Origin: Polyangiales bacterium
GTDB lineage: Bacteria > Myxococcota_A > Polyangia > Polyangiales > Houyiibacteriaceae
DNA: 64,000 bases
Reading direction: 5' to 3'
NCBI GenBank assembly: GCA_965227405.1
Contig: OZ245758.1
Span: 1,449,693 to 1,513,692, forward strand
In this document: positions 1 through 64,000 of the stretch, one piece after another
Position numbering within the stretch: position 1 is the first letter of the stretch
How the letters are laid out: every line of letters begins with the position of its first letter
Position numbers and translations under genes: made by a program
The notes under the pieces: generated by a model
Database searches by the model: none
The model's input: only the letters and a program-made list of their open reading frames with translations
What the model was told of the DNA's origin: nothing

Positions 1-3000
1 GGTCATGCAAGCACCAACGCTGGAGCCACAAGCCGCTCCACCACCGGGGTCGCCCTCATCGACCGTACCGTCGCAATCGTCGTCACGTCGGTTGCACACC
101 TCGACCGCGGGGTCGGCAATGTCACAGGCGTATTCGCAGCCCGTCGCCTCGATTCCGTCGATGTCGTAGAAGCCGTCCTCGCAGGCACCCAAGCGGCACT
201 CGCCGGCCGAGCAGGTTGCTGCGGCATTGAGGAAGCGACACGTGCGACCGCAGCTTCCGCAGTTCTCGATGTCCGTGTCGAAGTCGAAGTCCTCGTCGAC
301 GTTGCCGTCGCAATCGTTGTCGCGGAAGTCGCAGATCGAGTCGTCGGCTCCTGTCGGAATACACCGGTATTCACAGCCATTTTCAGGATCTCCGTCGATG
401 TCGAAGAACCCGACATCGCAGCGATCGATGCCGCACACGCTGTCGATGCACGAAGGGAACGCGGCGGGCGGTGTACACGCCATTCCGCAACCACCGCAGT
501 TCTCGGTGTCCGTCGTGGTGTCGATGCCCTCGTCGATCAGCTCATCGCAGTCGTCGTCGCGCTCGTTGCAGAGCTCGGGGGCTCCGGGAACGCAACCCGC
601 GTCGATGTTGGCGTCAAAGCCTGCATCGAGATCGGCATCCGGGGTTCCGGTATCGGGTCGCGTTCCGTCGACTTGAGCGTCGACCGGGGGAGGACCTGCA
701 TCTTCGCAATCGATGCAGAAGGGTTCGACGTCACATCCGCCTAAAAGGAAGAGAGCGCCGAGTCCGAGAAGGGCCGCGATGCGGCCTCGGACTTTTCCCG
801 AGGACGTCGCGACCGAAGAGGCCTTTCCGTTCTTGCGACGGCGACGCCAGCCCACCAGGACGAACATCACCAAACCGAGCGCCCACGGCGTGGGTGCTTG
901 TGATGCCGGCGTACCTGGAACGGCACACGCGCATCCGCCACCGCCGGCGCCGAGAAGGCGCGTTCGATCGTCGCCTCCCGGTCCAGCATCCAGACCCCCT
1001 CCATCGACGCCGGCATCCGGCATGCTCATCTCGACACACTCGCCAGCTTCACACACCTGCTCGCCGGGACAGTTCAGTCCGACACAAGGATCCGCTTCGC
1101 AATCACCCGTCAGCGGATCGCAGATGGTCATCGCCGGGCAAAGCACACCGCGACACATGTCCTCGACGCAGCTTCCGTCGGTGGGATCGCACGCTTCGCC
1201 TGCAGGACAGCTGACTCCGCCACATGCGTCGTCCACGCAGACACCGCGCGCACAGCGCTCGCCGTCCGGACATTCGACGCCCGCGCAACTCGCGACGCAC
1301 TCGCCGTCGATACACGCTTCGGTCTCGTCGCACTCCACGCTGGCGCACGGATCGGTCTCGCACTCGCCGGTTTCGACGTTGCAGACCTCACCGGTCTCAC
1401 AACCCAGTGCGCGACAGCTGTCCTCGACACAGGTGCCGGTGTTCGGCTCGCAAACCGTTCCGTCGGCACACACCGTCCCGTCGCACGGGAAGGTACACGC
1501 GTTGTTCTTGCACGTGCACGAAGGCGTGTCGTCGTCCGGACTACACAGCACTTCGCCATCGCGTTCGATCGTTTGCGGCGAACACGTTTCGGGTGTGCAG
1601 GCCTCGGCGACGCAGAAGCACTCCTCGCCAACCTCGAGCGGCGTGCGGCCGGTCGGACACACAAATCCAAACTCGCTTCGCTCACACGGCAGCGCGCACT
1701 GGCAGTCAACGCAGGAGCTACCTTCCGGACACAACGCGCCGTCAGCTTCTTCGTCGACCGATCCGTCGCAGTCGTTGTCCTCGCAGTCGCAACCTTCGAT
1801 GCCGGGAGGCACCTCACCCACACAGACTTCGCGTCCGTCGATGCACTGCGACACACCTTCCATGCAAAGGCCTTCGTCAGACCCGCAGGCCATGCCGAGC
1901 GGCAAGCCCTCGTCGATCGTGCCGTCGCAGTCGTCATCAAATGCGTTGCAGACCTCTTCCACGGGGCCGATTTCACCGTCGCAAACAGTCATTCCATCGC
2001 GACAAATCGTGATTCCCGGGCTGCACAAGCCTTCCGCCGAGCCGCAGGGAGCACCCACGCCCAGACCGTCGTCGGCAAGGCCGTCACAGTCGTTGTCGAG
2101 CCCGTCGCAGATCTCTTCCGTGGGTCCGACATCGCCGACACACATCAACGCGCCACCGACACACTGGATCATGCCGGTCGAGCACTCGCCGGTATCGGAA
2201 CCGCACGTCGTACCTACATCCGGATCAGTTTCGTCGACTCTGCCGTCGCAGTCGTTGTCATCGCCATCGCAACGTTCGATGCCCGGTCCGATTTCACCGA
2301 TGCACGCGCCGAACGATCCCGACGTACACACTTGAACACCAGCACGACAGACACCTTCATCGGATCCGCAAGACCGACTCTGTCCATCCACGCGGCCATC
2401 ACAGTCGTTGTCGAGTCCGTCACAGACTTCCGGACCACCCGTGGTGGCAGTACAGCCCACCCATGTTCCGGCCATGCACGTTTCGGTACCGGCCATGCAC
2501 TCGCCGATATCCGATCCGCAACTTCGTGTTAGGCCCTCGTCCGTACTGCCGTCGCAGTCGTTGTCCATGTTGTCGCAGGTTTCTGCGCCCGTTGGGACGC
2601 AGCCCATACACACGTCACCTTCGTCGATGACGCCATTGCAGTTGTTGTCGAGACCATCGCAGACCTCGGCGGGAGGCGTTCCGCACAAACCACAGGCGTT
2701 CAACGGCTCATCGGCGGTGCCATCAAAGCAGTTGTCGTCCGACATATCGCAGTCGTCACCGGGGTTTGTGCAGTAGTCGAGACTCGCGGTGGGAGCGCCA
2801 AACGTGCCGTCCAAATCACAGTATTTCTGGAAGCCCTCGTCGATCAGACCGTCGCAGTCGTCGTCGTCTCCATCGCACACTTCGCTCAACAAGGTGTCCG
2901 CAATGATTTGCGAGAACGCGAGCGCGACACCTTCTTCACTGGTTGCAGGAAGCGCTGCGGTGGTTCCACCCGCAGCAGCAATCTGGTTCGCTTGACCGAT

Positions 3001-3615
3001 CAGACCCGCATTGCTTCCGAAGACGATCACGTGGGTCATGATGTCTTCGTTGGGTCCTCCCGCGATGGGCGTGTTTCGCAACCGAGTCGTCGCAGCGAGA
3101 GTGTTGGTCAGGTTGTTCGCGGTGTCGCAACAGGGTTCGCCATCGTGCAAGAGAATGACGCGGTACGGACGACATCCACGTGCAGGATCTCCCTGAACTG
3201 GTCCCGTCGCACTTTGGTAGTACGCGCGCACGTTATCCAACGCGTTCCGGATCGGTGTGACACCGCCTGCCGTCAGCTCCGTCGAGCCGACGAAATCAAC
3301 CCATTGAAGAATCGAAGGTTGGTTGTCCTCCGCAATCGGTGCGTGGATGGTGGTTCCCGTGCCGTACTCCTTGAATGAAGTCAGGCCGAACGTGACATCA
3401 CCAAAGCCATTGACGACTTGCTGCAACGCACACTTGGCATCGTTGAGTCGCGTACGCGGCTGACCACAGCTGTTGTTGCCACTGCCGGTCGACGAACCCA
3501 TCGATCCGGAGTCATCGAAGATGACCATGAAATACGGTTTGATCTGCGTCTGCGCAGAGACCGGGGAGGCTGCTGCAACCCACAGCAAGACAGCCGCCAA
3601 ACACCAACGCACCAT
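1..3615 (-). CDS. Large secreted protein, partial (C-terminus beyond the window start). Cleavable signal peptide, a von Willebrand factor A domain, then more than 20 Cys-rich DNDCDG-type (MopE-like putative metal-binding) repeats.
   Basis: Minus frame is open from ATG 3613-3615 to position 1 and has no stop in the window, so it is absent from the ORF track. Manual translation gives MVRWCLAAVLLWVAAASPVSAQTQIKPYFMVIFDDSGSMG (signal peptide plus VWA MIDAS DxSxS), then VILLHDGEP, then repeated CDGLDNDCDGxxDEG / CGSDxGxC modules. Plus-strand long ORFs here are S/P/T-rich antisense artefacts. Confidence 0.8.
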   Translation of the reverse strand, partial: MVRWCLAAVLLWVAAASPVSAQTQIKPYFMVIFDDSGSMGSSTGSGNNSCGQPRTRLNDAKCALQQVVNGFGDVTFGLTSFKEYGTGTTIHAPIAEDNQPSILQWVDFVGSTELTAGGVTPIRNALDNVRAYYQSATGPVQGDPARGCRPYRVILLHDGEPCCDTANNLTNTLAATTRLRNTPIAGGPNEDIMTHVIVFGSNAGLIGQANQIAAAGGTTAALPATSEEGVALAFSQIIADTLLSEVCDGDDDDCDGLIDEGFQKYCDLDGTFGAPTASLDYCTNPGDDCDMSDDNCFDGTADEPLNACGLCGTPPAEVCDGLDNNCNGVIDEGDVCMGCVPTGAETCDNMDNDCDGSTDEGLTRSCGSDIGECMAGTETCMAGTWVGCTATTGGPEVCDGLDNDCDGRVDGQSRSCGSDEGVCRAGVQVCTSGSFGACIGEIGPGIERCDGDDNDCDGRVDETDPDVGTTCGSDTGECSTGMIQCVGGALMCVGDVGPTEEICDGLDNDCDGLADDGLGVGAPCGSAEGLCSPGITICRDGMTVCDGEIGPVEEVCNAFDDDCDGTIDEGLPLGMACGSDEGLCMEGVSQCIDGREVCVGEVPPGIEGCDCEDNDCDGSVDEEADGALCPEGSSCVDCQCALPCERSEFGFVCPTGRTPLEVGEECFCVAEACTPETCSPQTIERDGEVLCSPDDDTPSCTCKNNACTFPCDGTVCADGTVCEPNTGTCVEDSCRALGCETGEVCNVETGECETDPCASVECDETEACIDGECVASCAGVECPDGERCARGVCVDDACGGVSCPAGEACDPTDGSCVEDMCRGVLCPAMTICDPLTGDCEADPCVGLNCPGEQVCEAGECVEMSMPDAGVDGGGLDAGPGGDDRTRLLGAGGGGCACAVPGTPASQAPTPWALGLVMFVLVGWRRRRKNGKASSVATSSGKVRGRIAALLGLGALFLLGGCDVEPFCIDCEDAGPPPVDAQVDGTRPDTGTPDADLDAGFDANIDAGCVPGAPELCNERDDDCDELIDEGIDTTTDTENCGGCGMACTPPAAFPSCIDSVCGIDRCDVGFFDIDGDPENGCEYRCIPTGADDSICDFRDNDCDGNVDEDFDFDTDIENCGSCGRTCRFLNAAATCSAGECRLGACEDGFYDIDGIEATGCEYACDIADPAVEVCNRRDDDCDGTVDEGDPGGGAACGSSVGACMT

Positions 3616-3837
3616 TGGAACCCTCCAGCGTTACTGGAAATCGTACACCATCTTGGGGATAAAAACCCGCATGTAACGCTGAGGGGGTCTGCTCGTACTG
3701 ATGATGTAGCGTGTGGTCTCCGCGTTGCTGGGGTCATCCCCGTCGATCACAACCCCGGCGGTTAATCCGAGCAGTCCCCTCCCCTCCTTTGCTCGATTCC
3801 ACCCTGGCGCGCGGCGGCCCTCGCGATAACGTCGCGG

Positions 3838-4611
3838 ATGCTCGCGACGACCCGGCTCGGCGACGGCGACAAGACGTTCGTGTTTTTGCACGGCGTGTTT
3901 GGCCGAGGCTCCAACTGGCGCACGATCGCTCGAAAGTTCGTCGACGCGCGGCCTGAGTACAGCGCGCTTTTGGTGGATCTTCGGCTTCACGGAGACTCGT
4001 TGGACCTGTCTCCGCCGCATACGGTCGAACGAGCTGCCCAAGATGTTCTTGCGCTCGGTTCGATTCACGGAATCTCGGGGCACTCGTTTGGCGGGAAAAT
4101 CGCCATTGAAGTGGCGCGACATACACCGCTCGAATCGTTGTGGATCTTGGATTCGATGCCGGGTCCACGACCGGATCGTCGTGGATCTGAAGCAATTTCG
4201 AAGGTGATGGACGCGTTGCGCGCCGTGGACCGGAACTTCGAGACACGCGACGCGTTCGTCCAAGCGCTCGTGGCCCAAGGGCTCGTCGAACCGATCGGTC
4301 GTTGGTTGGCCATGAGCTTGAAGCGCGGCGACTCGGGCTTTGAGAAAGTGGTCGATGTCGACGCGATCGACGGAATGCTCGACGACTACTTCGCTCTGGA
4401 TCTCTGGCCTGCACTCGAATCGCTGGAAACCGAGACGCACTTGGTGATCGCAGAACGCTCAGAGGTGTTCGATACCGATGACCGAGCTCGGGCCGCGTCG
4501 ATCACCCGAAACGGCTTCCATGTCGACCACGTCAACGCTGGCCACTGGCTGCACGTGGAAGCGCCGACAGCGCTTTTGGCGTTGATGACTGCTTCTCAAG
4601 AAAAGTCTTAA
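3838..4611 (+). CDS. alpha/beta-fold hydrolase
   Basis: HGVFGRGSNW oxyanion region, GHSFGG nucleophile elbow (GxSxG), C-terminal HVDHVNAGHWLHVEAP with catalytic His. 257 aa. Confidence 0.85.
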   Translation: MLATTRLGDGDKTFVFLHGVFGRGSNWRTIARKFVDARPEYSALLVDLRLHGDSLDLSPPHTVERAAQDVLALGSIHGISGHSFGGKIAIEVARHTPLESLWILDSMPGPRPDRRGSEAISKVMDALRAVDRNFETRDAFVQALVAQGLVEPIGRWLAMSLKRGDSGFEKVVDVDAIDGMLDDYFALDLWPALESLETETHLVIAERSEVFDTDDRARAASITRNGFHVDHVNAGHWLHVEAPTALLALMTASQEKS

Positions 4612-4694
4612 GCAGAGCCTAAGACATTGTAATTGCTGAATTTTCTGCGACAAAAAGCTGTGAATCAGAGTCGGGTTGGGCCGGTCCAAATATC

Positions 4695-5381
4695 ATGAAA
4701 CGGACCTTGCCCCTTCTCCTTCTCAGCGCGGTCGCCTTTGCTCAAGAAGGCGGTGACGAACTCGCCGCTCCGAGTGCAGCCACCAGTGCTCATCGAGTCG
4801 CTTCGGAAGTTCAGGCGTTCTACGACCAAACCGATACGTTCTCGGCCCGCTTCACGCAGACGTACTACCACCGCCTCTACCAACGCTATCAGCGTTCAAA
4901 CGGTCGGTTCTACTTCGACAAGCCTGGTCGCATGCGCTTCGACTACGCGCAGCCCAACGGCAAGGTCATCGTGAGCGACGGAAGCCACTTCACTGCGTAC
5001 GACCCAGGTGACGAAGGTGAAGCTGGGCAATACGTAAAGGCGCCGGTCGGCGACAGCTCACTTCCGCGCGCGTTTGGTTTCCTGACCGGGCACGGACGGA
5101 TTCTCGACGACTACCGTGTGAGCCTCTTGGACTCAAACCGATATCGGTGGAGTGGTCCTGTGTTGGAGCTTCGTCCGCGTAACTCGGATCCGCGAATCCG
5201 ACGCATCCTTCTTTACGTCGATGGTGATGCCCGTCGTCCGGGTGTGGTGCACCGCATCCGAATCGACGACCACGAGGGCAACCGGAACAAGTTCGAGATG
5301 CGTCGAATGCGCTTCAACCGGGATATGTCGTCGTCACGCTTCGCGTTTAGCCCGCCGCGTGGAGCGCATCGTATCCAGTAG
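4695..5381 (+). CDS. LolA-like outer-membrane lipoprotein carrier or sorting protein, with signal peptide
   Basis: N-terminal MKRTLPLLLLSAVAFAQ signal. LolA-like segment FTQTYYHRLYQ...GRFYFDKPGRMRFDY...KVIVSDGSHFTAYDP. Confidence 0.7.
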   Translation: MKRTLPLLLLSAVAFAQEGGDELAAPSAATSAHRVASEVQAFYDQTDTFSARFTQTYYHRLYQRYQRSNGRFYFDKPGRMRFDYAQPNGKVIVSDGSHFTAYDPGDEGEAGQYVKAPVGDSSLPRAFGFLTGHGRILDDYRVSLLDSNRYRWSGPVLELRPRNSDPRIRRILLYVDGDARRPGVVHRIRIDDHEGNRNKFEMRRMRFNRDMSSSRFAFSPPRGAHRIQ

Positions 5382-5589
5382 TCATTTTGCAGCTAGTGGA
5401 TGGACTCACAGTTCTGGAGTCCATCCGTGTTCCATCGCCAGCGTTGTTCGACCAAAATGACTAGAGGTAAGGTGATGGAAACGGTCGGCGGCTCCCACTC
5501 GCCTAGTCATTTTGCTCGAACAACGCCACAACACAGCACGGATGCACACCGGTAAGAGTGAAACGAGTCGTGCACGAGCAAAATGACTA
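5379..5589. repeat. Cluster of four copies, in two inverted pairs, of the AT-rich 11-12 bp motif TAGTCATTTTGC / GCAAAATGACTA. A 23-bp inverted repeat (gcgttgttcgaccaaaatgacta ... tagtcattttgctcgaacaacgc, 1 mismatch) spans a 40-bp centre.
   Basis: Copies at about 5379-5390, 5453-5463, 5504-5515 and 5578-5589. The last copy overlaps the ATG at 5583 of the downstream gene. The AT-rich motif stands out in a ~68% GC background. Confidence 0.6.
5398..5426 (+). terminator. Perfect 10-bp stem / 9-nt loop hairpin (ggatggactc-acagttctg-gagtccatcc) 17 nt after the LolA-like stop. No U-tract.
   Basis: Read directly. The reverse complement of the left arm equals the right arm. Confidence 0.5.
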
Positions 5590-6149
5590 AGTGGGTCAGC
5601 GCCTGCGTCCTCGGCGAAGCACTCGGTCTTTCGCTCGCCGCTCTCCTCGGCGCATTCGTTTCGCGTCTGAGCGACGATGGATCCGGACTCGTCATCTTGA
5701 TGCCGATCATCGGTCTCCTTGAAGGCGCCGTCCTCGGCGCGTTTCAAGCGTGGGCACTCGGTCGCGGTCGAAAGTGGATCCTCGCTACGAGTCTCGCGAT
5801 CGGCGCGGCTTGGTTGGTGGGCGCGCTCGCGTCGACACTTGAACCACGCGTCACATCCCCACTGCTCATCCTGGGTGTCGCACTCTTGTTTGGACTCCTG
5901 GTTGGAGCTGCCGTTGGACTTGCACAAACACGCGTCGCGAATGCATCACACCATTGGTTGATCGCCAACGTTGCGGGTTGGTCGACCGGACTCGTCGCAA
6001 GCGCACTACTCAGCGAAATGGTTCCGTGGGGGCCATTCACGGCCTACGTGTTCGCGATCGAAGCACTCAAGGGAATCGCAGTGGGTCTCTGTCTCGGCCT
6101 GGTGACAGCACCGTATCGAAACCGGATCCAAGTCGCGCACCAAAACTAG
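5583..6149 (+). CDS. Hypothetical integral membrane protein (about 4-5 TM helices)
   Basis: Hydrophobic and Gly/Ala-rich throughout (LGLSLAALLGAFV, LLILGVALLFGLLVGAAVGLA). No recognisable catalytic motif. Confidence 0.5.
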   Translation: MTKWVSACVLGEALGLSLAALLGAFVSRLSDDGSGLVILMPIIGLLEGAVLGAFQAWALGRGRKWILATSLAIGAAWLVGALASTLEPRVTSPLLILGVALLFGLLVGAAVGLAQTRVANASHHWLIANVAGWSTGLVASALLSEMVPWGPFTAYVFAIEALKGIAVGLCLGLVTAPYRNRIQVAHQN

Positions 6150-6253
6150 GCAAATTCAGCCTCAAAATTCGCGACGCACCGGTCACAAGTTCTACCAATC
6201 ATTGGACTTTTACAGATCCGATGACATTTCTTTTACTTTTCTTGGCCAAATAC

Positions 6254-6332
6254 ACTGACACGTCAGTCTAGTTGAGCTAGAACCGCCCGGTTCGCGCGGA
6301 AACTGACACGTCAGTCTAGTGACCGCGCGGTC
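6254..6332. promoter_or_regulatory. Two 19-bp direct repeats (actgacacgtcagtctagt), each containing a 6-2-6 palindrome ACTGAC-N2-GTCAGT and each followed by a GC-rich palindrome (gaaccgcccggttc, gaccgcgcggtc). They lie 45-120 bp upstream of the lipid operon and are a candidate operator pair.
   Basis: Copies at about 6254-6272 and 6302-6320. Palindromes at about 6281-6294 and 6321-6332. Confidence 0.5.
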
Positions 6333-6376
6333 GCTAAATACCCGAATTCCGGGCGATTTCTGTGAGGGACGAATCG

Positions 6377-7039
6377 ATGAAGACCGCTGCTTTCTTCCGT
6401 GTGGAAGGGACACTGACCGAGCGCACCGCGATTGGCGCGTCGGCTTGGTTGGCGAGCAACGCTCAAAAGATGGGAGAGCGCGTCGCGCGCCTCGGCAACA
6501 TCGCGTTGGCTGCGCCGTTTGCGATTCTTGGCGAGCTGCAAACCGGCTCGACCGCTGCACGCATGACGTGGATGGGTCTGCGCGGAATGAGCGAAGACCG
6601 GATCGCGTTGCTCGGTGAAGAGTACTTCGAGAAGTTTCTCAAGAACGACGCGTTGGAGATCGGAACGCGCTTGTTGAAGCAAGCGAAGAAGGATGGTCGA
6701 CGCATCGTTCTGATCAGCGACAACATCGACCACGTGATCGCTCCCTTCGCAGAGGAGCTCGGTGCAGACGATTTGATCTGCAACCGACTGGAGATGCGAA
6801 AGGGTCGCGCCACCGGTGCACTCGAAGAGCCGATCATCGGCGGCAACGTCACCGGGCAGTGGGCCCGCGGCTTTGCCACCGAACACGAGATCGATTTGAT
6901 GAGCTCGTGGGCGTACGGCGCGAGCGCAGCCGACAGCTTGCTCCTCAGCGCAATCGGTCAGCCCTGCGCAGTGAATCCCGACCGTCAACTTCGTCGTCTC
7001 GCCAAGGACCACGACTGGCCCGTCGTGGAGAAGAACTGA
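6377..7039 (+). CDS. HAD-superfamily subfamily IB-like hydrolase with a degenerate motif I (FFRVEGTLT in place of the canonical DxDGT)
   Basis: RBS GAGGGA upstream of ATG 6377. HAD-IB-like GRRIVLISDNIDHV and AYGASAADSLLLS (motif IV). Both nucleophile and acid Asp positions are substituted (R, E). Stop overlaps the next start (TGATG). Confidence 0.7.
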   Translation: MKTAAFFRVEGTLTERTAIGASAWLASNAQKMGERVARLGNIALAAPFAILGELQTGSTAARMTWMGLRGMSEDRIALLGEEYFEKFLKNDALEIGTRLLKQAKKDGRRIVLISDNIDHVIAPFAEELGADDLICNRLEMRKGRATGALEEPIIGGNVTGQWARGFATEHEIDLMSSWAYGASAADSLLLSAIGQPCAVNPDRQLRRLAKDHDWPVVEKN

Positions 7040-8667
7040 TGACCACCCAGAAGCACAAGATCACCGGTATTCGCGATCGCCGCACGCTGGCGGAAACCTT
7101 CGCAGGCAAGAACCTCTTGGTCACCGGAACCTCCGGTTTCCTCGGCAAGGTCTGGCTGGGGATGGTGCTCGACTACCTGCCCGAGGTCGGCAAAATCGTG
7201 GTCGTTCTCCGCGGCAAAAAGGATCAGAGCGCCGAAGAGCGCTTCGTCCGCATCTTTGAGCGCAGCCCGGTGTTTCGCCCGCTTCGCGAACGACTTGGCC
7301 AAGAACTCCGCACCTTGATCGCCGACAAGATCGAGTTGCTTGACGGTCGTCTTACCGAGCCCTTTGCGGGCATGGATGAGAAGCGTGCTGCCGAAGTCAT
7401 GCGCGACATCGACGCCGTTGTGCACTTCGCGGGACTCACCGACTTCGAACCGGATCCCCAAGACGCCATCGACGCCAACATTCACGGCGCGTGGAACATG
7501 GCCGACCTCGCCGCCCTGAGTCGCGGCAAGCGCTACATCCACGTATCGACCACCTACGTGGCGGGTGTTGCCGACGGTCGAGTTGAAGAGTCGATCACGG
7601 CTGGCATCAGCCCCAACGGCACCGAGATCAATCCGCGCGCTGAAGTGCTGGCAATGGAGACGTTGATCCGCGCCGGCGAGACCAAGAAAGAGCGTCTGGC
7701 GATCGCGCGTGCACGCGCCGCGGAACTCGGCTTCCAGAACGTCTACACGTACACGAAGAGCCTCAGCGAGCACTTGATCGAAGAGCGCACGGACGTGAAG
7801 ACCACCACGTTCCGTCCCGCCATCGTCGAATGCGCACGCAGCTACCCCTTTGCCGGTTGGAACGAAGGCATCAACACCTCGGGTCCGCTGGTGTGGTTGC
7901 TCAGCACGCCCTTCCGCCGTTTGCCGGCCAAGAACGACATCTACTTCGATGTGGTTCCCGTCGACACTGTCGCGCGCTCGATGGTGCTCGTGGTGGGCGA
8001 TGCGCTTCGCGACGACGCGGAAGACGTCTACCAGTGCGGTTCGGGGTATCTGAACCCACTGATGATGCATCGCGCGATGGACCTGACCACGTTGGCGCTC
8101 CGTCGCACCGACGGCAGCTTTTTCACCAAGATCGATAGCTACTGCATGGACAACGCCGTCGAGCGTGAGCAGATCTTCGGCTACGCGCGGATGCGGCAAG
8201 CCAGCGCTGCACTGCGGAACACGCTTCGCAACTTGAAGCTCGAGCGCAAACTGCCGCCTTCGCTCTACGAGCGTCTCGGCGGAGACAAACTCGGCAAGAA
8301 CATCGAGTCGTTCCGCAAGACGCTTCGCGGAACGGAAAAGATGCTCGGCATGGTCGACAAGATGCTGCGCCAGTACCGGCCCTTCATCTACGACTACAGC
8401 TATCTCTTCGTCACCGAAAACCTCAAGCGAGCCAGTGCACGTTTGAGCGACGAAGACCGCGCACTCTTCGGCTTCGACGTCGAAACGATCGACTGGCGCT
8501 ATTACTGGTCGAAGGTCCAAGTCCCCGGTCTTGAGAAGTGGTCGATTCCGCTGCTCAAGGGCGAGACCGTTCCCGACGACGAGGCGTTGCCGCCCGCGTC
8601 CGACGGTGTTCGCACCAAGGGTGCGCTTCGCGAAGAGCGCAAAGAGATCCGCGCAACGGTCGCGTAG
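7039..8667 (+). CDS. Fatty acyl-CoA/ACP reductase-like protein (NAD_binding_4 'male sterility' thioester-reductase domain plus C-terminal FAR-like domain)
   Basis: Start ATG 7039 overlaps the upstream stop. LLVTGTSGFLGKVWL Rossmann GxxGxxG. YTYTKSLSEH (YxxxK). About 540 aa, typical of FAR enzymes. The track ORF from 6859 carries a spurious N-terminal extension. Confidence 0.85.
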   Translation: MTTQKHKITGIRDRRTLAETFAGKNLLVTGTSGFLGKVWLGMVLDYLPEVGKIVVVLRGKKDQSAEERFVRIFERSPVFRPLRERLGQELRTLIADKIELLDGRLTEPFAGMDEKRAAEVMRDIDAVVHFAGLTDFEPDPQDAIDANIHGAWNMADLAALSRGKRYIHVSTTYVAGVADGRVEESITAGISPNGTEINPRAEVLAMETLIRAGETKKERLAIARARAAELGFQNVYTYTKSLSEHLIEERTDVKTTTFRPAIVECARSYPFAGWNEGINTSGPLVWLLSTPFRRLPAKNDIYFDVVPVDTVARSMVLVVGDALRDDAEDVYQCGSGYLNPLMMHRAMDLTTLALRRTDGSFFTKIDSYCMDNAVEREQIFGYARMRQASAALRNTLRNLKLERKLPPSLYERLGGDKLGKNIESFRKTLRGTEKMLGMVDKMLRQYRPFIYDYSYLFVTENLKRASARLSDEDRALFGFDVETIDWRYYWSKVQVPGLEKWSIPLLKGETVPDDEALPPASDGVRTKGALREERKEIRATVA

Positions 8668-8676
8668 GGAGTCGAC

Positions 8677-9831
8677 ATGTCCGATGTAGTGTTCATCACC
8701 GGAGCGACCGGTTACCTCGGGTCGTACGTGCTCGACGCTTACCTGCGCGACACCGACAAGACCGTCGCTGTGCTTACGCGTGCGAAGAACCGCGACGAGG
8801 GTCTCGAGAAGCTGTGGAAGGCGCTGCAGCTCCACATGGACGCCGACACGTTTTGGCAGACCATCGATCGCGTTCAGATCGTCGCGGGTGACTTGCAGCA
8901 ACCCAAGCTTGGCATCGAAGACGCGACCTACGATCGGTTGGTTCAGCAGAGCGAATCGATTCTGCACATCGCTGCCTCGCTCAACCGCAAGAGCGAAAAG
9001 GCGTGTCTGAACCACAACCTCAAGGGCACGTTGTCCATGTGCAAGCTCGCTCGGGCCGCACACGACCATCACGGACTGCGTCGCTTTAGCTTTGTGTCGA
9101 CCACGGCGATTGCTGGAAAGCGCAATGCCGAAACGCTGACCGAAGACCAAGCACTCGAGTGGGATCGCTCGGACTACGACCCTTACGCGCGCACAAAGAA
9201 GTTTTGCGAGCACATGGTTGCTGAGCTTCTGCCCGACGTGGAGCGCACCATCTTTCGACCCAGCACTGTTCTCGGTGACTCGCGTCATCCGCGCAGCACC
9301 CAGTTTGAAATGGTGCAGGCGTTCAACACCGTGTTCTCGATGCCGGTGTTCCCGGTTCGTCCCGAAGCACGCATCGACATCGTCAACGCTGACTGGGTCG
9401 GTCGCGCGATGTTTGAACTGCATCGTCGTCCCGCCAAGTACGACTGCTATCACCTCTCCGGTGGCGTGGCGTCGCCGCAGGCTCGCGAGATCGCCAAGGA
9501 GATGGCCAAGGTGGGTCGTCGCGCGCCGGTGATGATTCCGCAGCTCTTGGGCGCCACGCAGTTTGCGTTCGATCAGATCGCCAGCCTGCCGCAGCGCAAC
9601 ACGGCGACCTACATCGGATCGCTGTTCAAAGTGTTCCTGCCCTACATCACCTTCGACACCGTGTTCGATAACGCACGTGCCGTCGAAGACACCGGACTGC
9701 AGCCGACGAGCTTTCTCGAGTACGGCGCGCCTTACGCCGAGTGGTGTCGCGCGCAGAAGTACCGCTTCCCCTACCAGCCTTTGCCGGCGCGACCGACGCG
9801 CGTGGCCGTCCCGACCGGAGCGAACCCGTGA
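8677..9831 (+). CDS. Second NAD_binding_4-type (thioester reductase / NAD-dependent epimerase-like) protein
   Basis: VVFITGATGYLGSYVL Rossmann motif, YARTK (YxxxK), FRPSTVLGD. 384 aa. Confidence 0.8.
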   Translation: MSDVVFITGATGYLGSYVLDAYLRDTDKTVAVLTRAKNRDEGLEKLWKALQLHMDADTFWQTIDRVQIVAGDLQQPKLGIEDATYDRLVQQSESILHIAASLNRKSEKACLNHNLKGTLSMCKLARAAHDHHGLRRFSFVSTTAIAGKRNAETLTEDQALEWDRSDYDPYARTKKFCEHMVAELLPDVERTIFRPSTVLGDSRHPRSTQFEMVQAFNTVFSMPVFPVRPEARIDIVNADWVGRAMFELHRRPAKYDCYHLSGGVASPQAREIAKEMAKVGRRAPVMIPQLLGATQFAFDQIASLPQRNTATYIGSLFKVFLPYITFDTVFDNARAVEDTGLQPTSFLEYGAPYAEWCRAQKYRFPYQPLPARPTRVAVPTGANP

Positions 9832-11573
9832 GTGAGAAGAAGAAAGAGCGGAAGGTTAAGATCTGGCGTCCAAAGGTCGAGGCTGAAGAGCCTGCTCCCA
9901 AAGAGGAAACCACCGCGATCACGCCGTCGGCACCGGCCAGTCTTGATGTGCGCGGGTTGCTCGACGACCTGCGTGCCTCCGTCGAAAAGCGCGACAAAGA
10001 AACACTCGTCGGTCTGTTCAAAGACATCGGCCGTGTTTCGTTCGACCGCATCAGCGAGTACGCCGACGCCGACCGCGCCCTGATGATCGCCATGAGCGGG
10101 TTCATCGAGGCCGCCGCAAGCCGTTACGCCATCGACCCTGGAGCACAGTGGGCTCAGGGTGAACCGCTTCGGCTACTCCTCGCTGGATATAGCGGTACGC
10201 GCAACACCGGTGCTGACGTTCGCGTCGAAGAGATGATTCGTCAGTTCCGCCATCTCTTTGGCGATGAGCATGTGGCGCTAAGCATCTTCACGCTCGATCC
10301 CGAGCTGACCAAGGGCTACTTCCGCACCGTTCGTCAGCTGGAACTGCCCAAGCTCTTCCCGAAGTTCCTCTTCGACACGATTCACGATCAGCACGCCGTC
10401 ATCGCGTGCGAGGGATCGATGTTCAAGAGCAAGTTCGCCAACGCGCTGAGCACCATGATGGTCGGCGCGATCGGTTTGGCTGCTGCCGAAGGTAAGCTGG
10501 CTGTGGGCTACGGCGGCGAAGCCGGCAAGATGGACAAGTCGCTGGCTCGCCTGGTGAAGAAGTACTGCCAGGACGCGCTGATCATCGCGCGCAACGAGAA
10601 CAGCAAGAAGATCCTGGGCGACCTCGGCGTCGCTTCGCGCAGTGGAACCGACACCGCGTGGACCTTCGATCCTGCACCGCCCGAGGTGGGTCGCAAGATC
10701 CTCATGGACCAGGGCTGGGACGGCAAAATGCCGATTCTCGCGCTGTGTCCGATCAATCCCTTCTGGTGGCCGGTCAAACCGCATGTGCGTCGCGCCGCGA
10801 TCAACGCCGCAACCGGTGTCTACAAGGACAGCCACTACGGCAGCGTCTACTTCCACAAAACCGGCTTCGACGTGGTCGAAGCACAGCACCGCTACTTGGG
10901 TTCGATCGCAACAGCCGTCGTGAAGGTGTTGTCCGAGGGCGAGCGCTTCTTCCCGGTCATGTTCGGCAGCGAACAGCTCGACCGCGAAGCCTGTGAGTCG
11001 ATCGACCGCAAGTTGGTACGTCGCTTGGGAGCGTTCGCGCCCACACGACCGGACGGCTCCAAGGGCTTCCCGATCATCGTCAGCGATGAGTACGACATGT
11101 ACCAGATGGTCAGCGCGATGCGTCAGTCCACGTACATGATCAGCAGCCGCTACCACGCGTGTGTCATGACCATGGCCGGCGGTGTTGTGTCCGGTGGCGT
11201 CACCATGGACGAACGCATTCGCAACCTGATGAAGGACCGCGGCACACCCGAGCTTGCGCTCGAGGTGGACGATCCGGATCTCTACGAGAAGACCTGCACG
11301 ATGATCCGCCACATGATCGCCAACGCGGATTCGATTCGCGAAGGCATCGATGGTTGTGTGTACGCCAACCTCGAACGCATGGGTGAGATGGGCCAGATTC
11401 TGGTCGACCACGTGCGCAAGCATCACCCGGAGTTCCCGTTCCGACCGGAGCTCGGTGAACACGGCGACCCCTGGGATCACCTGCCGACCTTGCCGCCTGC
11501 TGTGGCCGAGTTGGTGCAGCGTGTTCGTGCCCGAGGCCCCAAGGCCGTTCCGCAGTTGGAAGCACGAGCATGA
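9828..11573 (+). CDS. Polysaccharide pyruvyl transferase family (CsaB/WcaK/ExoV-like) protein with an about 100-aa N-terminal extension
   Basis: Probable GTG start at 9828 in a GTGA overlap with the upstream stop. The start is uncertain, and an internal ATG near 10080 is an alternative. LLLAGYSGTRNTGADV matches the family signature GYYGxxNxGD. C-terminal ISSRYHACVMTMAGGVVSGGV matches the conserved R-h-H C-terminal block. Confidence 0.65.
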   Translation: MSEKKKERKVKIWRPKVEAEEPAPKEETTAITPSAPASLDVRGLLDDLRASVEKRDKETLVGLFKDIGRVSFDRISEYADADRALMIAMSGFIEAAASRYAIDPGAQWAQGEPLRLLLAGYSGTRNTGADVRVEEMIRQFRHLFGDEHVALSIFTLDPELTKGYFRTVRQLELPKLFPKFLFDTIHDQHAVIACEGSMFKSKFANALSTMMVGAIGLAAAEGKLAVGYGGEAGKMDKSLARLVKKYCQDALIIARNENSKKILGDLGVASRSGTDTAWTFDPAPPEVGRKILMDQGWDGKMPILALCPINPFWWPVKPHVRRAAINAATGVYKDSHYGSVYFHKTGFDVVEAQHRYLGSIATAVVKVLSEGERFFPVMFGSEQLDREACESIDRKLVRRLGAFAPTRPDGSKGFPIIVSDEYDMYQMVSAMRQSTYMISSRYHACVMTMAGGVVSGGVTMDERIRNLMKDRGTPELALEVDDPDLYEKTCTMIRHMIANADSIREGIDGCVYANLERMGEMGQILVDHVRKHHPEFPFRPELGEHGDPWDHLPTLPPAVAELVQRVRARGPKAVPQLEARA

Positions 11574-12532
11574 CCACCAACGGAAACGGCAACGGTGTTC
11601 CGATGAGCACCCGCTTTGGCACCTGGCAGGCGCGTTTGATCGCCCGCTCGGTGGCCAAGGGTTTGCCGCGTCCGCGCAAAGGTGGAGGTCCGCGCGAGTT
11701 CGAGGGCGCCTGGCTTTCGTGGAAAGTCGTGCCCAACTCGGTGTCGGAGCACCTCGAGGTCACGCTTCATCACGAGCCATGCAATGAGATCGGAACCACC
11801 GCGCTAGGCGAGATCGAAAAGCTTGCCGCGTTTCTGACCGGAGGCGCCGGCGGTGCACGCGCGATGATCGTGCACTCCAACGTCAAGCGCGGGTTTAGTG
11901 CTGGTGCTGACTTACGCGAGCTGCACGCCAACCTGATCGCCAAGTACGACGACGGTGGACGTGGGCTTCGCAACAAGCTGGCGATCGCGACCGAGGTCCG
12001 CGGGTTCATCGACCGGATTCACGCGGCCTTCGATGCCATCGACACCGCACCGATCACCACGATTGCTGCCACACACGGTTTCGTGTTCGGCGGTGGTTTT
12101 GAACTCGCGTTGACCTGCGACGTGATCGTCGCGGAGAAGAGCACGCGCTTTGCGTTCCCCGAACTTCGTCTTGGGTTGGTGCCTGGCTTTGGCGGCATCC
12201 CCCGCTTGAAGCGCGACTTGGGCAACGCGGTGGTCCGCGATCTTCTGCTCACAGGACGTAGCGTCAGCGCCAAACGTGCGCACGAAGTGGGGCTTGTTTC
12301 CCAAGTGGTTGCACGGGGTTCCGGGCTGGACGTGGCCCGCAAAGTGGCCGAACAAGCATCGCGTTTCGACCCGCAGACCACCGCGCTTGCCAAGCGTTTC
12401 ACCAAACCTCTTCCGCGCGAAGAACTCGAGCGCGAGAAGGATCTTTTCATCGAGATGATGGGCTCCCCGGTTGTGGAAGCCGCACTCACCAAGTTTGTCG
12501 AGAGCGACGACGTTCGCCCTTACCTGCCCTGA
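11570..12532 (+). CDS. Enoyl-CoA hydratase/isomerase (crotonase-fold) protein
   Basis: ATGA overlap with the upstream stop. FSAGADLREL and ATHGFVFGGGFELALTCD crotonase signatures. Confidence 0.85.
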   Translation: MTTNGNGNGVPMSTRFGTWQARLIARSVAKGLPRPRKGGGPREFEGAWLSWKVVPNSVSEHLEVTLHHEPCNEIGTTALGEIEKLAAFLTGGAGGARAMIVHSNVKRGFSAGADLRELHANLIAKYDDGGRGLRNKLAIATEVRGFIDRIHAAFDAIDTAPITTIAATHGFVFGGGFELALTCDVIVAEKSTRFAFPELRLGLVPGFGGIPRLKRDLGNAVVRDLLLTGRSVSAKRAHEVGLVSQVVARGSGLDVARKVAEQASRFDPQTTALAKRFTKPLPREELEREKDLFIEMMGSPVVEAALTKFVESDDVRPYLP

Positions 12533-12540
12533 GAACAGAC

Positions 12541-12777
12541 ATGCAACGCGAAGAACTGATCAAGAAGCTGATTCAACTGGCGGCCAAGCGCTTCGAGCGC
12601 GGCGACGACCTTTCAGGCGCCGACGATTTCTTTGAGCGACTGGGTATCGACTCGTTCCAGGCGATGGAACTGATGACCGACCTCGAAGAAGAACTCGACG
12701 TCGAGATTCCGGACTACGAGCTGCAGGGCGTCAACACGTTCGAGAAGCTCGCCGACGTCATCGCACCGCGGTTGTGA
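12541..12777 (+). CDS. Acyl carrier protein
   Basis: 78 aa, acidic. LGIDSFQAMEL contains the phosphopantetheine-attachment Ser (DSL/DSF motif). Confidence 0.85.
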   Translation: MQREELIKKLIQLAAKRFERGDDLSGADDFFERLGIDSFQAMELMTDLEEELDVEIPDYELQGVNTFEKLADVIAPRL

Positions 12778-12781
12778 AGTC

Positions 12782-14488
12782 ATGATCCCGCCTGAACGAT
12801 ACAACTCGGTTGGCGAGCTGCTGCGCGACGCGTGCATCACGTACAAGACCGAAACGGCTTTGCTCGAGTACGACCGCAAGAACGAGAAGGCGTGTCTCTC
12901 GTACCTGGATGTAAAGCGCCAAGGCGAGCGACTTGCTCGACGGCTTCAGGATGCCGGCGTGGGTGCGGGCGACCGCGTGGCGATCGTAATGAGCAACCAG
13001 TCCAAGTGGCTGATCGCCGCCTACGCGATTCTCTATCGCGGCGCTGTGCTGGTTCCGCTGGACTACAAGCTCACCGGCCCCGAGCTGGAAAGCCTGCTGC
13101 AGCACGCGAAACCGAAGGTTTTGATCACCGAGTTCGCCTCCTGGCGAACCATGAAAAACATCGAAGAGCTCGAGTGTTTGAAGATCGTCAGCGAGATGCC
13201 CGACGGGACGGAAGGCACCTTCGAAGCCTGGGATGCGATGCCCGACACGCCGGGTGAGTTCGTGCCTCGACAGCGCAGCGACCAAGCGACGCTGGTGTAC
13301 AGCTCCGGAACCGGCGGTCAGCCCAAGGGCTGCATGCTCACGCATGACAACTACCTGGAGCAGTACCGCACTCTGATTCAACTCTTTCCGTTCAAGGTTG
13401 GGGATCGCTACTTCTCGATCCTGCCAACCAACCACGCGATCGACTTCATGGTCGGATTCGTGGGTCCCTTTGCATGCGGTGCTACTGTGGTGCACCAGCG
13501 TAGCCTTCGTCCGGATCTGATCCGTTGGGTGATGACCAAAAAGAAGATCACGCACATGGCTGTCGTGCCGCTGATCCTCGAAGCGTTCGAGCGGGCGATT
13601 CGAGAGAACCTGGACAAGAAGAACGACGTCATTCAGGTGGCGTTCGAACACGCCAAGCGACTCAATGCTGCGCTGACGTTGCAGAAGCCGCGACGCGGTG
13701 TGAGCCGTCGCTTGATGAAGCCGGTGCTCAATGGCATCGGTCCGCGCCTTAAGATGCTCTTTGTCGGCGGTGCTTTCGTCGATCCCGATCGTGCGCAGTT
13801 CTTCTACGACGTCGGGCTTCCCGTCGTGATTGGCTACGGATTGACCGAAGCCTGCACGGTCTTAACCGTCAATGATCTCAGGCCTTTCCGCTCGGACTCG
13901 GTCGGTCGTCCACTCGAGGGTGTCGAGATCGAAATCCGCAATGCGGACGACAAAGGTGTCGGCGAAGTGTGGGTCAAGAGCCGCACAGTGTTCGCCGGTT
14001 ACCTCGACGAGCCAGAGCTGACCGCCGAAGTTCTTCAAGACGGATGGCTGCGCACCGGTGACCTCGGTTGGCGCGATCCAAGTGGTCACCTTCACCTCGT
14101 CGGTCGCAGCAAGAACATGATCGTCACGGCCGGTGGTAAGAACATCTACCCCGAAGACATCGAGATCGCGTTCGAAGGTGTCGACTGCGAAGAGCTTGTC
14201 GTGTTTGCGTCCGGCTACGTGTGGCCTGCGAGTGGCGGCAAGGAGCTGACCAAGGAATCGCTCTTTGCCGTGGTGCGTGGCAAAGACGGCTCGGTCACCG
14301 ACGACGTGCTCGCTGACCTTCGTCAGCGCAACCACAAGTTGCCCGACTTCAAGCGTGTGGCCGGTGTGCTCGATTGGGACGACGCGTTTCCGCGCACCGC
14401 ATCGATGAAGGTGAAACGCGGCATCCTGGCCGAACAGATTCGTGAGAAGGCCAATGTCGACGCCATTCGGAGGATCGCGCTCGGATGA
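12782..14488 (+). CDS. AMP-dependent synthetase/ligase (fatty acyl-AMP/CoA/ACP ligase)
   Basis: LVYSSGTGGQPKGCMLTH AMP-binding motif I. GYGLTE and GWLRTGDLG motifs. 568 aa. Confidence 0.9.
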   Translation: MIPPERYNSVGELLRDACITYKTETALLEYDRKNEKACLSYLDVKRQGERLARRLQDAGVGAGDRVAIVMSNQSKWLIAAYAILYRGAVLVPLDYKLTGPELESLLQHAKPKVLITEFASWRTMKNIEELECLKIVSEMPDGTEGTFEAWDAMPDTPGEFVPRQRSDQATLVYSSGTGGQPKGCMLTHDNYLEQYRTLIQLFPFKVGDRYFSILPTNHAIDFMVGFVGPFACGATVVHQRSLRPDLIRWVMTKKKITHMAVVPLILEAFERAIRENLDKKNDVIQVAFEHAKRLNAALTLQKPRRGVSRRLMKPVLNGIGPRLKMLFVGGAFVDPDRAQFFYDVGLPVVIGYGLTEACTVLTVNDLRPFRSDSVGRPLEGVEIEIRNADDKGVGEVWVKSRTVFAGYLDEPELTAEVLQDGWLRTGDLGWRDPSGHLHLVGRSKNMIVTAGGKNIYPEDIEIAFEGVDCEELVVFASGYVWPASGGKELTKESLFAVVRGKDGSVTDDVLADLRQRNHKLPDFKRVAGVLDWDDAFPRTASMKVKRGILAEQIREKANVDAIRRIALG

Positions 14489-15387
14489 GCGACAAGACCA
14501 CCGTGATTGTGAACGGCGCCGCGGGTGGCGGACGTTGTCGTGAAGCGGCCCAAGGTGCGCTGAGTCGGCTTCGTGCGCTCGGCATCGAAGCGGACGTACA
14601 CTACACGGAGCGAGCCGGACACGCCTCGGAACTAGCTAAAAATGCTTACAATTCTGGATGTCGCGAGCTCGTTTCGGTGGGTGGGGACGGAACCACGTAC
14701 GAAGTGGTCAACGGACTCTTTCCGCGGCCGGCGGGACATGACGATCCCGTTCGGCTCGGCATCTTGCCCTTGGGTACCGGCAACTCGTTCTTGCGCGACT
14801 TCAATGTGATGAACACGAGTGACGCATTGGATGCGCTTACACGACGTCGTGCACGAAGCATCGACGTGGTTCGCGTGAAGCACTCCACGGGAGTGTTGCA
14901 CTACATCAACTTGCTCACGATCGGTTTCGTCACGAACGCCGGTGATCTGACCAACCGACGCTTCAAGCCCTTCGGCGAAGCCGGCTACCTGATGGCCGCG
15001 ATGGTCTGCATCGCGCGTCTGAAGAACTCGAGCGATCCGATCCGCATCGACGACGGAGATATCGACGCACGTCCGGCACCGTTCTTGGTGTTCTCGAACA
15101 GCCAGTTCACCGGGGGTTCGTTTCACATCGCTCCGCATGCAGATCCCACCGACGGTGAGATCGATGTCATCCGCGCTGTGCCGATGAACCGTGGTGCGTT
15201 CGTGAAGAACCTACTGGCTGTCTACAAAGGCAAGCACGTTGAAGATCCGCGCGTGGAAGAGCGTCGAGCCAAGAAGGTGACGTTCCAAAGCCCACGCGAG
15301 CACTTGGTGATGCTCGACGGAGAGATTTTGCCGCTGACGCTTGAGTCGCTGGAAGTGATGCCGAGCGCCTTGGAGGTTTGGGCATGA
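14485..15387 (+). CDS. Diacylglycerol-kinase catalytic-domain lipid kinase (YegS/BmrU-like)
   Basis: ATGA overlap. VIVNGAAGGGR and VSVGGDGTTYEVVNG (GGDGT) motifs. Confidence 0.8.
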   Translation: MSDKTTVIVNGAAGGGRCREAAQGALSRLRALGIEADVHYTERAGHASELAKNAYNSGCRELVSVGGDGTTYEVVNGLFPRPAGHDDPVRLGILPLGTGNSFLRDFNVMNTSDALDALTRRRARSIDVVRVKHSTGVLHYINLLTIGFVTNAGDLTNRRFKPFGEAGYLMAAMVCIARLKNSSDPIRIDDGDIDARPAPFLVFSNSQFTGGSFHIAPHADPTDGEIDVIRAVPMNRGAFVKNLLAVYKGKHVEDPRVEERRAKKVTFQSPREHLVMLDGEILPLTLESLEVMPSALEVWA

Positions 15388-16247
15388 GTACCGCCGCAAA
15401 GCCTGCTGGAACCGAGAAAAAGCTCGATCCGAACAACCCCGCTCATGCCTCGCATATTGGCGACTGGCGCGAGTGGCGGCCGAGTTTGGTCGACCGCGCA
15501 CTCAGTGGCTTGTGTTGGGGAACCGCAGTGTCGTGGTTGGTGGGATGGACCAACGTCCTGACGCCGATGAACTACATCTTCGGTGCGCACAAGATCCCAG
15601 TGCATCGACTGAGTCAGTTCTTCTCGCGTGGATTGGTCGCGTCCACGTTTTCGTCGTGGAAGGCCTGGGTGCATCCCGATGTGCGTGACGACGAGCAGTA
15701 CATTTTCTGCCAGAACCACATCAACCACTTCGACTTCATCACGATGTATCCCGCCACCCCGCACTACAAGCAGGGGCTCGAGCTGGAGACGCACTTCAAG
15801 TACCCCGTGTACGGCCAGTTCATGAGTAGTCGAGGTACGGTCCCGGTTCCGGCGAATCGCGACAAGCGCTTCGATGCGGTGCGCGAAGGCATCCGCACGG
15901 AGCTTGAGGAAGGCCGAAGCATTCTGGCGTTTCCTGAGGGCACGCGGACATTGAGCGGTCGCGTCGGACCGTTTCGGTCGGGTGTGTTTCGCGTGGCGCG
16001 CGATGTCGGCGCAAAGGTTGCCCCCACCGCTGTGGTCGGGATGTACGACGTGATGCGCAAGGGTTCGCTGATGTTGCGGCCTTTCGGTGATGTCCGCGTG
16101 TTCATCGACAAACCCGTTGATTTCACGGGTGTTTCCGACGACGAGCTACCCGCCAAGATCGACGAGGTTCGCAACGCGATCGTCCGTCGTGTCGACGACT
16201 ATTTCGAGGAGAAGCAGTCATGCCAAGCACCGAGGAAGCGCGGATGA
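15384..16247 (+). CDS. 1-acyl-sn-glycerol-3-phosphate acyltransferase family (PlsC/AGPAT-like) protein
   Basis: ATGA overlap with the kinase stop. NHINHFD (HX4D catalytic motif) and AFPEGTR (motif III). Confidence 0.85.
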   Translation: MSTAAKPAGTEKKLDPNNPAHASHIGDWREWRPSLVDRALSGLCWGTAVSWLVGWTNVLTPMNYIFGAHKIPVHRLSQFFSRGLVASTFSSWKAWVHPDVRDDEQYIFCQNHINHFDFITMYPATPHYKQGLELETHFKYPVYGQFMSSRGTVPVPANRDKRFDAVREGIRTELEEGRSILAFPEGTRTLSGRVGPFRSGVFRVARDVGAKVAPTAVVGMYDVMRKGSLMLRPFGDVRVFIDKPVDFTGVSDDELPAKIDEVRNAIVRRVDDYFEEKQSCQAPRKRG

Positions 16248-16870
16248 GTTCCGTGGATCGTCGTACGGAGCGCGCGACGCGTAAGCGTCGTGATCGCCGT
16301 AAGGCGATCCTACAGGCCGCCCGTCACGTGTTTGCGGAGAAGGGATTTCACCGCACGCACGTCAGCGACATCATCGAAGCGGCGAACATCGCACGCGGCA
16401 CGTTCTACCTGTACTTCGAGTCGAAGAACGCGATCTTTCTGGAGCTGCTCGAGGGTCTGATCGGCGAGGTGCGCGAGAGTATCGTCGGCGTGGATACCAA
16501 GGAAGGCGCACCTCCCGTGCAGCTTCAGCTCGCGCATACATTGCGGCGCGTGTTGGCCACGGTGGTCGAGAACCGGGATCTGACGCGTATTTTGGTGCGT
16601 GAGGCCGTGGGTCTGGGCGAAGACGTCGATGCGCGACTCAACACGTTCTACACGAACTTGTTGGAGTACATCCGGCAGGCTCTGGACAACGGGCAAGAGA
16701 TGGGGATTCTGCGCGAGAGCATGGATACGCATCTCGCATCACTCTGTGTGCTGGGAACGATCAAGTCGTTCATGGAGCAGCTGGTGATGGACGAAGACGG
16801 ATTGGGTGATGACGTCGACCGATTAGTGGTGGCGGTGCTCGACTTTAATCTTCGAGGGTTGCTGAAGTAG
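16244..16870 (+). CDS. TetR/AcrR-family transcriptional regulator
   Basis: HTH RKAILQAARHVFAEKGFHRTHVSDIIEAANIARGTFYLYFESK. ATG 16244 overlaps the AGPAT stop (ATGA). The track offers an alternative start at 16220. Confidence 0.85.
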   Translation: MSSVDRRTERATRKRRDRRKAILQAARHVFAEKGFHRTHVSDIIEAANIARGTFYLYFESKNAIFLELLEGLIGEVRESIVGVDTKEGAPPVQLQLAHTLRRVLATVVENRDLTRILVREAVGLGEDVDARLNTFYTNLLEYIRQALDNGQEMGILRESMDTHLASLCVLGTIKSFMEQLVMDEDGLGDDVDRLVVAVLDFNLRGLLK

Positions 16871-16918
16871 TTTCGGTTTCGGTTTCGGTTTCGGTTTCGG
16901 TTTCGGTTTCGGTTTCGG
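16871..16918. repeat. (TTTCGG)x8 perfect hexanucleotide microsatellite immediately after the TetR stop
   Basis: Read directly: tttcgg repeated 8 times, then gttcgggg. Confidence 0.9.
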
Positions 16919-17243
16919 GTTCGGGGAATTGGGGCCCCGAGGTCGAGCGCAGGAAGGGGGGCATCCTCCTCTCACCGTCGCTGTGTTTGCGTCGTCCGCC
17001 TTCTGTAAGCGCTGCGTCTTTCGCTGCGCCTGAGAGTCGTCAACCCCCGCATCCTACGCTTCCCTCGGGGGTCGTTGGTTCCAACGCACTCCGTCGCGGC
17101 TCCAGATCGCTGCCGGGATCACCGAACACCGCTTGTGTGATCAATGCGCGTCGTCGTCCACTGCTCCGCAGTGTCGCCGCCGCGAATTCGGAGCCGCCCC
17201 GCTGGGCGGCAGTTGCAACGTCGACTGCCGTCGTCCTTCAACC

Positions 17244-17497
17244 GCAATCGCTGTCGCTGCCGCTGTCGCTGTCGCGATCGGCCTTCGCTGTCGCAGTCGC
17301 GATCGCAATCGCCATCGCAGTCGCAGTCGCGATCACAATCGCCATCGCCTTCGCAATCGCCTTCGCAATCGCAGTCGCGATCACAATCGCCATCGCAATC
17401 GCCATCGCAGTCGCCTTCGCCTTCGCTTTCTCCGTCGCTGTCGCCGTCGCTGTCGCGGTCGCAGTCAAAGCAGTCAAAGTTGCGATCGCAGTCGAAG
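17244..17497. repeat. About 250-bp degenerate hexanucleotide array (GCNATC/GCNGTC)n. All six frames are open and dipeptide-repetitive: (AI/AV)n, (SQ/SR/SP)n, (DC/DG/DS)n.
   Basis: Read directly (gcaatcgctgtcgctgcc...gcgatcgcaatcgccatcgcagtcgcagtcgcgatcacaatc...). Track ORFs 17119..17520(-), 17144..17584(+) and 16987..17535(+) all derive from it. Confidence 0.85.
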
Positions 17498-17580
17498 AGC
17501 CCACCAACGCAAATCTTCAATCAAGGTCGAGTTAATCAATACGCATTCCTAGTTCCCAAGAAACCGCCTATAACCCCCAC

Positions 17581-17994
17581 ATGAAACACGCCCTCTGCGT
17601 CCTCGCGCTCCTCGCTTGCGGCTCGTCAGACGAAGCCACCACTTCATCCTCCACCGGCGGTGAACAAGAGGGTCCGTGCCCGTCTGACTTTGATGAGTGC
17701 TACGACGCAGACTCGCGCGCGGAGTGTCTCTCGGTCGCTGAAACGTGCCCGGAAGAGAACATCGTGGTCTTGGAAAGCTGCCCGGTTCAGTACGCGTGCG
17801 ACGAACCCAGCGTTGCTCCTGCGGATGGCGACGAGCCTGTCGCTTCCGACAACGGCGACACCTGTGCGGGATACAGCGTCACCGACTCGTGTATGAACGA
17901 AGAGAACTTCGCAGCATGCCAAGCAGCTGAAGCCCAGTGCCCAGGTTCGGTCGCCGTGATGGAGAGCTGTCCACTGCAGTTCGCGTGCGAATGA
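17581..17994 (+). CDS. Small secreted lipoprotein with two tandem copies of a 4-Cys module
   Basis: [16 protein letters not shown] lipobox. Module 1 is [28 protein letters not shown]. Module 2 is [26 protein letters not shown]. Confidence 0.6.
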
Positions 17995-19085
17995 TCTCGC
18001 CGCTCTCCATTCCTGAACGCGTTCTCATGGGACCTGGTCCGTCCCATGTTCCTGCTTCCGTTCTGTCCGCGATGGCGCGTCCCACTATCGGGCATCTTGA
18101 TCCGGTCTTCCTGCAGATCATGAACGAGATCGCCGAGATGCTGCGCACACTCTTCGGCACCACCAACGCACTTACGATGCCGATGAGCGGCACCGGATCA
18201 GCCGGCATGGAAACCTGCTTGGTCAACCTTCTTGAACCAGGCGACCGCGCGATCATCGGCATCCACGGCGTGTTCGGCGGTCGTATGGCCGAGGTCGCCC
18301 GACGTTGCGGTGCCGAAGTCGAGACCGTCGAAGTCGAGTGGGGCAAACCGCTCGACCCCAACGACTTCCGCAAAGGCGGCCAAGCCAAACTCATCGCACT
18401 CGTGCACGCCGAAACATCCACGGGTGTCCTTCAGGACCTGTCGCCCTTTCGCTCTATCGCCGACGAGCTCGGTGCACTTCTCGTCATCGATGCGGTCACG
18501 TCACTCGGCGGTGTCCGCGTGGATCTCGACACGCACGGTATCGACGCAGCGTACTCGGGATCGCAAAAGTGCTTGAGTGGACCACCGGGTCTATCCCCCG
18601 TTTCGTTTTCGACGCGTGCGCTCGACGCGATGAAGTCACGCAAGAGTCCCGTTCAAAGCTGGTACTTGGACATCGGCCTGATCGCCCGGTACTGGGGCGA
18701 GGAGCGCGCGTACCACCACACCGCACCCATCAACTCGCTCTACGGACTCCACGAAGCGTGTCGACTGGCGTGTGAAGAAGGGCTCGATGCACGGGTGGCT
18801 CGTCACACATCGATGAGCACGCGATTGATCACCGGCCTGCGCGAACTGGGTCTCAACGTTGCTGGTGATGAGAGTACGCGCTTGCCTCCACTCACACTCG
18901 TTCGAACGAACGAGCTCGATGAGGGCGCGATTCGTCGCTCGCTACTCGACGAATACGGTTTGGAGATCGGCGGCGGACTCGGCGCGTTCAAGGGTCAAGC
19001 GTGGCGAATCGGGCTAATGGGCGCGTCCGCTCAACCTCGATTCGTCGACTTGTGTTTGAGTGCGCTACGAAACGCGATGCGCTGA
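17991..19085 (+). CDS. Class V aminotransferase (alanine--glyoxylate / serine--pyruvate aminotransferase family)
   Basis: ATGA overlap. [19 protein letters not shown]-terminus and [12 protein letters not shown] (PLP-Lys), typical of AGXT-family enzymes. Confidence 0.85.
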
Positions 19086-19086
19086 C

Positions 19087-20463
19087 CTACGATTCGATTT
19101 CGGTGCACGACTCGGTGACGTAGCCACCGCCGTTTCCGAAATCCGCGGCGTCCACACCGGCTGCACGCATCATCGTCAGCAACACCTTCGAAGTGTTTTC
19201 CGCGCTCGACGATCGGTAGTGAACACCCGGCGTACGCAGGTAGCCGCATGCGCCTCCCGCGACCAGAATCGGGTAGTCATCCAGTCCGTGGTCCCACGAG
19301 AGGTCGGTGCTGCCCAACACCGCCATGTGGTCGAGCAGCACCCCATCGCCTTCGGGAATGTCGCGGAACGCAGCGATCATGTCGCTGAAGCACTCCATGA
19401 TGTACAGCGTCGCCACATGAACATCGGCCCAGGGATCACCCTCGTCGTGCGTTTGTGAGTGGTGGCCTCCCGACGTACCCGGGTAACGCGTGTTGCTCAC
19501 ACTGCCGCTAAACATGTTGGAGAACACCCGAGTCTGATCACACGCGAGCGCCATGGCCATGACTTGCGCCATGAGTCGATTGCGCTCGCGCAGATCTCCA
19601 CCAGGGTCGCCGGGGACTTCGGTCGGCTCTTCACACGCCGCCAAGTACGGGGGTGGGGTGAGCTCTTCGAGCATCGCGATCTGAAGCTCGAGATCGCGAA
19701 TACCAGCCATGTGTTGATCGAGACGTGCGCGGTCGGAGGTGCCCAGTCGAGCCCGAAGACTATTCGCGTCCTCGAGCACCGCATCGAGCACACTGCGCCG
19801 AAGGGCGAGTCGCGGATCGACCGGTGGCGTTTCCCCAGGAGGCGTGAATCCCTCTCCAAAGATCCGATCAAAGAGCGCACGCGGCGAGTACTCCGGCGGA
19901 TTCACGTTGTCGGGTCCGTTGTGCGACAGATACTTGAGCGTGGTGCCTTCGCTACCCGGAGCTCCGTCGTGCACGCCGTACTCGATCGAGGGGAATCGGG
20001 TCTCGCGCGGAAGCGCGTCTGCGATCACCTGGTCGATCGAGGGTGCGCTAAACGTCGAGGCGTAGCCCGCGCCCATCGGGTCCTGCGAGATCATCGGCGA
20101 GCCCGACAAGATCCCCACCGTACCTGCGTGGTGTCCGCGCTCGTTACCCGTCCGCACACGCATACCGGTAATGACGCTGACCCAGTCACGCACAGGTGCG
20201 AGCGACGCGAGTTGCTCTGAGAGTTCGTACCCCGCGCCCGTTGTGGGTGGCGTCCATCGTTCGGGGATCACACCGTTGCCCCAAAAGAAGATCCCGAAGC
20301 GACGAGGAATCGCACCACCGTCGGCGAGAGCGGTGCCGTTTTCGTTGAACATCGAGTCGAAGATTGGCAGTCCCACCGTGACAAGGGAGCCGCCCACCAT
20401 TCCGCGTAGAACGTTGCGGCGACTTACCCGACGCGCGCGCTTCTTGGTTTTCTTTACGCTCAC
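19087..20463 (-). CDS. DUF1552-family secreted protein with twin-arginine (Tat) signal
   Basis: GTG start with AGGAGAG RBS. VSVKKTKKRARRVSRRNVLRGMVGG Tat motif. The start overlaps the upstream stop (GTGA). The track ORF from 20634 is over-extended. Confidence 0.8.
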   Translation of the reverse strand: MSVKKTKKRARRVSRRNVLRGMVGGSLVTVGLPIFDSMFNENGTALADGGAIPRRFGIFFWGNGVIPERWTPPTTGAGYELSEQLASLAPVRDWVSVITGMRVRTGNERGHHAGTVGILSGSPMISQDPMGAGYASTFSAPSIDQVIADALPRETRFPSIEYGVHDGAPGSEGTTLKYLSHNGPDNVNPPEYSPRALFDRIFGEGFTPPGETPPVDPRLALRRSVLDAVLEDANSLRARLGTSDRARLDQHMAGIRDLELQIAMLEELTPPPYLAACEEPTEVPGDPGGDLRERNRLMAQVMAMALACDQTRVFSNMFSGSVSNTRYPGTSGGHHSQTHDEGDPWADVHVATLYIMECFSDMIAAFRDIPEGDGVLLDHMAVLGSTDLSWDHGLDDYPILVAGGACGYLRTPGVHYRSSSAENTSKVLLTMMRAAGVDAADFGNGGGYVTESCTEIES

Positions 20464-22070
20464 AGCGGCTCTCCTGCTTCGCGAAAGCTTCGACTCATCA
20501 TCATTTGGGCCATCATTTCGCGCAGGCGATAGCCGTTGTCGGTGAACTTCTGCGTGAGGTCGTCGATTTCGATGAACTGCGGTCCGCTTTCGGTTTCGCC
20601 AACTGCGTAGCGGAAGAAGTTTCGGGTGATGCACTGAGCGAGGTCAGGGTGTTCCGCGACGACGCGTCCGAGGTCCGCGCCGTCCGAGAACAGCGCACCG
20701 TCCACTTCACCGGTGGGATCGATCGTCGCCCCGTTTTCCGTGCTTCGCCATCCACCGATGGCGTTGAAGTTCTCCAAACCAAGTCCGATGGGATCCATCA
20801 GCGCGTGACAGCTGGAACAGCCATCGTTCATCAAGTGCTCGGCGACGCGTTCCTTGAGCGTGGGTGCGTCGCTGGGTGGGAACACCGTACTCACGTCGGG
20901 AGGCGGAGGCGGGATTGTTCCGCACAACAACACCTGTCGAACAAATCGGCCGCGCAACGCTGCCGAGGTTTTCTCGTCGTGCGAATAAATGCTGAGCAGG
21001 CTCGCGTGACCCAGAAGACCACGTCGCTCGGGCGGCAACGACACTTCGGCGAACTCGGTACGATCCGCCAAATCCGGAGCCTCACTTCCGAGGCCGTAAT
21101 GCGTCGCCAACTGTGCGTTGACGAAGGTGGTGTCGCTCGTAAACAGCTCGCGGTAGTCGGCGTCTTCGTCAAACACGAGATGCTCGATCAGCATCAACGT
21201 TTCTTCGCGTGCCGCCTCGCGGAAGCTGTCGTTGAACAATGGAAACGCCAGCTCGTTCTTCTCCACCGACTCGAGTTCATCCAACACCAGCAGTTCGCTG
21301 AAGAAGTTTCGAACGGCTTGGCGCGAGCGATCGGAAGCAAGGAGTCGGTCGACCTGGGCGCGCAGCCCCTCGTCCTGCGTCAGCTCACCCCGTTCGGCCG
21401 CTTGCAGCAGAAGCTCATCGGGCGTGGAGTTCCACAGGACATAGCTGAGCCGAGATGCCATCTCGAAGTCGGTGTAGCGATGGTTCTCACCGTCGGGTTC
21501 GCCGAGTTCGACACGGAACAAGAAGTTTGGCGACTGAAGAAAACCCGCCAACGCGAACTCGAGACCTGCGTAGGGGTCACTGAGCGTCGACGATGCGTTG
21601 TCCGCGACACCCACGTAGCGCGTAACTTCTGCTTCGGTGAGGGGTCGACGAAAGAGGCGCCGACCGATCGTGCGAACAAACTCTTCCGTGCACGCTGCCT
21701 CAAGAACCGAACAAGGAACGAACGCGTCACGACGTTCCGGACTGAGAGCCTGGCTGGCGAGGTCGAAGGCCGCTTCTTCGTAGTTCTCGACGCCGCGTCC
21801 GGAAATCGTGGTGCGCGACGAACCGATCGACACGAAACCGTTCAGCGTCGTGTCGGGTTCGGTAATTTCCGGAAGCGTCAGCCCTTCACCGAGCACGTCG
21901 GTCACGGAGTTGTAGTACTGCGTGACGGTCAGTCGCTGCATCGCAGCCGTGACAGGCTGGAACGGAAGCGCTTCGCGGATGGGGTTGTCCGGATCCGTTC
22001 CGTCGACATCCCCGATCGACCCGGTGCAGGCAATCGCACCGAGAACAACCAACCAGGTCACCCTACCCAT
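20460..22070 (-). CDS. DUF1592/DUF1585-family (PSD-domain) protein with CxxCH heme-binding motif and lipoprotein signal
   Basis: MGRVTWLVVLGAIACTG signal and DGCSSCHALMDP CxxCH. Paired with and translationally coupled to the downstream DUF1552 gene. Confidence 0.8.
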   Translation of the reverse strand: MGRVTWLVVLGAIACTGSIGDVDGTDPDNPIREALPFQPVTAAMQRLTVTQYYNSVTDVLGEGLTLPEITEPDTTLNGFVSIGSSRTTISGRGVENYEEAAFDLASQALSPERRDAFVPCSVLEAACTEEFVRTIGRRLFRRPLTEAEVTRYVGVADNASSTLSDPYAGLEFALAGFLQSPNFLFRVELGEPDGENHRYTDFEMASRLSYVLWNSTPDELLLQAAERGELTQDEGLRAQVDRLLASDRSRQAVRNFFSELLVLDELESVEKNELAFPLFNDSFREAAREETLMLIEHLVFDEDADYRELFTSDTTFVNAQLATHYGLGSEAPDLADRTEFAEVSLPPERRGLLGHASLLSIYSHDEKTSAALRGRFVRQVLLCGTIPPPPPDVSTVFPPSDAPTLKERVAEHLMNDGCSSCHALMDPIGLGLENFNAIGGWRSTENGATIDPTGEVDGALFSDGADLGRVVAEHPDLAQCITRNFFRYAVGETESGPQFIEIDDLTQKFTDNGYRLREMMAQMMMSRSFREAGEPL

Positions 22071-22130
22071 AGGGAACTATATCAACCCGAAGCGGCCGAA
22101 CGTACGGTCGAATCGGTCGTCGTAACATCA

Positions 22131-23234
22131 CTAACGATTCCGAACACAACGAACGTGACGTACTTCGGTCACGTCCTCGAGATCGCTCAGTCCTCGACTG
22201 AAGTTCACCGTCCACACCGCTTCCTCACCCAAGTCCCGTCGCGTGTTGGTCCAGAAACCAACGTCGTAGGGCGTGTCGGGGAACAAGAACCGGTCGATCG
22301 AGGGGTTGTAGCCAGCCTCATCCACCAACGACTGCATTTCGTTGAGCGTAGGAAGTCGCGCGCCCTTGTCGGCACAGTACTCGTACGCGCGCTCGAAGGT
22401 GCTCGGTGTGTACGCCTCGCGGTCCCAACGAAGGTTGGTGTTGGCGTCCTCGACGTACTCCTCGTCGACCACGACCTGGTCTTCCGGCAACACCACTTCA
22501 TCGGTGGCGACACAACGGGTGTATGCGCTGGCCATGCCTTCGTCGGAAAGAACCGTTTCGCCCTGACCAAAGTAGATCGAGTAGACGCGACCTTCACTGT
22601 GCTGTGAGCGCGACTGCGTCCAGAAGTAGTTCTCCGGCGTGTCGGGGAACACGTCGTAATCGAGCGAAGGCGTCTGCGTCGCGTCCAGAATCGTGACGAG
22701 TTCAATGCGACCCGGAAGACGCCAATCGTCACGTCCGCCGATCGTCAACGAGTCACAGTACGTGCGTGCATCGAAGTAGGTGCGGCGCGTGCCATCTGCG
22801 TATCGCTGCCAGATCAGATTCGTGGTGCGATCCAGAACCGTTTCGCCGTTCGCTTGGTAGTTCGGCGCTCCTACCGGATACGACGCACGACCATACGTTC
22901 CACAAAGCGGTTCATCGTCGTAGTCACAGTCACATCCCCGTACGTTGCAACGCTCGAACGCCTCGCACGTGATGTCGCAACCGCCGCAGTGAACTGGGTT
23001 GTAGCCCTCGACGCACACCCCGTCGCAGAGGTAGTCGCACATGTCGTCGCCTGCATCGACGTCGCCTGCGTCCGTTCCGTCGCCCGTGTCGATGCCGCCG
23101 CCGTCGTCCATCGGACCGGCGTCATCCATCCCAGCATCAGGGCCAGGACCGGAGTCCTCGCCCATCATCGGCGGGTCTTCTGTACACCCCAGCGGAAAGA
23201 CCAGAGCGCAAACCAAAGCAAATCGCAGAGCCAC
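22131..23234 (-). CDS. Lipoprotein with an acidic Cys-rich N-terminal region and two DUF1566 (Lcl C-terminal-like) domains
   Basis: Signal FPLGCTED. Two repeats of TNLIWQRYADGT...YCDSL...GGRDDWRLPGRIELVTILD and NLRWDREAYTP...YCADKGARLPTLNEMQSLVD. Confidence 0.7.
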   Translation of the reverse strand: MALRFALVCALVFPLGCTEDPPMMGEDSGPGPDAGMDDAGPMDDGGGIDTGDGTDAGDVDAGDDMCDYLCDGVCVEGYNPVHCGGCDITCEAFERCNVRGCDCDYDDEPLCGTYGRASYPVGAPNYQANGETVLDRTTNLIWQRYADGTRRTYFDARTYCDSLTIGGRDDWRLPGRIELVTILDATQTPSLDYDVFPDTPENYFWTQSRSQHSEGRVYSIYFGQGETVLSDEGMASAYTRCVATDEVVLPEDQVVVDEEYVEDANTNLRWDREAYTPSTFERAYEYCADKGARLPTLNEMQSLVDEAGYNPSIDRFLFPDTPYDVGFWTNTRRDLGEEAVWTVNFSRGLSDLEDVTEVRHVRCVRNR

Positions 23235-23399
23235 GCCCGTGATAGAGCAGAAACCGATCCAACGGGATTTGCTCCGTAAACCCTCAGAATTATAGATTTT
23301 CAGGGATGGGGTGGCTTGGCCCCTGGTGCCAGCCGTCCCCGGCGTCTGGACCCCGAATCGACGCTGGGGACTCTACTCCTCTGACGGCTACTGCCACAT

Positions 23400-26219
23400 C
23401 TAGGGATATCCATTGAGCGTGAAGGCTCGAAGCGTGATTCCCGTGAGTGTCCCGTCGGTGAAGGCGACGTCGGCCATCCCGCCGTGACCTTGGTACTGCG
23501 CGAAGTTCGGCGCGTGCAAACAGGTCTCGCCGCTCTCACACATGCTGTTGTCGTTGCCGATGCCGTCGCCGTACTCCTCGATCGCGTTGATGAGGAAGAC
23601 GGTCTGGCAGCTGCCACCGACAAACGTCGAGCCCGTGATCGCCGCTTCGCAGTCTGCAGTGTCGGCGGCACCGGGAACGTCCCAGACCTTGATCCAGATG
23701 TCGTTGCCTGTCGGCACATCCATCCGGCGGAACGTGGTGTCTCCGTTGCGTAGACCAAAGTCCCAGATACGACAGTTGCCGGTGCACTCACCGCGGTTCT
23801 CCGGCATCGGGAAGCCGGGAACCACTTCGACACCCCAGGCGCGGCTCGAATGATCGAGCAGCGTCCAATCGAGATCGGGCCCACGTGGTGCAAGACCGGC
23901 GGTGTCAAAGGTGCTGGTGGCATCGTCCATGGAGATCTTGCCGACGAACGCCGGAAGCGCACTCAACAAGGACTGGATGGAAGTGATCGCCGAGGGCGGT
24001 TCCTCGACCATGCACGTGCCTGCAACGAGTCCATCATCGGGACGGTTCGAAAGACATCCCGCATCCCCCAATCGAATGTGCCCGCGGAACGAGACCGAGG
24101 TGGCGTTGAGGTTGACTTCGGCGGTGGTCGAGTCGGTGATCGCGATGTTTCCAGCGATGTGACCGGAGCCCCGCAGGTAAGACAGACCAATGTCGCCGTT
24201 GATCGACGCCACGTTGAAGACAGTCGATACGCCCATATCCGCCATCGCGATTCCGGCCGTCCAACTGTTGGCAAGGGTCGCGTGGTGAACACCCGAGTTG
24301 TTTCCGTTGATGACGCGCACACCGAATTGTTCGCGTGAAGGCGGGCTCGGTGTGGTGTCGCCGTTGTTCGCGGAGAGGATGTGTGCGACGAGCGAGTTTC
24401 CACCCCGCACATCAAATCCGTGGCGACCGTTGCTGTACGCACGGGCGTCTTGGACGAGCGTGTGTGCAGCTGTGATCGTGAAGCCGTCATCCGTGTTGAG
24501 CGCGGACGTCGCGTTGTAGATGCTGACATCGACGGTGTTGATCCCGTCCACCGCCACGCCGTTTCCGTCGTTGTTGTACGAAAGCACGCCCGTTAACGAA
24601 GCGGCATCGGAGTTGTTCTCCACGGTCACGCCATCGTCACTATTGTCGAACGAACGCAGGTTGGAGATCGCACAGCGAACCGCAGGCTGAAAACGAATGC
24701 CGCGCCCACCGTTGTCCGACGAAACGATGTCGGACACCGTGCAGTCCGTACCCGAAATCGTCGCGCCCTCGCCTCCGTTGTCGGTCGCCGTCAAGTCCGC
24801 AACCGAATCGATGCTGCGCAGTTCAAAACCAGCACCCGCGCCATTGGTCGCCGCCAGCTCCGTGAGCACCACGCCAGTGCTGTTGCGCACGCGAATCGCG
24901 GTGTTCGTACTGGCATCGCACGCCACCTCATCCATGGTGAAGCCGTCGGCTTGTGTGACGTCCACAGCACGTCCGCAGTTATCGAGCGTCAGTTCTTCGA
25001 CGTGGTTGCCTCGCATCGGCGAACCGCCGGGTCCGACCAACGAGAGACACGTATTCGAAATGGTGTCCATCGATACGCGCGCCACTGTGTTGCTGTGACT
25101 CGCTCCGGCGATCTCGATACCGACAACGCCACCATCGATGGTCATGTCGGTGGCTGACGAGCAGCGCACGTTGCGGAGGTTGATCGCGCGAACACGCGAA
25201 ACGTTCCACATGCCACCTTCGACGCGAATGAAGTCAGCGTTGTTCGCATCCACAATGCTCGACGCAGACAAACCATTGATGTCGACGCTACCGAACAAGA
25301 GCGACACGCCAGAAACGCCATCCAAGATGAAGTCCTGACTCGATGCAGACTCGACGATGTAGAGCGTTCCGTCCGCTGCTGCACCGGACGCCAGACCACC
25401 AGACGCATCGGCAATCGGGTTATCCCACCACTCGATCGCGTCGGAGGTGTAGACCATCGAACCGTCGGTGTCGTCGAGCACGGTGATGAAGTTGTCGAGA
25501 AAACCACGCTCGGGTGTGTCGATGAGCATCCGAATCGAGCCCACCGGGTCGGAGCTGACGAACACGATGCCGCCATCTTCCTCAAAGCAGGTCCACGAGA
25601 AGAAGCGCAGATCATCGGTGGCACTGAGGTTGTCGCAGCTGGTTTGGCCGGGCACGCGAATCTGTCGCGCTTCACCACCGTCGAAACAGTCGGTGCATCC
25701 GGCACCCGCGTCATCTGGATCACACGGGCTATCTGCTCCGGCAGCCATACTCGCCACCCAGTCACCCCAGTTCAGTCCGTTGACGGGGTAACGCGCCATG
25801 GTCGCGCACTCGATGATCACATCAGTCACGTTTGCGCCCGCAATGGTTCCACTCGCGTTGCCCACGGAGCAGTGAGCCGCCGATCCACTCGGGTGCTCGA
25901 GCACGCTCACCGTGTAGCTGGTGCCGTCGTCGATGGGTGTCGCAAAGGTGAACGAACCATCGGCGTCGATCGCGAGGTCGTCACCGTCGTTGAGCTGCAA
26001 GGTCGTCGGACCGGTCAGACCTTCGATCATTCCACCGACTGTGAACGGACCGCCGGGCGCATCGGTGCCGGTGTCGTTCATGGTGTCACTCATGACGGTA
26101 TCGGTTGTGGAGTCGACAAGCGCATCCACTGCGCCGTCTGCACCCGCATCCGGATTGGTCATTCCATCGTCGTCACCGCACCCCGCGATGACGACTAGGG
26201 CAAGAAGAAACCGCTTCAT
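23400..26219 (-). CDS. Large secreted lipoprotein with right-handed parallel beta-helix (PbH1) repeats
   Basis: MKRFLLALVVIAGCGDDDG lipobox. Many NxGxxGxxI/V-type repeats (SDNGGRGIRFQ, NNDGNGVAVDG, YSNGRHGFDVRG). Confidence 0.75.
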   Translation of the reverse strand: MKRFLLALVVIAGCGDDDGMTNPDAGADGAVDALVDSTTDTVMSDTMNDTGTDAPGGPFTVGGMIEGLTGPTTLQLNDGDDLAIDADGSFTFATPIDDGTSYTVSVLEHPSGSAAHCSVGNASGTIAGANVTDVIIECATMARYPVNGLNWGDWVASMAAGADSPCDPDDAGAGCTDCFDGGEARQIRVPGQTSCDNLSATDDLRFFSWTCFEEDGGIVFVSSDPVGSIRMLIDTPERGFLDNFITVLDDTDGSMVYTSDAIEWWDNPIADASGGLASGAAADGTLYIVESASSQDFILDGVSGVSLLFGSVDINGLSASSIVDANNADFIRVEGGMWNVSRVRAINLRNVRCSSATDMTIDGGVVGIEIAGASHSNTVARVSMDTISNTCLSLVGPGGSPMRGNHVEELTLDNCGRAVDVTQADGFTMDEVACDASTNTAIRVRNSTGVVLTELAATNGAGAGFELRSIDSVADLTATDNGGEGATISGTDCTVSDIVSSDNGGRGIRFQPAVRCAISNLRSFDNSDDGVTVENNSDAASLTGVLSYNNDGNGVAVDGINTVDVSIYNATSALNTDDGFTITAAHTLVQDARAYSNGRHGFDVRGGNSLVAHILSANNGDTTPSPPSREQFGVRVINGNNSGVHHATLANSWTAGIAMADMGVSTVFNVASINGDIGLSYLRGSGHIAGNIAITDSTTAEVNLNATSVSFRGHIRLGDAGCLSNRPDDGLVAGTCMVEEPPSAITSIQSLLSALPAFVGKISMDDATSTFDTAGLAPRGPDLDWTLLDHSSRAWGVEVVPGFPMPENRGECTGNCRIWDFGLRNGDTTFRRMDVPTGNDIWIKVWDVPGAADTADCEAAITGSTFVGGSCQTVFLINAIEEYGDGIGNDNSMCESGETCLHAPNFAQYQGHGGMADVAFTDGTLTGITLRAFTLNGYP

Positions 26220-26252
26220 GCATCCCCCCAGTTTGGGGTGCAGAGTATTTAT

Positions 26253-27671
26253 CTACGTCAGCATTGGCAATGCACCGCGAAGAGAGATCGGGTTTCCATC
26301 CCGATCGTTCAGTTCGGTCAGGCCAAAACTATCGTCGGGCATTCCCATCCCCTGCATGAGGCTCACGTAGAGCTGGGTGTTGGGCGGACCGATGAAGAAG
26401 TCACCGCCGTAGCTAAAGGGCGTGAGTTGGTTGCTCGCGAAGTGCACGTAGCGACCCGTTCGAAAGTGTCCGCATCCACTTCCTGCAATCACCGTGGGCG
26501 TTTGATCCAACCAATGCGTTCCGGTCGCCAACTCCGTGAGCCACACGACCATCGTGTTGTCGAGCAGCGTGCCTCCATTCTCAGGAATGGAATCCAGTTC
26601 GTCCAAGAGGGTCGCGAAGTGCTCTGCGTACACGCGGTTGTAGTCGGTCATCCCCTGCGCTGCAGACGGCGTGTAGCCGGCAGCATCATCGGTGGAGTTG
26701 TGCGCCAAGTCCTGATGGATGTTGATGCTTTCGTCGGCGCCGAACTCCATGTTCGACAGACGCGGCGTCACAATCGTCACCACGCGCGTGAGATCACAGG
26801 CAAGCGCCATCGCTGCAATACGTGCGAACTGCCCGATCTCGTGTCCGTCCGCGCTGAACATCGGATCGCACGCGGGTCCCATTGGTCCCGCAGTCAACGT
26901 CACTTCGAGATCACGAACCAACTGTCGATGGCGATCGAGCTTCTCGCGATCCTCCGCGCCCAGGCGTGGCAACACCGCATCGAACTCGTCGGCAGCAAGG
27001 TCCAACACACTACTGCGCGCGGCTCGAATTCGTTCTTCACGCGTCGGCTCACCGCTCGTATCCGGTGGAACCAGTCCGACAATGTCGGCAAACGCGTTCA
27101 TCGGCGAGTCTTCACGCGGCGAAGGTTCACCTCGCGCCACAAAGCTGTACGGGTGCTGGTGGCGAAAGCCATACACACGACTGGCCCAACGCCCGGGCTG
27201 ACCCACAGCATCGCCGATCACTTGGTCGATGCTGCGTGCACCACCAATCACGGTGTTGCCTTCGCGCTGCCATCCGTAGTCGCAGGTCATCAAGTGCGCC
27301 TGTGCGACGTGGTGTTCGTTCGCGTCGTCCCCAAGCCCTTCGCGCTGCACACGATGGATCTCTCCGTACGCAGTCGTGCGCGCAAGGTTGTCCACAACCA
27401 AGAGCTTTTGGCGATGGCGGTACAGCGGCCGAAGGATCTCCGACCACTCGCCTTCCGCACGACCGGTCAAATCGTAGTCGTAGTCCGAACCATCCATCCC
27501 TGCCTGCCGCATGCGCCAGCGGTTGGGCACCGTTCCATGCGGTGTGACGTAGAAAACCACGCGCACGGGATCGTCGGCGCTCGCGCGTGCGGGTGTACGC
27601 AAACTCGGCAACGCGAGCGTGCCGGCACCGAGTCCCAACGCGGCGAGGAAACGTCGACGATCGAACTTCAT
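26253..27671 (-). CDS. DUF1552-family secreted protein with Tat signal
   Basis: MKFDRRRFLAALGLGAGTLALP Tat motif. ATGA overlap with the upstream DUF1592 stop. Paralogous to 19087..20463 and 31030..32436. Confidence 0.8.
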   Translation of the reverse strand: MKFDRRRFLAALGLGAGTLALPSLRTPARASADDPVRVVFYVTPHGTVPNRWRMRQAGMDGSDYDYDLTGRAEGEWSEILRPLYRHRQKLLVVDNLARTTAYGEIHRVQREGLGDDANEHHVAQAHLMTCDYGWQREGNTVIGGARSIDQVIGDAVGQPGRWASRVYGFRHQHPYSFVARGEPSPREDSPMNAFADIVGLVPPDTSGEPTREERIRAARSSVLDLAADEFDAVLPRLGAEDREKLDRHRQLVRDLEVTLTAGPMGPACDPMFSADGHEIGQFARIAAMALACDLTRVVTIVTPRLSNMEFGADESINIHQDLAHNSTDDAAGYTPSAAQGMTDYNRVYAEHFATLLDELDSIPENGGTLLDNTMVVWLTELATGTHWLDQTPTVIAGSGCGHFRTGRYVHFASNQLTPFSYGGDFFIGPPNTQLYVSLMQGMGMPDDSFGLTELNDRDGNPISLRGALPMLT

Positions 27672-29287
27672 TCTTCGCCTCCAATCGCAGGGCGAAGCGA
27701 GAATTCGGGACGCAGCACGATGTCCACCAAGAGCTGCTCAATGTCGTGGCCACTCTCATCAAACGCACGCTCGAGCGCATCGAGATGACACGCGTCTTCT
27801 TGCTCAGGTGCGCGGCCATTTGCGTACGTCAGCCACTTCTCTGCGACGCATCGCTGCACCACGTCGCTGTTCATCAGCAGTTGCTGCAACTCGACCGCAC
27901 CGTCGTATGCAGCATCGTTTCCAATGCCCAACGCGAAACCGGTCGCGTCAACGGGCAACGTATTGTCGATCGTGCGGTACGCACCGGTCGTGTCGTAGTT
28001 CTCAAAGCCGTAGCCAAAGCCGTCGATGCGACGATGACAGCCAAGACACAGCGAAGGCGACGTGCGCTGCTCGAAGAGTTGCCGATTGGTAAACGGTCCT
28101 TCGCCAAACCGCTGCATGGGCGGCGATGTGTCCGCATCACCTGGCGGCGAAGGTCGTGGTTCACACAGCAAGCGCTCCATCACGAACACACCACGCAGCG
28201 GTGGTGAGCCGACGGCTTCGTGCGCGTGACCTCCCAGAAACGCGATGCGTGTCAGGATGCCCGCACGCGTGTTCGGATCGAGTGCGACTTCGCCAAAGGG
28301 TTCACTCGGCGCATCCACTTCGTAGATCGGTGCCAGACTCTCGTCGATGAACGCGACGCTGCTGGAGAAGAGCGCCCTGAGCCCACCTCCACCAAACACC
28401 GCGTGTTCCGCAAAGCGCTGGGATTCCTCGCGCGCAGACTCTCGAACCGTGTCGTTCCACAACGGAAAGTCCGCGATCTTGTCTTCGTCGGCAACGCGAT
28501 CCAGGTGCAACCACTGCCGATGAAAGTTGCGTACTGCAGCGCGCGCACGAGGGTCGTCCAGGAGCCGTCGGGCTTGTGCTTCGAGATCCAACTCGCCTGC
28601 TTCGGCTGCATCCAAAAGTTCGTCGTCAGGAGTGCTCTCCCAAAGGAAGAACGAAAGCCGTGCCGCCAACTCGTAGGGATCGAGCGAAACCTGTTCGCCG
28701 CTTCCGGCCCCGTGCTCGAGCCGATAGAGGAAGTACGGCGACTGCAACATTGCAGCGAGGGTGAGCTGGACCGCTGCATCGAAATCGATCGCGCTTTGCT
28801 GGGCTTCAAAGAACGCCGCAAAACGACTCACCTGTTCAGAACTCAAGGGTCGACGAAACAACTTTCGTCCCGCGTGTCGGATGAACATGTCCGCGCACGC
28901 GGAGTCTTCGGTCGAACACGGCACCAAGCGTGAGCGCACGTCGGCATCATTGACGGCATGTGCGCCCATGGTCATCGCCGCGGCTTCGTAGCGTGCGATG
29001 CGAAGGTCTGAGGGTCCGAGCGAGCGCGCGTCGTTTTCAAAGACGCCGGAAGCGACGCCGTCGTCGGGCATGCTCGGCAACTCAGGCACGCTGCCAAACA
29101 CATCGCGCAGCGTGTTGAGGTACTCGACGTTGGTCAGTCGCCGGACAGGTGCAGACCCTAAAACGATCGCGTCTGGGTCTTCGCAGACGGTAGGGACGCC
29201 AGGATCTTTGGGCTCATAGCGAGGGTCGCTGATGCTGCCTTCGCAGCTCAGCACAGCCAGAAGCGCACATGCTCCCCATCGCGACAC
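27668..29287 (-). CDS. DUF1592/DUF1585-family protein with CxxCH motif
   Basis: CLGCHRRIDGFG CxxCH. Paralog of 20460..22070 and 29414..31033. Confidence 0.8.
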   Translation of the reverse strand: MSRWGACALLAVLSCEGSISDPRYEPKDPGVPTVCEDPDAIVLGSAPVRRLTNVEYLNTLRDVFGSVPELPSMPDDGVASGVFENDARSLGPSDLRIARYEAAAMTMGAHAVNDADVRSRLVPCSTEDSACADMFIRHAGRKLFRRPLSSEQVSRFAAFFEAQQSAIDFDAAVQLTLAAMLQSPYFLYRLEHGAGSGEQVSLDPYELAARLSFFLWESTPDDELLDAAEAGELDLEAQARRLLDDPRARAAVRNFHRQWLHLDRVADEDKIADFPLWNDTVRESAREESQRFAEHAVFGGGGLRALFSSSVAFIDESLAPIYEVDAPSEPFGEVALDPNTRAGILTRIAFLGGHAHEAVGSPPLRGVFVMERLLCEPRPSPPGDADTSPPMQRFGEGPFTNRQLFEQRTSPSLCLGCHRRIDGFGYGFENYDTTGAYRTIDNTLPVDATGFALGIGNDAAYDGAVELQQLLMNSDVVQRCVAEKWLTYANGRAPEQEDACHLDALERAFDESGHDIEQLLVDIVLRPEFSLRPAIGGEE

Positions 29288-29413
29288 GTCCTAACCCTAC
29301 GTGATTCTCGGGACGAAGTCCGATGTAGGGACAAGACCCACATCTACGCAATCGAGATAACGGACGGCGCCCCTATACTGTGAGGACAGTTCACGGACTG
29401 GAAAGGGAAGAGG

Positions 29414-31033
29414 ATGACCCGTCTCGGACTGCTCATGGTCGCGTGTCTCGCGCTCGGTGCTTGCGCCGGTGAGATCACCGAACCGGAAGGCGACTCGCCG
29501 TACAATCCGGTGCCTCCAATTGATCCGGTCGATCCGGAAGACTTGGCGCCTACGTTTCGCTTGGAGCCGGATGCGCCGACAACGCAGCCCGGTATTCGTC
29601 GTCTGACGCACAGCGAACTGGTTCGCACGATCCGTCACGCCACGGGAGTCACTCCGGATGTAAGTGCGCTTCCGGAAGATGACGAGCTGCTGCACCTGGC
29701 CAACGACGCAAGCCGGCTGAACATCAGCGACGGCACGCACATGCGTGAGCTTCTGGTCATCGCGACCGACGTCGCTGCGGCTGTGGACATCGATGCTGTT
29801 CTCCCTTGCGCAGGTGCCTGCAACGACGACGAGCTTCGCACGTATCTGGAGCGCGCGTTTAGTGAGCCTCTCGACGCGGACACGATGACCAGGTTCCGCG
29901 ACATCTACGCACAAGCGCAGTCCGAACTCAGTGGTGAGCTGGCGCGTCGTGCAGTGGTGCAACAGTCGGTGTTCTCGCCCAAGATGCTGTACCGCACCGA
30001 AATCGGTGAGGGCGGGGATCTGACCTCCAGTGAACTCGCCAAGAAGCTCTCGTACTTCTTGTGGGGTCGCCCACCTGACGATGCGCTTCGAGCGCGTGCC
30101 TTCGACGGAAGCCTAACTGACGAATCGGTCTATTCCAGCGAGGTGGAACGCTTGCTCTCGCACGACAACACCCGCGAGCGCATCGTCGAAATCGTGTTCG
30201 ATTACCTGGGCATGGATCACTTTGATCTGAGCACCAAGGACGCGTCAGCGGACCTGGACGACATCAGTGCACTCGAAGCTTCAATGATCGAAGAAGCAGA
30301 GCGCATGATCGGTCGGGTGCTCTTCGAAGAGGCCAGCGGGTTCCGCGAGCTTCTCACCACCGAGACCACCGAGGTCGATGAACTCTTGGCGATGCACTAC
30401 GGCATCGAGGGTGTGACCGGCAGCGAGTTTCAAGAAGTGTCGCTGGCAGGCACCAGCCGACGAGGGTTACTCACCACCGCGCTCGCACTTTCGGCGCACT
30501 CGAAGGAATCAGGTCGCTCCCCCATGCAGCGCGGTTCCTTCCTGGTGGACGAACTGCTCTGCCTGAGCTTTCCGCCCGATGCCGGTACCGCCTCGATGAC
30601 GCTGCCGGACGGTGTTGAAGACCGAACCTTTCGCGAGCAGTTCGCTCCGCTGGAAACGACCGCACCGTGCAGCAACTGTCACCGCATGCTCAACGCCGGT
30701 TTTGCGCTCGACCTCTTCGACAACATCGGTCGTCGTTACCCACTCAGTCGCGTGGGTGATGAAGAAGCTGTTGGCACGCTCGACGTCGTCCCCTTCGATT
30801 CAGTCGAGTTCTCAAATCCTGGCGAAGCCGTTGAAGGATTCAGTCTGCATCCGGTCTTCACGCGATGCGCTGTTGGGCAGGTCTACCGCTACGGACAAGG
30901 CAGCGTGCCTGCGGATGTCGACGCCGATCTGATGATGAACCTCGAAGAATCCTTCGATAGCAGCAACGGAAACATGCTTGAGCTGCTTCGCTCTATCGCG
31001 CTGTCTGAGCGCTTCGCGGAGGCTGTCCGATGA
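29414..31033 (+). CDS. DUF1592/DUF1585-family lipoprotein with CxxCH motif
   Basis: MTRLGLLMVACLALGACAGE lipobox and CSNCHRMLNAGF CxxCH. Confidence 0.8.
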   Translation: MTRLGLLMVACLALGACAGEITEPEGDSPYNPVPPIDPVDPEDLAPTFRLEPDAPTTQPGIRRLTHSELVRTIRHATGVTPDVSALPEDDELLHLANDASRLNISDGTHMRELLVIATDVAAAVDIDAVLPCAGACNDDELRTYLERAFSEPLDADTMTRFRDIYAQAQSELSGELARRAVVQQSVFSPKMLYRTEIGEGGDLTSSELAKKLSYFLWGRPPDDALRARAFDGSLTDESVYSSEVERLLSHDNTRERIVEIVFDYLGMDHFDLSTKDASADLDDISALEASMIEEAERMIGRVLFEEASGFRELLTTETTEVDELLAMHYGIEGVTGSEFQEVSLAGTSRRGLLTTALALSAHSKESGRSPMQRGSFLVDELLCLSFPPDAGTASMTLPDGVEDRTFREQFAPLETTAPCSNCHRMLNAGFALDLFDNIGRRYPLSRVGDEEAVGTLDVVPFDSVEFSNPGEAVEGFSLHPVFTRCAVGQVYRYGQGSVPADVDADLMMNLEESFDSSNGNMLELLRSIALSERFAEAVR

Positions 31034-32436
31034 GTAACTTCAAACACAAGCGCCGAACGTTCCTGCGCAACTCGGTCATGGCGAGCTTGCTCGCACCCGT
31101 TGCCTACTACTGGGACGACCTCGCCGAAGCACAGCCCATCGCTGGACGCACGCACATGGTGTTGGCGTTCCTTCCGAACGGAAAGGTCGCGGGCAACCCG
31201 TACATCATGGGGAGCGGAAGCGACTTCACCCTCGGCTACGGCTACGAGCCCTACATGGCGTTCAAGGACGACATGATCCTCTTCGATGAGTACGGCTTTC
31301 AGTCGTTCATCGCAGCCGAGTACAGCGGCGACCACGGCGGTCACGTGGCGCCTGGTGGTGTGATGTGGTCCGGCGAAGTCCCGCACGCGGTTGACGGCGA
31401 GGGTCGTGCAGGAATGGCGCCTTCGATCGATCAGATCGTCGCGTGGGACTACTTGGACCGAGGCGTGATCACCAACCCGCTGCGCAAGAGCCTCAACATC
31501 AAGATGACCGGAAGCAGTTTCCGGTTGAGCACGGTGTTCGTGGACACGCCTGCGGACTATTCGTTGGGGGCGACCTACACGCGCGCACTCGATTCGATTC
31601 CGCAGCACAACCAGCCGCAAGACGGCTTCGAACAGATGTTTGGTGGCTTCGCGACGATGGCGGGAAGCACCACCGAGGAACTCTGGGCGTTCGGCAAGAG
31701 CATCCTGGATGTTCCGAACGCGGAGCTGCAGCGCATTTACCCGCAGCTTCCACGCGAAGGTCAGATCATCGTCGACGAGCATCAGCAGTCACTGCGTGAT
31801 TTGGAGCTGAGCTTCATGGACGAAGGCCCACCGCCCGGTGAAATCCCGCCGGAACCGGGTTCGATGGACACAGCGCCGGGCAACCACGTCAACGTGTGGT
31901 CGCAGTGGGTTCGCATCATCGATGCCGCGCTGCGCTTTGATCGCACCCGCATCGTGAACGTGCAGTTCGGTGGTGTGGCGAGCCGCTTCAAAGTGCCCGA
32001 ACTGGGCCTTGGCTTTGTTGGCGAGTCCGGCGACAGCAACTCGGGCGACGACCACCACAGCTACACGCACTGGGATGGCGACAACGTTCCGCACTTCATG
32101 AACTGGTACGCCGAACGCATGTCCGAGCTACTGGGTGCGATGAAGGGCGGAACCGCGAGCGGCAGCACCAACCTGCTGGACTCGAGCGTTGTCGGCGTCG
32201 GTATGGAGTTTGGTCGCAACCACAACGCGAGCGACATGCCGGTGATGTTGTTTGGCAGCTTGGGCGGCTATCTGCAGCCCGGGCAGCGGATCATGCACGG
32301 CAACGATCTGGACAACTACCACAAGCACACCGGCATGCTGATGGCGTTAGCGCAGGGCATGGGAACGAGTCTTCCGAACGTGGGCAATCCGAAGTCGCAG
32401 TATCAGCAGGGCGTGTATTCGGCACTGCTCGCCTAA
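31030..32436 (+). CDS. DUF1552-family secreted protein with Tat signal
   Basis: KRRTFLRNSVMASLLAPVAYY Tat motif. ATGA overlap with the DUF1592 stop. Confidence 0.8.
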   Translation: MSNFKHKRRTFLRNSVMASLLAPVAYYWDDLAEAQPIAGRTHMVLAFLPNGKVAGNPYIMGSGSDFTLGYGYEPYMAFKDDMILFDEYGFQSFIAAEYSGDHGGHVAPGGVMWSGEVPHAVDGEGRAGMAPSIDQIVAWDYLDRGVITNPLRKSLNIKMTGSSFRLSTVFVDTPADYSLGATYTRALDSIPQHNQPQDGFEQMFGGFATMAGSTTEELWAFGKSILDVPNAELQRIYPQLPREGQIIVDEHQQSLRDLELSFMDEGPPPGEIPPEPGSMDTAPGNHVNVWSQWVRIIDAALRFDRTRIVNVQFGGVASRFKVPELGLGFVGESGDSNSGDDHHSYTHWDGDNVPHFMNWYAERMSELLGAMKGGTASGSTNLLDSSVVGVGMEFGRNHNASDMPVMLFGSLGGYLQPGQRIMHGNDLDNYHKHTGMLMALAQGMGTSLPNVGNPKSQYQQGVYSALLA

Positions 32437-32470
32437 ACGTCACCGTTTTGCGTCGACGTTCGATTTTTTC
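32437..32470 (+). terminator. Hairpin plus T6 intrinsic terminator (aacgtcaccgttttgcgtcgacgtt cga tttttt)
   Basis: Read directly after the TAA stop at 32434-32436. Confidence 0.55.
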
Positions 32471-32473
32471 GGC

Positions 32474-33019
32474 ATGAATGCCTTCAACTGGCTGGTTTGC
32501 TTGGTTTTTCTCGTTGGATGCACCGACGACGATCGTCGTTCCCCAGACTCGTCGATCGACGGCGGTGCCGATGATGCACCCATGTTCGATGCCGGCGGCG
32601 ACGATGCCGGCGACACGTGCACGTGCGGACCCGGCGAAGGTTGCTTGGTGTTCGAGCTGAGTCGCTCCGCGGACGACGCCAACCTTCCGTGGATAGCCTT
32701 TGAAGTGGGCGACGCCGACGGGATGGGCACGATGGTTGTGGGTGCTCTGAACACGGTCGCATTCGAGGAGGTCGCGCGGATGGAGTTTCCCGCACAAGAC
32801 CTGACCAACCCCTCGTGGAACCTGACCGTCGATCTTGGATGCGTGCCAGCGACACGTTTGGAAGCACGCGCGTTCTTGGACGACGATCTCGACACCATGG
32901 GCGGTGTCACCAGCTCAGACTTTGTGGACGCGTGTTTAGATGGGCGACGGGTCGAAGTCACCGTCGGCGAAGCTGTTACGACGCGCGCGACGGGCGTGAT
33001 CGCGCAGAGCTGCGACTGA
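32474..33019 (+). CDS. Hypothetical lipoprotein with an acidic D/G/A-rich N-terminal region
   Basis: MNAFNWLVCLVFLVGCTDDD lipobox. No recognisable domain. Confidence 0.6.
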   Translation: MNAFNWLVCLVFLVGCTDDDRRSPDSSIDGGADDAPMFDAGGDDAGDTCTCGPGEGCLVFELSRSADDANLPWIAFEVGDADGMGTMVVGALNTVAFEEVARMEFPAQDLTNPSWNLTVDLGCVPATRLEARAFLDDDLDTMGGVTSSDFVDACLDGRRVEVTVGEAVTTRATGVIAQSCD

Positions 33020-33027
33020 CGGAACTT

Positions 33028-33062
33028 GGCGAAACGCCGGCGAACCGCCGGCGTTCGCCACG
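33028..33062 (+). terminator. GC-rich imperfect hairpin (tggcgaaacgccggcg-aac-cgccggcgttcgcca) after the 32474..33019 stop. A degenerate second copy lies at about 33444-33470.
   Basis: Read directly. 15-16 bp stem with one bulge. Confidence 0.5.
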
Positions 33063-33141
33063 TGAATTCGGCGTAATTGTCGAGTCTCCAGTCGGCACGT
33101 TGGGTGCTTTGGCATCCCACGCTACATTGGAGGTGCCGAAA

Positions 33142-33435
33142 ATGGCCGAAGACTTGAACACAGAGATCCTGAAATCCATCCGCGACGAACTGCGTGATAC
33201 ACGGCTTGAGCTGCGTGATACCCGCGAAGATCTCGGAAGACGGATCTCGGAGACGAACGTACGTTTGGATCGGCTCGAGAAGCGTCAGACCCAAACCGAG
33301 ATTCGGCTCGCCACAGAGCTCACCGAAGTGGCGAAGCTGATCGGCTCCCTACGCGATGCGATTCTGGAAGACCGGCAACTTCGGGCGCGCGTGGATGATC
33401 ACGAAGCGCGAATCCGTAGCCTCGAAACCGCCTGA
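33142..33435 (+). CDS. Small coiled-coil protein (97 aa), paralog 1
   Basis: RBS GGAGGTG 7 nt upstream of the ATG. Heptad-rich sequence with LEKRQTQTEIRLATELTE. The upstream part of track ORF 32815.. overlaps the preceding gene and is rejected. Confidence 0.5.
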   Translation: MAEDLNTEILKSIRDELRDTRLELRDTREDLGRRISETNVRLDRLEKRQTQTEIRLATELTEVAKLIGSLRDAILEDRQLRARVDDHEARIRSLETA

Positions 33436-33525
33436 CGAAAACCTGGCGAAGCGCCGGCGTCCGCCACCCTTCTCGACGACTTTTGCCGACGCCAGCGCAG
33501 GCATAGCTCGTGCTCAACGGTGGGT

Positions 33526-33741
33526 ATGGATCGAGACACAGCCATCCGCTGGATACGGGACGAGCTCACCGAGCTGAACGAGCGATTCACCGAGAGACAC
33601 ACCGAACTGCGCGTCTCTCTCGCACGGTTGAACATGCGGGTGGCTCAACTGGAAAAACGCCAAGCCGAAACCGAGCTAAGTCTGCGCACCGAACTCGAGA
33701 ACATCGTTTTGCTGCTCCACGATCGACTTCGCGACGATTAG
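33526..33741 (+). CDS. Small coiled-coil protein (71 aa), paralog 2
   Basis: IRWIRDELTELNERF...LEKRQAETELSLRTELEN aligns with paralog 1. The upstream DNA (ctgacgaaaacctggcgaagcgccggcg) duplicates the upstream region of paralog 1. Confidence 0.45.
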   Translation: MDRDTAIRWIRDELTELNERFTERHTELRVSLARLNMRVAQLEKRQAETELSLRTELENIVLLLHDRLRDD

Positions 33742-34268
33742 CCCCAACGAACTTCGAACTCGGCCCAGTCGGACCCCGTCTCGCCGATCGTACCGCTCAC
33801 AGGCGCCGCGCCGGTCAATGCGAGCGTCGCTTCGATTCCGGCCAGCACGGCAACCGAGTACAAACGATGCGAGATCGGCGGGTGCTCGATGATTCGCCCT
33901 TTGGCCCAGTCGGTACCAAACCCATCGATCACCAACTGACCCGATTGATGCTGGCGTCGCCAAAACCACGCTGCACGATCCATTAATGTTCGCGGCTTCA
34001 GGACCCGCAGAACCATCTTGTACACGCGTGAATACGCGACGGTTTGTTGGTCTCGAAAGTACTTTCGAACCGCATCTTCGTTCTTCAGGTTCAAGCCGTC
34101 GACCACGGCTTCGGTCAGACGAACGGTCAACCACTCGTCAACCCAGTCCGCTGGGCGTACGTGTTCAAGGATCTCGCGATCCGCTTCGCTCAACGACGAG
34201 AGCACCCGTTCGCGCGCCGGCGATCCAGGCGCGAGACGAGGCGAACGCAGCATGTGCCACACCACCAT
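33738..34268 (-). CDS. Hypothetical protein
   Basis: Start placed at MVVWHMLRSP, the first Met downstream of the metalloprotease stop. The longer track ORF to 34511 overlaps the upstream gene. Confidence 0.45.
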   Translation of the reverse strand: MVVWHMLRSPRLAPGSPARERVLSSLSEADREILEHVRPADWVDEWLTVRLTEAVVDGLNLKNEDAVRKYFRDQQTVAYSRVYKMVLRVLKPRTLMDRAAWFWRRQHQSGQLVIDGFGTDWAKGRIIEHPPISHRLYSVAVLAGIEATLALTGAAPVSGTIGETGSDWAEFEVRWG

Positions 34269-34312
34269 CGCGCGGTGCAGCAAAGGTGCACTCGGCGTGT
34301 GGGCGACGTGGT

Positions 34313-35221
34313 TCACGCTCGGCGACGAAGCCGGAACGCGATCAATCCGCTCACGACCCAGAGCCAGCCAGCGCTCTTGTCGCCCGCGCCTGGTGCGGAA
34401 CACCCGCATCCTTCCTTCGGTCGATCTGCGCGACACAAGGGATCGAAGCCACCCCGCGGTGTGTAGTCGCACTCCGCTGGAAGCGTGTCGGGTGGCGGAT
34501 AGGCCGCGCACAATCCCTCCGCGTCATCCGTCGTCAGGTCACGTTTGAAGATCTCCGCTTCGTCCGCGCACGCCCACATCGTGGCCATTTCATCGTCGGG
34601 CGTGTGTGCGAGTCCGAAAAAGTGACCGAGCTCGTGGGTCACTGTGTTTTCAAGATCGACGACACCGTCTTCGCATCCAGAGTCGGGGCAGTCATCGAAC
34701 ACCCAGAATTCCTGGTTGAGTTCCATGTCGGCGTCGAAGATCTCGCCGTTGGTTGTGTCGAACCATGTGGTCGTGAGCGCAAATGCACCCCCGGCATGAC
34801 CCCGACCGGACCAGTTGGACACGAACGCCATGGTATTCGCGTTGGCGCCTCCAGAAACGTACTGCGGCACGTTGCACAACCCGGGTTCGGGTCCAAGACG
34901 CACGTCAAACCCGATCGATTCGCCACCACACGAGACATCCAACCAGGTTTGGAAGCTGCGTTCGAAAACCGCTTCAACCTCGGCTTGTGTCAGTTGCAGC
35001 GACTCGCGCGCATCCACGACGTACTCCATGCACCGTCGTCGCCAGCCGAGTTCCACAATGCGTCGCGACTCGATCTCCTCGGGCGAGAAATCGCTCAACT
35101 CCAGACACTCTTGCCGGCACGACGAACTCGCCGACACCACCGAAAGCGATCGGCAGAACGCGTGGCTGGTTGCGGGCGCGAAGACGGCGAAGACAACGAG
35201 GAACGCGAGGCCGCGAATCAC
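34313..35221 (-). CDS. Secreted zinc metalloprotease (matrixin/M10-like HExxHxxGxxH) with a MYXO-CTERM-type C-terminal sorting tail
   Basis: Signal MIRGLAFLVVFAVFAPATSHA. HELGHFFGLAHT zincin motif. The C-terminus EGCGCSAPGAGDKSAGWLWVVSGLIAFRLRRRA has a GC motif, a TM segment and an Arg cluster. Confidence 0.8.
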   Translation of the reverse strand: MIRGLAFLVVFAVFAPATSHAFCRSLSVVSASSSCRQECLELSDFSPEEIESRRIVELGWRRRCMEYVVDARESLQLTQAEVEAVFERSFQTWLDVSCGGESIGFDVRLGPEPGLCNVPQYVSGGANANTMAFVSNWSGRGHAGGAFALTTTWFDTTNGEIFDADMELNQEFWVFDDCPDSGCEDGVVDLENTVTHELGHFFGLAHTPDDEMATMWACADEAEIFKRDLTTDDAEGLCAAYPPPDTLPAECDYTPRGGFDPLCRADRPKEGCGCSAPGAGDKSAGWLWVVSGLIAFRLRRRA

Positions 35222-35237
35222 AGGCGCAGTATAGCGC

Positions 35238-36551
35238 TCACTTGTAGGGAACGGGCATCCCTTCGTAAATCGCTCGGAAGTCGCGATCGCGGTGTTCGGC
35301 CTCGAGCATCCACGGCATCACCCTCAGCTGAAAGATGCTCTCGAACATGATCCAGACCGAGCGATCGGGAATTCGAACAGGCTTGTCGGCCTGGTCGTCG
35401 GATCGTTCGAGATGCGACTTGACGGAACTCGCTGCAACGCCGTGCCCGGTCAGACTCGGTGTGTAGAACGACACTCCCTTTGCAAATCCGTTGCCTGCGC
35501 CAGCCGTTTTGATCACCGCGTTGAACTCTGTCGCGACGTTACGGTGAAAGTAGGGCGGTCGAAACGAATGCTCCGCCACATCCCATCGTCCGGTGAAGGC
35601 GACGAAGTCGGCGACGTTGTTGCCGTGCGCATCAAAGGGAACGGTCAACACCGTGAAGATCGATGGGTCCGTATGGTCAAAGCTCACGCTGCCTTGCGCG
35701 TTGAAGTGTCTCAGGTCGTACCGATACGGAACGTGATTGCCGTGCCACGCAACGACATCAAAGGGCGAGTGATCAAGCTGTGCTCGCCAGAGCGAACCAC
35801 CAAGCTTCGCGATCAGTGTCGTGTCGTTCTGCGCATCTTCGAACGCTGCGACGGGCGCCTCGAAGTGTCGTGCATCGGCCAACCCGTTGGCGCCGATCGG
35901 TCCACGCTCTGGAAGTTCAAACGGGCCGGAAAACACCTCCAGCACAAACCCGCGCGCTTGCGCATCGTGCAAGCCCACTGCGAACTTGATCCCCTTCGGG
36001 ATGAGCAACGCTTGTCCAGGCGCCACATCAAGCAGACCGAGTTCGGTGCGAACCCTGAACGCCCCTTCTTCAGGCGTGATGAGCAAGTCACCGTCCGCGT
36101 TGTAAAAGGCACGTTCCATCGATTGGGTCGCGCTGTACGCATGGATCGCAAGTCCGTTGCGCAACGCGGGCGATCCAATACCCGCAATCGTGGTGATGCC
36201 GTCCACGAAGTCGCCATCGCTCATCGGTGTGGGCTTCCATCGCAGCAGCTCCGCGGCGACCACGCCTTGGGAAAAATCACCCGTAAAGCGCGGATTGCCG
36301 GAGTACCCCTCGAACGCACTTTGCAGAACGCTGGGTCGAATCCGGTACATCCAGACGCGTTGGTTGTGCGCACGTTTGGCGGTGAACCCAGTTCCGTTCA
36401 ACTGTTCGGGATGCAGCCCGTACGGCGCGTTGCGCGGACTGTTTTGGTCCGGCGGCAACGCTCCATCACGCGCCTCGCTCTGCAGCGACGCTCGAAATCC
36501 GCGCAGGTACGAAAGTTCATGGTCCGTTTGGTAACCCGTGGGAAGAGTCAT
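35238..36551 (-). CDS. hmgA: Homogentisate 1,2-dioxygenase
   Basis: 437 aa. Strong family-level resemblance across the length (WMYRIRPS, HGNHVPYRYDL, FHRNVATEF). Confidence 0.85.
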   Translation of the reverse strand: MTLPTGYQTDHELSYLRGFRASLQSEARDGALPPDQNSPRNAPYGLHPEQLNGTGFTAKRAHNQRVWMYRIRPSVLQSAFEGYSGNPRFTGDFSQGVVAAELLRWKPTPMSDGDFVDGITTIAGIGSPALRNGLAIHAYSATQSMERAFYNADGDLLITPEEGAFRVRTELGLLDVAPGQALLIPKGIKFAVGLHDAQARGFVLEVFSGPFELPERGPIGANGLADARHFEAPVAAFEDAQNDTTLIAKLGGSLWRAQLDHSPFDVVAWHGNHVPYRYDLRHFNAQGSVSFDHTDPSIFTVLTVPFDAHGNNVADFVAFTGRWDVAEHSFRPPYFHRNVATEFNAVIKTAGAGNGFAKGVSFYTPSLTGHGVAASSVKSHLERSDDQADKPVRIPDRSVWIMFESIFQLRVMPWMLEAEHRDRDFRAIYEGMPVPYK

Positions 36552-37492
36552 TGCGGCGGCAGTCCTTTCATCGCGTTTGTGACCAGTTTCGTCAGGCGCG
36601 ACGCGTCCATCGGCTCGGGATTGGGATAGGGCGCGCGCATCACCTCACTCACCACATCGTTCACAGGCACCGCTTTCGCAAGCTGCGTCGGTGCACCGAT
36701 GTTTTGCATCAGCGTGAAAAGCGCGTTGGGGTCCAGATCCGTATGGTTCTGGTTGTACGCGATCACGTGTGGAAGCAGCACCGCGTGAGTGTCCGCATGG
36801 GGCAAACCGTGTGTTCCACCCAACACGTGGGCGAGCTTGTGCTGCAAGCCCATCGTGCCGCGATGCAGAGCGATGCCCGAGTCATGGGCGGCTCGTAGCG
36901 CCGCTTCACGCAGTGCCAAGTCCTTCGGTGTCGCAACCAGTTGAGGGAGCGTGTCCATCCAGCCCTCGATCGCGCGAGAGCAAGCGGCGGCGAGCGCGTC
37001 GTCCGCACCGTTCCACGACGCGTCGACCGGATGCGCCATGGCGTTGAGCGCACTGGTGATCGATGTGGCGACGGGAAAGTTGAGCGTCAGCGCCGGATCG
37101 TAGACCACGAGTTGTGGACGCACGCGTGGTTCGCGCGAAGTTGTTTTGCCGGTTGCGTTGGTGATCGCCCAGATGTCGGTCATCTCGGAGCCGGCGTATG
37201 TGGTCGGAACAGCCCCAAAGATCACATCGCGATGGAACGCGATGGCTTTGCCCAAACCTGTGGCCGTGCCACCACCAATGCTCAGAATCGCGTCCGCATC
37301 GCCAAGTTGTTCGAGAGCCGCATCGACGACGCGTTGCGGCAGCTGCGGCTCGGCAATCGCAAGTGCACGCACATCCGGGGGCGCATACTCGACCCGCCCA
37401 GGCGTCGTAATCACAACAACGCGTGTGGCACCAAGCTGATGCAGCTCGTCGATGGCTGAAGCCGCAAGCCCAGCCCCGAAGAGAACGCGCAC
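36548..37492 (-). CDS. Iron-containing alcohol dehydrogenase-family protein (maleylacetate reductase-like)
   Basis: GTG start overlapping the upstream stop. SIGGGTATGLGKAIA (GGGSxxD-like). Metal-binding His cluster HKLAHVLGGTHGLPH. Confidence 0.75.
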   Translation of the reverse strand: MRVLFGAGLAASAIDELHQLGATRVVVITTPGRVEYAPPDVRALAIAEPQLPQRVVDAALEQLGDADAILSIGGGTATGLGKAIAFHRDVIFGAVPTTYAGSEMTDIWAITNATGKTTSREPRVRPQLVVYDPALTLNFPVATSITSALNAMAHPVDASWNGADDALAAACSRAIEGWMDTLPQLVATPKDLALREAALRAAHDSGIALHRGTMGLQHKLAHVLGGTHGLPHADTHAVLLPHVIAYNQNHTDLDPNALFTLMQNIGAPTQLAKAVPVNDVVSEVMRAPYPNPEPMDASRLTKLVTNAMKGLPPQ

Positions 37493-37493
37493 C

Positions 37494-37931
37494 TTACGCG
37501 GTGTGGGATTCGATCAGCTTGCTGAGACGCGGGATCGCGGCTTCCACGTTCTTCTTGGCGCTTCCGCGAAGACGCTTGTACGTGCCTTTGACCAAACCGT
37601 TGGTGGACTTCTGCGCTTTGGCGTCTGTCACCGCGAGCAACGCGTCGGCAACGCGCGCACTGTTGGCGGGAAAGAACGCGCTCACGCTCTGACCTTGGGC
37701 CACGGCTTCCGCGTGAATCGGCTCAAGCGCATCTGCGAACTCGGGCAAGAGTCCTTCGACGACCGACTTCACAAAACCGGGCTTGATGCCTTTGACAGCC
37801 TTGTACCCAGCCTTGACCGCAGCGCCGCCGAGACCACGCTTGTCGGCGACCTCTTCGTCGATGAGCTTCAGGCAATCCTGAACAATGGCGGGCTTCTTGG
37901 ACTCGTCGGTCAATGCGGCAGAGAGACTCAT
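37494..37931 (-). CDS. Hypothetical Lys/Ala-rich protein (about 146 aa)
   Basis: Start at MSLSAALTDE. Lies 20 bp downstream of the Dam stop, across a perfect GGCCATATGGCC palindrome. No recognisable motif. Confidence 0.45.
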   Translation of the reverse strand: MSLSAALTDESKKPAIVQDCLKLIDEEVADKRGLGGAAVKAGYKAVKGIKPGFVKSVVEGLLPEFADALEPIHAEAVAQGQSVSAFFPANSARVADALLAVTDAKAQKSTNGLVKGTYKRLRGSAKKNVEAAIPRLSKLIESHTA

Positions 37932-37951
37932 GAGGAGGCCATATGGCCTCT

Positions 37952-39079
37952 TTAGGCGCGTCGGGCAAGCGGGGATCCGACCGCTTTCACTGCCGCACAT
38001 GCGCGTTCCACGGCTTCTTCTGCAGGCGCGACCACGAAGATCAGCTCTTTGTTTTCCGTGTGCGAAACCTTGCCCACCTTCTGACCCTTGGGATTGTGGA
38101 TTCCGATCTTGGCTCCGACGTACCGACCGAATGCAACGGGAACAACACCCACGTGGCCTTTGCTCTCGAGAATGCTCACCACCACGTCGCGAGAGAGGTA
38201 GCCCTCGTTGTTGAACGAGACGACCAGGTTCGGAGCACGAACCGCGTCCACGACCGCGCGAAACGCGTCTTCGATCTTGCGCTTGGAGTTGAACTCGCTC
38301 TTTCGTTCGCGACAGTCCGTTCGTTTGCGGGCAACTCCATACGCTTCAGGCGCGTCCCAACGAACGAGCGTTTCCCAGATGTGATAGTTGCCTAAGTAGC
38401 TGTGCTGGTTGTACGGCGGGTCGAGATACACCGCGTCGAGATCCTGCTTCGCGGCTTCGAGCGCATCGCCTTCGCGCGCGTGTCCCTTCCCAGGAACGAG
38501 CTCGGGCAAACGTAACTGCAGATCATTGTGCGCGCGCTTCGCCCATTTCTTGAGATAGGCCATCTGCACGCCCGTTGTGCTGTCCACGCGATCCGCCGCC
38601 TCCATCAGGGAGACAAGAACAATCGCGCGTACGTTTTCGTTCAGGTCGAGTTCGTCGATCGCATCTCGGATCGCGTCGACCTTGGCGCCGTTCTTCGGAT
38701 GGAAGTAACGAGCGTCGCGGCAGAAGGTTTCCGTGAAGTAGCCGTCCTTCGGTGTGACCGAGGCGAGCTTGGCGAGATGTTTCTCGGCGTGTTCTGCATC
38801 TTGTTGTGTTGCCGCGACGTAACAGCGAGCAAGCGTCGCCGCGAAACGGAGTTGGTCGTTGGCGAAGACTTCGTATCCGGCTTCGCGTAAGGCACGACCG
38901 ACTCGCGCCGTTCCGCTGAACAAGTCGCCGACACGCTTCACATTGGGAAGCTCCGCGAACGCCGCCAGGATGTGCGGAAGCAGAAGGCGTTTGGATCCGA
39001 GGTACTTGATCACGTCGGCGGCGACACCATAGGACGGAACGCCGAGGTTTTTGGTCCTTTTCGGGGGAGTGCGGTTCAT
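37952..39079 (-). CDS. Dam-family (D12-class) DNA N6-adenine methyltransferase, with no adjacent restriction gene
   Basis: KYLGSKRLLLPHI (cf. Dam KWAGGKRxLLP) and YLDPPYNQHSY (DPPY catalytic motif). The ATG at 39077-39079 lies inside a dispersed repeat element. An internal GTG (VAADVIKYLGSKR) is an alternative start. Confidence 0.8.
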   Translation of the reverse strand: MNRTPPKRTKNLGVPSYGVAADVIKYLGSKRLLLPHILAAFAELPNVKRVGDLFSGTARVGRALREAGYEVFANDQLRFAATLARCYVAATQQDAEHAEKHLAKLASVTPKDGYFTETFCRDARYFHPKNGAKVDAIRDAIDELDLNENVRAIVLVSLMEAADRVDSTTGVQMAYLKKWAKRAHNDLQLRLPELVPGKGHAREGDALEAAKQDLDAVYLDPPYNQHSYLGNYHIWETLVRWDAPEAYGVARKRTDCRERKSEFNSKRKIEDAFRAVVDAVRAPNLVVSFNNEGYLSRDVVVSILESKGHVGVVPVAFGRYVGAKIGIHNPKGQKVGKVSHTENKELIFVVAPAEEAVERACAAVKAVGSPLARRA

Positions 39080-39107
39080 TTCTGACCCTGTCCCCAAACT
39101 GAACCCC
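39073..39107 (-). repeat. Dispersed palindromic repeat element, copy A (subfamily 1). The minus strand reads GGTTCAGTTTGGGGACAGGGTCAGAAATGAACC, with an about 35-bp conserved extension running into the Dam 5' coding region.
   Basis: Near-identical to copy E (59871-59905). Inverted relative to copy D (59777-59809). Confidence 0.7.
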
Positions 39108-39158
39108 CAAAAGAATACCCGCCGCATGGTGGTGCGGCGGGTTTCGATAGGTTCGGGT

Positions 39159-39500
39159 TTAGCTCAGTTCGACTTTGCCGTGGTCGTCGCAGTGGTCGCC
39201 GTGCGGGTGATGCAGGTGACCATCGACGATGTAGTCGACGTGATCTCCATGAGGAACCGCCTCATGACCGCATCCCGGTCCATGAACGTGATCCGCGTCA
39301 TGACCGCCACAGGTATGCGCCGGAGTGCAGTCTGCAGGGTTGTCCGCGCTCACATCAAGCGCGTGCTCTTCGACCGTTCCGTCCGCCTTCGGGTGGTGCA
39401 AATGACCGTCGTGGACAAAGTCGACGTGGTCACCGTGCTTGATCGCGGTGTGTCCACAGTCGGGTCCGTGCTTGTGGTCGTGGTCGTCATGAGTATGCAT
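39159..39500 (-). CDS. Histidine-rich putative metal-binding protein with an internal duplication (113 aa, about 30% His)
   Basis: Two copies of HGPxCGHxAxxHGDHVDxxxDGHLHHP. 11 bp downstream of the ArsR/SmtB gene. Confidence 0.65.
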   Translation of the reverse strand: MHTHDDHDHKHGPDCGHTAIKHGDHVDFVHDGHLHHPKADGTVEEHALDVSADNPADCTPAHTCGGHDADHVHGPGCGHEAVPHGDHVDYIVDGHLHHPHGDHCDDHGKVELS

Positions 39501-39511
39501 TGTCGATCTCC

Positions 39512-39850
39512 TTAGTCGTGCGACGCGTGCTCCAACGCGCCCCGAACCAACTCACGAACGTGATCATCCGCGAGCGTGTAATAAATGTGCTTGCCTTCAC
39601 GACGGCGCTTTACGAGCCCTTCAGAACGCAAAATCTTGAGACGCTGAGACACCGTGGACATGCCGTCCCCGCTCTCCGCGGCGAGGTCCGTCACGCAATG
39701 CTCCTCGCACAAAAGGCAGTGCAGAATGCGCAGCCTTCCTGGATCCCCCGCCGCGCGGAACAGCGCAGCGGCACGTTCGAGCACCTCCGGTTTGACCGGA
39801 GCGTGGTCGCGACCTGAGTGGTCGTCGGAATCACACGTGTCGTGAACCAT
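39512..39850 (-). CDS. ArsR/SmtB-family metal-sensing transcriptional repressor
   Basis: wHTH GRLRILHCLLCEEHCVTDLAAESGDGMSTVSQRLKILRSEGLV. Candidate metal ligands CDSDDH (N-terminal), CxxC in alpha3, HASHD at the C-terminus. Confidence 0.85.
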   Translation of the reverse strand: MVHDTCDSDDHSGRDHAPVKPEVLERAAALFRAAGDPGRLRILHCLLCEEHCVTDLAAESGDGMSTVSQRLKILRSEGLVKRRREGKHIYYTLADDHVRELVRGALEHASHD

Positions 39851-39858
39851 ATCTACAT

Positions 39859-39874
39859 TTCATCATATGTTGAA
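39859..39874. promoter_or_regulatory. 16-bp near-palindrome TTCATCATATGTTGAA (TTCAnCATATGnTGAA) in the AT-rich divergent promoter region. Candidate ArsR/SmtB operator.
   Basis: 9 bp upstream of the arsR-like ATG. It sits in an unusually AT-rich 78-bp intergenic region. Confidence 0.45.
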
Positions 39875-39928
39875 GTGTTGAGTTGGTCAAGATTCTATTG
39901 AGCAATTCCAGCGAGATTCGTCTCCAAT

Positions 39929-41017
39929 GTGGAACTAGCCATCAGGGAAAGCCGACCTACGTTGGCGGGAGTGCCGTCCACCCCGCCTGCCCGCATCCGC
40001 AAGACTCGAGTTGTTTTCCTTGATGCCGGCCAGGCCCGTGATGTCGCAGACACGCGCCGAACCATGCTGCCTGGCCCGCTCTACTCGGCCGATGTCATGG
40101 GGTTCCGCAACGCGTTTCGACAGCACTACGAGCCCATCCGCCGGTTCGTTGCGGAGCGTGATCTCGGGGTGGCGTTGGTTGCGGTGCATGACAACGGACA
40201 CCTCGGTGGTCGTGCGTGGATCGGCGCGCGCATGGGCGCGATCCAAAGCGCGGTAATCGGGCGTCATCCCTCCGTGGATCTTTTTCTGCAGGACGATCCC
40301 TCTCTCTCGAATCGACATCTCGCGTTGGTGATCGATCCCGTGAGCACATGGGAGCCCAACGACCTGCGCTTTCGATTTCTGGATCTGCGAACCGGCGCAG
40401 CCATGTGGACCGAAACGGGCGACCGAGTCGAGGCGCTCGTTTCCGAAGGCCCGGCGTTTGTTCGTATCGGTTCGTATCGCTTGATGGCGTTTCAAACCGG
40501 TGGACTGCCGTGGCCCAACAACGCCGATGATGCGTGGGACACGCTTCCGGAACGAGTCTTCGTCGATGAGCGAGAAGCCGAGCCCGACCGATGGAAGCGA
40601 CTGGCGCTACAAGCTCAGCAGCAACAACGCAGTCGACGCAGAAAGATCACGCTCCTCCCAGGAGCACTGGGTAGCAACGAATTACGCGGCGGCCGACCGC
40701 TTGGAACACTCACGATTCGCTCACACCATGGACGCATCGAGCGCGAACTGACGCGCGCCGAAGCACAACGTGGGGTGATTCTGGGGCGCGAACCACGGTG
40801 TGATTTCGCCGGATTACTCGCGATTATTGAGGTTTCCCGCGTGCACATGATGATCGTGGAGATCGGTCGACGCTTGTATGCCATCGACGCCGGCAGCCTC
40901 GCGGGGATCCGGCACGGTGGCCAAGCCGTGCGCGTGTTGGAGCTGGATCAGGAGCGCACGTTTTCCATGGGAGCGCACCTGGTCGGAATGCACTGGCAGC
41001 CCATCGCGCTCCACTGA
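39929..41017 (+). CDS. FHA-domain protein (C-terminal FHA domain, and a second FHA-like region N-terminal)
   Basis: C-terminal GVILGREPRCDFAG...VSRVHMMIVEIGRRLYAIDAGSLAGIRHGGQAV. N-terminal IGRHPSVDLFLQDDPSLSNRHLAL is FHA-like. Confidence 0.65.
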   Translation: MELAIRESRPTLAGVPSTPPARIRKTRVVFLDAGQARDVADTRRTMLPGPLYSADVMGFRNAFRQHYEPIRRFVAERDLGVALVAVHDNGHLGGRAWIGARMGAIQSAVIGRHPSVDLFLQDDPSLSNRHLALVIDPVSTWEPNDLRFRFLDLRTGAAMWTETGDRVEALVSEGPAFVRIGSYRLMAFQTGGLPWPNNADDAWDTLPERVFVDEREAEPDRWKRLALQAQQQQRSRRRKITLLPGALGSNELRGGRPLGTLTIRSHHGRIERELTRAEAQRGVILGREPRCDFAGLLAIIEVSRVHMMIVEIGRRLYAIDAGSLAGIRHGGQAVRVLELDQERTFSMGAHLVGMHWQPIALH

Positions 41018-41024
41018 GGTTTCG

Positions 41025-42857
41025 TCAGTGTGCGTGGCCGTGACCGCCATGCCCGTGACCGCCATGCCCGTGACCGCCATGTCCGTGACCGCCATGTCCG
41101 TGACCGCCGTGTCCGTGACCATGTCCGTGGTGCCCGCCGAGTGCTGCTAGCCAACCGCGTAGACCCGAGAACCACACCCCTGCACCGGCGAGCAAGCAGA
41201 GCAACGCAAGTCCCACGTTGGCCCACCAGCCGTGAGCGTGTGCATGACTGTGATACGCAACGGGAACCGTCGGATCGAGCGCGTTCAACCCCACGCCAAC
41301 ACCCCACGCCACAACAACCAGACCCGCAATGGCACCCAGCGCTGCACGAGCTCCATACGCCGCACGAAGCCAGCCCACCGTGGCCAGATTTGTGGCGGGG
41401 CCAAGCAGCAGCCCGACGAGCACAGCACCCGGTGAAAGACCTTTGCCGATCAAGACCGCGGCCAAGGGCGTCGCACTTGTCGCGCACACGTAGCTCGGCA
41501 CAGCGACCATCGTCACGACCAGGAAGTCGGCGAACACGCCCCACCCTTCGAAGGCATCGCTCGGAAGCACGGCCTGCAGATACGCCGCGGCGAGCAAACC
41601 AACCGCGGTCCAAGGCAGCGTGTGTCGCAACACTTCGTCGAGCTGCGCAAAGAAGAACTTCAGGCGCGAGCCCTCAGGTCCTGTATCGACGACTGGACCG
41701 ATCTCGGGCGCAATGGTCTGACGCTTTTTCAGCAACGAGGAGACCAGTAGTGCCGCCACGAGCGAGACCGCCATGGCCGCGAGCAAGCGCGTCCACGCAA
41801 AGGTCCAACCGAGGAACTTCACCGAGAGCGCAAAGGTCTCGATGCCCAGCTCAGGCGTCGCTAGGAGCAACGCAACCACCAACGCTGGCGCCGCTTTGCG
41901 CTGCTTCAGTGATTGCGCGACAGGCAAGATCCCGCACGCGCAAATCGGCAAAGGCAGCCCCAACAGCACGCCCTTTCCAGCTAGGCGGAACGACGAACCA
42001 CCTCGCAGCCAACGATCTGGAATGTGTCGTCCGAACGTTTGGAGAATCGCCGCAAGCGTGAGTCCGATCAGGAGAACCGGCGCCGTTTCCAAACTCAACT
42101 CGAGCAACGCTGCGCCCGTGTCCGCACGAACGCTCTCGGCAAGATTGATCCCACCAACACCAGGGTGACCTTGCCCAAGAACCACCAAGGTCACCCCCGC
42201 AGCAGCCGCACCAAAATCGGTGAGCCGAGCTGCCCAACCGGTTGGCATCGCGGCAGTCCACCCGTGCATCACCACGTGGAGGAGCAAACCCGCCGTGGCG
42301 GCCGACACCCAGGGATGCGCAGCCATCAGCGCATCGGTGGGCACCAGGTTCACCAACAACACCCCAACCACGGCACACGTGGCGAGAATCCCGGCGCGCA
42401 TCAATGCGTGCTTCATCCCTCGAGGGAGAAACGCGAGCACGACCATCACAGTCACGGGAACCGCATGCGCAGCAACCGCAAAGAGAACATCAAACGATGG
42501 CGCGACCGGACCCACGCCGGGCCAAATCGGCGAAGCAAAGTGACCCAGCGCAATCCCGTCGGCGACCTTGTGGAGACACAGGCCCACAAAACCAAGCTCG
42601 AGACCGAGTGCACGGTTGCTCGACACGTGCGCCCATCGATCCAAGCCCGCGGCGAAAACCAGACTCAGCGCAAACACGACAAGCGCAACCAAGCCAACGC
42701 CGGCGAGTGCTTCGGGCAGCAGGTGCACGAGCACCACACCCAACGCAGACACAACAGCAAAGGTCTGAATGCCCGTGAGTGCGGTGGCTGTCCGCGAGAG
42801 CGCGAGCAGCGTGCCGAAGACGACAGACCCGATGGCGATGGCCAACGCGATGGTCAT
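41025..42857 (-). CDS. Metal transporter fusion: N-terminal ZIP-like (ZupT-like) half, C-terminal DUF318/ArsP-type permease half (CxC motif), and a C-terminal (HGHGG)n His-rich tail
   Basis: ZIP-like HKVADGIALGH. DUF318-like LPICACGILPVAQSL. C-terminus GHHGHGHGHGGHGHGGHGHGGHGHGGHGHGGHGHAH. About 14 TM segments. Confidence 0.7.
   Translation of the reverse strand: MTIALAIAIGSVVFGTLLALSRTATALTGIQTFAVVSALGVVLVHLLPEALAGVGLVALVVFALSLVFAAGLDRWAHVSSNRALGLELGFVGLCLHKVADGIALGHFASPIWPGVGPVAPSFDVLFAVAAHAVPVTVMVVLAFLPRGMKHALMRAGILATCAVVGVLLVNLVPTDALMAAHPWVSAATAGLLLHVVMHGWTAAMPTGWAARLTDFGAAAAGVTLVVLGQGHPGVGGINLAESVRADTGAALLELSLETAPVLLIGLTLAAILQTFGRHIPDRWLRGGSSFRLAGKGVLLGLPLPICACGILPVAQSLKQRKAAPALVVALLLATPELGIETFALSVKFLGWTFAWTRLLAAMAVSLVAALLVSSLLKKRQTIAPEIGPVVDTGPEGSRLKFFFAQLDEVLRHTLPWTAVGLLAAAYLQAVLPSDAFEGWGVFADFLVVTMVAVPSYVCATSATPLAAVLIGKGLSPGAVLVGLLLGPATNLATVGWLRAAYGARAALGAIAGLVVVAWGVGVGLNALDPTVPVAYHSHAHAHGWWANVGLALLCLLAGAGVWFSGLRGWLAALGGHHGHGHGHGGHGHGGHGHGGHGHGGHGHGGHGHAH
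41031..41120. repeat. 15-bp tandem repeat (gtgaccgccatgccc, about 6 copies) encoding the (HGHGG)n tail
   Basis: Read directly. Confidence 0.85.
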
Positions 42858-42913
42858 GCACGCCTCATGTCCTTGAACCTACAGGCGAAACGCCCGGGCG
42901 CAAGGATCCTGCA

Positions 42914-45712
42914 CTAGGCGTCCGGTGCGGTAACCTTTTTGGCGGCTTTCTTCTTCGCAGCCTTCTTGGTCGTCTTCTTCGCGGCCTTCTTGGTCGTCTT
43001 CTTTTTGGCGGCCTTCTTGGTCGCCTTCTTCGCAGTCTTCTTCTTAGCTGCCTTCTTCGTCGTCTTCTTGGTCGACTTCTTCTTGGCTGCCTTCTTGGTC
43101 GACTTCTTCTTCGCCGCCTTCTTTTTCTTCTTCTTCGGGTTCGCGGCTTCTCGCTCCCGACGAAGCTGCAGCAACTCGGCCGCGCGGACGACGTCGATGG
43201 TCTTCGGATCGTCGCCTGTACGCAGCGACGCGTTGGTATCGCCATCCGTCACGTAGGGGCCCCAACGACCCTCCTTCAACACGATGGGCTTCTCGCTTAC
43301 CGGGTCGGTCCCGATCTCGCGCAGCGGCGGCTTCTCCACCTTGCCGCGTCGCTTCTTCGGTTGCGCCAAGAGTTTCAGCGCATCCTCAAGTGTGATCGTA
43401 AAGAGCTGGTCTTCGGTTTCGAGACTGCGGTTCTCTTTGTTGTGAACGATGTAGGGCCCGTAGCGTCCGTTGAACGCCATCACCGGCTCACCGTCCGCAG
43501 CGATGCCCACCTCACGCGGTAGCGAGAGCAACTTGAGCGCCTGGTCGAGCGTGAGCTCTTTCGGCTCCATGCTCTTGAGCAACGACGCTGTCTTCGGCTT
43601 CTCCTTGGCGTCCTTGCCACCCTCGCCGAGCTGTACGTACGGCCCGTAGCGACCCGCCTTGAGGAAAATCGTCAGGCCCGTGTCGGGATCGGCGCCGAGT
43701 TCACGGTCATCCGAAGGCGCGTCGAGAAGTTCGATCGCTTTCGCGAGATCCAACTCGTCCGGTGCGAGGTCGGGTGGAATCGACGCGGTCTTCTTGTCGT
43801 CGTCGACACCGGTCTGCACGTAAGGGCCGTACTGACCCATCCGAATCACAACGGCTTTGCCGTCCTCGGTTTTGCCGAGCGGAAACGTCTCGAGACGCTT
43901 CACCTCTTCGAGGTCGATCTCGTCCATCTTGGTTTTGACGCGGGTCTCCAAACCCTCGTCGCCCAAGAAGAAATCCTCGAGGTACTTGCTGCGCTTGCCC
44001 GACCCACTCGCGATCGCATCGAGGTCATCCTCCATGCGCGCGGTGAACTGGTAGTCCACCAAATCGCCGAAGTGCTCCTCGAGCAGACGCACGACCTGGA
44101 ACGCCTTGAACGAAGGAACGAGTGCACGTCCCTTCTTCCACACGTACCCACGGTCTTGAATCACGGACATGATCGACGCGTAGGTCGACGGGCGTCCGAC
44201 ACCCAACTGCTCCAGCATCTTGACCAACGACGCTTCGGTGAAACGCGCAGGTGGCTTGGTCTCGTGACCGGCCACCTCAAGGTCCGTTGCGGTGACCTTC
44301 TGGCTCTTCTTGAGCGGCGGCAGTTGCTTCTGGTTCTTGGCGAGATCCTTTTCGGGATCGTCGCTGCCTTCCACGTACGCCTTCTGGAAACCAGGGAAGG
44401 TAATGGTCTGACCACTCACACCAAAGAGCACCGACTTGCCGGCGGTGGTCTTGGCTTCAAGCGTCACGCTCAGGGTCTGTCCCTTCGCATCGGCCATCTG
44501 TGAGGCCACGGTGCGCTTCCACACCAGCTCGTAGAGCTTGGCTTCTTGCGCACCCACTTCCTTGGCCACCTGCGCAGGCATCTTGAACTCGTCGCCCGCG
44601 GGGCGAATCGCCTCATGAGCCTCTTGCGCGTTCTTGACCTTGCGCTTGTAGATGCGCGGCTCTTTCGGGACGTAGTCGTCGCCGTAGAGCTCTTTGATCT
44701 GCTTGCGCGCGGCGTCCAATGCCGTGTCCGAAAGCGTAGTGCTGTCGGTACGCATGTAGGTGATGTAACCGGTTTCGTAGAGGCGCTGCGCAACACGCAT
44801 TGTGCTGCGTGCACCCCAACCAAACTTGCGGCCTGCTTCCTGCTGAAGCGTCGAGGTCATGAACGGCGGCGCCGGTCGACGCGTCAAAGGACGCGTTTCG
44901 ACGGAAGCAACCGTAAAGCTCTTGCCCTTGAGATCGGTCGCCAATGTGTTGGCTTCCGCCTCGCTGAGGCACACGACATCTTTCTTGAGCTTGCCGTCCG
45001 CACCGAAGCTCTGACCGGTCGCGACGCGCTTGCCGTCGAACTCTTTGATCTCGGCTTCGAACTTCTCGTCCTCTTGCGTGACGAAGAGTCCGTCGAGATC
45101 CCAATACGACGCACGTACGAATGCAATGCGCTCACGCTCGCGCTCAACCACGATGCGCGTCGCAACACTCTGAACGCGACCCGCGGACTTACCGCGGCTC
45201 TTACGGCGCGACATGTCGCTCATCGCAAAGCCGTAGAGTCGGTCGAGAATGCGTCGTGCTTCTTGCGCGTCGACCAAACGCGTATCGATCTCGCGCGGAT
45301 TATCGACGGCCGCGAGAATCGCTTTCTTGGTGATCTCGTGAAACACCATGCGCTTCACGGGCACCTTGGGGTTGAGCACCTCCACGAGGTGCCACGCGAT
45401 GCTCTCCCCTTCGCGGTCCTCATCAGTCGCGAGCAGAAGTTCATCGGACTGCTTCAGAATCTTCTTCAGCTGCGCGATGTGCTTCTTGCGATCCGGGGAC
45501 ACGATGTAGAGCGGCTTGAAGTCGTCCTCCACATCGACCGCGTAGGTCTTGATGTAGGTGTTCTTGGACTTGACCTCTTTGGTGAGCTCCGAGGGCCGCG
45601 CGAGATCGCGGATATGCCCAATGGAAGACTCCACCACGAAGTCAGAACCCAAGTATTTCCCAATGGTTTTGGCCTTGGCGGGAGACTCGACGATGACGAG
45701 GGCGCGGGACAT
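42914..45712 (-). CDS. topA: DNA topoisomerase I with a Lys-rich (AAKKK/TKKAAKKK)n C-terminal tail
   Basis: Toprim N-terminus MSRALVIVESPAKAKTIGKYLG...GHIRDL. Type IA topoisomerase core. About 90-aa Lys/Ala/Thr tail. Confidence 0.95.
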   Translation of the reverse strand: MSRALVIVESPAKAKTIGKYLGSDFVVESSIGHIRDLARPSELTKEVKSKNTYIKTYAVDVEDDFKPLYIVSPDRKKHIAQLKKILKQSDELLLATDEDREGESIAWHLVEVLNPKVPVKRMVFHEITKKAILAAVDNPREIDTRLVDAQEARRILDRLYGFAMSDMSRRKSRGKSAGRVQSVATRIVVERERERIAFVRASYWDLDGLFVTQEDEKFEAEIKEFDGKRVATGQSFGADGKLKKDVVCLSEAEANTLATDLKGKSFTVASVETRPLTRRPAPPFMTSTLQQEAGRKFGWGARSTMRVAQRLYETGYITYMRTDSTTLSDTALDAARKQIKELYGDDYVPKEPRIYKRKVKNAQEAHEAIRPAGDEFKMPAQVAKEVGAQEAKLYELVWKRTVASQMADAKGQTLSVTLEAKTTAGKSVLFGVSGQTITFPGFQKAYVEGSDDPEKDLAKNQKQLPPLKKSQKVTATDLEVAGHETKPPARFTEASLVKMLEQLGVGRPSTYASIMSVIQDRGYVWKKGRALVPSFKAFQVVRLLEEHFGDLVDYQFTARMEDDLDAIASGSGKRSKYLEDFFLGDEGLETRVKTKMDEIDLEEVKRLETFPLGKTEDGKAVVIRMGQYGPYVQTGVDDDKKTASIPPDLAPDELDLAKAIELLDAPSDDRELGADPDTGLTIFLKAGRYGPYVQLGEGGKDAKEKPKTASLLKSMEPKELTLDQALKLLSLPREVGIAADGEPVMAFNGRYGPYIVHNKENRSLETEDQLFTITLEDALKLLAQPKKRRGKVEKPPLREIGTDPVSEKPIVLKEGRWGPYVTDGDTNASLRTGDDPKTIDVVRAAELLQLRREREAANPKKKKKKAAKKKSTKKAAKKKSTKKTTKKAAKKKTAKKATKKAAKKKTTKKAAKKTTKKAAKKKAAKKVTAPDA

Positions 45713-45802
45713 AAGGGATGTGCTCTAAAGCGGATGGTCGCTGGGTTGTCAAATCGGAAGCGAAGTGCTCAGTCGGCGAATCGGGTGCAACTAGCCGACT
45801 TC

Positions 45803-45840
45803 ACGACGAAACCCCGCCACGCAGCGAAGCGCGAGCGGGG
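45803..45840 (-). terminator. Hairpin (ccccgc...gcgggg) followed by UUUCGUCG on the minus strand, downstream of the Zn-ribbon gene
   Basis: Read directly. Confidence 0.4.
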
Positions 45841-45864
45841 CTCATGAGGAACCGCGAAGCGAGA

Positions 45865-46128
45865 TCAGGCTTCGCCGTAGAAGCCGGCCTCTTCCTCAGC
45901 GGCCTGCTTTGCGCGGAATTCTTCGGCGCAGGTTGGGCACGCGAGGGCTTCCTTGGCGATTTCGTATCCGGCTCCACCAGAGTCGTCCATGTGCTTTGCC
46001 TTGCGGCCTACGCGCATTTTGTGGGCCTTCGGGCGGCTCGGGTACTCGGTCGGTCGGGTCTCAGTAATGACCTTCGAGCAGCGGGTGCGCGGCGGTTGAA
46101 CGGTGTTGCAGAGCTCACAGCGGTACAT
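45865..46128 (-). CDS. Small zinc-ribbon protein (CxxC...CxxC), 87 aa
   Basis: MYRCELCNTV...ACPTCAEEF. Lies between the sulfatase gene and topA on the same strand. Confidence 0.5.
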   Translation of the reverse strand: MYRCELCNTVQPPRTRCSKVITETRPTEYPSRPKAHKMRVGRKAKHMDDSGGAGYEIAKEALACPTCAEEFRAKQAAEEEAGFYGEA

Positions 46129-46205
46129 GTCGATCTAGTTCCTAGAAAAGTGGGTCTGCCGAGATAGCGGATCCCTTTCGGGCGTGCAACTCACGCCAAA
46201 GTCGA

Positions 46206-46249
46206 GGTGTAAATTCCAGGGACAGGTTCATTAATGAACCGACCCATGG
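46206..46249 (+). repeat. Dispersed repeat element, copy B (subfamily 2): GGTGTAAATTCCAGGGACAGGTTCATTAATGAACCGACCCATGG, with a conserved extension (AACTnnCTGAAAT) shared with copy C
   Basis: Contains the perfect palindrome GGTTCATTAATGAACC. Its ATG starts track ORF 46234..46572, which is rejected as a gene because it is antisense to the sulfatase 3' end. Confidence 0.65.
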
Positions 46250-46294
46250 TCGCCAACTACCTGAAATCGCTCAGGTCGAGAAAACGAGCGACCC

Positions 46295-49200
46295 TCAGTC
46301 GCAGTACTGCGTCAGACCACGCTCGCAACACGACTCGCGACTCGCGTATCCAAGCGCGCAGTTCTTCGCAGCCTGCTCGTCGTCGATCTCGACTGTCACG
46401 CCTTCGACCGCTCCTTCACGAGCAGCCTGGCTCTGTTCGCTCAGCGTCGACTGCAGAACCTCGAGATCGGCTTCCGAAGACTCAGCAACGTTTCGCTCTT
46501 CGCCCGGATCGTAGTCCACACGATACAGCTCCACTTCCTCGAGCCCGCGCGGGTTGCGCGCGTTGGCCGTGATCAGCTTCCACTCGTCGGTGCCGCGACG
46601 CTGACGAACCGACTCGAGCACGTTGCCCTCGTGGCTCTCCTCCGCGTAGACGACGTCACTGCCCTCGAAGATGTCGCCACCCTGCATTCCATCGGGCGGC
46701 TCGAGACCGGCGAGACCCACCAAGGTCGGCATCAGGTCCACACTCTGCGTCCAGTGACCAATACGCGTTCCACCACGCGCGTTGTTCGGCAGCTTCACGA
46801 AGAGCGGAATCCGGATCTGCTCGTCGTAGAGCGTCGTGCCGTGCCAGAACCCGCCGTGCTCGCAGAACTCCTCACCGTGGTCAGACGTGATCACGATGGT
46901 CATGTCGTCGTACACACCACGACGCTTCAGGTCTTCGATGAGCGCGCCGAAGTGCTCGTCCCAGTACTCGATCTCGCCGTCGTACAACCCGCGCAGACGA
47001 TCCGCTTCCGAAGGATCCGGGCGCTGGTTGGCCGCACGTGAGTAGCCCGTTCCGTCGTAGGGATGCGGATAGTAGGGATCGTGCGGATCCATGTAGCCGA
47101 CGAAGAAGAAGAAGGGTCGGTCCGAATCCACTTCGTCAAGCCAGCGCGAAACCGTGGCGTTGACGTGCGTCGCATCTTGGTACGCCACACCGGGTGCCAC
47201 CCGTCCAAGCGCAGCGTCGATCTTCTCGCTGATTCGCTTGAACACCGACATCAACAAGAGCTTCGCAGCGGCGTCATCGGCGCCAAACACGTAGTTGGGC
47301 TCGAGGTATTCGTAGCTGTCGAAGCCCTGACCGAAGTTGTAGTAGGGCGCGACGTTGTGGTTGGTCGCGACACCACGCGTTTGCCAACCGGCGGCACGAA
47401 AGACTTCGGGCATTGTGACCAGCTCATCGGAAAGTGCCGAGCTCTTGTCCATGACGCCGTGGCTCGAAGGCATGCGGCCCGTCATGATCGAAGCGAAGCT
47501 CGGACGCGTCCAACTCGCGTTGGCAAAGGCCATGTTGAAACGAATCGCGTCTTCGGCGAACGAGTCCAAGTTGGGCGTTTCGATCGCGTCGTAGCCGTAG
47601 AGCGGAAGGTGGTCTGCACGCAGGGTGTCGACCACGATCACCAAAACGCTGTTGGCGTCGGCGGGTGCTTCGACCTCGTCGCCATTCGATAGCGCTTCAG
47701 CCGGATCGCCGTTGAAGAAGGTCGCGAGCGAAAGCACGCCGCAGAGGATTCCGACAACCACCGGAGAGCCCCACGCACGCAGCATGATCTCGCCGGGTCG
47801 ACGCGCGACGATCCAGCGCAGCCCCGCCGATACCGCGAGGTAGAGAATCCCGGCGCCCACAACACACGCGAGCAACACGCCAAGACCCATCGCGCTCTTC
47901 CAGACCAGCTCCTCATGAAACACGTCACGACGCACGCGGAAGGCGGTCAGCGCCAACCCAAAGAGCGCGATCAGAAACGCAGTCATGCGTGCATACGCAG
48001 CCGGTTCGGGCATCGCCGGTCGTTTCATCCAGCGACCCGAAAGCGCCAACACAAAGCCCATCCCTGCGCCCATGAGCGCGCAGAAGATTCCGTACACCAT
48101 CGCCCCGTAGGCGAGGACACCGGGACCGACCGTGCCGTTCCCCAAAGCAATGACCACAGCGGCTTCGCTGGTCCCAATAACTAAACCAGCGAGTGCACCG
48201 GCACCGAGGCCAATGGTCAGACCGCGAAGCGGCTTGGGCTGCTCGGCACGCTCAACCTCTTCGATGGCTTCGATGGCCCGTTGTTCGTGCTCGAGCTCGT
48301 CGACCTCGATCTCAGGCTTGTACCCGTCGCGACGCGCCAAAAAGATCAAACCGCCCACCGCAGATACAGTCATCTCACAGAGGATGAAGCCACCCGCCAT
48401 GAGCAGAATCGCCGCGGACTCTGGAAGACCGACAGCTGCAGACGAAAAGAGCGCAACCGCCGACATCTCGCGCAGACCCAGGCCGTTGATCGACGCAGGA
48501 AGAATCGTGGCGAGAATCGTGAGGTTCGCACCAAAGAAGACCACGCCGATCGGCAGGTCCAGTCCGAATGCTTGTGCGGAGCAAACGTAGATCAGGTTGT
48601 TGAACGCGTGGACACCCACGCCAAGTGCGAAGGCCTTCGCGAGGAGTTTGCCTTTGCCCTCGTAGGCGCACACCGCGTCGAGAAGCGTTTGGACGCGCGC
48701 TTGAACCTGGCGAGGCAGAAAGCGGGCGAACGTACGAAAGAGCTTCGGCTTGGCGAGCAGCAGCAGCGCCGTGCCGATGATACCGGTGAAGCAGGCGACC
48801 AGGATGTACACCGCGTTCATGCCGATGAGTTGCGCACCGAAGAGCAGTGCGCCGAAGACGACCACAACGCCCATGGCCGCTTGGCCGAGGAACGTCTCGA
48901 CACCGATCGTCGCTGTGGCGCGAGCAACCTTGCCCGTGTGCTTGGCGACGTCGTAGATGCGCCAGCCGCCAAAGCCGGTGAACCCCCCCGGAGTGAACGC
49001 GCCGAAGAAGCGCGCGATCATGATCGAGCCACCGAGAAAGCCCCAGCCTGGACGAATGCCCTGACCGCCGAGCAGCGTTTTCCAGCGAAGCGTCGCGAAC
49101 GAGATCGCGATCAACTGCATGACGATGCCAGCGCCGATCCATCCCCAGGAGATGTCGCTCAGCCGTGCCCACAGATCTTCGCTTCCGTCTCGCCCGAGGA

Positions 49201-49354
49201 CCTTGCGGAAGATCAGCCAATAGGCGCCGACCGCGAAGGCGACCTTCAACGCAAGCAGAAGGATGCGCTTCGGAGTCCATCGACCCTTCGGCTGGGTTTG
49301 TTCACGCTGCGCGTGATCGCTCGTAGTGTCCTCGCCCGGACGCTCGTCGCTCAT
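46295..49354 (-). CDS. Membrane protein fusion: N-terminal lysyl-phosphatidylglycerol-synthase-like TM (flippase-like) region, additional TM helices, and a C-terminal sulfatase / alkaline-phosphatase-superfamily domain (LtaS/MdoB-like)
   Basis: Start chosen at MSDERPGED (RBS AAGGAAAGGG). VLVIVVDTLRADHL and VITSDHGEEF sulfatase motifs. Confidence 0.75.
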   Translation of the reverse strand: MSDERPGEDTTSDHAQREQTQPKGRWTPKRILLLALKVAFAVGAYWLIFRKVLGRDGSEDLWARLSDISWGWIGAGIVMQLIAISFATLRWKTLLGGQGIRPGWGFLGGSIMIARFFGAFTPGGFTGFGGWRIYDVAKHTGKVARATATIGVETFLGQAAMGVVVVFGALLFGAQLIGMNAVYILVACFTGIIGTALLLLAKPKLFRTFARFLPRQVQARVQTLLDAVCAYEGKGKLLAKAFALGVGVHAFNNLIYVCSAQAFGLDLPIGVVFFGANLTILATILPASINGLGLREMSAVALFSSAAVGLPESAAILLMAGGFILCEMTVSAVGGLIFLARRDGYKPEIEVDELEHEQRAIEAIEEVERAEQPKPLRGLTIGLGAGALAGLVIGTSEAAVVIALGNGTVGPGVLAYGAMVYGIFCALMGAGMGFVLALSGRWMKRPAMPEPAAYARMTAFLIALFGLALTAFRVRRDVFHEELVWKSAMGLGVLLACVVGAGILYLAVSAGLRWIVARRPGEIMLRAWGSPVVVGILCGVLSLATFFNGDPAEALSNGDEVEAPADANSVLVIVVDTLRADHLPLYGYDAIETPNLDSFAEDAIRFNMAFANASWTRPSFASIMTGRMPSSHGVMDKSSALSDELVTMPEVFRAAGWQTRGVATNHNVAPYYNFGQGFDSYEYLEPNYVFGADDAAAKLLLMSVFKRISEKIDAALGRVAPGVAYQDATHVNATVSRWLDEVDSDRPFFFFVGYMDPHDPYYPHPYDGTGYSRAANQRPDPSEADRLRGLYDGEIEYWDEHFGALIEDLKRRGVYDDMTIVITSDHGEEFCEHGGFWHGTTLYDEQIRIPLFVKLPNNARGGTRIGHWTQSVDLMPTLVGLAGLEPPDGMQGGDIFEGSDVVYAEESHEGNVLESVRQRRGTDEWKLITANARNPRGLEEVELYRVDYDPGEERNVAESSEADLEVLQSTLSEQSQAAREGAVEGVTVEIDDEQAAKNCALGYASRESCCERGLTQYCD

Positions 49355-49545
49355 GAATCCCTTTCCTTGTGTCGTCGTTCGCCCCGACGACTCCTTGCGG
49401 TAGCTGGCGCTGACGAATCGGTCAAAAATTCGCAGCTCAGGAGGGAAATCCACGCGAAATCCCCCACATTCCGCCGTCAGGGATTCCCTCCCTCAAAAGC
49501 AGCGCAATGTTGCGCGCGATCTCGGGTGTTGGTAGCAGCGTGGAC

Positions 49546-50910
49546 ATGCGACTTCGGCTCGGATTGGCGTTCGGACTCTTCGTGATCGTGATGTACGTGG
49601 CGTGCGGCGGTGAGAACCGCGAAACGCCCAACAACGAGACTCCAGACAACACCACGATGGAAACGTCGATGAGTTCGATGGGCACCTCGATGGCACCCCG
49701 CGAGACCAACGACGAACCCCGTGGGGACGAGATCCCCGACAACCTCACCCGCGGTCTGCTGATCACCTACTCGCCCTTCGACCAAAACGAGCAAGGCAAC
49801 TGGGTCGTTCCACAGCCAGCACGCTTGGAGATGCTGACGCGTCGCAACGGCGAATGGAGCGCCCAGGTGATCACCGATGAAGACAGCAACGTCTTCCACA
49901 AAGCGATGGTCTACGACCCGCCTGGTGATGCAGCCCCCGGCGTTCTCACCATCGGTGGCATGGAGGCGTACGTGAAGCTTTGGCGCCGCGTCGACGGTGA
50001 CTGGCAGGCCGAGACGCTGTGGCACGAGAACTTCGGCGGTGAACGCAACCGCATGCGCGACGTTGAGATTGCCCACCTCTACCCTGGTGGTCAGGCGGCA
50101 CTTGCCATCGCCACGCACGACCAGGGCATCTTCGCGACCATCCGGCCCGACGGTGAGAACTGGAACGTCACGCAAAGCGCACGACACCCGAACACGTTCG
50201 TGCACGAAGTTGAGATCGGAAACCTCAACGGCGACGGCAACCTCGAGGTCTACACCACGCCGAGCGAGCCCAACACGATGCAGGGCGGCACCCAGTCGGG
50301 GCAGGTTCTTCGTTACATTCCCGCAGAAAACATGGAGGGAACGGTCGTTGCCGATCTCGGAAACCGCCACGCCAAAGAGATCTGGGTCGGCGATGCAGAC
50401 GGCGATGGAACCGACGAACTCTACGTTTCGGTCGAGGGTCTGACGCGCCGCGAAGGTGGCACCCTCGAGGTGATCGAACCGGTCGAAATTCGTCGCTACG
50501 ACGCAGATACTCCGCCCGATCAGGGTGTCGTGATTGCCCGCATTGAAGGCGACCACCTGATGCGTTTCTTGACCGTCGGCGACATCGACGGAGACGGAGA
50601 CAAAGAGATGGTCGCAGCATCGTTTAGCCGCGGCTTGTGGCTACTGCGTCCGGGATCGAACCCACGCTCGGAGTGGAGCAAGGAAAGCATCGACCGCGAG
50701 TCGGGTGGATTCGAACACGCGTCGATCCTCGCCGACCTGGATGGCGACGGAACCGACGAGCTCTACGTGTCTTCGGACAACCACGGCGAGCTTCGCCGCT
50801 ACGTGTGGATCAACGGGTCACCGCGACGAAGCGTGATTCATCGTCGCGCCGAACCGCGTTCGATGATCACCTGGAACCTGATGCCTGCGCCAGCGGAACT
50901 GATTCGCTGA
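49546..50910 (+). CDS. Lipoprotein with FG-GAP / integrin-alpha-type Ca-binding repeats (beta-propeller-like)
   Basis: MRLRLGLAFGLFVIVMYVACGG lipobox. Repeats GDADGDGTDELYVS, GDIDGDGDKEMV, ADLDGDGTDELYVS. Confidence 0.7.
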   Translation: MRLRLGLAFGLFVIVMYVACGGENRETPNNETPDNTTMETSMSSMGTSMAPRETNDEPRGDEIPDNLTRGLLITYSPFDQNEQGNWVVPQPARLEMLTRRNGEWSAQVITDEDSNVFHKAMVYDPPGDAAPGVLTIGGMEAYVKLWRRVDGDWQAETLWHENFGGERNRMRDVEIAHLYPGGQAALAIATHDQGIFATIRPDGENWNVTQSARHPNTFVHEVEIGNLNGDGNLEVYTTPSEPNTMQGGTQSGQVLRYIPAENMEGTVVADLGNRHAKEIWVGDADGDGTDELYVSVEGLTRREGGTLEVIEPVEIRRYDADTPPDQGVVIARIEGDHLMRFLTVGDIDGDGDKEMVAASFSRGLWLLRPGSNPRSEWSKESIDRESGGFEHASILADLDGDGTDELYVSSDNHGELRRYVWINGSPRRSVIHRRAEPRSMITWNLMPAPAELIR

Positions 50911-51289
50911 CCGGTTCCTTGGCCAACTTGAGTTGCGTCGTCGCTTTCTCTTTCTTGCGACGCGGCTTGCGCGGCTTCTTCGTCGGCTGAAGCACGATCG
51001 ATTCGAGCTGCTCACTCAGCTCCGTATCGTCCGACGCGTATACGCGTGCGTACTGCTGAGCGCGCAACGCGGTCTTGAGCAACTCCGCGCGTTGGGTGTC
51101 GAGCGCGCTACGGGCTTGCTCAAGTTCGGCTTGGCGTTGGGTGACGAGCGCGAACGCGTCTTCAACACCGCGGACTTGTTCTGCAAGCACGTCGCGATCG
51201 ACGTCGGGAAAACGAACCTCCGAGAGGGAGTCTTCGAAAAGCGCGAGAAGGTCGTGGATAGCGGAGGAAATCGGAGCTTGACTGTTCAT
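50867..51289 (-). CDS. Hypothetical protein with a basic C-terminal tail
   Basis: Start at MNSQAPISSAIHDLL. No domain recognised. Confidence 0.4.
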   Translation of the reverse strand: MNSQAPISSAIHDLLALFEDSLSEVRFPDVDRDVLAEQVRGVEDAFALVTQRQAELEQARSALDTQRAELLKTALRAQQYARVYASDDTELSEQLESIVLQPTKKPRKPRRKKEKATTQLKLAKEPVSESVPLAQASGSR

Positions 51290-51315
51290 TCGTTCAGTAT
51301 ACTCAAATCCGCTCT

Positions 51316-52017
51316 CTAGACCAGTTCGGGAGCAAACACCTCCACGTCCACGCCGGGCGAGTAGTGGATCAACTCCGGTCCTTCGCTCGGTGCAGGCAGG
51401 GCCGCCGCTGCGATCAACGACTCCTCGCAACGCGTCACCTGTGCGTCGAAGGCGGGGTATGGAACGTGATGCACCTGGCCACGAACAAGCCGACCGCGCT
51501 TGATCGCGAACAGATAGTAGCGCTCCAAGAAGAAGTGCTCATGTGAACCCAAGGGTGATGCGCCGAGCTCGTTCCCGATCGTGTAGTCGACCCGAAGGTG
51601 CGCTCCATCGGCGTGACGAACGGTCTCGAACGTTCCCGCCGACGCCGACATCGTCGCGTGGTGATAGGGCAAGCCCCAACCGGTACGCGCGGCTTGAACC
51701 GCAAGCCATGAGCTTGCTTCAAGCGAGAAGAAGTACACGCCCGGCTGATCGTTGTAGTGCACGTACGTGCGTAGGTTGCATTCGAGAAAGTTGAACGCGA
51801 GTGCGCTGGGCCACCACGAAGGCGCGATGTCACGCATCAGGAAGGGAACGACACCCACCCACGCACGCCCGTCGTAGAGATCGAGTTCGAGCTCGTCAGG
51901 AACGACGGCGCGCATCGCGTCAACAGGAACCGACCAGTGAAGGAAGAGCAACTCGCGCCAACGCTGAGTACCCGCGTTGGATCCAGGCGGTCGAATCGAA
52001 GGAGCGTGCCGATCCAC
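51316..52017 (-). CDS. DUF2071 (YqjF-like) family protein
   Basis: N-terminal WRELLFLHW and the overall pattern are typical of the DUF2071 family. Confidence 0.6.
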   Translation of the reverse strand: MDRHAPSIRPPGSNAGTQRWRELLFLHWSVPVDAMRAVVPDELELDLYDGRAWVGVVPFLMRDIAPSWWPSALAFNFLECNLRTYVHYNDQPGVYFFSLEASSWLAVQAARTGWGLPYHHATMSASAGTFETVRHADGAHLRVDYTIGNELGASPLGSHEHFFLERYYLFAIKRGRLVRGQVHHVPYPAFDAQVTRCEESLIAAAALPAPSEGPELIHYSPGVDVEVFAPELV

Positions 52018-52021
52018 AAGT

Positions 52022-52733
52022 CATGGTTACGGTACTGCTCTTGAACGTTCGAATCCATCTCGACCACCCGCTTTCGCTCGCGCAGATCCGCGGGTTGCGA
52101 AGGCTTGTGCCGTATCTCCGCACGCGTCGTGCTGTCGATATTCGGGAGATTCTCGCGCGACAGCGTTGGTGGATTGCAACTGGGGTCAACGACATCCGGA
52201 AAGCCCTGCGTGAGTTGGGATTCCGGTTCGAGACGTTCGAACACGGTGAGTACGGTGCGACGTTTCTCCGCTCTGTACTCACGTCCGACCTCGAAGCCGA
52301 AGACGCGGGGTTTGACGTTGTCTTTGAGCCCTCGTTCACTCCACAAAGCATCGTTTGGGCCAGTGCTGAACGCATCGAGCTCGTGGCGTCACCTGTCGGT
52401 CTTCACACGCAGTTCTTCACCGACTCGCAACACGCGTCGCACCAAGAGTTCCAGGTCCTTCGAGAAACCATCACGTATCGCGAGCCAGCGCTTCAACTGC
52501 TCGCGCACGCGACTCCCGATCGTGGAAGAGATTTTGGTCTTGATGGAACCACCGTGACGCTTCGATCACGCCGGACGAGCGAAGTGCGCACCACGGAGAT
52601 GTGGTGTCCGTCACGTGCGAGCCACACTGAGGCGTACTCGGTGATCGCACGCGTACTGACGCTGCTGGAAGACGAGCTACGCGACGAACGCCTGCGACGT
52701 TGTGTGCAACGTTTGCGCTCAACGCTGGGCTAG
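52022..52733 (+). CDS. Hypothetical protein. Coding status is uncertain.
   Basis: Open frame with protein-like composition, but GC3 is clearly lower than in neighbouring genes, and its start lies 5 bp from the divergent DUF2071 start. Confidence 0.3.
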
Positions 52734-52770
52734 TACCGTTTCAACGCCAAAGTGATCTTAGCACCCACGT

Positions 52771-53694
52771 TCACCACTCCACCCAACAACGCGCGCACAG
52801 CACGAGTGCTTCTTCGATCACCCGCACCTCGCCTTCGACACCGCACTGCGGGCACTCGCCAGTCGTCCACTCCGCCGGCTTGGGATCGTCCATGGTGCCG
52901 AGAAGCGCTTTCGAGGCAGCCGCGAGCTTAACGCGCATGTCCGCTCGAAGATCCTCGCGTTCCTGCTTGCGCCACCGACGTTCAGCCTCTTCTGCTTCAC
53001 GTTGCTCGCGCGCCTCAATGTTCTGCCGAAGCGCAATCATTGGGTCCGTGGGTCGATATGGAATGTCGTAGTCGGGCCCTTTCGCTTCGCCGGCTTCTGC
53101 ACGATCAAGCCAGTGTTCGTACCAGTCCAGGAAACTGGGCCCGGCGGGAGTGAAGCCTGCTGGTAGTTCGCCGGGCACCTTCGTGAAAGGTCCAAATGCA
53201 CCGGCGTTTGGTTCGTGCGTCCACACTTCGTCGGCGTGTGGTCCGTTCAGCACGAGCATGCCCGACGTTCCAGAGTCGTAGCTCACAATTGTCAGCGTCC
53301 CGTCGCCAAGCTCGTCTCCGCGTTCCCAGTCGTCGTCGGACCGCACTTCGATCCCGGGAAACGCGCGAGTCTCGCCGTCAAACTCACACGCCGCTGCCAC
53401 CACCGCCTGCCCATAGTATGCGTAGTCCAACGGGTCGCCGTCGGTCCTCGCGTCTGGAACCACGCGGTCTAGAGTCACGAGTGCGAAGCGTTCCAAGCTA
53501 AACGCCGGACCAGCACCGCCGTTTCCAACCGTCTGGATGAACGCTCGATACTGCGGAGGCAGCCGGATCCCACGCGCCTCTTCGATCTCAACGACCTGTT
53601 CTTCGCTCAGCACGTTGCCGATTTCGAAGCCGAACTCACGTTCCAACGCTTCAAGCCGCTCAATGATCTTCGTCAGGCGCCCGGCGACATCCAC
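52771..53694 (-). CDS. SMI1/KNR4 (SUKH-1 superfamily) immunity-like protein with a C-terminal CxxC...CxxC zinc ribbon
   Basis: RLPPQYRAFIQTVGNGGAGPAFSL matches the SUKH signature (LPxxYxxFL...NGG). C-terminal CPQCGVEGEVRVIEEALVLCARC. Confidence 0.7.
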   Translation of the reverse strand: MDVAGRLTKIIERLEALEREFGFEIGNVLSEEQVVEIEEARGIRLPPQYRAFIQTVGNGGAGPAFSLERFALVTLDRVVPDARTDGDPLDYAYYGQAVVAAACEFDGETRAFPGIEVRSDDDWERGDELGDGTLTIVSYDSGTSGMLVLNGPHADEVWTHEPNAGAFGPFTKVPGELPAGFTPAGPSFLDWYEHWLDRAEAGEAKGPDYDIPYRPTDPMIALRQNIEAREQREAEEAERRWRKQEREDLRADMRVKLAAASKALLGTMDDPKPAEWTTGECPQCGVEGEVRVIEEALVLCARCWVEW

Positions 53695-53711
53695 GTCGCC
53701 ACTCTACGCAT

Positions 53712-54416
53712 TCAAGCGGCCAACGCTAGAGACAGCGCTAGGTTTCGTGTCCTTGTCACCAACTCTTCCGACACTCGCGGTTCCAGGTAGTTCGCGGCGT
53801 AGTGCATCAGCTGCGCATCCACTTGCGACGGACGACCTCGCGCGTCGAGCAAGCTCGACAGGTACTCACTCGGATCGAAGTCCGCGAAGATCACGGGCGC
53901 ACCGCGGTTCTCTGCCAGCCACACCACCAAGTTCTTCACGGCAAGCGTGGCCACGCGGTGATCCGACTCGTCAACATCTTTGAGGAACAACTCGATCGTG
54001 CGGTTCTCCCGCAAGATGCTCAACGCGGCAGCGACTTCTTTGCCGGTGATCTGTTTGCCGTCAGGCAGCTTCATGTACCGCGCCTTCATCCCAACGTGTT
54101 GGCGACGCGCGCGTTCCAACTCGAACAACCACAGAGCCACGTCCTCGTTTCCGAAGTGACCTTTGCGGCCCATCCAACGAAACCAACGTTCCAGTAGTTT
54201 GAACGTGTGGCCCGTCCCCGAACCGGCTGCGTACACATTCACGTAGACTTCGCAGCTGGCTTCGGTGAAGAACGACCAGTACTCGATGCCTTGGCGAGGG
54301 TCGGTCGGGAAGCGACGTGCCAGCGCAACCTGCAAGACCTCGCGGCACATGTCGGGATTGGCGGGGCGAACGTCGGCGAGAAAGGGCTCGATCAAGTCGA
54401 GCGGTCGAATCGTCAT
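53712..54416 (-). CDS. Hypothetical protein (234 aa)
   Basis: Open frame, no motif recognised. Immediately upstream of the SUKH gene on the same strand. Confidence 0.45.
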   Translation of the reverse strand: MTIRPLDLIEPFLADVRPANPDMCREVLQVALARRFPTDPRQGIEYWSFFTEASCEVYVNVYAAGSGTGHTFKLLERWFRWMGRKGHFGNEDVALWLFELERARRQHVGMKARYMKLPDGKQITGKEVAAALSILRENRTIELFLKDVDESDHRVATLAVKNLVVWLAENRGAPVIFADFDPSEYLSSLLDARGRPSQVDAQLMHYAANYLEPRVSEELVTRTRNLALSLALAA

Positions 54417-54458
54417 GCCGGTGTATCGGCCTACGCCACGATGAGTTGCTTCGAAGGC

Positions 54459-55193
54459 TCAGTTCGAACCGCAACTGATCAATGCGGTGCCGCCAGGTGT
54501 CTGAACTTCACGCGCACAGGTCACCTCGCAGCGATCCGGGCCGTGGTACTCGAACAGCACGCGGTAGCTGGCGTTGGGCTCGATGTGAATGGGGAAGCTG
54601 CGATTGCATCCGCGTTCAGCGTAGCGACGGACGCTCGTCGAGTGATGGTATCGCGTGACAGTGTACGATCGTCCGTTGCGATACTCCGTGCCCAAACTCG
54701 TCCAGTTGTGATGTCGGATTTGCTGAATCACCGGCGCACTGCCAACGCTGAGGTACTGAGTGCCTGCCTCGACCGGAAACGCGAACGCACCCGGATCACG
54801 ACGACGAACGATCTCACCATGACCCTGAACGCGATATGTCTCGCGTTGCGCGATCCCTTCGGTTGAGTGGTAGTGCGCCTCGATTTTCACAATGCCTTGT
54901 GCAGCGTTTTCGGGGGGGGCTTCGTAGGACCGATCATCACGACAACTACCGTTTCGACTGCCGAAGGGATCGCACTCCAAGCGCGCCACACGACCGCAAC
55001 CCCAAGCAACCCAACGCTGTGCTCGTCCCGGCAGCGGGTCCCGACGGTACGGATTGTCGGGCGCTCGCGCGATCTCGACATCGTCACAATCGAGTTGCTG
55101 CTCGATCATATCGCGTGCGTGGTGACGCGGTCGAAAGGGCTCCCGGACAGCACAGGCCTGGACAAGCAAGGCGAGAATCAACAGCTGTTTCAT
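54459..55193 (-). CDS. Hypothetical secreted Cys-containing protein
   Basis: Signal MKQLLILALLVQACA. Confidence 0.45.
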   Translation of the reverse strand: MKQLLILALLVQACAVREPFRPRHHARDMIEQQLDCDDVEIARAPDNPYRRDPLPGRAQRWVAWGCGRVARLECDPFGSRNGSCRDDRSYEAPPENAAQGIVKIEAHYHSTEGIAQRETYRVQGHGEIVRRRDPGAFAFPVEAGTQYLSVGSAPVIQQIRHHNWTSLGTEYRNGRSYTVTRYHHSTSVRRYAERGCNRSFPIHIEPNASYRVLFEYHGPDRCEVTCAREVQTPGGTALISCGSN

Positions 55194-55801
55194 CGGACGC
55201 TCCGGAGGGCAATGGTCATGGCGACAGTGCCGTACGCGTCGAGCCAGGACTCGCCGCCGATCTCACGAAGGTTGATTCCTGCTTCGACCTCGGTGGCGAC
55301 GATTTTGCCGATGTGAAAACCGACGTGCGGGCCTATGTGCCAACCTTCATCACGTGCATCGTTCTCGAACGACCAGTCGTAGCTGATGCCACCGTGACCA
55401 CCGAGGAACACCGACACGATCCCAGCACTCGCGCGGACGCGAAGCTTCGTTCCGACATCCAGCAATGCGTGGTCGCGTGGGTCATCAAGAATGTCATCGG
55501 TACCTTCGCGCCACCAACCAGCGCGAGCGTACAGACCAATGCTAAACGCGACGCCCAGTGCAACGTCCACACCCATGCTGCCCACGACGCCAGCCGAGAT
55601 GGCGTCGTCGCCATGGTCGCGAAGGGGAATGAGCATTTGTGCGCCGATGACCAATCGTGGAACGCGAAGGTAACCGCGCTCGTTCGACAGCGGGTCGAGC
55701 TCAGACGTGTTGACCCGATGCCGGGTTAGAGGGACGTCCCACTGCGCTTGGGCAACACTGGTTGTCGCAGCAGCGAGAAGAATGAGGATGACGCGAGGCA
55801 T
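55190..55801 (-). CDS. Hypothetical secreted protein (possible small outer-membrane beta-barrel)
   Basis: Signal MPRVILILLAAATTSVAQAQ. Alternating hydrophobic pattern and Gly-rich strands. C-terminal aromatic-like end. Confidence 0.45.
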   Translation of the reverse strand: MPRVILILLAAATTSVAQAQWDVPLTRHRVNTSELDPLSNERGYLRVPRLVIGAQMLIPLRDHGDDAISAGVVGSMGVDVALGVAFSIGLYARAGWWREGTDDILDDPRDHALLDVGTKLRVRASAGIVSVFLGGHGGISYDWSFENDARDEGWHIGPHVGFHIGKIVATEVEAGINLREIGGESWLDAYGTVAMTIALRSVR

Positions 55802-55871
55802 GCCGGCTTATCGGCGCGGCTAAGCACCAGTTGCTTGTTCCGTCAGATTCAATAATTTCAGCCAGTTACAG

Positions 55872-55916
55872 CTCATGGGTCGGTTCATTTCTGAACCTGT
55901 CCCTCAAATTTACACC
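55872..55916 (-). repeat. Dispersed repeat element, copy C (subfamily 2). The minus strand reads GGTGTAAATTTGAGGGACAGGTTCAGAAATGAACCGACCCATGAG, 60-110 bp upstream of the minus-strand gene starting at 55801.
   Basis: About 85% identical to copy B over 45 bp, plus a shared downstream extension. Confidence 0.65.
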
Positions 55917-55992
55917 TGGGCTTTGACGGGGCGGTGTTGGTGGGCCATACATCCGGCCCCGCTGCGTATGACCCGCAGGGGCGAGATTTTCC

Positions 55993-56238
55993 ATGAAGCC
56001 CGATATCCATCCCGACTATCACCCCGTTGTCTTCGTGGACGACGAGCACGAGATCATCACGCGCTCGACCATGAAGTCCGGCGAAACCCGCAGCATCAAC
56101 GGCGTTGACCACTTCGTGGTTCGCGTTGACATCAGCTCCTTCTCGCATCCGTTTTACACGGGTCGCCAGAAGGTCGTCGACCGAGAAGGTCGCGTGGAGC
56201 GCTTCAAGAAGCGCTACGCGAAAAAGAAGAAGAGCTGA
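55993..56238 (+). CDS. rpmE2: Ribosomal protein L31 type B (Cys-less, zinc-independent paralog)
   Basis: [14 protein letters not shown]...[25 protein letters not shown]. No CxxC zinc ribbon. Confidence 0.85.
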
Positions 56239-56251
56239 TCGCTCTCGCATC

Positions 56252-56276
56252 GGCCCGCTTCGGCGGGCCGTTTTTC
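56252..56276. terminator. Canonical intrinsic terminator ggcccgc-ttcg-gcgggcc plus GTTTTTCG, between convergent rpmE2 and hemB
   Basis: Read directly. Confidence 0.75.
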
Positions 56277-56277
56277 G

Positions 56278-57288
<1,011 letters not shown>

Positions 57289-57302
57289 CTATGCTGCCGA
57301 GC

Positions 57303-58076
57303 ATGAAGCAGCGAGCGCGAGGTCCCTGGGTGGTGACCGGAGCAGCCAGCGGGTTTGGACGCACGTTCGCGCAACGCATTGCGGCGCAGGGCGATCCTGT
57401 GGCGCTTTGGGATCTCAACGCAGCGGGGCTGCGCGAGACCGAGAGCATGCTTGGTGGTGCGCGAAGCTGTTGTGTTGAAGTCGACGTCACCGACCCTGAG
57501 GCGGTGAAGCGAGCCGCGACGCAGACTCTGGAATCGCTAGGTTCGGTCGCGCACGTGGTTCATTCCGCAGGCGTGTTGCGGGTCGGTCCGGCCGAAGTCG
57601 TTTCGCCGGCGGACTACGAACTGATGATGAAGGTGAACTACCTCGGGTCGGTTCACGTCGCTCAAGCCTTGTTGCCGCAACTGCGCGATGCACGAGGTCG
57701 CTCGGTGCTGATGTTTGTGGCGAGCGTGGCAGGGCTGCGCGGATTTCCTGAGCTTGCGGGCTACTCGGCGAGCAAGTTTGCCGTGGTCGGGTTCTCGCAA
57801 GCGCTGCGCGACGAGCTTCACAACACCAACGTGGATGTCCGGGTGCTCTGTCCTCCTCCTGGAGACACGCCCATGGTTCGGAACCTGCCGAAGCTTCCGC
57901 CGATCTACAAACTCAGCAAGATGTTCTCGGCAGACCAAGTTGTTGACGCTGCGATGCGTGGAATCGAGAAGCGCTCGTGGGTACTGCTGGTCGACATGAA
58001 CAGCAAAGCCATGGAGCGAATCGGCGCGTTGATGCCAGGCGTACTGGACCGGGTGATCCGCTTCGCATCCCGATAA
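57303..58076 (+). CDS. Short-chain dehydrogenase/reductase (SDR)
   Basis: VVTGAASGFG cofactor motif. YSASKFAV (YxxxK). Start at MKQRARGPW. Confidence 0.8.
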   Translation: MKQRARGPWVVTGAASGFGRTFAQRIAAQGDPVALWDLNAAGLRETESMLGGARSCCVEVDVTDPEAVKRAATQTLESLGSVAHVVHSAGVLRVGPAEVVSPADYELMMKVNYLGSVHVAQALLPQLRDARGRSVLMFVASVAGLRGFPELAGYSASKFAVVGFSQALRDELHNTNVDVRVLCPPPGDTPMVRNLPKLPPIYKLSKMFSADQVVDAAMRGIEKRSWVLLVDMNSKAMERIGALMPGVLDRVIRFASR

Positions 58077-58387
58077 GCCCCTGTTGGATCCAGGTCCGTG
58101 TGGGGACGTAGTCCGTACGGACCTGAACCTCGAAAACCGCCCGTTTCCTTCGCAGAATCGAACGCGACCCTGCTGCAACGGTTCTCTGCACGCGTGAAAC
58201 AGCGAGAACCGTTCGGTCTGCACGAGCGATTGGCGCATCGGTCCACAACAAGCCAAGCGCAGCACTTCCCTCTGAACGCACTCACACCAGACTTCGATCA
58301 CAGCCCCATCCCGGGAGCTGGTCGCGGGCCCTCCACATCTCCCCTCGGAATCGGCATCCCAAAAAGCCGATCGTGCCCGCGACCGAA

Positions 58388-58422
58388 CGCCTGACTGTTC
58401 GCAGTCGGGCGTTCTTCTTTTT
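58388..58422 (+). terminator. Intrinsic terminator (cgcctgactg-ttcg-cagtcgggcg plus TTCTTCTTTTT) about 310 bp downstream of the SDR gene. It delimits a possible small non-coding transcript.
   Basis: Read directly. The overlapping track ORF 58098..58394 is P/S-rich and not protein-like. Confidence 0.5.
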
Positions 58423-58441
58423 GCACTGATAGTGTGCCCAC

Positions 58442-59743
58442 ATGGCGTTTCGGGACGACCGCGAGGCTCTGCGAGCCAAAAGCGATGCGCTCGAAGCGGA
58501 TCTCGCCGAGGCTCAAGAGCGACTGCTCGAACTCGAGAGTCGTGGGGACGCGGACCAGCGGGAACTGCGACGTCTTCGTCGACAACTAGCGCGTGCAGTA
58601 CCGAGCCGTCGTGTTCCGGTTCTGTCCATCTTGGTGACACTCTTGTTCTTGTTGGGAGTGATCGGGGGAATGCTGGCGTTCAGCCAAGACGACGAAGCGC
58701 CCTCCGACACCGTCGACGAGCCTGAACAGGCTCCGCTTGCTCGAATCGAAACACCACCGCGTGTCGCATTTGGTGCACAGGTGATTCGCTCAACAGGAGC
58801 CACCATCGATTCGGGTTGCGTGTTCGTCGCAAATCTTGAGCGTGGACCTACGGTCAGTCGCTTGGTTGCGCGATGCGACGACCAGGTGCTCTTTGACTCC
58901 AACGTCGAGCAGCCGGGTGTTCGTATCCGGGACCATCAGGTGCACGAAATCGAACAGCACGAGTTGCTGCAGTACCGGTTGCGGTATCGGGACACGGGAA
59001 GTGCGGGCACACAAATCGTGGTCGATTCGCAGCATCGCCGTGCGCGGATTTGGAACGACGCGGTCGACCTTCGCTTTGCGCTGGACGATCGAAGTGGAGC
59101 GCGTGCGGGAGCACGGTTCGGACAGCCATTGTCGCAGCCGATTGCGGACTCGCTGCATGTTCGAGCGGTTCCGATGTCGAGCCGAGGCAACGCGCCAGAG
59201 TTGAGCGAGATGTGCGAGCTTCGCGTGCATCCCGCAGTGGGCCGCGAATCGCAGAACTGCCGAATCGTCGTGGATTGCGGGACGATTCTCTACGGTGCGA
59301 ACAACGGTGGGTACAACGAGTGCACCTTCGATGAGGGCCGACCCGATACCGCACGAGATTCACGCGGAGCCGACTTTGACGGGGACCCAAAGCTGACGCT
59401 GAACTTTCAGGAACGAACGCTCGTGGTCGAAGACGCGTGGCGCCACGAGTTCACCTTGGAAGAAGACGAACGTTGCCAGATCGCCGGAGCGTGGGACGGA
59501 GATTTCCGAAGCATGGGGCTGTACGTGTTCACGCAGAACGGCAGAACGCTCGCGACGACCGACCTCGCCGATTCGATGGTGTGGGATGCGCGGGTGGATT
59601 TGGACTGCAAGAGCGGACAGGGAACGATCGAGATCGACGACCACGGGTTGTTCGAAGGTCGATTTGGACCTGGCTTCCAAACCTTCGTGGGTCACGTGCG
59701 CAGCCTGGACGCGACGACCTTCTACCTAATGCGAACCGAGTAA
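58442..59743 (+). CDS. Hypothetical bitopic membrane protein (N-terminal coiled coil, one TM helix, about 340-aa extracytoplasmic domain)
   Basis: RVPVLSILVTLLFLLGVIGGMLAF TM segment. Confidence 0.55.
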   Translation: MAFRDDREALRAKSDALEADLAEAQERLLELESRGDADQRELRRLRRQLARAVPSRRVPVLSILVTLLFLLGVIGGMLAFSQDDEAPSDTVDEPEQAPLARIETPPRVAFGAQVIRSTGATIDSGCVFVANLERGPTVSRLVARCDDQVLFDSNVEQPGVRIRDHQVHEIEQHELLQYRLRYRDTGSAGTQIVVDSQHRRARIWNDAVDLRFALDDRSGARAGARFGQPLSQPIADSLHVRAVPMSSRGNAPELSEMCELRVHPAVGRESQNCRIVVDCGTILYGANNGGYNECTFDEGRPDTARDSRGADFDGDPKLTLNFQERTLVVEDAWRHEFTLEEDERCQIAGAWDGDFRSMGLYVFTQNGRTLATTDLADSMVWDARVDLDCKSGQGTIEIDDHGLFEGRFGPGFQTFVGHVRSLDATTFYLMRTE

Positions 59744-59776
59744 CCTTCGTCCCGCAATCGGGTAGATTGAGCAAAA

Positions 59777-59905
59777 GGTTCAGATTGGGGACAGGGTCAG
59801 ATCTGAACCGGACTCCTCCGAAAACGACCCACTTTCCTCGTGATCGCGAATTGTATGGTCACATAGTTCAGTTCAGTTCTGACCGTGTCCCCAAACTGAA
59901 CCCCC
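59777..59905. repeat. Inverted pair of subfamily-1 repeat elements: D at 59777-59809 (+) reads GGTTCAGATTGGGGACAGGGTCAGATCTGAACC, and E at 59871-59905 (-). They are separated by about 61 bp between convergent genes. MITE-like or bidirectional-terminator-like.
   Basis: D equals the reverse complement of A with 3 mismatches. E matches A with 33/36 identities. Confidence 0.7.
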
Positions 59906-59923
59906 ATCTGGGATTGAGGACGC

Positions 59924-61153
59924 TTAGGCGGAGTCGTGGTTCGCGTGTTGCGCCGCAACCATCGCGCCGGTCCACCACTCGTAGTCGCGTCCCATGGGAT
60001 CACCATCGGGGAAGAACACGAGGTAGCTCATCGAGTCGTAGGGAACAAAGCTCGGTCGACCCCCGGCCAGGTTTCCGATCTGGTGCACGGTTCGCCACGT
60101 TCCGGTGTTGAAGTACACGGCGTTGTTTCCATCCACGGTTCCGAGCGGAACCATCGACGAAAAGTGCGAGTGACCATTGACCACGTACTGAAAGCCTTTG
60201 CGCTTTCGTAGCTCTTCCACGCCACGCACGGCCATCTTCCCGTCCATGCCGTGCTGAATCATCTTGTAGACCTTCGTCAGCCGCTGGTCGCTTCCACGCG
60301 CCACCACTCGCTTGGTTGAAAGCTCCAACAAGAGCTTCAACTTCTGACCGGTATGGAACCCAAGTTTCTTGGACTCCGCGGCACGACGTTGACGCATCCA
60401 ACCCCGCACAAAGGGTTTGGAGAAAAAGTCCTCCACCAACATGGACCACGTTTGCCCTGCCGGCTTCAGCAGCTCCTTACGGATAATCCCCAGCTGACGC
60501 ACCCACGCCGGCACCGCGTAAATCGGTCGCACATCGTCGATGTCATCCAGCAGATTTCCCAGTGTGGGCTCGGGCAAGAGTCGCTTCACGTTCCGCGGAA
60601 AGCGCGTGATCAACTCCAACCCAATCGCGTCACCAATCGTTCCCTCTTTGGGATGCACGGTCGCATTGATCGGGTCACCCACGTGCCCGTGGTACGCGAG
60701 CACTTTGTGCTCCGGAAACTCCGCATCCGAACGAAACTCGACATCTTCGTCTTTGCCGGTGAGTGCTTTCCAGATCATCCGTCGTGACTTGGGCGCCGAC
60801 GCCAAAAGTCGGTCGTGGTTACCCAGCAAGTAGGTGATCTCGAGTGCACCCGCTTCAACCTGCTGACGAATCGCGGCAAAGAAATCTTTCTCACGATCCA
60901 GGATGCGTTCGACGATTCCATCGACGGTGTCGATCACTCCACCCACGGCTTCGTGGTACGGGCGGTACGCACCATCCAGCCACGTCGGCGAACGCACCAG
61001 GTCGAAGAGGTCGCCAGCAAACACCATCTTGGCGGGACGCTTGCCACGCGCGGCCTGAATCCGAGTCCAAAATCGCTCGAAGGTAAGCGCGCGCGGGATC
61101 GAGCTGCCGTGAAGCGCATCCGTGAGGTGGATGTCGCTCACGAAGATCAGCAT
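59924..61153 (-). CDS. Calcineurin-like metallophosphoesterase
   Basis: MLIFVSDIHLTD, GDLFDL, LLGNHD, YHGHVGDP metallophosphoesterase motifs. Confidence 0.75.
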   Translation of the reverse strand: MLIFVSDIHLTDALHGSSIPRALTFERFWTRIQAARGKRPAKMVFAGDLFDLVRSPTWLDGAYRPYHEAVGGVIDTVDGIVERILDREKDFFAAIRQQVEAGALEITYLLGNHDRLLASAPKSRRMIWKALTGKDEDVEFRSDAEFPEHKVLAYHGHVGDPINATVHPKEGTIGDAIGLELITRFPRNVKRLLPEPTLGNLLDDIDDVRPIYAVPAWVRQLGIIRKELLKPAGQTWSMLVEDFFSKPFVRGWMRQRRAAESKKLGFHTGQKLKLLLELSTKRVVARGSDQRLTKVYKMIQHGMDGKMAVRGVEELRKRKGFQYVVNGHSHFSSMVPLGTVDGNNAVYFNTGTWRTVHQIGNLAGGRPSFVPYDSMSYLVFFPDGDPMGRDYEWWTGAMVAAQHANHDSA

Positions 61154-61251
61154 CGGCCTATCCCCCATGAACACACCGATCCTAAACGACTCGGCCTTCG
61201 ATCGCGGTCACTTTTTGCGCAACTCACACCCTCAAAGTCCGATGAGCTTGC

Positions 61252-61917
61252 ATGCCTTCGGACACAGTTAGCCTTTTCGAGCTGGGCAGTGCGGCTCTTT
61301 CCCTTCCACCTACCGGCGTTGCCAGCATTCTGAGCTTGGGCTCCGGCGCACTCTCGCTGCTCTGGCTCTCCTCCAAAGGCACCGACTGCATTTGTGGCGT
61401 CGACCCCTTGGCCCGCTTCGAAAGCGCTGCCGGCCTGAGCGCAGTTCTTCTCGAAGCCGACCCGTCCGAACGCGCTGCTCTGATTCACGCTTTAGGCGAT
61501 GGCATTCGACCCCACATGGAACGAACGCTTGGGCCCAACTTCATCAGCGAACTTCGCGCAGCCCACTTTGAACTGGCCGACGGAATCGCTGCTGCGTTTT
61601 GTGGTCACGAAGATCGCGAGGGTCCCTTCCAACAAGGTCGTCGATTGATGCGCACCTTGATGCAGACCAACGGGCACGAGATGCAACCGCTCTTCAACGA
61701 AGCACGCGTCCACTTTGATCGCGGCTTGTGCGACGCGACCTACAACAGCATCGACGGACGCCGCTTTGTCCGCGATGCCTGCTACCGCGCAGGTGTCGGC
61801 TATGGTCGCTCGATCCGCGAAGCGCGTCGCGTCGAAGAAGCACGCGAAGCCCACGCACGGCTCGAACGCGATCGCGTACTACGGCATCAAGTCGGTGGTG
61901 TCGCCGACAAGAGGTGA
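61252..61917 (+). CDS. Hypothetical protein
   Basis: Open frame, no motif recognised. Confidence 0.35.
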   Translation: MPSDTVSLFELGSAALSLPPTGVASILSLGSGALSLLWLSSKGTDCICGVDPLARFESAAGLSAVLLEADPSERAALIHALGDGIRPHMERTLGPNFISELRAAHFELADGIAAAFCGHEDREGPFQQGRRLMRTLMQTNGHEMQPLFNEARVHFDRGLCDATYNSIDGRRFVRDACYRAGVGYGRSIREARRVEEAREAHARLERDRVLRHQVGGVADKR

Positions 61918-62621
61918 CGCGCTGCACCCCAGGGCGTGGTCGGCAACGCAGCGAAGTACTGCATGGCACCGGGCAACGTTCCAAAGATCTTTTCGATGGC
62001 CGCAAAGGGCCCTTCTTGGACGTTGATCCGAACCGGTGCTTTGGCATCGCGGCTGGCTCGAAACTCGCGCACGTAGCCCAACAGGCGCTCGTGGTAGTCG
62101 GGCTCTTCGACGATCGCTGAGATCGCCCGAAAGCGCGGATGCGTCCCTTCGAGCATCTGCAGCACTTGGGTTTCGAGCTGGTGCAACCCATCGGGATACG
62201 ACTCGAGAAGCTGCAGGTCGTACGCCGGATTCGCGTGCACCACCTGCATCACGTGGCCGATGATCCCGTCACGCGTGGACAGAAACCCCGTCGGATCCAC
62301 CAACGACGCAGGCTCATCCAGAAAACGCAGGATCTGGTGAAAACGAAAGTCGATGCCTTTGTCTTCGTAGTAGTCGGCCGCCGCCGGAACGATCCAAAAG
62401 CGGAGCATGTCGATGCTCCCCACGACCAGCTGCAGGCGCGTAGGCGGCGTCTCCACGTATCCCAGCTCCTGCAGGTAGTGAAGCCGGGCATCGAGCGCAT
62501 CGCCCTGGGTGTAGGCGCGTAGAGCCGAAGCGAGCCGCCGTACTTTGCCCAGCATCTCGCGCGGTGTGCCTGCGGTTTCGCGAACCAGCGTCCAGGCGCT
62601 CTGTTGAGTTCGAGCCGTCAT
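61887..62621 (-). CDS. Hypothetical protein (244 aa)
   Basis: Open frame. ATGA-coupled to the downstream lipoprotein gene. Confidence 0.45.
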   Translation of the reverse strand: MTARTQQSAWTLVRETAGTPREMLGKVRRLASALRAYTQGDALDARLHYLQELGYVETPPTRLQLVVGSIDMLRFWIVPAAADYYEDKGIDFRFHQILRFLDEPASLVDPTGFLSTRDGIIGHVMQVVHANPAYDLQLLESYPDGLHQLETQVLQMLEGTHPRFRAISAIVEEPDYHERLLGYVREFRASRDAKAPVRINVQEGPFAAIEKIFGTLPGAMQYFAALPTTPWGAARHLLSATPPT

Positions 62622-63253
62622 GGTTCCATGCAGAGGTCCGCCTCACAGGTCCAACCTGCTGGGCAGGGACAGGGAGGACGTTTGCAGCGACCTTCGTCAC
62701 AAACGTAGGGAGCGGGACAACTTCCGCAGCTCACCAACGCACAACGCCCCGAGCCCAAGCACTGCCAACCCGGTCCACAGTCGTCGTCGGTGTCGCAGTC
62801 CCGAATGCAAGTCGCAAACTCACTGCAGCTCGTTCCGCTCGGACAGCTGCCATCTGTGCATCCTAAACAGATTCCACCCGGTGCTTCGCGGTTGCACGAC
62901 GCGGATGGACCTGAGCAGTCCTCGCTGCTTCGACACTGAACCGGAATGGGTGCTCCAGCGTCGGGGACTGGACCTGCATCAGCACCGGCATCGCCACCGG
63001 CATCGGTTCCAGCGTCAGCGCCTGCGTCGTCTGCAGCAGCGTCGGTCGCCGCATCATCCCCAGCGTCCCCGCCCGCATCCGCTGAAGACGCATCGGTTGA
63101 AGAAGCATCCGTCGCCGCGTCATCGCCCGGCCCCGAGTCGGGAGTCGTCGCGTCCGCCCCAGAATCGCGACTGGTCGACGCGTCCGCCATGGGTCGACTC
63201 GAGTCATCACCACACGCGAGCGCAAAACATGTCAGCAGCACCCAAATTCTCAC
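62618..63253 (-). CDS. Secreted lipoprotein with an acidic low-complexity (D/A/G/T) linker and a C-terminal Cys-rich module (about 20 Cys)
   Basis: MRIWVLLTCFALACGDD lipobox. Repeats DAGxDAG... Confidence 0.55.
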   Translation of the reverse strand: MRIWVLLTCFALACGDDSSRPMADASTSRDSGADATTPDSGPGDDAATDASSTDASSADAGGDAGDDAATDAAADDAGADAGTDAGGDAGADAGPVPDAGAPIPVQCRSSEDCSGPSASCNREAPGGICLGCTDGSCPSGTSCSEFATCIRDCDTDDDCGPGWQCLGSGRCALVSCGSCPAPYVCDEGRCKRPPCPCPAGWTCEADLCMEP

Positions 63254-63366
63254 GACAAGACTCTAGCTCGCCGGGTCTCGCCTTTGCACGCCTTTGCAAG
63301 GCTTTGAACTCTTCCGGAAAATGAACGGTATCCCACCCCACCAAACCGCCCGCGGTATGCTCCACA

Positions 63367-64000
63367 CATGAAGTTTGCCGCCGAGGTGATCGACGGAAAC
63401 GCCGTACCGCTCGTGGCGGACGCACCCCCGCAAACCGTCGATGCCCCCAACGGCTCCATCGTGTTGGTCGAGGGTGACGACGTTCAAGTCCTGGCCCCCG
63501 CGGGCAGTGCCAAAGCCGCTCTATACCGAGTTGCCGGACGCAACGGCATGAACCCCGCGTTTCCTGACGCTGTACTCGCCGAAGTCGAAGCCTGGGAACG
63601 CGAACCGCATATCCACGACGCCGACCTCGACGACCTTACCCACCTCGCCTTCGTCACCATCGACGGAAAGACCAGCCGAGACCTCGACCAAGCTCTGCAC
63701 ATCGAAGCTGACGGTGAGGGACACATCGTTCGTTACGCACTCGCAGACGCGGCCTTCTACGTCCGGCCTGGAACCGCACTCTTCGATGAAGCCTTGCGAC
63801 GCGGCGCCAGCTACTACCTGCCCGGCGTCATGATTCCGATGTTGCCGCGCGCACTTTCGGAAGGCTTGGTCTCGCTCAACCCCAACGTCGACCGCCGCTC
63901 GCTCGTGTTCACGATGAAGCTCGACGCAGAAGGCCGCTGCACATCGACCACACTGAGCCGTGCGCGCATCCGCAGTCGCGCCAAGTTGGATTGGGGCGGT
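63367..64000 (+). CDS. RNB-domain exoribonuclease (RNase II/R family), N-terminal part. Runs off the window.
   Basis: Open to the window edge, so absent from the ORF track. FVTIDGKTSRDLDQALHIE matches the RNB signature (IDxxxAxDLDDA). Confidence 0.65.

Follow-up and report, generated by a model that had tools for sequence, protein, structure and literature searches.

Template switching creates and homogenises hairpins (PMC8794818, PMC8604942), and the quasi-palindromes that result carry a reverse-complement copy adjoining its template (PMC8794818, PMC8604942, PMC7202029). In the RNA-unfolding model of translational coupling, reviewed in PMC12548453 with rpmI-rplT (at +52 nt spacing), MS2 coat-lysis and f1 VII-IX as examples, the downstream start is masked and the complementary strand lies where the ribosome finishing the upstream gene would sit. 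A stable structure just past the stop codon, the ribosome termination structure (RTS), has been reported to insulate against re-initiation and not to couple (PMC7518266). Small intergenic units with terminal inverted repeats and TA ends are familiar from Correia elements and other bacterial MITEs (PMC2649163, PMC10969869, PMC2229807).

The locus considered here is the spacer between a lolA-like gene and a membrane-protein gene of a Polyangiales bacterium. The window is the whole 64-kb stretch of DNA that was analysed (its allele is called W), and the spacer was compared across related Myxococcota lineages, one of which, S5, consists of the joined contigs L016 and L005. The spacer contains a stem-loop (unit 1) and a second unit in the opposite orientation (unit 2). 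It resembles the template-switch systems in several respects: a reverse-complement copy adjoins the template, the inverted repeats are lineage-specific against outgroups (unit 2 in the window, the 39-nt left arm in L003), a multi-base cluster completes a stem in S5, and the arm pairs stay complementary while drifting. Unlike in those systems, the copy is long (~86 nt), 34% diverged and ends in pre-existing terminal repeats. With the RNA-unfolding systems the locus shares co-oriented genes, a predicted masking of the downstream start, and a complementary strand placed under the ribosome that finishes the upstream gene; it differs from them in a stop-to-start distance of 201 nt, far exceeding the known cases, and in a helix that is a ~210-nt rod with four interchangeable arms and is known here from prediction. 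As in RTS, a stable structure starts at or just after the upstream stop codon, but RTS is insulating and local whereas the structure at this locus reaches the next start codon. Like Correia elements and MITEs, the unit is small, intergenic and bounded by terminal inverted repeats with TA ends, it is probably co-transcribed, and its hairpins could affect the expression of the neighbouring gene. Unlike them, it is orthologous between lineages, and in the sequence available no dispersed copies, matching transposase or clean empty site were found.

REPs are present in tens to hundreds of copies per genome, have a conserved 5' GTAG and are associated with a RAYT transposase. The present locus has in common with REP, BIME and REPIN sequences the intercistronic palindromic units of alternating orientation, but it is a single locus within 64 kb, and among its four copies only copy 1 follows a G, which is part of a CAG codon. 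REP/REPIN, attC, retron and type I toxin identities were all rejected, because the locus is single-copy, GTAG is not conserved, neither a reverse transcriptase nor an integrase is present, and the small ORF is non-hydrophobic. The locus is a genuine structured spacer, if a rather ordinary one. The reading preferred here, tentatively and at somewhat less than an even chance, is that of a conserved intercistronic RNA stem-loop which was locally duplicated in inverted orientation by template switching and which would mask the downstream start.

Anatomy of the spacer and its flanking genes

Four copies of TAGTCATTTTG(C) with alternating orientation lie within 211 nt, and the 64-kb window is otherwise free of them (Table 1). 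The two inverted pairs described in the sequence-only reading were confirmed: TAGTCATTTTGC is found on the + strand at 5379-5390 and 5504-5515, and its reverse complement at 5578-5589 (exact) and 5452-5463 (11 of 12 bases). When up to two mismatches are allowed, the window has only two further matches, each with two mismatches. Because the whole 64-kb sequence, when shuffled, contains on average 2.2 matches at this tolerance, four near-exact copies in 211 nt are far beyond chance. A scan of JGI metagenomes for the paired-arm pattern returned 12 matches, which had unrelated interiors and lay in unrelated, mostly AT-rich contexts; they were set aside as chance or other palindromes.

Table 1. Positions, in the window, of the spacer features and of the two flanking genes.
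Feature	Position	Strand	Description
lolA-like gene	4695-5381	+	Pfam LolA, E = 3e-21
Unit 1	5379-5464	+	~86-nt stem-loop directly after the LolA stop codon
Arm 1L	5379-5390	+	TAGTCATTTTGC; 5' arm of unit 1; pairs with 2R in the predicted fold
Unit-1 inner hairpin	5398-5426	+	GGATGGACTC, 9-nt loop, GAGTCCATCC; 10-bp stem
Arm 1R	5441-5464	+	GCGTTGTTCGACCAAAATGACTAG; 3' arm of unit 1
Putative relic Shine-Dalgarno and start	5464-5477	+	GAGG 5464-5467, AAGGTG 5469-5474, ATG 5475-5477
Centre, apical loop of the quasi-palindrome	5465-5502	+	38 nt; includes small hairpin 5487-5503
Unit 2	5503-5589	+	probable inverted, diverged paralogue of unit 1, 38 nt downstream
Arm 2L	5503-5526	+	CTAGTCATTTTGCTCGAACAACGC; inverted copy of 1R
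Unit-2 diverged interior	5527-5574	+	reverse complement aligns with 3' half of the unit-1 hairpin of relatives
Arm 2R	5575-5589	+	CGAGCAAAATGACTA; complementary to 1L (12 bp) and 2L (15 bp)
Membrane-protein gene	5583-6149	+	188 aa, multi-pass; no assigned family

The central inverted repeat, first described as 23-bp arms around a 40-bp centre, exists with other dimensions: its 24-nt arms (5441-5464 and 5503-5526) are 96% complementary and have 38 nt between them. When the whole window was scanned for strong inverted repeats, with arms separated by 400 nt at most, only those at this site were found. The AT-richness pointed out earlier also holds, as the GC content of the 211-nt region (0.517) falls in the lowest 0.5% of 211-nt windows; the genome value of ~68% given with it does not, the window GC being 0.61. 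Each unit is short (85-86 bp), non-coding and bounded by terminal inverted repeats, the arms of which pair over 11 bp in unit 1 and 15 bp in unit 2. TA is present at both ends of both units; it is self-complementary and may merely extend the inverted repeat.

The upstream gene also matches NCBIfam lolA (E = 1.5e-30, 106.2 bits, slightly below the model's cutoff of 112 bits), and arm 1L opens with this gene's stop codon, TAG (5379-5381). For the membrane protein no Pfam or NCBIfam match was found, and a search of 5.8 billion proteins gave only 7 homologues. Searches of genome contigs with the protein or its alignment yielded one Gemmatimonadales match of 37% identity and nothing useful, and those of metagenome contigs no match. 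As had been read from the sequence, the last arm overlaps the downstream ATG: the codon at 5583-5585 lies inside 5578-5589, in arm 2R, and it is the sole in-frame start between a TGA (5559-5561) and the conserved K-W residues. Further upstream, the ATG at 5475 now opens a 26-codon ORF ending in TAA at 5553-5555. The arrangement CTAGAGG followed by a start codon also occurs in L014 and L011, and METVGGS after this ATG resembles the N-termini MGGGSKW and MGSAGKW of homologues, the G-G-S codons lying in the 38-nt centre. Unit 2 appears to have separated the membrane-protein gene from this old Shine-Dalgarno sequence and ATG (5464-5477). The ATG at 5457, in arm 1R, was considered as the start of a conserved uORF and rejected, since L014 has CTG there and L011 has it in another frame.

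A scan of the spacer for sigma-70 promoters and terminators gave nothing relevant besides the small hairpin in the centre, and no sigma-54 -24/-12 motif was found by eye. The two genes are assumed to be co-transcribed, on the strength of their shared orientation and the lack of a promoter-like site between them.

Descent of the two units among related lineages

The window, L001, L011 and S5 all carry unit 1 at the same orthologous position, L014 carries part of it, and sequence comparison gives good support to unit 1 being ancestral in a narrow Myxococcota clade. In this clade the 5' arm begins with the lolA stop (TAGTCATTTTGGTCG) and the 3' arm CGACCAAAATGACTA adjoins the downstream Shine-Dalgarno sequence. 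For example, arm 1L is kept as TAGTCATTTTGGTCG in L011, AGTCATTTTGGTCG in S5 and CATTTTGGTCG in L001, and arm 1R is conserved in L001, L014 and L011. The inner hairpin is likewise kept in L001 and S5, with G-U pairs on the + strand, and at one of its pairs W and L001 differ (C-G against U-A). The arms TAGTCATTTTGGTCG and GCGTTSTTCGACCAAAATGACTAGAGG are conserved across lineages though the unit interiors are near saturation, and the parts conserved in unit 2 are those conserved across the unit-1 lineages. A motif both unique and unconserved had been named in advance as speaking against a mobile element; in the sequence available the motif occurs nowhere else, but relatives do conserve it.

The interiors of the two units are partly reverse-complementary, as correctly described before. 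The reverse complement of unit 2 can be aligned along its whole length with unit-1 orthologues, being 61-68% identical to them (for unit 1 of the window the value is 66%), and its interior is identical to S5 at 21 of 28 positions (shuffle p ~0.02). The two units match at 12/12 positions of the outer ends, at 23/24 of the centre and at ~55% of the middle, and homology stops exactly at the arms. These alignments give good support to unit 2 being an inverted, diverged paralogue of the ancestral unit 1. The four motif copies are not independent, as two arms in each of two inverted units make four, and taken together they form a ~210-nt quasi-palindrome in which the stop codon of lolA is paired with the start codon of the next gene. 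A recent single duplication cannot explain unit 2 because its middle is only ~55% identical; the event is therefore old, or the allele was imported.

Unit 2 is complete in the window only and is absent from L011, S5, L014, L003 and L013. The flanks of L001 are 98.3% and 99.7% identical to those of the window, with 6 mismatches in lolA and none in the membrane-protein gene, and L001 retains of unit 2 only GCAAAATGACTAAGTGG, the right end with the same start codon, other sequence replacing the rest. Presence or absence among relatives, a point raised by the sequence-only reading, is thus partly borne out: most of unit 2 is missing from L001, but the right end is kept and there is no clean empty site. 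The site carries inverted repeats in several lineages, each with sequences of its own. In L003 a 39-nt inverted repeat (97%) has its right arm in common with S5, which lacks the left arm; L013 has a different long rod (z = -7.4); and in S5 a four-base cluster (ATACGG for AGAATG) completes a 9-bp hairpin. The 45-nt spacer of L014 has no significant structure (z = +0.6), so at least one lineage can do without the long helix. The alleles differ by indels and replacement and never by inversion, the segments common to the window, L001, S5 and L003 being collinear. A distant lolA locus (L033, 73% identity) was uninformative, having another downstream gene and an unrelated terminator.

From these comparisons, the most likely origin is a local inverted duplication through replication template switching at a pre-existing hairpin, as the reverse-complement copy adjoins its template and is derived relative to the outgroups. 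The insertion would have cut the old Shine-Dalgarno sequence and ATG from the ORF, and the gene would now begin at the ATG within arm 2R. No switch-point microhomology was recognised at the junctions on reading the sequence, and the identity of the copied tract is not uniform.

The duplication boundaries coincide exactly with the terminal repeats, which a transposition model predicts more naturally.

Predicted folding and coupling

Structure prediction for the ~210-nt region, proposed along with the first description, gave one long rod (-99.1 kcal/mol, z = -5.4); the predicted fold of L003 has z = -10.2. The helix 5379-5390 : 5578-5589 is present in both the MFE and the centroid structures, and arm 1R pairs with 2L in a 24-bp helix with one mismatch. 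A predicted closing helix joins the lolA stop region to sequence at, or immediately 5' of, the downstream start or Shine-Dalgarno sequence in five of the seven lineages (window, L001, L003, L011 and L013), and these helices are built from unrelated arm sequences. When 5367-5394 is masked, mimicking a terminating ribosome, the mean pairing probability of 5575-5595 falls from 0.81 to 0.48 and the 1R:2L helix persists. The predicted structure sequesters the downstream start and places its partner strand under the terminating upstream ribosome.

The inner hairpin has no U-tract or T-run in the window, where the terminator scan made no call; its versions in L001 and S5 have T-richer tails, and at the corresponding position L003 has a hairpin that resembles a canonical terminator. 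Rfam, searched at a permissive threshold, returned only mir-2242 (26.3 bits against a gathering score of 70), a generic hairpin match.

A masking and coupling function is what these models suggest. On the mRNA of lolA and the membrane-protein gene, 1L (stop) would pair with 2R (start) and 1R with 2L, so that the start site would be masked. A ribosome terminating on lolA would cover 1L and free 2R, and translation of the membrane protein would depend on that of lolA, which is coupling of the 'RNA unfolding' type. The long duplex could double as an RNase III processing site.

Competing explanations and implications

The strongest rival, which is less probable but carries real weight, accepts the same origin and denies the function: the site would be a mutational hotspot where hairpins provoke template switching and recombination imports with neutral turnover, and the start codon within the arm would be a tolerated accident. 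The folding bears on this directly. The + strand folds better than the - strand in L011, S5 and L001, whereas neither strand folds better than the other in the window, L003 and L013. Equal folding of both strands is expected of a DNA-level palindrome without selection on RNA. Covariation is weak and not significant, since among 5 unit sequences one pair changes on both sides and shuffles do as well; the arms are conserved mainly as sequence and not by covariation. Neutrality also fits L014, which does without the structure, and the downstream protein, which belongs to a tiny, fast-evolving family. Likewise, the W and L001 alleles are drastically different between nearly identical flanking genes, and their SNPs elsewhere are clustered as in recombination tracts (4510-4657 and 8715-8937). 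It accounts poorly for arms conserved despite near-saturated interiors, with the same parts conserved in unit 2, and for a stop-start helix in most of the lineages despite unrelated arm sequences. Start regions are normally selected to be unstructured, which also counts against a neutral hotspot.

The MITE-like remnant proposed at the outset survives as a minority possibility and is judged unlikely. Two small MITE copies (~82 bp, terminal inverted repeat GTCATTTTGSTCG, TA target duplication), likened to the IS630/Tc1-mariner group and to Correia elements, would have inserted in opposite orientation 40 bp apart, and unit 2 would have landed in the coding 5' end and supplied an outward-facing ATG. 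The units are indeed discrete, with terminal inverted repeats of 13-15 bp and TA on both sides, although TA is self-complementary and a target duplication is therefore indistinguishable from two more paired bases. Their homology stops exactly at the ends, which are conserved while the interiors vary; unit 1, however, is orthologous in four lineages with conserved ends, which points to inheritance and host-level constraint. Deleting 5506-5589 restores an in-frame ORF METVGGSHSPKWVSAC... behind the relic Shine-Dalgarno sequence (deleting unit 2: METVGGSHSPKW...), an outcome with a 1 in 3 chance, and deleting unit 1 leaves CAG TAG AGG..., a compact junction of stop and Shine-Dalgarno sequence. 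Unit 2 is largely missing from the sister strain L001, but its right end persists there beside other sequence, so no clean empty site is seen. Correia elements behave similarly when transcribed (PMC2649163, PMC10969869). Against transposition, searches with the motif and with an nhmmer profile of the unit, which covered the 64-kb window (~0.7% of the 9.07-Mb genome) and ~70 kb of related contigs, found no copy away from the orthologous site, there is no transposase gene from about -5 to +13 kb, and a second random insertion 40 bp from the first is unlikely in a 9-Mb genome.

A more elaborate functional model, put at a low probability, treats the four arms as an attenuator-like translational switch, with a stop-to-start clamp re-invented several times by independent inverted duplications in sister lineages. 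As long as the lolA stop is free of ribosomes, the downstream ATG would be hidden by 1L:1R and 2L:2R (or the full rod); once a ribosome terminates on 1L, 1R would capture 2L (24 bp) and release 2R with the ATG.

That the arms are DNA sites for a regulator, for example the TetR-family protein encoded at 16220-16870, with the duplication doubling the sites, is improbable. It would suit arms conserved as sequence rather than by covariation, the AT-richness of the region relative to the genome, and the position of the TetR gene in the same co-oriented gene string, at the end of a downstream lipid gene cluster. The multi-site operator suggested earlier nevertheless finds no support: the 12-mer is not palindromic, partner copies are separated by 38-63 nt, more than a dimer operator could span, the spacer and its surroundings have no sigma-70-like promoter, and the motif is upstream of no other gene of the window, the TetR gene included. 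Still less credible is an invertible phase-variable switch or other site-specific recombination site. Inverted repeats do flank short segments just upstream of the membrane-protein gene, the alleles vary between strains, and short-read contigs from six samples all break in the spacer; what speaks against the recombination site once envisaged is the lack of a recombinase or transposase gene within about -5 to +13 kb, together with shared segments in the window, L001, S5 and L003 that are never inverted and flanked segments that contain no promoter. Least probable of all is an assembly artefact in which the long contig would contain a chimeric inverted duplication: the complete unit-2 allele is seen only in the 9.07-Mb source contig, but unit 2 is only 66% identical to unit 1 where artefactual fold-backs are near-perfect, and its right end with the same start codon occurs independently in L001.

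The locus demonstrates that a cluster of four 'sites' can stem from a single inverted duplication of a stem-loop, and such copies are not to be counted as independent motifs. If the functional reading is false, the site would be a small hotspot where palindromes turn over, and its wider interest would be limited. The attenuator-like switch, if true, would be a natural case in which template switching has built a functional regulatory helix of long range and supplied a new start codon. If the preferred reading of a duplicated stem-loop that masks the downstream start is true, the spacer would illustrate clearly, in nature, how template switching can create a long regulatory hairpin, how an arm of a repeat can give a conserved gene a new start codon, and how RNA-unfolding coupling can act over ~200 nt.

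Two inverted units in the lolA-membrane gene spacer

The spacer between lolA and a membrane protein gene contains four copies of a short motif in inverted arrangement, as the sequence-only reading had stated, and the last copy does overlap the downstream ATG. No copy beyond these four exists at 0-1 mismatch in the 64-kb window; the two more matches that appear at 2 mismatches are at chance level, and a 19-mer around the arm is confined to the site. Likewise, among inverted repeats whose arms are separated by 400 nt at most, the window has no other strong one. For the central inverted repeat, the single mismatch described earlier stands, whereas the sizes given then (23-bp arms, 40-bp centre) do not. 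Similarly, the low GC content holds (0.517, in the lowest 0.5% among equal-sized windows) and the background of ~68% does not, the window being at 0.61. The feature is real, non-random and explicable by known processes, and it is outside every catalogued family.

Features of the spacer and its flanks in the window
Feature	Position	Strand	Remark
LolA-family gene	4695-5381	+	TAG stop opens first motif copy
Unit 1	5379-5464		arms 1L 5379-5390, 1R 5441-5464
Motif TAGTCATTTTGC	5379-5390	+	repeat search and reading of 5100-5900
Reverse complement of TAGTCATTTTGC, 11/12 bases	5452-5463		repeat search
Inverted repeat	5441-5464 / 5503-5526		24-nt arms, 1 mismatch, 38 nt between
Unit 2	5503-5589		arms 2L 5503-5526, 2R 5575-5589
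Motif TAGTCATTTTGC	5504-5515	+	repeat search and reading of 5100-5900
Reverse complement of TAGTCATTTTGC, exact	5578-5589		repeat search
Membrane protein gene, 188 aa	5583-6149	+	ATG 5583 within last motif copy
Co-oriented gene string	5583-16870		opens with the membrane protein

Contigs carrying members of the membrane protein family gave six other versions of the spacer, one of which (S5) was made by joining the contigs L016 and L005 through a 26-nt overlap. The ~86-nt unit 1 is common to the window, the near-identical strain L001, the contig L011 and S5, and consists in order of the stop codon, the left arm (TAG)TCATTTTGGTCG, the inner hairpin GGATGGAYTCAC...CCATCC, the right arm GCGTTSTTCGACCAAAATGACTAG, and GAGG followed by a start codon. 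In L014 and L015 the spacer is 45 nt, reduced to the right arm, SD and a GTG start. This distribution makes unit 1 ancestral to the clade. The unit is missing from a lolA locus of 73% identity, which is followed by another gene. By its LolA homologues, the window belongs to Myxococcota, close to Sandaracinaceae.

The reverse complement of 5500-5592 can be aligned over its full length to the orthologues of unit 1, with an identity of 61-68% (66% with unit 1 of the window), which is comparable to the 59-71% among the orthologues themselves. The four motif copies are hence the arms of one element and those of its inverted paralogue, which explains the partly reverse-complementary interiors noticed earlier. 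The two units agree unevenly (outer ends 12/12, centre 23/24, stretches between ~55%), and the best-kept parts of unit 2 coincide with those conserved among unit-1 orthologues. Within unit 2, the interior agrees with the S5 hairpin's 3' half at 21/28 positions (p ~0.02), and also with L014-type sub-terminal sequence.

The old and the present start codon

The 38-nt centre reads CTAGAGGTAAGGTG-ATG-GAA-ACG-GTC-GGC-GGC-TCC. Its SD context is identical to that of L014 and L011, and the G-G-S codons after its ATG resemble N-termini seen in homologues (MGGGSKW, MGSAGKW). This relic start now heads a 26-codon ORF ending at 5555, and the working ATG, within arm 2R, is the sole in-frame start from TGA 5559 to the conserved K-W residues. 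In silico removal of 5506-5589 brings METVGGSHSPKWVSAC... back in frame; since this has a 1/3 chance, it is no more than suggestive. The locus is well supported as a conserved intercistronic stem-loop together with an inverted paralogue, specific to this strain, by which the original start was displaced.

The membrane protein matched no Pfam or NCBIfam family, and a set of 5.8 billion proteins contains just seven members of its own family. The N-terminus ahead of K-W is different in each lineage (MTKW, MSSSKW, MGGGSKW, MGSAGKW, MNPRRW). The gene string that it opens continues with a HAD-IB hydrolase, two fatty-acyl-reductase-like proteins, a pyruvyl-transferase-like protein, an enoyl-CoA hydratase, an acyl-CoA synthetase, a diacylglycerol kinase, an acyltransferase and a TetR regulator. 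Together these genes probably form a lipid pathway, of the fatty alcohol or ether-lipid-like type.

Turnover of the spacer and origin of the units

The flanks of L001 are 98.3% and 99.7% identical to those of the window; lolA has six mismatches and the membrane gene is free of them. Its spacer is 132 nt vs 197 nt in the window, has 30 nt extra at left, and carries a unit 1 of only 71% identity. The presence/absence polymorphism among relatives that had been raised earlier is partial, as L001 is without most of unit 2 but retains its last ~17 nt, the same start codon included. SNPs between the two are also clustered at 4510-4657 and 8715-8937, a pattern usual for recombination imports, and such an import may have caused the spacer difference. 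The first cluster (~30 substitutions plus an indel of 13 nt at 4593) covers the 3' end of an alpha/beta-hydrolase gene and the spacer ahead of lolA; L001 has only 131 aa called for the gene preceding lolA, vs a 257-aa ORF in the window. The other cluster is in the second NAD_binding_4/epimerase gene, where 11 of the 12 right-flank differences fall within 220 nt, and looks like a recombination tract.

The spacer of another contig, L003, has a 39-nt inverted repeat (97%, 90 nt between arms). S5 shares the right arm and the interior next to it, in direct orientation, and since S5 is without the left arm, the left arm of L003 looks derived; alternatively, S5 could be a recombinant. L013 has another long imperfect rod, which is partly homologous to that of L003 and in which one or more A-T to G-C double changes were seen on reading the arms. 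A four-base cluster in S5 (ATACGG against AGAATG in L003) completes a 9-bp hairpin and abolishes the L003-type ATG. Replication template switching yields such hairpin-building events (PMC8794818, PMC8604942), and its products are of the same kind as the lineage-specific inverted repeats and the S5 cluster. Local template switching would be a plausible origin, with junctions that fall short of proof. A low-copy MITE is kept in play because the unit homology stops exactly at TA-flanked terminal repeats.

Other readings fared worse. The recombination site proposed earlier, in its inverton form, is unsupported, with no recombinase or transposase from about -5 to +13 kb around the site, and neither the multi-site operator nor a REP found support when tested. 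The only Rfam match, to the mir-2242 precursor at 5470-5613, stays below threshold (26 bits, gathering score 70) and is an artefact of the kind that any long hairpin gives. The divergence of unit 2 from unit 1 speaks against an assembly artefact.

Several side observations concern the compared contigs. Logan short-read contigs from many samples (L005-L010 at position 1, L016-L018 and L020 at the 3' end) stop at one small hairpin, GGTTCCGTA-N15-TACGGAACC, 42 nt upstream of the membrane gene, and overlap by 26 nt only; variants co-existing at the hairpin in the sampled populations, e.g. an inverted loop, could produce such breaks. Between lolA and the hydrolase gene, the S5 lineage carries a 517-aa ORF (L016 1057-2610, - strand) that has no match in Pfam, and its lolA is called at 149 aa only. 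The low-coverage long-read contig L011 (2830-3000) has apparent indels (+1 and +2) among the opening codons of the membrane gene, so that the protein is called as 142 aa; these are probably sequencing errors, possibly a pseudogene. Two unrelated JGI contigs (L021 964-1039, L025 9748-9823) share an identical 76-nt palindromic element in opposite orientations, with many GTCATT/AATGAC repeats and no relation to the window element.

Predicted folding and possible function

The RNA structure prediction suggested by the sequence-only reading gives one long rod, with 1L paired to 2R and 1R to 2L (-99.1 kcal/mol, z = -5.4 on the + strand; -101.5 kcal/mol, z = -5.8 on the - strand). The other spacers range widely (L003, z = -10.2; L013, -7.4; L001, -2.5; S5, -2.4; L011, -1.8; L014, +0.6). 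For L011, S5 and L001, the + strand gives the better fold of the two strands; for the window, L003 and L013, it does not. In the window, L001, L003, L011 and L013, the predicted closing helix joins the lolA stop region to the downstream start/SD or just 5' of it. For five unit sequences, pairing came to 84.5% in a formal pair count vs 31-45% in slid controls, and covariation is not above shuffles, so selection at the RNA level is no more than possible.

When 5367-5394 was forced unpaired, mimicking a ribosome at the stop, the 24-bp 1R:2L helix persisted and the pairing of 5575-5595 dropped from 0.81 to 0.48. From coordinates and thermodynamic prediction only, it is proposed that the rod would mask the membrane-gene start site and that ribosomes terminating on lolA would relieve this masking, the same scheme as in the RNA-unfolding model of translational coupling (PMC12548453). 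The opposite role is possible, namely insulation by structure just 3' of the stop codon, a role reported for structure in this position (PMC7518266); it is also possible that the spacer structure has no role at all. Of modest interest otherwise, the locus neatly illustrates, in nature, how a hairpin is born and a start codon replaced.

Follow-up and report, generated by a model that had tools for sequence, protein, structure and literature searches.

In Myxococcus xanthus, the elbABCDE ether-lipid operon encodes ElbB, a HAD-like phosphohydrolase (PMC9131029, PMC13012113), and the published architecture of elb clusters is elbB-elbC-elbD-elbE (PMC9131029, PMC13012113, PMC9426513). How bacteria make ether lipids by this route is not yet worked out mechanistically: what ElbB, ElbC and ElbE do, and even the reductase and acyltransferase reactions ascribed to ElbD, have still to be established (PMC9131029). 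A HAD-type module that has lost its activity is described in plants, where GPAT5 and GPAT7 have kept an inactive HAD-type phosphatase domain, so that lysophosphatidic acid is released instead of monoacylglycerol (PMC11127019). Here we analyse a gene cluster in the window (the whole stretch of 64,000 nucleotides), headed by a HAD-like gene whose product we read, with a probability of roughly 0.6, as a catalytically dead relative of ElbB kept as a non-catalytic partner of the adjacent fatty-acyl reductase FAR1 (Table 1).

Table 1. Features of the HAD-like gene cluster and its upstream region in the window.
Feature	Position	Strand	Basis or remark
Operator-like palindrome ACTGAC-AC-GTCAGT, copy 1	6254..6267	+	upstream of the HAD-like gene
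Operator-like palindrome, copy 2	6302..6315	+	pattern match; 48 bp from copy 1
Putative pseudo-phosphatase of HAD-IB fold, 220 aa	6377..7039	+	profiles, PSP alignment, AF2, Foldseek, homologue alignment
FAR1, fatty-acyl reductase (NAD_binding_4 + Sterile)	7039..8667	+	PF07993, E = 2e-45; PF03015
FAR2, short thioester-reductase/NAD-epimerase-like, ElbE/ElbA-type by Pfam composition	8677..9831	+	profiles, synteny
Polysaccharide-pyruvyl-transferase-like protein	9741..11573	+	PF04230, E = 1e-7; CsaB-like match below cutoff
Enoyl-CoA hydratase/isomerase-family protein (crotonase)	11570..12532	+	profile match
Acyl carrier protein (ACP), 78 aa	12541..12777	+	DSF phosphopantetheine-site motif
AMP-binding acyl-CoA/ACP synthetase (ACS)	12782..14488	+	profile; 31% identity to ElbD-like ACS domain
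DAGK/YegS-family lipid kinase	14485..15387	+	profile match
PlsC-type acyltransferase (AT)	15378..16247	+	profile; 26% identity to ElbD-like AT domain
TetR-family regulator	16220..16870	+	profile match; last gene of the cluster

The HAD-IB fold consists of a Rossmann-like core and a helical C1 cap, the latter inserted after motif I. Motif I of HAD phosphatases reads D-x-D-x-T/V, the first Asp being the nucleophile and the Asp two residues further on the general acid/base; the Lys of motif III binds phosphate, and motif IV, (G)D-x-x-x-D, provides an Mg2+-binding acidic pair. By fold, the window protein is a member of HAD subfamily IB, as the sequence-only reading had supposed, with two profiles, a structure model and a structure search in agreement. 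PF12710 aligns to residues 6-187 (profile positions 2-185, E = 1.5e-20), and TIGR01490 (HAD-SF-IB-hyp1) to residues 4-204 (positions 1-201 of 202) with a score of 78.5 bits, below the curated NCBIfam cutoff of 98.3; the generic TIGR01488 is the sole NCBIfam model above its cutoff (48.2 versus 45). The AF2 model (mean pLDDT 88.9, pTM 0.85) matches 3fvv best in Foldseek (TM 0.81-0.84), followed by PSP/SerB structures (TM 0.70-0.75, E = 1e-12). The ATG at 6377 agrees with the N-termini of homologues (M-x-x-AAFFRVEG) and follows a Shine-Dalgarno-like GAGGGA by about 8 nt; an alternative start, GTG at 6362, would add five residues.

That same reading had reported the loss of both motif I Asp residues and the retention of the downstream HAD motifs; the first claim stands and the second does not, although the strings on which it drew (an AAFFRVEGTLT-type motif, ISDNIDHV and AYGASAADSLLLS) are all present in the open reading frame. 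The protein carries MKTAAFFRVEGTLT, and its motif I, FFRVEGT, has Arg8 (codon 6398-6400) in place of the nucleophile and Glu10 (6404-6406) in place of the second Asp, in columns that are D/D in 34 of 34 canonical relatives in the profile alignment. A misalignment of motif I is ruled out by three independent profile alignments, among them PF12710 and TIGR01490, which agree with the AF2 assignment of residues 4-8 to the first beta strand (pLDDT 93). Relative to canonical HAD-IB phosphatases (M. jannaschii PSP, 1f5s/1l7m; SerB; and the TIGR01490 family, including 3fvv), the window protein shares the core, the C1 cap, the motif II Ser (S114, codon 6716-6718, equivalent to PSP S99) and the last Asp of motif IV (D186, 6932-6934, equivalent to PSP D171). 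It differs from them in both motif I positions, in motif III, where T159 (6851-6853) lies opposite PSP K144, and in motif IV, GASAAD, where A182 (6920-6922) lies opposite PSP D167, leaving Ser114 and Asp186 as the only catalytic positions. With substitutions at the nucleophile, at the general acid/base, at the Lys that binds phosphate and at one of the Mg2+ ligands, Asp-based, Mg2+-dependent phosphoryl transfer would not be expected, and the protein is predicted to lack phosphatase activity.

These substitutions are no strain mutation, since all 118 homologues that include the N-terminus (53-98% identity) carry both R8 and E10. No canonical DxDGT appears among the orthologues; DxD occurs only in a sister, ElbB-like clade. 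Among 150 representatives at 50% identity, about 88 belong to an RxE clade and 34 have the canonical DxD/K/DD set, and the two combinations (RE, no Lys, xD versus DD, Lys, DD) are almost mutually exclusive; UPGMA likewise separates 76 RxE-type from 35 DxD-type sequences. Across the roughly 88 RxE clusters, position 8 is Arg in 95% (otherwise Lys) and position 10 Glu in 97% (otherwise Asp). The motif III Lys (159) falls from 91% in the DxD clade to 0% in the RxE clade, the first motif IV Asp (182) from 85% to 0%, T12 from 94% to 24%, the cap residue R57 from 94% to 37% (the window protein has Gly) and the motif II Ser/Thr from 100% to 85%, while the second motif IV Asp is kept in 98% of the RxE clade. 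The RxE clade has also fixed polar residues of its own: R35 (95%), D74 (98%) and R75 (100%) in the cap, N136, and, at position 115, an acidic or amide side chain in place of the Gly of canonical relatives. Among the Arg residues of the cap helices, R35, R62 and R75 are specific to the clade, and R38 and R69 are also common. At position 148, the window protein has Ala where 115 of 121 close homologues have Arg, so that this copy may differ in ligand binding.

The HAD-like gene evolves under purifying selection, with dN/dS of 0.13-0.21 versus 0.22-0.34 for the neighbouring FAR2. That the gene is functionless, whether through decay, a mutation peculiar to one strain or an error of sequencing, would account for the absence of catalytic residues and for nothing more; we give this view next to no credence. 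It is refuted by the uniform R8/E10 of the homologues, by the low dN/dS, by a gene order kept down to 39% identity and by FAR-type fusions in four separate sequence clusters, and it also sits badly with the new invariant residues that arose in the clade. Judged by its lost catalytic residues, purifying selection and conserved context, the protein is a predicted pseudoenzyme, and the case is stronger than the sequence-only reading had made it, because D, D, K and D have been lost together across a whole clade under purifying selection. A scan of genome contigs returned six close loci, none from a cultured organism, and a cluster look-up for ten RxE representatives returned only MAGs or metagenomes.

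The closest canonical relatives of the window protein are the HAD proteins of elbB-elbC-elbD-elbE-type clusters. Three DxD relatives (P0166 in L016, P0201 in L019 and P0343 in L020, from Bradymonas sediminis) lie in clusters ordered HAD - Lar_N - [NAD_binding_4 + AMP-binding + PP-binding + Acyltransferase] - NAD-epimerase, which matches the published order. Against P0166 and P0343 the window protein has 35-37.5% identity, and against P0201 31% (E = 2e-37 to 2e-44); its alignment with the B. sediminis copy (CP030032.1) covers 216 residues at 37.5% identity (E = 2e-44). Both proteins have the HAD-IB fold and similar lengths, and share the idiosyncratic stretches SEDR-x-x-LGEE-x-FE, CNRLE...ATG-x-L and PCAVNPD...DWP. 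Both genes head clusters for FAR, acyl-CoA/ACP synthetase, ACP, acyltransferase and NAD-epimerase-type functions, and at least one ElbB-like locus (L019) shares the TetR gene and the operator palindrome with the window. Because the DxD sister clade includes proteins from elbBCDE-type clusters, we interpret the window protein as a putative dead ElbB relative in a cluster with a split ElbD. This link runs through the layout of clusters from metagenomes and from Myxococcota other than M. xanthus, whose ElbB is MXAN_1530, in an operon listed as MIBiG BGC0000871, and whose elbB phenotype has been ascribed to polar effects; the search with P0166 reached Bradymonadales isolates, with no Myxococcus among the best 120 matches listed.

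The two cluster types differ in several respects. The ElbB-like clade has the complete set of D-x-D-G-T, S/T-G, K and D-x-x-x-D, whereas the window clade has R-x-E and is without the Lys and the first motif IV Asp. Downstream of ElbB come a Lar_N protein (ElbC) and one ElbD of 1,600 aa, whereas the window HAD-like gene abuts FAR1, and the ElbD functions are divided among separate genes for FAR, ACS and AT, which are 26-36% identical to the corresponding ElbD-like domains (36% for FAR1), with the ACP also encoded separately. No Lar_N homologue was found in the window, so that the Lar_N and multidomain ElbD context is not reproduced, and the window cluster has in addition the pyruvyl-transferase-like protein, the crotonase and the DAGK-type kinase. 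The pyruvyl-transferase-like gene was considered as a counterpart of ElbC and rejected, the ElbC position of ElbB-like clusters being taken by Lar_N.

The association with FAR1, which goes beyond the sequence-only reading as does the kinship to ElbB, is tight. The stop codon of the HAD-like gene overlaps the FAR1 start (TGATG), and the two genes are, by this overlap, probably translationally coupled. A FAR1 orthologue lies directly downstream in 12 of the 12 RxE loci with downstream sequence (L001-L005, L009-L015), the adjacency extends to subclades at 39-41% identity, and even two short contigs (P0146 and P0181) retain FAR1 downstream. The HAD-like domain occurs together with a FAR-type NAD_binding_4 domain in at least four 50%-identity clusters (P0240, P0210, P0230 and P0242). 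P0240 is a natural HAD-like/FAR1 fusion, followed by FAR2 and the pyruvyl-transferase-like gene in the order of the window; it is without the C-terminal third of the HAD fold (motifs III and IV) and keeps W-R-V-E-G. Adjacency and fusion together indicate a functional linkage of the HAD-like protein with FAR1. The PlsC acyltransferase, encoded near the other end of the operon, was also considered as the partner and set aside: the RxE fusions found are all with FAR, and those with PlsC were seen only outside the RxE type.

Under our preferred reading, the HAD-like protein would be the partner of an adjacent, eukaryote-type fatty-acyl reductase, with which it forms one polypeptide in some lineages; it would act on FAR1 by docking, positioning or regulation, or would keep hold of an anionic substrate or carrier, probably through a surface formed by the newly fixed polar cap patch (R35, R62, D74 and R75) and R8/E10. 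The lipid intermediate that ElbB-type enzymes would dephosphorylate would then stay phosphorylated. We infer physical binding of FAR1, a ligand at the patch and this effect on the pathway, as well as the absence of activity, which is read from residue identity.

The same conserved residues bear on two other accounts of the protein. It could be a ligand-sensing or substrate-presenting module that binds a phosphorylated molecule without turnover and gates or channels FAR1 and the acyltransferase, candidate ligands being glycerol-3-phosphate, a DHAP-type acceptor, a phospho-lipid head group and the phosphopantetheine arm of acyl-ACP. The clade-specific residues, mostly Arg in cap helices, would suit an anionic ligand or a very acidic ACP; an Arg in the place of the nucleophile would keep a positive charge at the site where phosphate is normally bound by Mg2+ and Lys; and the operon is shared with ACP, ACS, lipid kinase and acyltransferase genes. 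Against this, the Arg at position 57, a likely binder of substrate phosphate, is relaxed in the RxE clade and lost in the window protein, R148 is also missing there, and the proposal is reached purely by inference; we regard it as quite improbable.

Alternatively, the protein may still be an enzyme with non-canonical chemistry, for example with Glu10 as nucleophile or general base and Arg8 stabilising an anionic transition state or replacing the metal; it might act on a phospho-lipid, on an acyl-phosphate or on a thioester (acyl-CoA or acyl-ACP), in a step before or after FAR1. R8 and E10 are conserved at the level of catalytic residues and persist in HAD-FAR fusions without the C-terminal third, and D74, R75, R35, N136 and the acidic or amide residue at 115 have become fixed. 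To our knowledge, however, all characterised catalytic HAD members use the motif I Asp nucleophile, which is replaced here; Mg2+ ligands are missing at two positions (8 and 182), and so is the Lys that would bind phosphate. In 15% of the RxE clade the protein does without the motif II Ser/Thr, and in the fusions part of the Rossmann core has been taken apart, which is hard to square with a preserved active site. Enzymes predicted to be 'dead' have in some cases turned out to carry their catalytic residues elsewhere, according to a pseudoenzyme review (PMC10211241); chemistry of the kind required is absent from the family models and papers found. On balance we hold this account to be unlikely. 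The invariance of R8/E10, even in fusions that have no motif IV, would nevertheless fit a new catalytic or ligand-binding role as well as, or over, pure scaffolding. A bolder version, which we put forward only tentatively, is that the RxE HAD-like module has been neofunctionalised into a subunit, or N-terminal domain, that a eukaryote-type FAR cannot do without, in an uncharacterised 'split-Elb' lipid pathway belonging to Polyangia-like Myxococcota; the remodelled site (R8, E10, acidic 115, R35, D74 and R75) would catalyse a new reaction or hold a phosphorylated or ACP-bound intermediate. If so, the site would decide between phosphorylated ether or alkyl lipids and the neutral products expected with an active ElbB.

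A clade-wide, phosphatase-dead ElbB relative offers two handles on elb-based ether-lipid synthesis. The apparent attachment of a dead ElbB relative to a reductase would argue for a role of the HAD protein with the reductase that is independent of phosphatase chemistry, and the active DxD clusters and putatively dead RxE clusters, the latter with a lipid kinase, form a natural contrast for finding the dephosphorylated intermediate. The RxE proteins would also lengthen the short list of HAD-fold pseudoenzymes by one from a bacterial lipid pathway, in parallel to plant GPAT5/7. As with GPAT5 and GPAT7 relative to the active GPAT4/6/8, a HAD-type module of lipid assembly has lost active-site residues in one clade and kept them in its sister (PMC11127019). 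In the plant enzymes the dead domain is retained and the product is phosphorylated instead of dephosphorylated (PMC11127019), whereas for the window protein an effect on the product is only presumed; moreover, the fusion partner in plants is an acyltransferase, whereas the window-type protein is usually free-standing, with a fatty-acyl reductase as partner. The GPAT5/7 substitutions differ from the RxE ones, and no common origin is claimed. Also comparable are the HAD-IB/PlsC fusions P0250 and P0236, in which a module from the same HAD-IB subfamily is likewise joined to a lipid-biosynthetic enzyme, the partner being an acyltransferase as opposed to the FAR of the RxE type; motif I of P0250 is D-x-D, and in the alignment P0236 has no N-terminal region.

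Family members are named 'phosphoserine phosphatase' (JGI) or 'HAD-IB family phosphatase' in public databases. Given the replaced catalytic residues and a TIGR01490 score below cutoff, the 'phosphoserine phosphatase' names are almost certainly wrong, which points to a systematic annotation error whereby proteins are called phosphatases despite missing the residues needed.

The position at the head of an operon, also proposed from the sequence alone, is borne out by a conserved gene order and by the conserved palindromic operator just upstream. The palindrome has two matches in the window, where 0.16 would be expected, and lies 40-170 bp 5' of the HAD-like gene in L001-L006, L009-L011 and L019. 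The presumed binding protein is the cluster's own TetR regulator, whose gene is conserved in L003, L005 and L009. A scan of positions 6100-6400 for sigma-70 promoters gave no match, and this consensus may not suit Myxococcota. The pyruvyl-transferase-like gene follows FAR2 in every locus long enough to show that position; its true start is uncertain, the longest open reading frame overlapping the end of FAR2. The DAGK-family lipid kinase is encoded in the same operon as the putatively dead HAD-like protein. PP-binding genes occupy the position of the ACP in L009 and L010 too, and the ACP of the window is very acidic.

The protein encoded at the head of the operon, a HAD-like product of 220 aa, has lost the residues needed for Asp-based phosphoryl transfer, a loss it shares with its family. 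Its reading frame was confirmed, with ATG 6377 preceded about 8 nt upstream by GAGGGA and the product beginning MKTAAFFRVEGTLT; this start is favoured over GTG 6362 because homologues begin 2-5 residues ahead of the shared AAFFRVEG. The HAD-IB fold proposed by the sequence-only reading is borne out by two profiles and a structural model. Specifically, PF12710 (Pfam) covers residues 6-187 with its positions 2-185 (E 1.5e-20), TIGR01490 (NCBIfam) aligns residues 4-204 with positions 1-201 of 202 (78.5 bits, below the cutoff of 98.3), and the AlphaFold2 model from a 55-sequence alignment (mean pLDDT 88.9, pTM 0.85; first strand at residues 4-8) retrieves from the PDB with Foldseek 3fvv (TIGR01490-type, TM 0.81-0.84) and next SerB and the M. 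jannaschii phosphoserine phosphatase (PSP). Since profile, model and Foldseek agree, motif I lies where it had been placed, and both its aspartates are indeed absent, F-F-R8-V-E10-G-T standing in place of the canonical h-h-D-x-D-G-T. The accompanying claim that the downstream motifs are retained is not supported as a whole: ISDNIDHV keeps the motif II serine, but AYGASAADSLLLS amounts to only half a motif IV and the motif III lysine is lost. The catalytic loss is broader than first described, with 4/6 catalytic positions replaced, including the nucleophile and, going by textbook PSP, two positions that coordinate Mg2+ and the Lys that binds phosphate.

The same substitutions run through the best 120 database matches (53-98% identity), all from metagenomes or MAGs and, where a source is named, from Myxococcota, Polyangiales, Myxococcales or Sandaracinus. 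R8 and E10 occur in 118/118 of those with an N-terminus, which answers the question of their conservation in orthologues and marks the RxE motif I as a family trait; Lys at 159 and Asp at 182 never occur, and the close-homologue alignment has S114 in 120/121 and D186 in 121/121. A profile search of 1.84 billion 50%-identity representatives returned 139 clusters at E ≤ 1e-30. Among the best 150 representatives, which were scored, two residue combinations prevail and hardly mix: R/K-x-E/D without Lys and with x-D (motif I in 88, about 65 being scorable at all three sites) and D-x-D with Lys and D-D (25; D-x-D stands at motif I in 34). Average-linkage clustering of 111 near-full-length sequences, which is not a phylogeny, separates 76 RxE-type from 35 DxD-type members, consistent with a single origin of the RxE type. 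Newly fixed in the RxE clade, and variable in the DxD clade, are R35 (95%), R62, D74 (98%), R75 (100%) and C197. The pattern is one of relaxed catalytic constraint together with gained constraint, chiefly in the cap helices, where a new conserved patch has formed. In the A-T-G-R-L hairpin, residue 148 (codon 6818-6820) is Ala in the window protein and Arg in 115/121 close homologues; among the remoter members of the family, a minority likewise has G-A-L there.

Residues at motif and cap positions in the window protein and the two clades (PSP equivalences from a phmmer alignment)
Position	Motif	PSP residue	Window residue	DxD clade	RxE clade
8	I		R8	D 100%	R 95% (else K)
10	I		E10	D 100%	E 97% (else D)
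12				T 94%	T 24%
57	cap			R 94%	R 37%
114	II	S99	S114 (kept)	S/T 100%	S/T 85%
115				G 85%	D/E/Q in most
159	III	K144	T159 (lost)	K 91%	K 0%
182	IV, first Asp	D167	A182 (lost)	D 85%	D 0%
186	IV, second Asp	D171	D186 (kept)	D 97%	D 98%

Between the window and its orthologues in five related loci (L001-L005), dN/dS of the HAD-like gene is 0.13-0.21, against 0.22-0.34 for the neighbouring FAR2 in identical locus pairs (Nei-Gojobori; approximate, as dS is ~1), values that mark a functional gene under purifying selection. The notion of a non-functional relic is refuted.

The partner of this gene is probably the fatty-acyl reductase FAR1, whose orthologue is the next gene in all RxE loci with downstream sequence (L001-L005, L009-L015), including subclades merely 39-41% identical to the window protein. 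In one locus (L012), both are a single 798-aa polypeptide, P0240, with residues 29-178 aligning with window protein residues 5-154 (39% identity) and residues 248-765 with FAR1 (32%); next come FAR2 and the pyruvyl-transferase-like gene, which is also the window's arrangement. Three further 50%-identity clusters (P0210, P0230 and P0242) also join the HAD-like module to a FAR-type NAD_binding_4 domain. Across the loci compared, adjacency is obligate and fusion recurrent, and the fusions are Rosetta-stone evidence that the HAD-like module works with FAR1. The fused proteins retain W-R-V-E-G, the cap and the A-T-G-R-L hairpin, yet the final third of their HAD fold, with motifs III and IV, is missing or can no longer be recognised; this also shows that the phosphatase site is not what matters.

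We favour a non-hydrolytic role: the window protein would have lost phosphate-ester hydrolysis and would bind FAR1, the R35/R62/D74/R75 patch with R8/E10 forming an interface or an anion-/ACP-binding site. R8 may provide the positive charge that Mg2+ and Lys used to contribute, and may pair with E10, acidic residue 115 or D186. The same remodelled site could instead carry a new catalytic activity, which we consider unlikely; slightly less probable still is a non-hydrolysing ligand sensor or presenter, a role that overlaps with the favoured one. In the pathway, the phosphate that ElbB would take off would stay on, in line with the DAGK-family kinase encoded by the same operon. In plant GPAT5/7, an inactive HAD domain leads to release of LPA, not MAG (PMC11127019), a parallel to such retention; through the plant GPATs, lipid enzymes with a dead HAD domain are already known in principle. 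No NCBIfam model captures the RxE clade, whose members are publicly named phosphoserine phosphatases or HAD-IB phosphatases. In the literature searched, ElbB is termed only a 'HAD-like phosphohydrolase', without motif analysis, and no description of a HAD-FAR fusion was found. The family is a solid, checkable lead for research on bacterial ether lipids and pseudoenzymes, if no first-order surprise.

The link to ElbB comes from the canonical relatives scoring best against the RxE profile. In Bradymonas sediminis (complete genome CP030032.1), the HAD protein P0343 (DVDGT ... K ... DSGSD) is followed by a Lar_N protein (528 aa), a 1,619-aa multidomain protein (NAD_binding_4 / AMP-binding / PP-binding / Acyltransferase) and an NAD-epimerase. 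This matches the published Myxococcus xanthus ether-lipid operon, with elbB (HAD-like phosphohydrolase), elbC (unknown function), elbD (FAR-ACS-ACP-AGPAT) and elbE (NAD-dependent epimerase/dehydratase family) (PMC9131029, PMC13012113, PMC9426513). Locus L016 (P0166) reads HAD(DxD) – Lar_N – a protein starting NAD_binding_4 + Sterile + AMP-binding and ended by the contig edge, and L019 (P0201) reads TetR – HAD(DxD) – Lar_N, with the window's palindrome at the HAD start. The 'ElbC' slot in these clusters is held by the Lar_N protein (PF09861, lactate-racemase N-terminal; L016 2520-4109, L019 1881-2279, L020, the Bradymonas locus, 10838-12424); the reviews consulted list ElbC simply as of unknown function. 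The window protein is 37.5% identical to the Bradymonas ElbB-like protein (E 2e-44), which indicates homology; FAR1, the synthetase and the acyltransferase share 36%, about 30% (30.7% and 30.1% in two comparisons) and 26% identity with the FAR, ACS and AT domains of the ElbD-like protein. The window cluster is best described, by comparison with Bradymonas, L016 and L019 rather than M. xanthus ElbB itself, as elb-related with a split ElbD: ElbD functions lie in separate genes, there is no ElbC, the additions comprise a kinase, a crotonase and a pyruvyl-transferase-like protein, and the ElbB-type phosphatase is, by its residues, catalytically dead.

The operon runs HAD-like, FAR1 (NAD_binding_4 + Sterile), FAR2, pyruvyl-transferase-like, crotonase, ACP, AMP-binding synthetase, DAGK/YegS-type lipid kinase, PlsC-type acyltransferase and TetR, an order kept in related MAG contigs and around homologues of 53-56% identity. 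ACTGAC-NN-GTCAGT occurs twice in the window against 0.16 copies expected by chance, and ten related loci have it shortly before the HAD-like gene (L001-L006, L009-L011 and the ElbB-type L019, there adjoining a TetR gene); the cluster's own TetR regulator probably uses it as operator. Conserved order and upstream palindrome uphold the head-of-operon position claimed earlier, the HAD-like gene being the first gene of a regulated unit. The ACP gene is shorter than default ORF listings admit, and PP-binding genes are called at the equivalent spot in L009 and L010. The longest ORF of the pyruvyl-transferase-like gene overlaps FAR2 by 90 nt, which leaves its true start codon uncertain; the gene follows FAR2 in all loci long enough, the fusion locus L012 included, while the ElbBCDE-type cluster examined contains nothing equivalent to it. 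In L010 (the P0097 locus), an extra AMP-binding gene (14977-16605) lies between it and the crotonase.

Features of the window around the operon
Feature	Position	Strand	Remarks
alpha/beta-hydrolase	3838-4611	+	upstream of operon
LolA-like protein	4695-5381	+	upstream of operon
small multi-pass membrane protein	5583-6149	+	upstream of operon
palindrome ACTGAC-AC-GTCAGT	6254-6267, 6302-6315		two exact copies 48 bp apart, upstream of operon, each inside longer repeat ACTGACACGTCAGTCTAG
HAD-like gene	6377-7039	+	stop overlaps ATG of next gene (TGATG, 7037-7041)
FAR1, fatty-acyl reductase	7039-8667	+	
FAR2, thioester-reductase/epimerase-like	8677-9831	+	
polysaccharide-pyruvyl-transferase-like	9741-11573	+	~500-600 aa; CsaB-like, below cutoff
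acyl carrier protein	12541-12777	+	78 aa, DSF motif; between crotonase and AMP-binding synthetase
tandem repeat GTTTCG x 9.2	16870-16924		97% matches; just downstream of TetR gene
6-nt / 30-nt-period array	17243-17466		~220 bp; downstream of TetR gene

The three genes upstream of the operon are found again ahead of the HAD-like gene in several related loci (L003, L005, L006, L009 and L013), and conservation of the neighbourhood may therefore reach past the TetR-controlled unit. At the other end, several frames of the 6-nt / 30-nt-period array contain long ORFs of low complexity, with runs of Ala-Ile-Ala, Asp-Cys-Asp and Ser-Gln-Ser-Pro, which are probably non-coding.

Follow-up and report, generated by a model that had tools for sequence, protein, structure and literature searches.

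A divergent member of the pyruvyl-transferase superfamily is conserved in an elb-like lipid operon of Myxococcota and Acidobacteriota

We analyzed a 64,000-nucleotide stretch of DNA from a Polyangiales bacterium (GCA_965227405.1 OZ245758.1:1449693-1513692), hereafter the window. It carries a ten-gene operon, listed below in gene order, that includes a divergent, GT-B-like enzyme of the pyruvyl-transferase superfamily (PvT).

6362-7039, +, HAD-IB-like protein (ElbB-like), operon gene 1 (PF12710, 74.8 bits)
7039-8667, +, FAR, alcohol-forming fatty acyl reductase with NAD_binding_4 and a Sterile C-terminal domain (PF07993, 155 bits; PF03015, 35 bits)
8677-9831, +, stand-alone thioester-reductase-type SDR, ElbE/ElbA-like (PF07993, 138 bits; TIGR01746, 130 bits)
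9828-11573, +, PvT, 581 aa
11570-12532, +, crotonase-fold enoyl-thioester hydratase (PF00378, 115.6 bits)
12541-12777, +, ACP, 78 aa, with a DSF phosphopantetheine-attachment serine (PF00550, 47.8 bits, and motif)
12782-14488, +, ACS1, acyl-activating enzyme, AMP-binding (PF00501, 235 bits)
14485-15387, +, YegS/DAGK-type lipid kinase (PF00781, PF19279; TIGR00147, 140 bits against a cut-off of 118.65; GGDG motif)
15378-16247, +, AGPAT-type glycerolipid acyltransferase (PF01553, 60.5 bits; HX4D and FPEGTR motifs)
16220-16870, +, TetR-family regulator, last operon gene (PF00440, 62.5 bits)

All of these genes overlap or are separated by no more than 9 nt, and they are translationally coupled. The ATG of FAR overlaps the HAD stop codon (TGATG), the GTG start of PvT shares 4 nt with the stop of the upstream gene (GTGA), and the crotonase start overlaps the PvT stop by 4 nt. 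The neighbors of PvT were as the preliminary description had named them, with FAR and the thioester-reductase SDR upstream and the crotonase and a separate ACP downstream. The two reductases carry the motifs GTSGFLG and YTYTK (FAR) and GATGYLG and YARTK (SDR). In the HAD-like protein, motif I reads F-R-V-E-G-T-L, with the nucleophile Asp replaced by Arg, and the R-x-E-G motif is kept in about 60 syntenic loci. Both catalytic Glu residues are present in the crotonase, whose GGGFELAL and FPELRLG segments align to those of the hydratase PaaF; in this it differs from the isomerase PaaG. The operon contains no glycosyltransferase, flippase, polymerase, sugar-nucleotide or polysaccharide genes, and glycan genes are likewise absent from the syntenic loci. 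It also has no AGPS-type gene, and a promoter and terminator scan of the operon gave nothing above the shuffled expectation. Long antisense ORFs, such as those at 6985-9453 (−, 822 aa) and 10278-11480 (−, 400 aa), were regarded as high-GC artefacts; the plus-strand genes match their families strongly.

The PvT start at 9828 is supported by a homologue with 89% identity over 100% coverage, which has exactly 581 aa. The preliminary description had given PvT a Lys/Glu-rich N-terminal extension of about 100 aa. An extension is indeed present, delimited by pLDDT, the family core boundary and a WRP motif:

9828-10061, +, lineage-specific N-terminal extension of PvT (aa 1-78)

Its Lys/Glu-rich stretch covers only aa 1-30 (47% K+E), and the region around aa 79-110 already lies inside the conserved family core, which begins at about aa 75-79. 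The basic tract of the extension bears a K-[VI]-W-R-P motif (aa 9-15); a disordered linker and a pair of variable helices (aa 41-78) are its other parts, and disorder is predicted for aa 1-39 (pLDDT <50). The WRP motif is common to the homologues with a long N-terminus. The GY.G..N.G motif starts at residue 120 in PvT, as compared with a family median of 72.

Profile searches confirmed, at the sequence level, that the ORF encodes a divergent member of the pyruvyl-transferase superfamily PF04230, the family that the preliminary description had recognized from the segments GYSGTRNTGADV (aa 120-131) and RYHACVMTMAGGV (aa 441-453). The PS_pyruv_trans model scored 32.5 bits over aa 224-453 in a Pfam search (gathering threshold 25.3, E 1.1e-7), and homologues of PvT reached up to 60 bits. 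The NCBIfam CsaB model (TIGR03609) scored 52.4 bits over aa 115-284, not reaching its equivalog cut-off of 213.1. When the PvT profile was aligned with E. coli WcaK by hhalign, the probability was 97.7% (E 2.4e-12, 253 columns), with the motif pairs ARNENS-LRESVS, GTDTAW-GVDTAW and SSRYHA-GTRLHS; the alignment did not extend to the N-terminal acceptor domain. The control alignment with the GT4 glycosyltransferase WcaL gave only 2.9%, and PvT matched no glycosyltransferase Pfam family; likeness to these enzymes was seen at the fold level only. The predicted PvT fold is confident and GT-B-like, with two Rossmann-like domains, and Pvg1p is among the fold matches. Searches of solved structures by phmmer and hmmsearch, with the PvT protein, a 38-sequence profile and WcaK as queries, returned no relevant match.

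The same alignment pointed to a putative PEP site. In CsaB, R148, R306, H308 and K328 are PEP residues, either mutationally supported or docked (PMC10435577). Their counterparts in PvT would be R255, R441-x-H443 and R463, the last a Lys-to-Arg replacement lying exactly 20 residues past H443, the spacing that separates K328 from H308 in CsaB. This map combines one profile alignment to WcaK with motif spacing, and the loop-1 Arg (CsaB R207) is not placed in it. Across 38 sequences, down to 23% identity, R255, H443, D461 and R463 never vary, and R441 is kept in at least 90%.

PvT shares its superfamily and GT-B-like two-domain fold with WcaK, Paenibacillus alvei CsaB and S. pombe Pvg1p, together with the motifs G-[YF]-x-G-x-x-N-x-G (N-terminal) and G-x-D-T-A-W. 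It is nevertheless very distant from these three and about 150-250 aa larger, owing to N-terminal helices, an insertion at about aa 308-370 (NPFWWPV...HYGSVYFH) and a helical C-terminal domain (aa 485-569). The characterized members of the family all form ketals on 1,3- or 1,2-diols (PMC6801904, PMC10435577). Unlike the genes for these ketal-pyruvyl transferases, that for PvT lies in a lipid operon devoid of glycan genes, and its acceptor is likely to be a lipid alcohol rather than a saccharide diol.

A pyruvyl transferase wedged among reductases, a crotonase and an ACP had been called unexpected at the outset. We found that this context is kept across two phyla, as the operon order recurs in both Myxococcota and Acidobacteriota. 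The synteny counts come from alignment scan A2 and cover the 80 best-scoring loci of a total of at least 585, a set that does not reach the more distant carriers, any in Myxococcia among them. Upstream of PvT, the HAD-like, FAR and thioester-reductase SDR genes were present in 56 of 63 loci. Downstream, the 53 loci scored contained the crotonase (44), ACP (39), ACS1 (40), a second ligase, ACS2 (38), the lipid kinase (39), AGPAT (33) and TetR (18). The co-occurrence with FAR and AGPAT genes that the preliminary description had raised thus holds in 56/63 and 33/53 loci, respectively. ACS2 lies directly 3′ of PvT in most genomes, and is missing from the window and its closest relatives. The association is reciprocal: in a reverse test, PvT was found upstream of all 14 crotonase orthologues with at least 3.5 kb of upstream flank, and upstream of none of the crotonase paralogues.

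Gene fusions link PvT to the same partners. One (P0182) joins PvT to an acyl-activating enzyme; its ligase part is an orthologue of ACS2 (median 240 bits, versus 102 to ACS1), and this distant locus retains a thioester reductase and a FAAL::reductase. A 240-aa gene at the same locus was considered as a crotonase and ruled out (hhalign, 0.1%). The other (P0124) joins the C-terminal Sterile domain of FAR to PvT, next to a stand-alone NAD_binding_4 protein and a crotonase-ACP-ACS block. PvT is therefore a core, co-inherited member of the operon, and its lipid context is real and non-accidental. The family is large: a single scan gave matches in at least 585 species genomes, and Paraliomyxa miuraensis is an example of a carrier in culture; by phmmer, 176 clusters at 50% identity reach E<=1e-30 and 659 reach E<=1e-3. 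Some relatives, at about 40% identity or less, reside in four loci without a lipid operon, and the lipid role is thus limited to the orthologous core group. Their neighbors are as follows:

L019, AAA and FG-GAP proteins
L087, transposases and a DegT gene
L088, a sulfatase and a UbiA gene
L089, an NRPS, a TPP enzyme and a lipase

The operon resembles the elb cluster of Myxococcus xanthus (elbA-E, MXAN_1531-1527; MIBiG BGC0000871). ElbD combines PF01553, PF03015, PF00501, PF07993 and PF00550 (PMC9548883 supplement), and all five domains occur in the window operon as four separate genes, a domain-level match that does not imply orthology to ElbD. An HAD-IB protein of the ElbB type (6362-7039; ElbB is PF12710, PMC9131029 and PMC9548883 supplement) and an NAD-dependent SDR of the ElbE/ElbA type (8677-9831, NAD_binding_4/Epimerase) are also present. 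ElbC (MXAN_1529) is a LarA-like DUF2088/PF09861 protein (PMC9548883 supplement), and neither the window operon nor the called genes of the syntenic loci yielded a DUF2088 gene. Instead of ElbC, the operon has PvT, the crotonase, the lipid kinase and, mostly, a second ligase. PvT is homologous to no Elb protein; the idea that it corresponds to ElbC was rejected, as MXAN_1529 is annotated as DUF2088; PvT matches PF04230 only. The elb cluster makes ether lipids in M. xanthus, and an ether lipid is also the probable product of the PvT operon.

We tentatively propose that PvT is a PEP-dependent superfamily member co-opted from carbohydrate chemistry for a dedicated lipid pathway that proceeds through carboxyvinyl ether steps. 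In this scheme, FAR would convert an activated fatty acid to a fatty alcohol. PvT would then bind PEP at R255, R441-x-H443 and R463 and transfer its enolpyruvyl group to the fatty alcohol, thereby serving as the ether-forming step and yielding an alkyl 1-carboxyvinyl ether; the reaction would halt at this enol ether, since ketal closure is impossible with a mono-alcohol. The carboxylate would be adenylated and thioesterified by ACS2 where it is present, and in the window by the single ACS with the ACP. The resulting 2-alkoxyacryloyl thioester would be hydrated by the crotonase to an O-alkyl-glyceroyl thioester, and the thioester-reductase SDR would reduce this to an alkylglycerol, whose three-carbon backbone would consequently derive from PEP. 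Finally, the lipid kinase and AGPAT would convert the alkylglycerol into the ether analogue of phosphatidic acid.

We infer the acceptor, the donor and the later steps of this route from context. The Sterile::PvT fusion argues for a fatty alcohol as the acceptor, and the adjacency of ACS2 and the P0182 fusion favor a product bearing a carboxylate that is activated next. A crotonase with both catalytic Glu residues is consistent with the predicted hydration. Since the acyl-activating enzyme is fused or adjacent, and the hydratase-competent crotonase and thioester reductase are obligatory, the gene content suggests that the pyruvate-derived carboxyl and vinyl groups undergo further conversion, serving to build the product rather than to decorate it. 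As ACS2 is lacking in the window and its closest relatives, either the single ACS would have to handle both acids there or a further partner would be required.

The proposed steps have a precedent in peptidoglycan synthesis, where MurA transfers the carboxyvinyl group of PEP to an alcohol, forming an enol ether, and a second enzyme, MurB, then modifies the C=C bond. In both cases, an enolpyruvyl group would be placed on a hydroxyl and the vinyl group would then be processed. The fold of MurA, an inside-out alpha/beta barrel with a catalytic Cys, is unrelated to that of PvT; CsaB and Pvg1p have no conserved Cys (PMC10435577, where MurA is discussed). The acceptor of MurA is a sugar nucleotide and MurB reduces the vinyl group with the carboxylate kept, whereas the PvT route would hydrate it. 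In terms of pathway role, PvT would take the place of AGPS (MXAN_1676 in M. xanthus), through which a FAR-derived fatty alcohol and a C3 unit are joined by an ether bond (PMC9131029). AGPS is a flavoenzyme acting by exchange of the acyl group on acyl-DHAP, with a 1-O-alkyl product, whereas the PvT route would use PEP and predicts a 2-O-alkyl product.

The main weakness of the carboxyvinyl route is this predicted 2-O-alkylglycerol, whereas the monoethers named in the cited papers are written as 1-alkyl. These are MxAEPE and TG-1 of M. xanthus (PMC9131029) and, in Solibacter usitatus, which lacks ElbD and also has 1,2-diethers, i15:0 MAGE (PMC10087280), two organisms that may or may not carry the PvT operon. 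The M. xanthus elb cluster has neither PvT nor a crotonase, and PvT is therefore not generally needed for Elb-type ether formation. In the literature searched, we found no paper that connects pyruvyl transferases or enolpyruvyl transfer with ether lipids or fatty alcohols.

The main rival, essentially the head-group modification of the preliminary description, is that PvT closes a pyruvate ketal on a lipid diol, giving an anionic carboxy-ketal lipid; we regard it as possible but rather doubtful. The diol could be that of a glycerol with a single alkyl or acyl chain and its vicinal hydroxyls free, or an alkane-1,3-diol from a 3-hydroxyacyl thioester reduced after the crotonase; enzymes that might in principle provide such a 1,3-diol are at hand in the crotonase, ACP and reductases. 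Ketal formation is what the characterized family does (PMC6801904, PMC10435577) and the predicted PEP-site residues are conserved. The ketal carboxylate might next be activated by ACS2, which would account equally for the ACS2 adjacency and fusion. However, we found no pyruvate-ketal lipid in the literature searched, and PvT is reciprocally fixed with the crotonase, where an enzyme with a decorating role should be dispensable. Moreover, no acyl-ACP or acyl-CoA dehydrogenase that could supply an enoyl substrate for the crotonase is encoded in the operon, and a ketal leaves the origin of any ether bond in an elb-like operon unexplained. Neither the head group nor the lipid-linked sugar that had been suggested as the acceptor gains specific support, and glycosyltransferase, flippase and sugar-nucleotide genes are absent from the operon.

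A still less probable reading, which we consider quite unlikely, is that PvT is a GT-B-fold enzyme that no longer uses PEP and performs a different transfer or acts as a scaffold for FAR, the reductase and the ACP enzymes. Its Arg/His pocket could then accommodate glycerol-3-phosphate, DHAP, a nucleotide-activated group or the phosphopantetheine of acyl-ACP. The Pfam score only modestly above threshold, the widely missed CsaB cut-off, the unaligned acceptor domain, the large family-specific insertions and the helical C-terminal domain would fit such a change. It is opposed by the absence of glycosyltransferase Pfams and the contrast between WcaL and WcaK, by the lack of sugar-nucleotide genes in the operon, and by the conservation of the R-x-H and of the basic residue at +20, which together mark a PEP site. 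That PvT is an ordinary polysaccharide pyruvyl transferase, lying beside lipid genes by chance in this genome, is effectively refuted. Automated annotation does call the homologues 'polysaccharide pyruvyl transferase WcaK-like', and a few distant relatives lie outside lipid operons. Against this stand the start and stop codon overlaps with both neighbors, the synteny across two phyla with its reverse test, the existence of PvT fused with an acyl-activating enzyme or with the FAR C-domain, and an operon without polysaccharide genes. In addition, canonical pyruvyl transferases are beyond phmmer reach, only 659 clusters at 50% identity being recovered at E<=1e-3, and none of the homologues listed is source-annotated as CsaB, WcaK or ExoV, all labels being 'WcaK-like' or at the family level.

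A family labeled 'polysaccharide pyruvyl transferase' in databases is thus fixed in an elb-like lipid operon of Myxococcota and Acidobacteriota. To our knowledge, enolpyruvyl transfer from PEP is one of the few known ways to join an alcohol to a carbon skeleton, which makes PvT a concrete and testable candidate for a PEP-dependent reaction in the synthesis of bacterial lipids, probably ether lipids. The family bears on the question of how aerobic bacteria form ether bonds without AGPS. The Elb pathway of M. xanthus is without an assigned ether-forming step (PMC9131029), and the enzymes behind acidobacterial ether bonds, including those of branched GDGTs, which serve as palaeoclimate proxies, are still debated (PMC10087280, PMC11868695, PMC13159169). 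Searches for 'ElbD homologues' probably lump together two or more kinds of operon, among them one that has ElbC/DUF2088 and one that has PvT and a crotonase. The further claim, which we consider unlikely as it stands, is that PvT is the ether-bond catalyst of an oxygen- and AGPS-independent alkylglycerolipid route with a PEP-built backbone and, because the chemistry places the alkyl chain on C2, a possible missing source of sn-2 ethers in aerobic Acidobacteriota and Myxococcota. If true, this route would bear on the diether precursors of branched GDGTs. Even if the mechanism is wrong, a non-carbohydrate role in a lipid pathway would still widen the known scope of the pyruvyl-transferase superfamily.

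The pyruvyl-transferase-like enzyme PvT is encoded within a tightly packed run of ten + strand genes, in which neighbouring genes either overlap or lie no more than 9 nt apart, and the window has a GC content of ~60% throughout. The genes of this operon are:

6362-7039, +, HAD-IB-like protein
7039-8667, +, fatty acyl reductase (FAR; NAD_binding_4 and Sterile domains)
8677-9831, +, thioester-reductase-type SDR
9828-11573, +, PvT (581 aa; GTG start)
11570-12532, +, crotonase
12541-12777, +, ACP
12782-14488, +, AMP-binding ligase (ACS1)
14485-15387, +, YegS/DAGK lipid kinase
15378-16247, +, AGPAT acyltransferase
16220-16870, +, TetR regulator

The GTG start of PvT and the stop codon of the gene before it overlap (GTGA); a homologue that is 89% identical and exactly 581 aa long backs this start, and the PvT stop codon overlaps the ATG of the following gene. 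Two long antisense ORFs, 6985-9453 (-; 822 aa) opposite the FAR and SDR genes and 10278-11480 (-; 400 aa) opposite PvT, were regarded as artefacts of high GC, since the + strand genes match their families strongly. The reductases, the kinase, AGPAT and ACP have the expected catalytic motifs, and the crotonase keeps both catalytic glutamates when aligned to the hydratase PaaF, unlike the isomerase PaaG. Motif I of the HAD-IB-like protein reads F-R-V-E-G-T-L, whereas HAD phosphatases have F-D-x-D-G-T-L; thus, the nucleophilic Asp is replaced by Arg and the Asp+2 by Glu. The R-x-E-G form is kept in ~60 syntenic loci (e.g. L001, L004, L059 and L080) of Myxococcota and Acidobacteriota. The protein is likely to be a conserved pseudo-phosphatase or a binding subunit put to new use.

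Downstream of the TetR gene, after two small ORFs without a family, lies a class-V aminotransferase gene (17937-19085, +). In the closest metagenomic relative (L092, 66% identity), such a gene directly follows TetR (13360-14451), and the aminotransferase may be one more neighbour conserved with the operon. The window also contains three tandem pairs of DUF1552 (HXXSHH) and DUF1592/DUF1588/DUF1585/DUF1595/DUF1587 genes within 14 kb, whose PSD and PSCyt domain names were coined for planctomycete proteins:

19087-22070, -, DUF1552 and DUF1592-type pair
26253-29287, -, DUF1552 and DUF1592-type pair
29414-32436, +, DUF1552 and DUF1592-type pair

Another membrane-lipid-related gene (46295-49453, -) encodes a 1052-aa protein in which a lysyl-phosphatidylglycerol-synthase-type transmembrane domain (PF03706) is fused to a sulfatase/phosphodiesterase domain.

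The preliminary description had placed PvT in the CsaB/WcaK/ExoV pyruvyl-transferase family on the basis of two motifs, which we located at aa 120-131 (GYSGTRNTGADV) and aa 441-453 (RYHACVMTMAGGV). PS_pyruv_trans (PF04230) was the sole Pfam match of PvT (32.5 bits against a gathering threshold of 25.3, E 1.1e-7), and with this significant match the observation stands. Among the NCBIfam models, CsaB alone matched, at 52 bits, far under its cut-off of 213. A profile of 38 aligned family members, with identities to the window PvT down to 23%, matched E. coli WcaK, the colanic-acid pyruvyl transferase, with 97.7% probability (E 2.4e-12, 253 columns), and its control comparison with the neighbouring GT4 glycosyltransferase, WcaL, gave 2.9%. 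A library-wide phmmer search with PvT retrieved 659 clusters (50% identity) at E<=1e-3 and 176 at E<=1e-30, and the core common to the relatives spans aa ~75-565. Judged from these comparisons, PvT is a pyruvyl-transferase-superfamily enzyme, as had been proposed, and its family forms a deep branch of its own. Members may serve in secondary metabolism as well, as suggested by a freshwater metagenome contig from ENA (L089, genes 1-10495) carrying a large NRPS, a TPP-dependent enzyme, a PvT-like gene (~42% identity) and a Lipase_3 gene.

An alignment-based AlphaFold model of PvT was confident (pLDDT 89.6, pTM 0.84) and predicted the following regions:

aa 1-39, disordered
aa 41-102, helices
aa 114-480, two Rossmann-like domains
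aa 485-569, helical C-terminal domain

In CsaB, mutagenesis or docking assigned R148, R306, H308 and K328 to PEP, and the equivalents in Pvg1p are R217, R337, H339 and K361 (PMC10435577). R255 of PvT is the counterpart of CsaB R148 (ARNENS aligned to LRESVS of WcaK), and R441-x-H443 that of R306/H308 (SSRYHA aligned to GTRLHS of WcaK). R463 lies exactly 20 residues past H443, and CsaB has its Lys at equal spacing. R255, H443, D461 and R463 do not vary across the 38 family sequences, and R441 hardly does. Since sequence searches with PvT, the 38-sequence profile and WcaK reached no solved structure, this map relies on WcaK and on motif spacing, and is suggestive rather than proven; the PEP site of PvT is apparently intact.

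The Lys/Glu-rich N-terminal extension, previously put at ~100 aa, proved to be shorter: the richness is confined to the first 30 residues (47% K+E). The disordered segment is followed by variable helices (aa 41-78), and the family core starts from ~aa 79. At the extreme N-terminus, a basic-[VI]-W-R-P motif (KVKIWRPK, aa 9-16, window 9852-9875) is common to homologues with long N-termini (e.g. P0004, P0008, P0014, P0018, P0021 and P0080), with RWRPAA as the Sandaracinaceae version. N-terminal lengths are bimodal across the family, and the motif might have a docking or membrane-contact role.

Homologues with 52-89% identity to PvT are mostly from Myxococcota MAGs, and a scan with one genome per species found relatives in at least 585 genomes. 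The best 80 of these, from which the synteny counts were drawn, belong to Polyangiales, Sandaracinaceae, Nannocystaceae and Acidobacteriota (Terriglobia, Blastocatellia), and include a cultured carrier, Paraliomyxa miuraensis (L040). The window proteins were mapped onto the loci, with 63 that had enough flank counted upstream and 53 counted downstream. HAD, FAR and SDR genes lay upstream of PvT in 56 of the 63. Downstream, among the 53, we found the crotonase in 44, ACP in 39, ACS1 in 40, the kinase in 39, AGPAT in 33 and TetR in 18. A second ligase, ACS2 (~27% identical to ACS1), directly follows PvT in 38 of the 53 loci (e.g. L010, L011, L014 and L034), and is missing from the entire window, as it is from the window's nearest relatives. 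In the reverse test, metagenome contigs were searched with the operon crotonase, and PvT was upstream in all 14 orthologues with at least 3.5 kb of upstream sequence, either adjacent or with only ACS2 between. None of ~40 crotonase paralogues (<42% identity) on metagenome contigs was accompanied by operon genes. The forward and reverse results thus indicate that PvT and the crotonase are reciprocally linked core genes and not chance neighbours, and the lipid context, regarded from the start as unexpected, is both unusual and conserved.

Two fusion proteins physically tie PvT, by their domain composition, to a carboxylate-activating enzyme and to a fatty-alcohol-forming reductase. P0182 (967 aa) joins PvT to an AMP-binding domain orthologous to ACS2 (median 240 bits, versus 102 bits to ACS1), and its locus also encodes a thioester reductase, a short-chain dehydrogenase and a FAAL::thioester-reductase. 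In P0124 (640 aa), the C-terminal Sterile domain of FAR is fused to PvT, and the gene is flanked by a stand-alone NAD_binding_4 protein on one side and a crotonase-ACP-ligase block on the other.

We compared the operon with the Myxococcus xanthus ether-lipid operon elbABCDE (MXAN_1531-1527; PMC13012113). ElbA and ElbE are NAD-dependent epimerase/dehydratase-type proteins, ElbB is a HAD protein, ElbC is described as of unknown function, and the multidomain ElbD combines FAR-like, ACS, ACP and AGPAT parts (PMC9131029), with the Pfam set PF01553, PF03015, PF00501, PF07993 and PF00550, and PF12710 for ElbB (PMC9548883, supplementary table). The window operon has every ElbD domain, plus ElbB- and ElbE-like proteins; however, the ElbD domains are encoded by separate genes, and PvT, the crotonase and the lipid kinase stand where elb has ElbC. 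With matching ElbD and ElbB domain lists and ElbC replaced, the operon is elb-like, not elb. Identity of PvT with ElbC was rejected, since MXAN_1529 is listed as a DUF2088 (PF09861) protein (PMC9548883, supplementary table). A 2026 preprint on sponge symbionts describes elb-like clusters in which DAG kinases and acyltransferases occur and never mentions a pyruvyl transferase, and our literature search found no paper connecting such an enzyme with an elb-like lipid pathway.

By gene content, PvT has a fixed place in a pathway in which fatty alcohols are produced and the kinase and AGPAT act last. The enzymes functionally nearest to it are a ligase that activates carboxylates, a crotonase competent for hydration, ACP and a thioester reductase. 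A reaction of PEP with an alcohol is, we infer, the simplest chemistry that would employ them all. The fatty alcohol would attack PEP at C2, which is how MurA acts and how the first half of ketal formation proceeds, and with a mono-alcohol acceptor the reaction would halt at the 1-carboxyvinyl (enolpyruvyl) ether. Its carboxylate would then be thioesterified, and the crotonase would hydrate the 2-alkoxyacryloyl thioester to an O-alkyl-glyceroyl thioester; alpha,beta-unsaturated thioesters, of which the former is one, are the natural substrate class of crotonases. A four-electron reduction would give an alkylglycerol, which the kinase and AGPAT would turn into an ether phosphatidate.

This full ether-forming scheme would give every conserved gene a job and explain both fusions, and we advance it tentatively, as less likely than not. 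Its weak points are the window's lack of ACS2, the production of ether lipids in M. xanthus without PvT, and the predicted 2-O-alkyl product: the monoethers named for M. xanthus (PMC9131029) and the MAGE of Solibacter usitatus, which also has 1,2-diethers (PMC10087280), are written as 1-alkyl, both recorded for the organisms whether or not these carry the PvT operon. Ketal-pyruvylation of a lipid diol by PvT would retain the chemistry of CsaB, WcaK and Pvg1p and make use of the PEP site; we consider it rather doubtful. A GT-B enzyme that has lost the use of PEP would suit the low CsaB score but sits poorly with the conserved putative PEP residues, and is an unlikely reading. That PvT is an ordinary polysaccharide enzyme, adjacent by chance, is highly improbable given the reciprocal linkage to the crotonase. 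We are very confident that PvT is a lipid-pathway enzyme of the pyruvyl-transferase type, not a polysaccharide one. Within the pyruvyl-transferase superfamily, it is most aptly regarded as a new functional variant that works in an elb-like lipid pathway.
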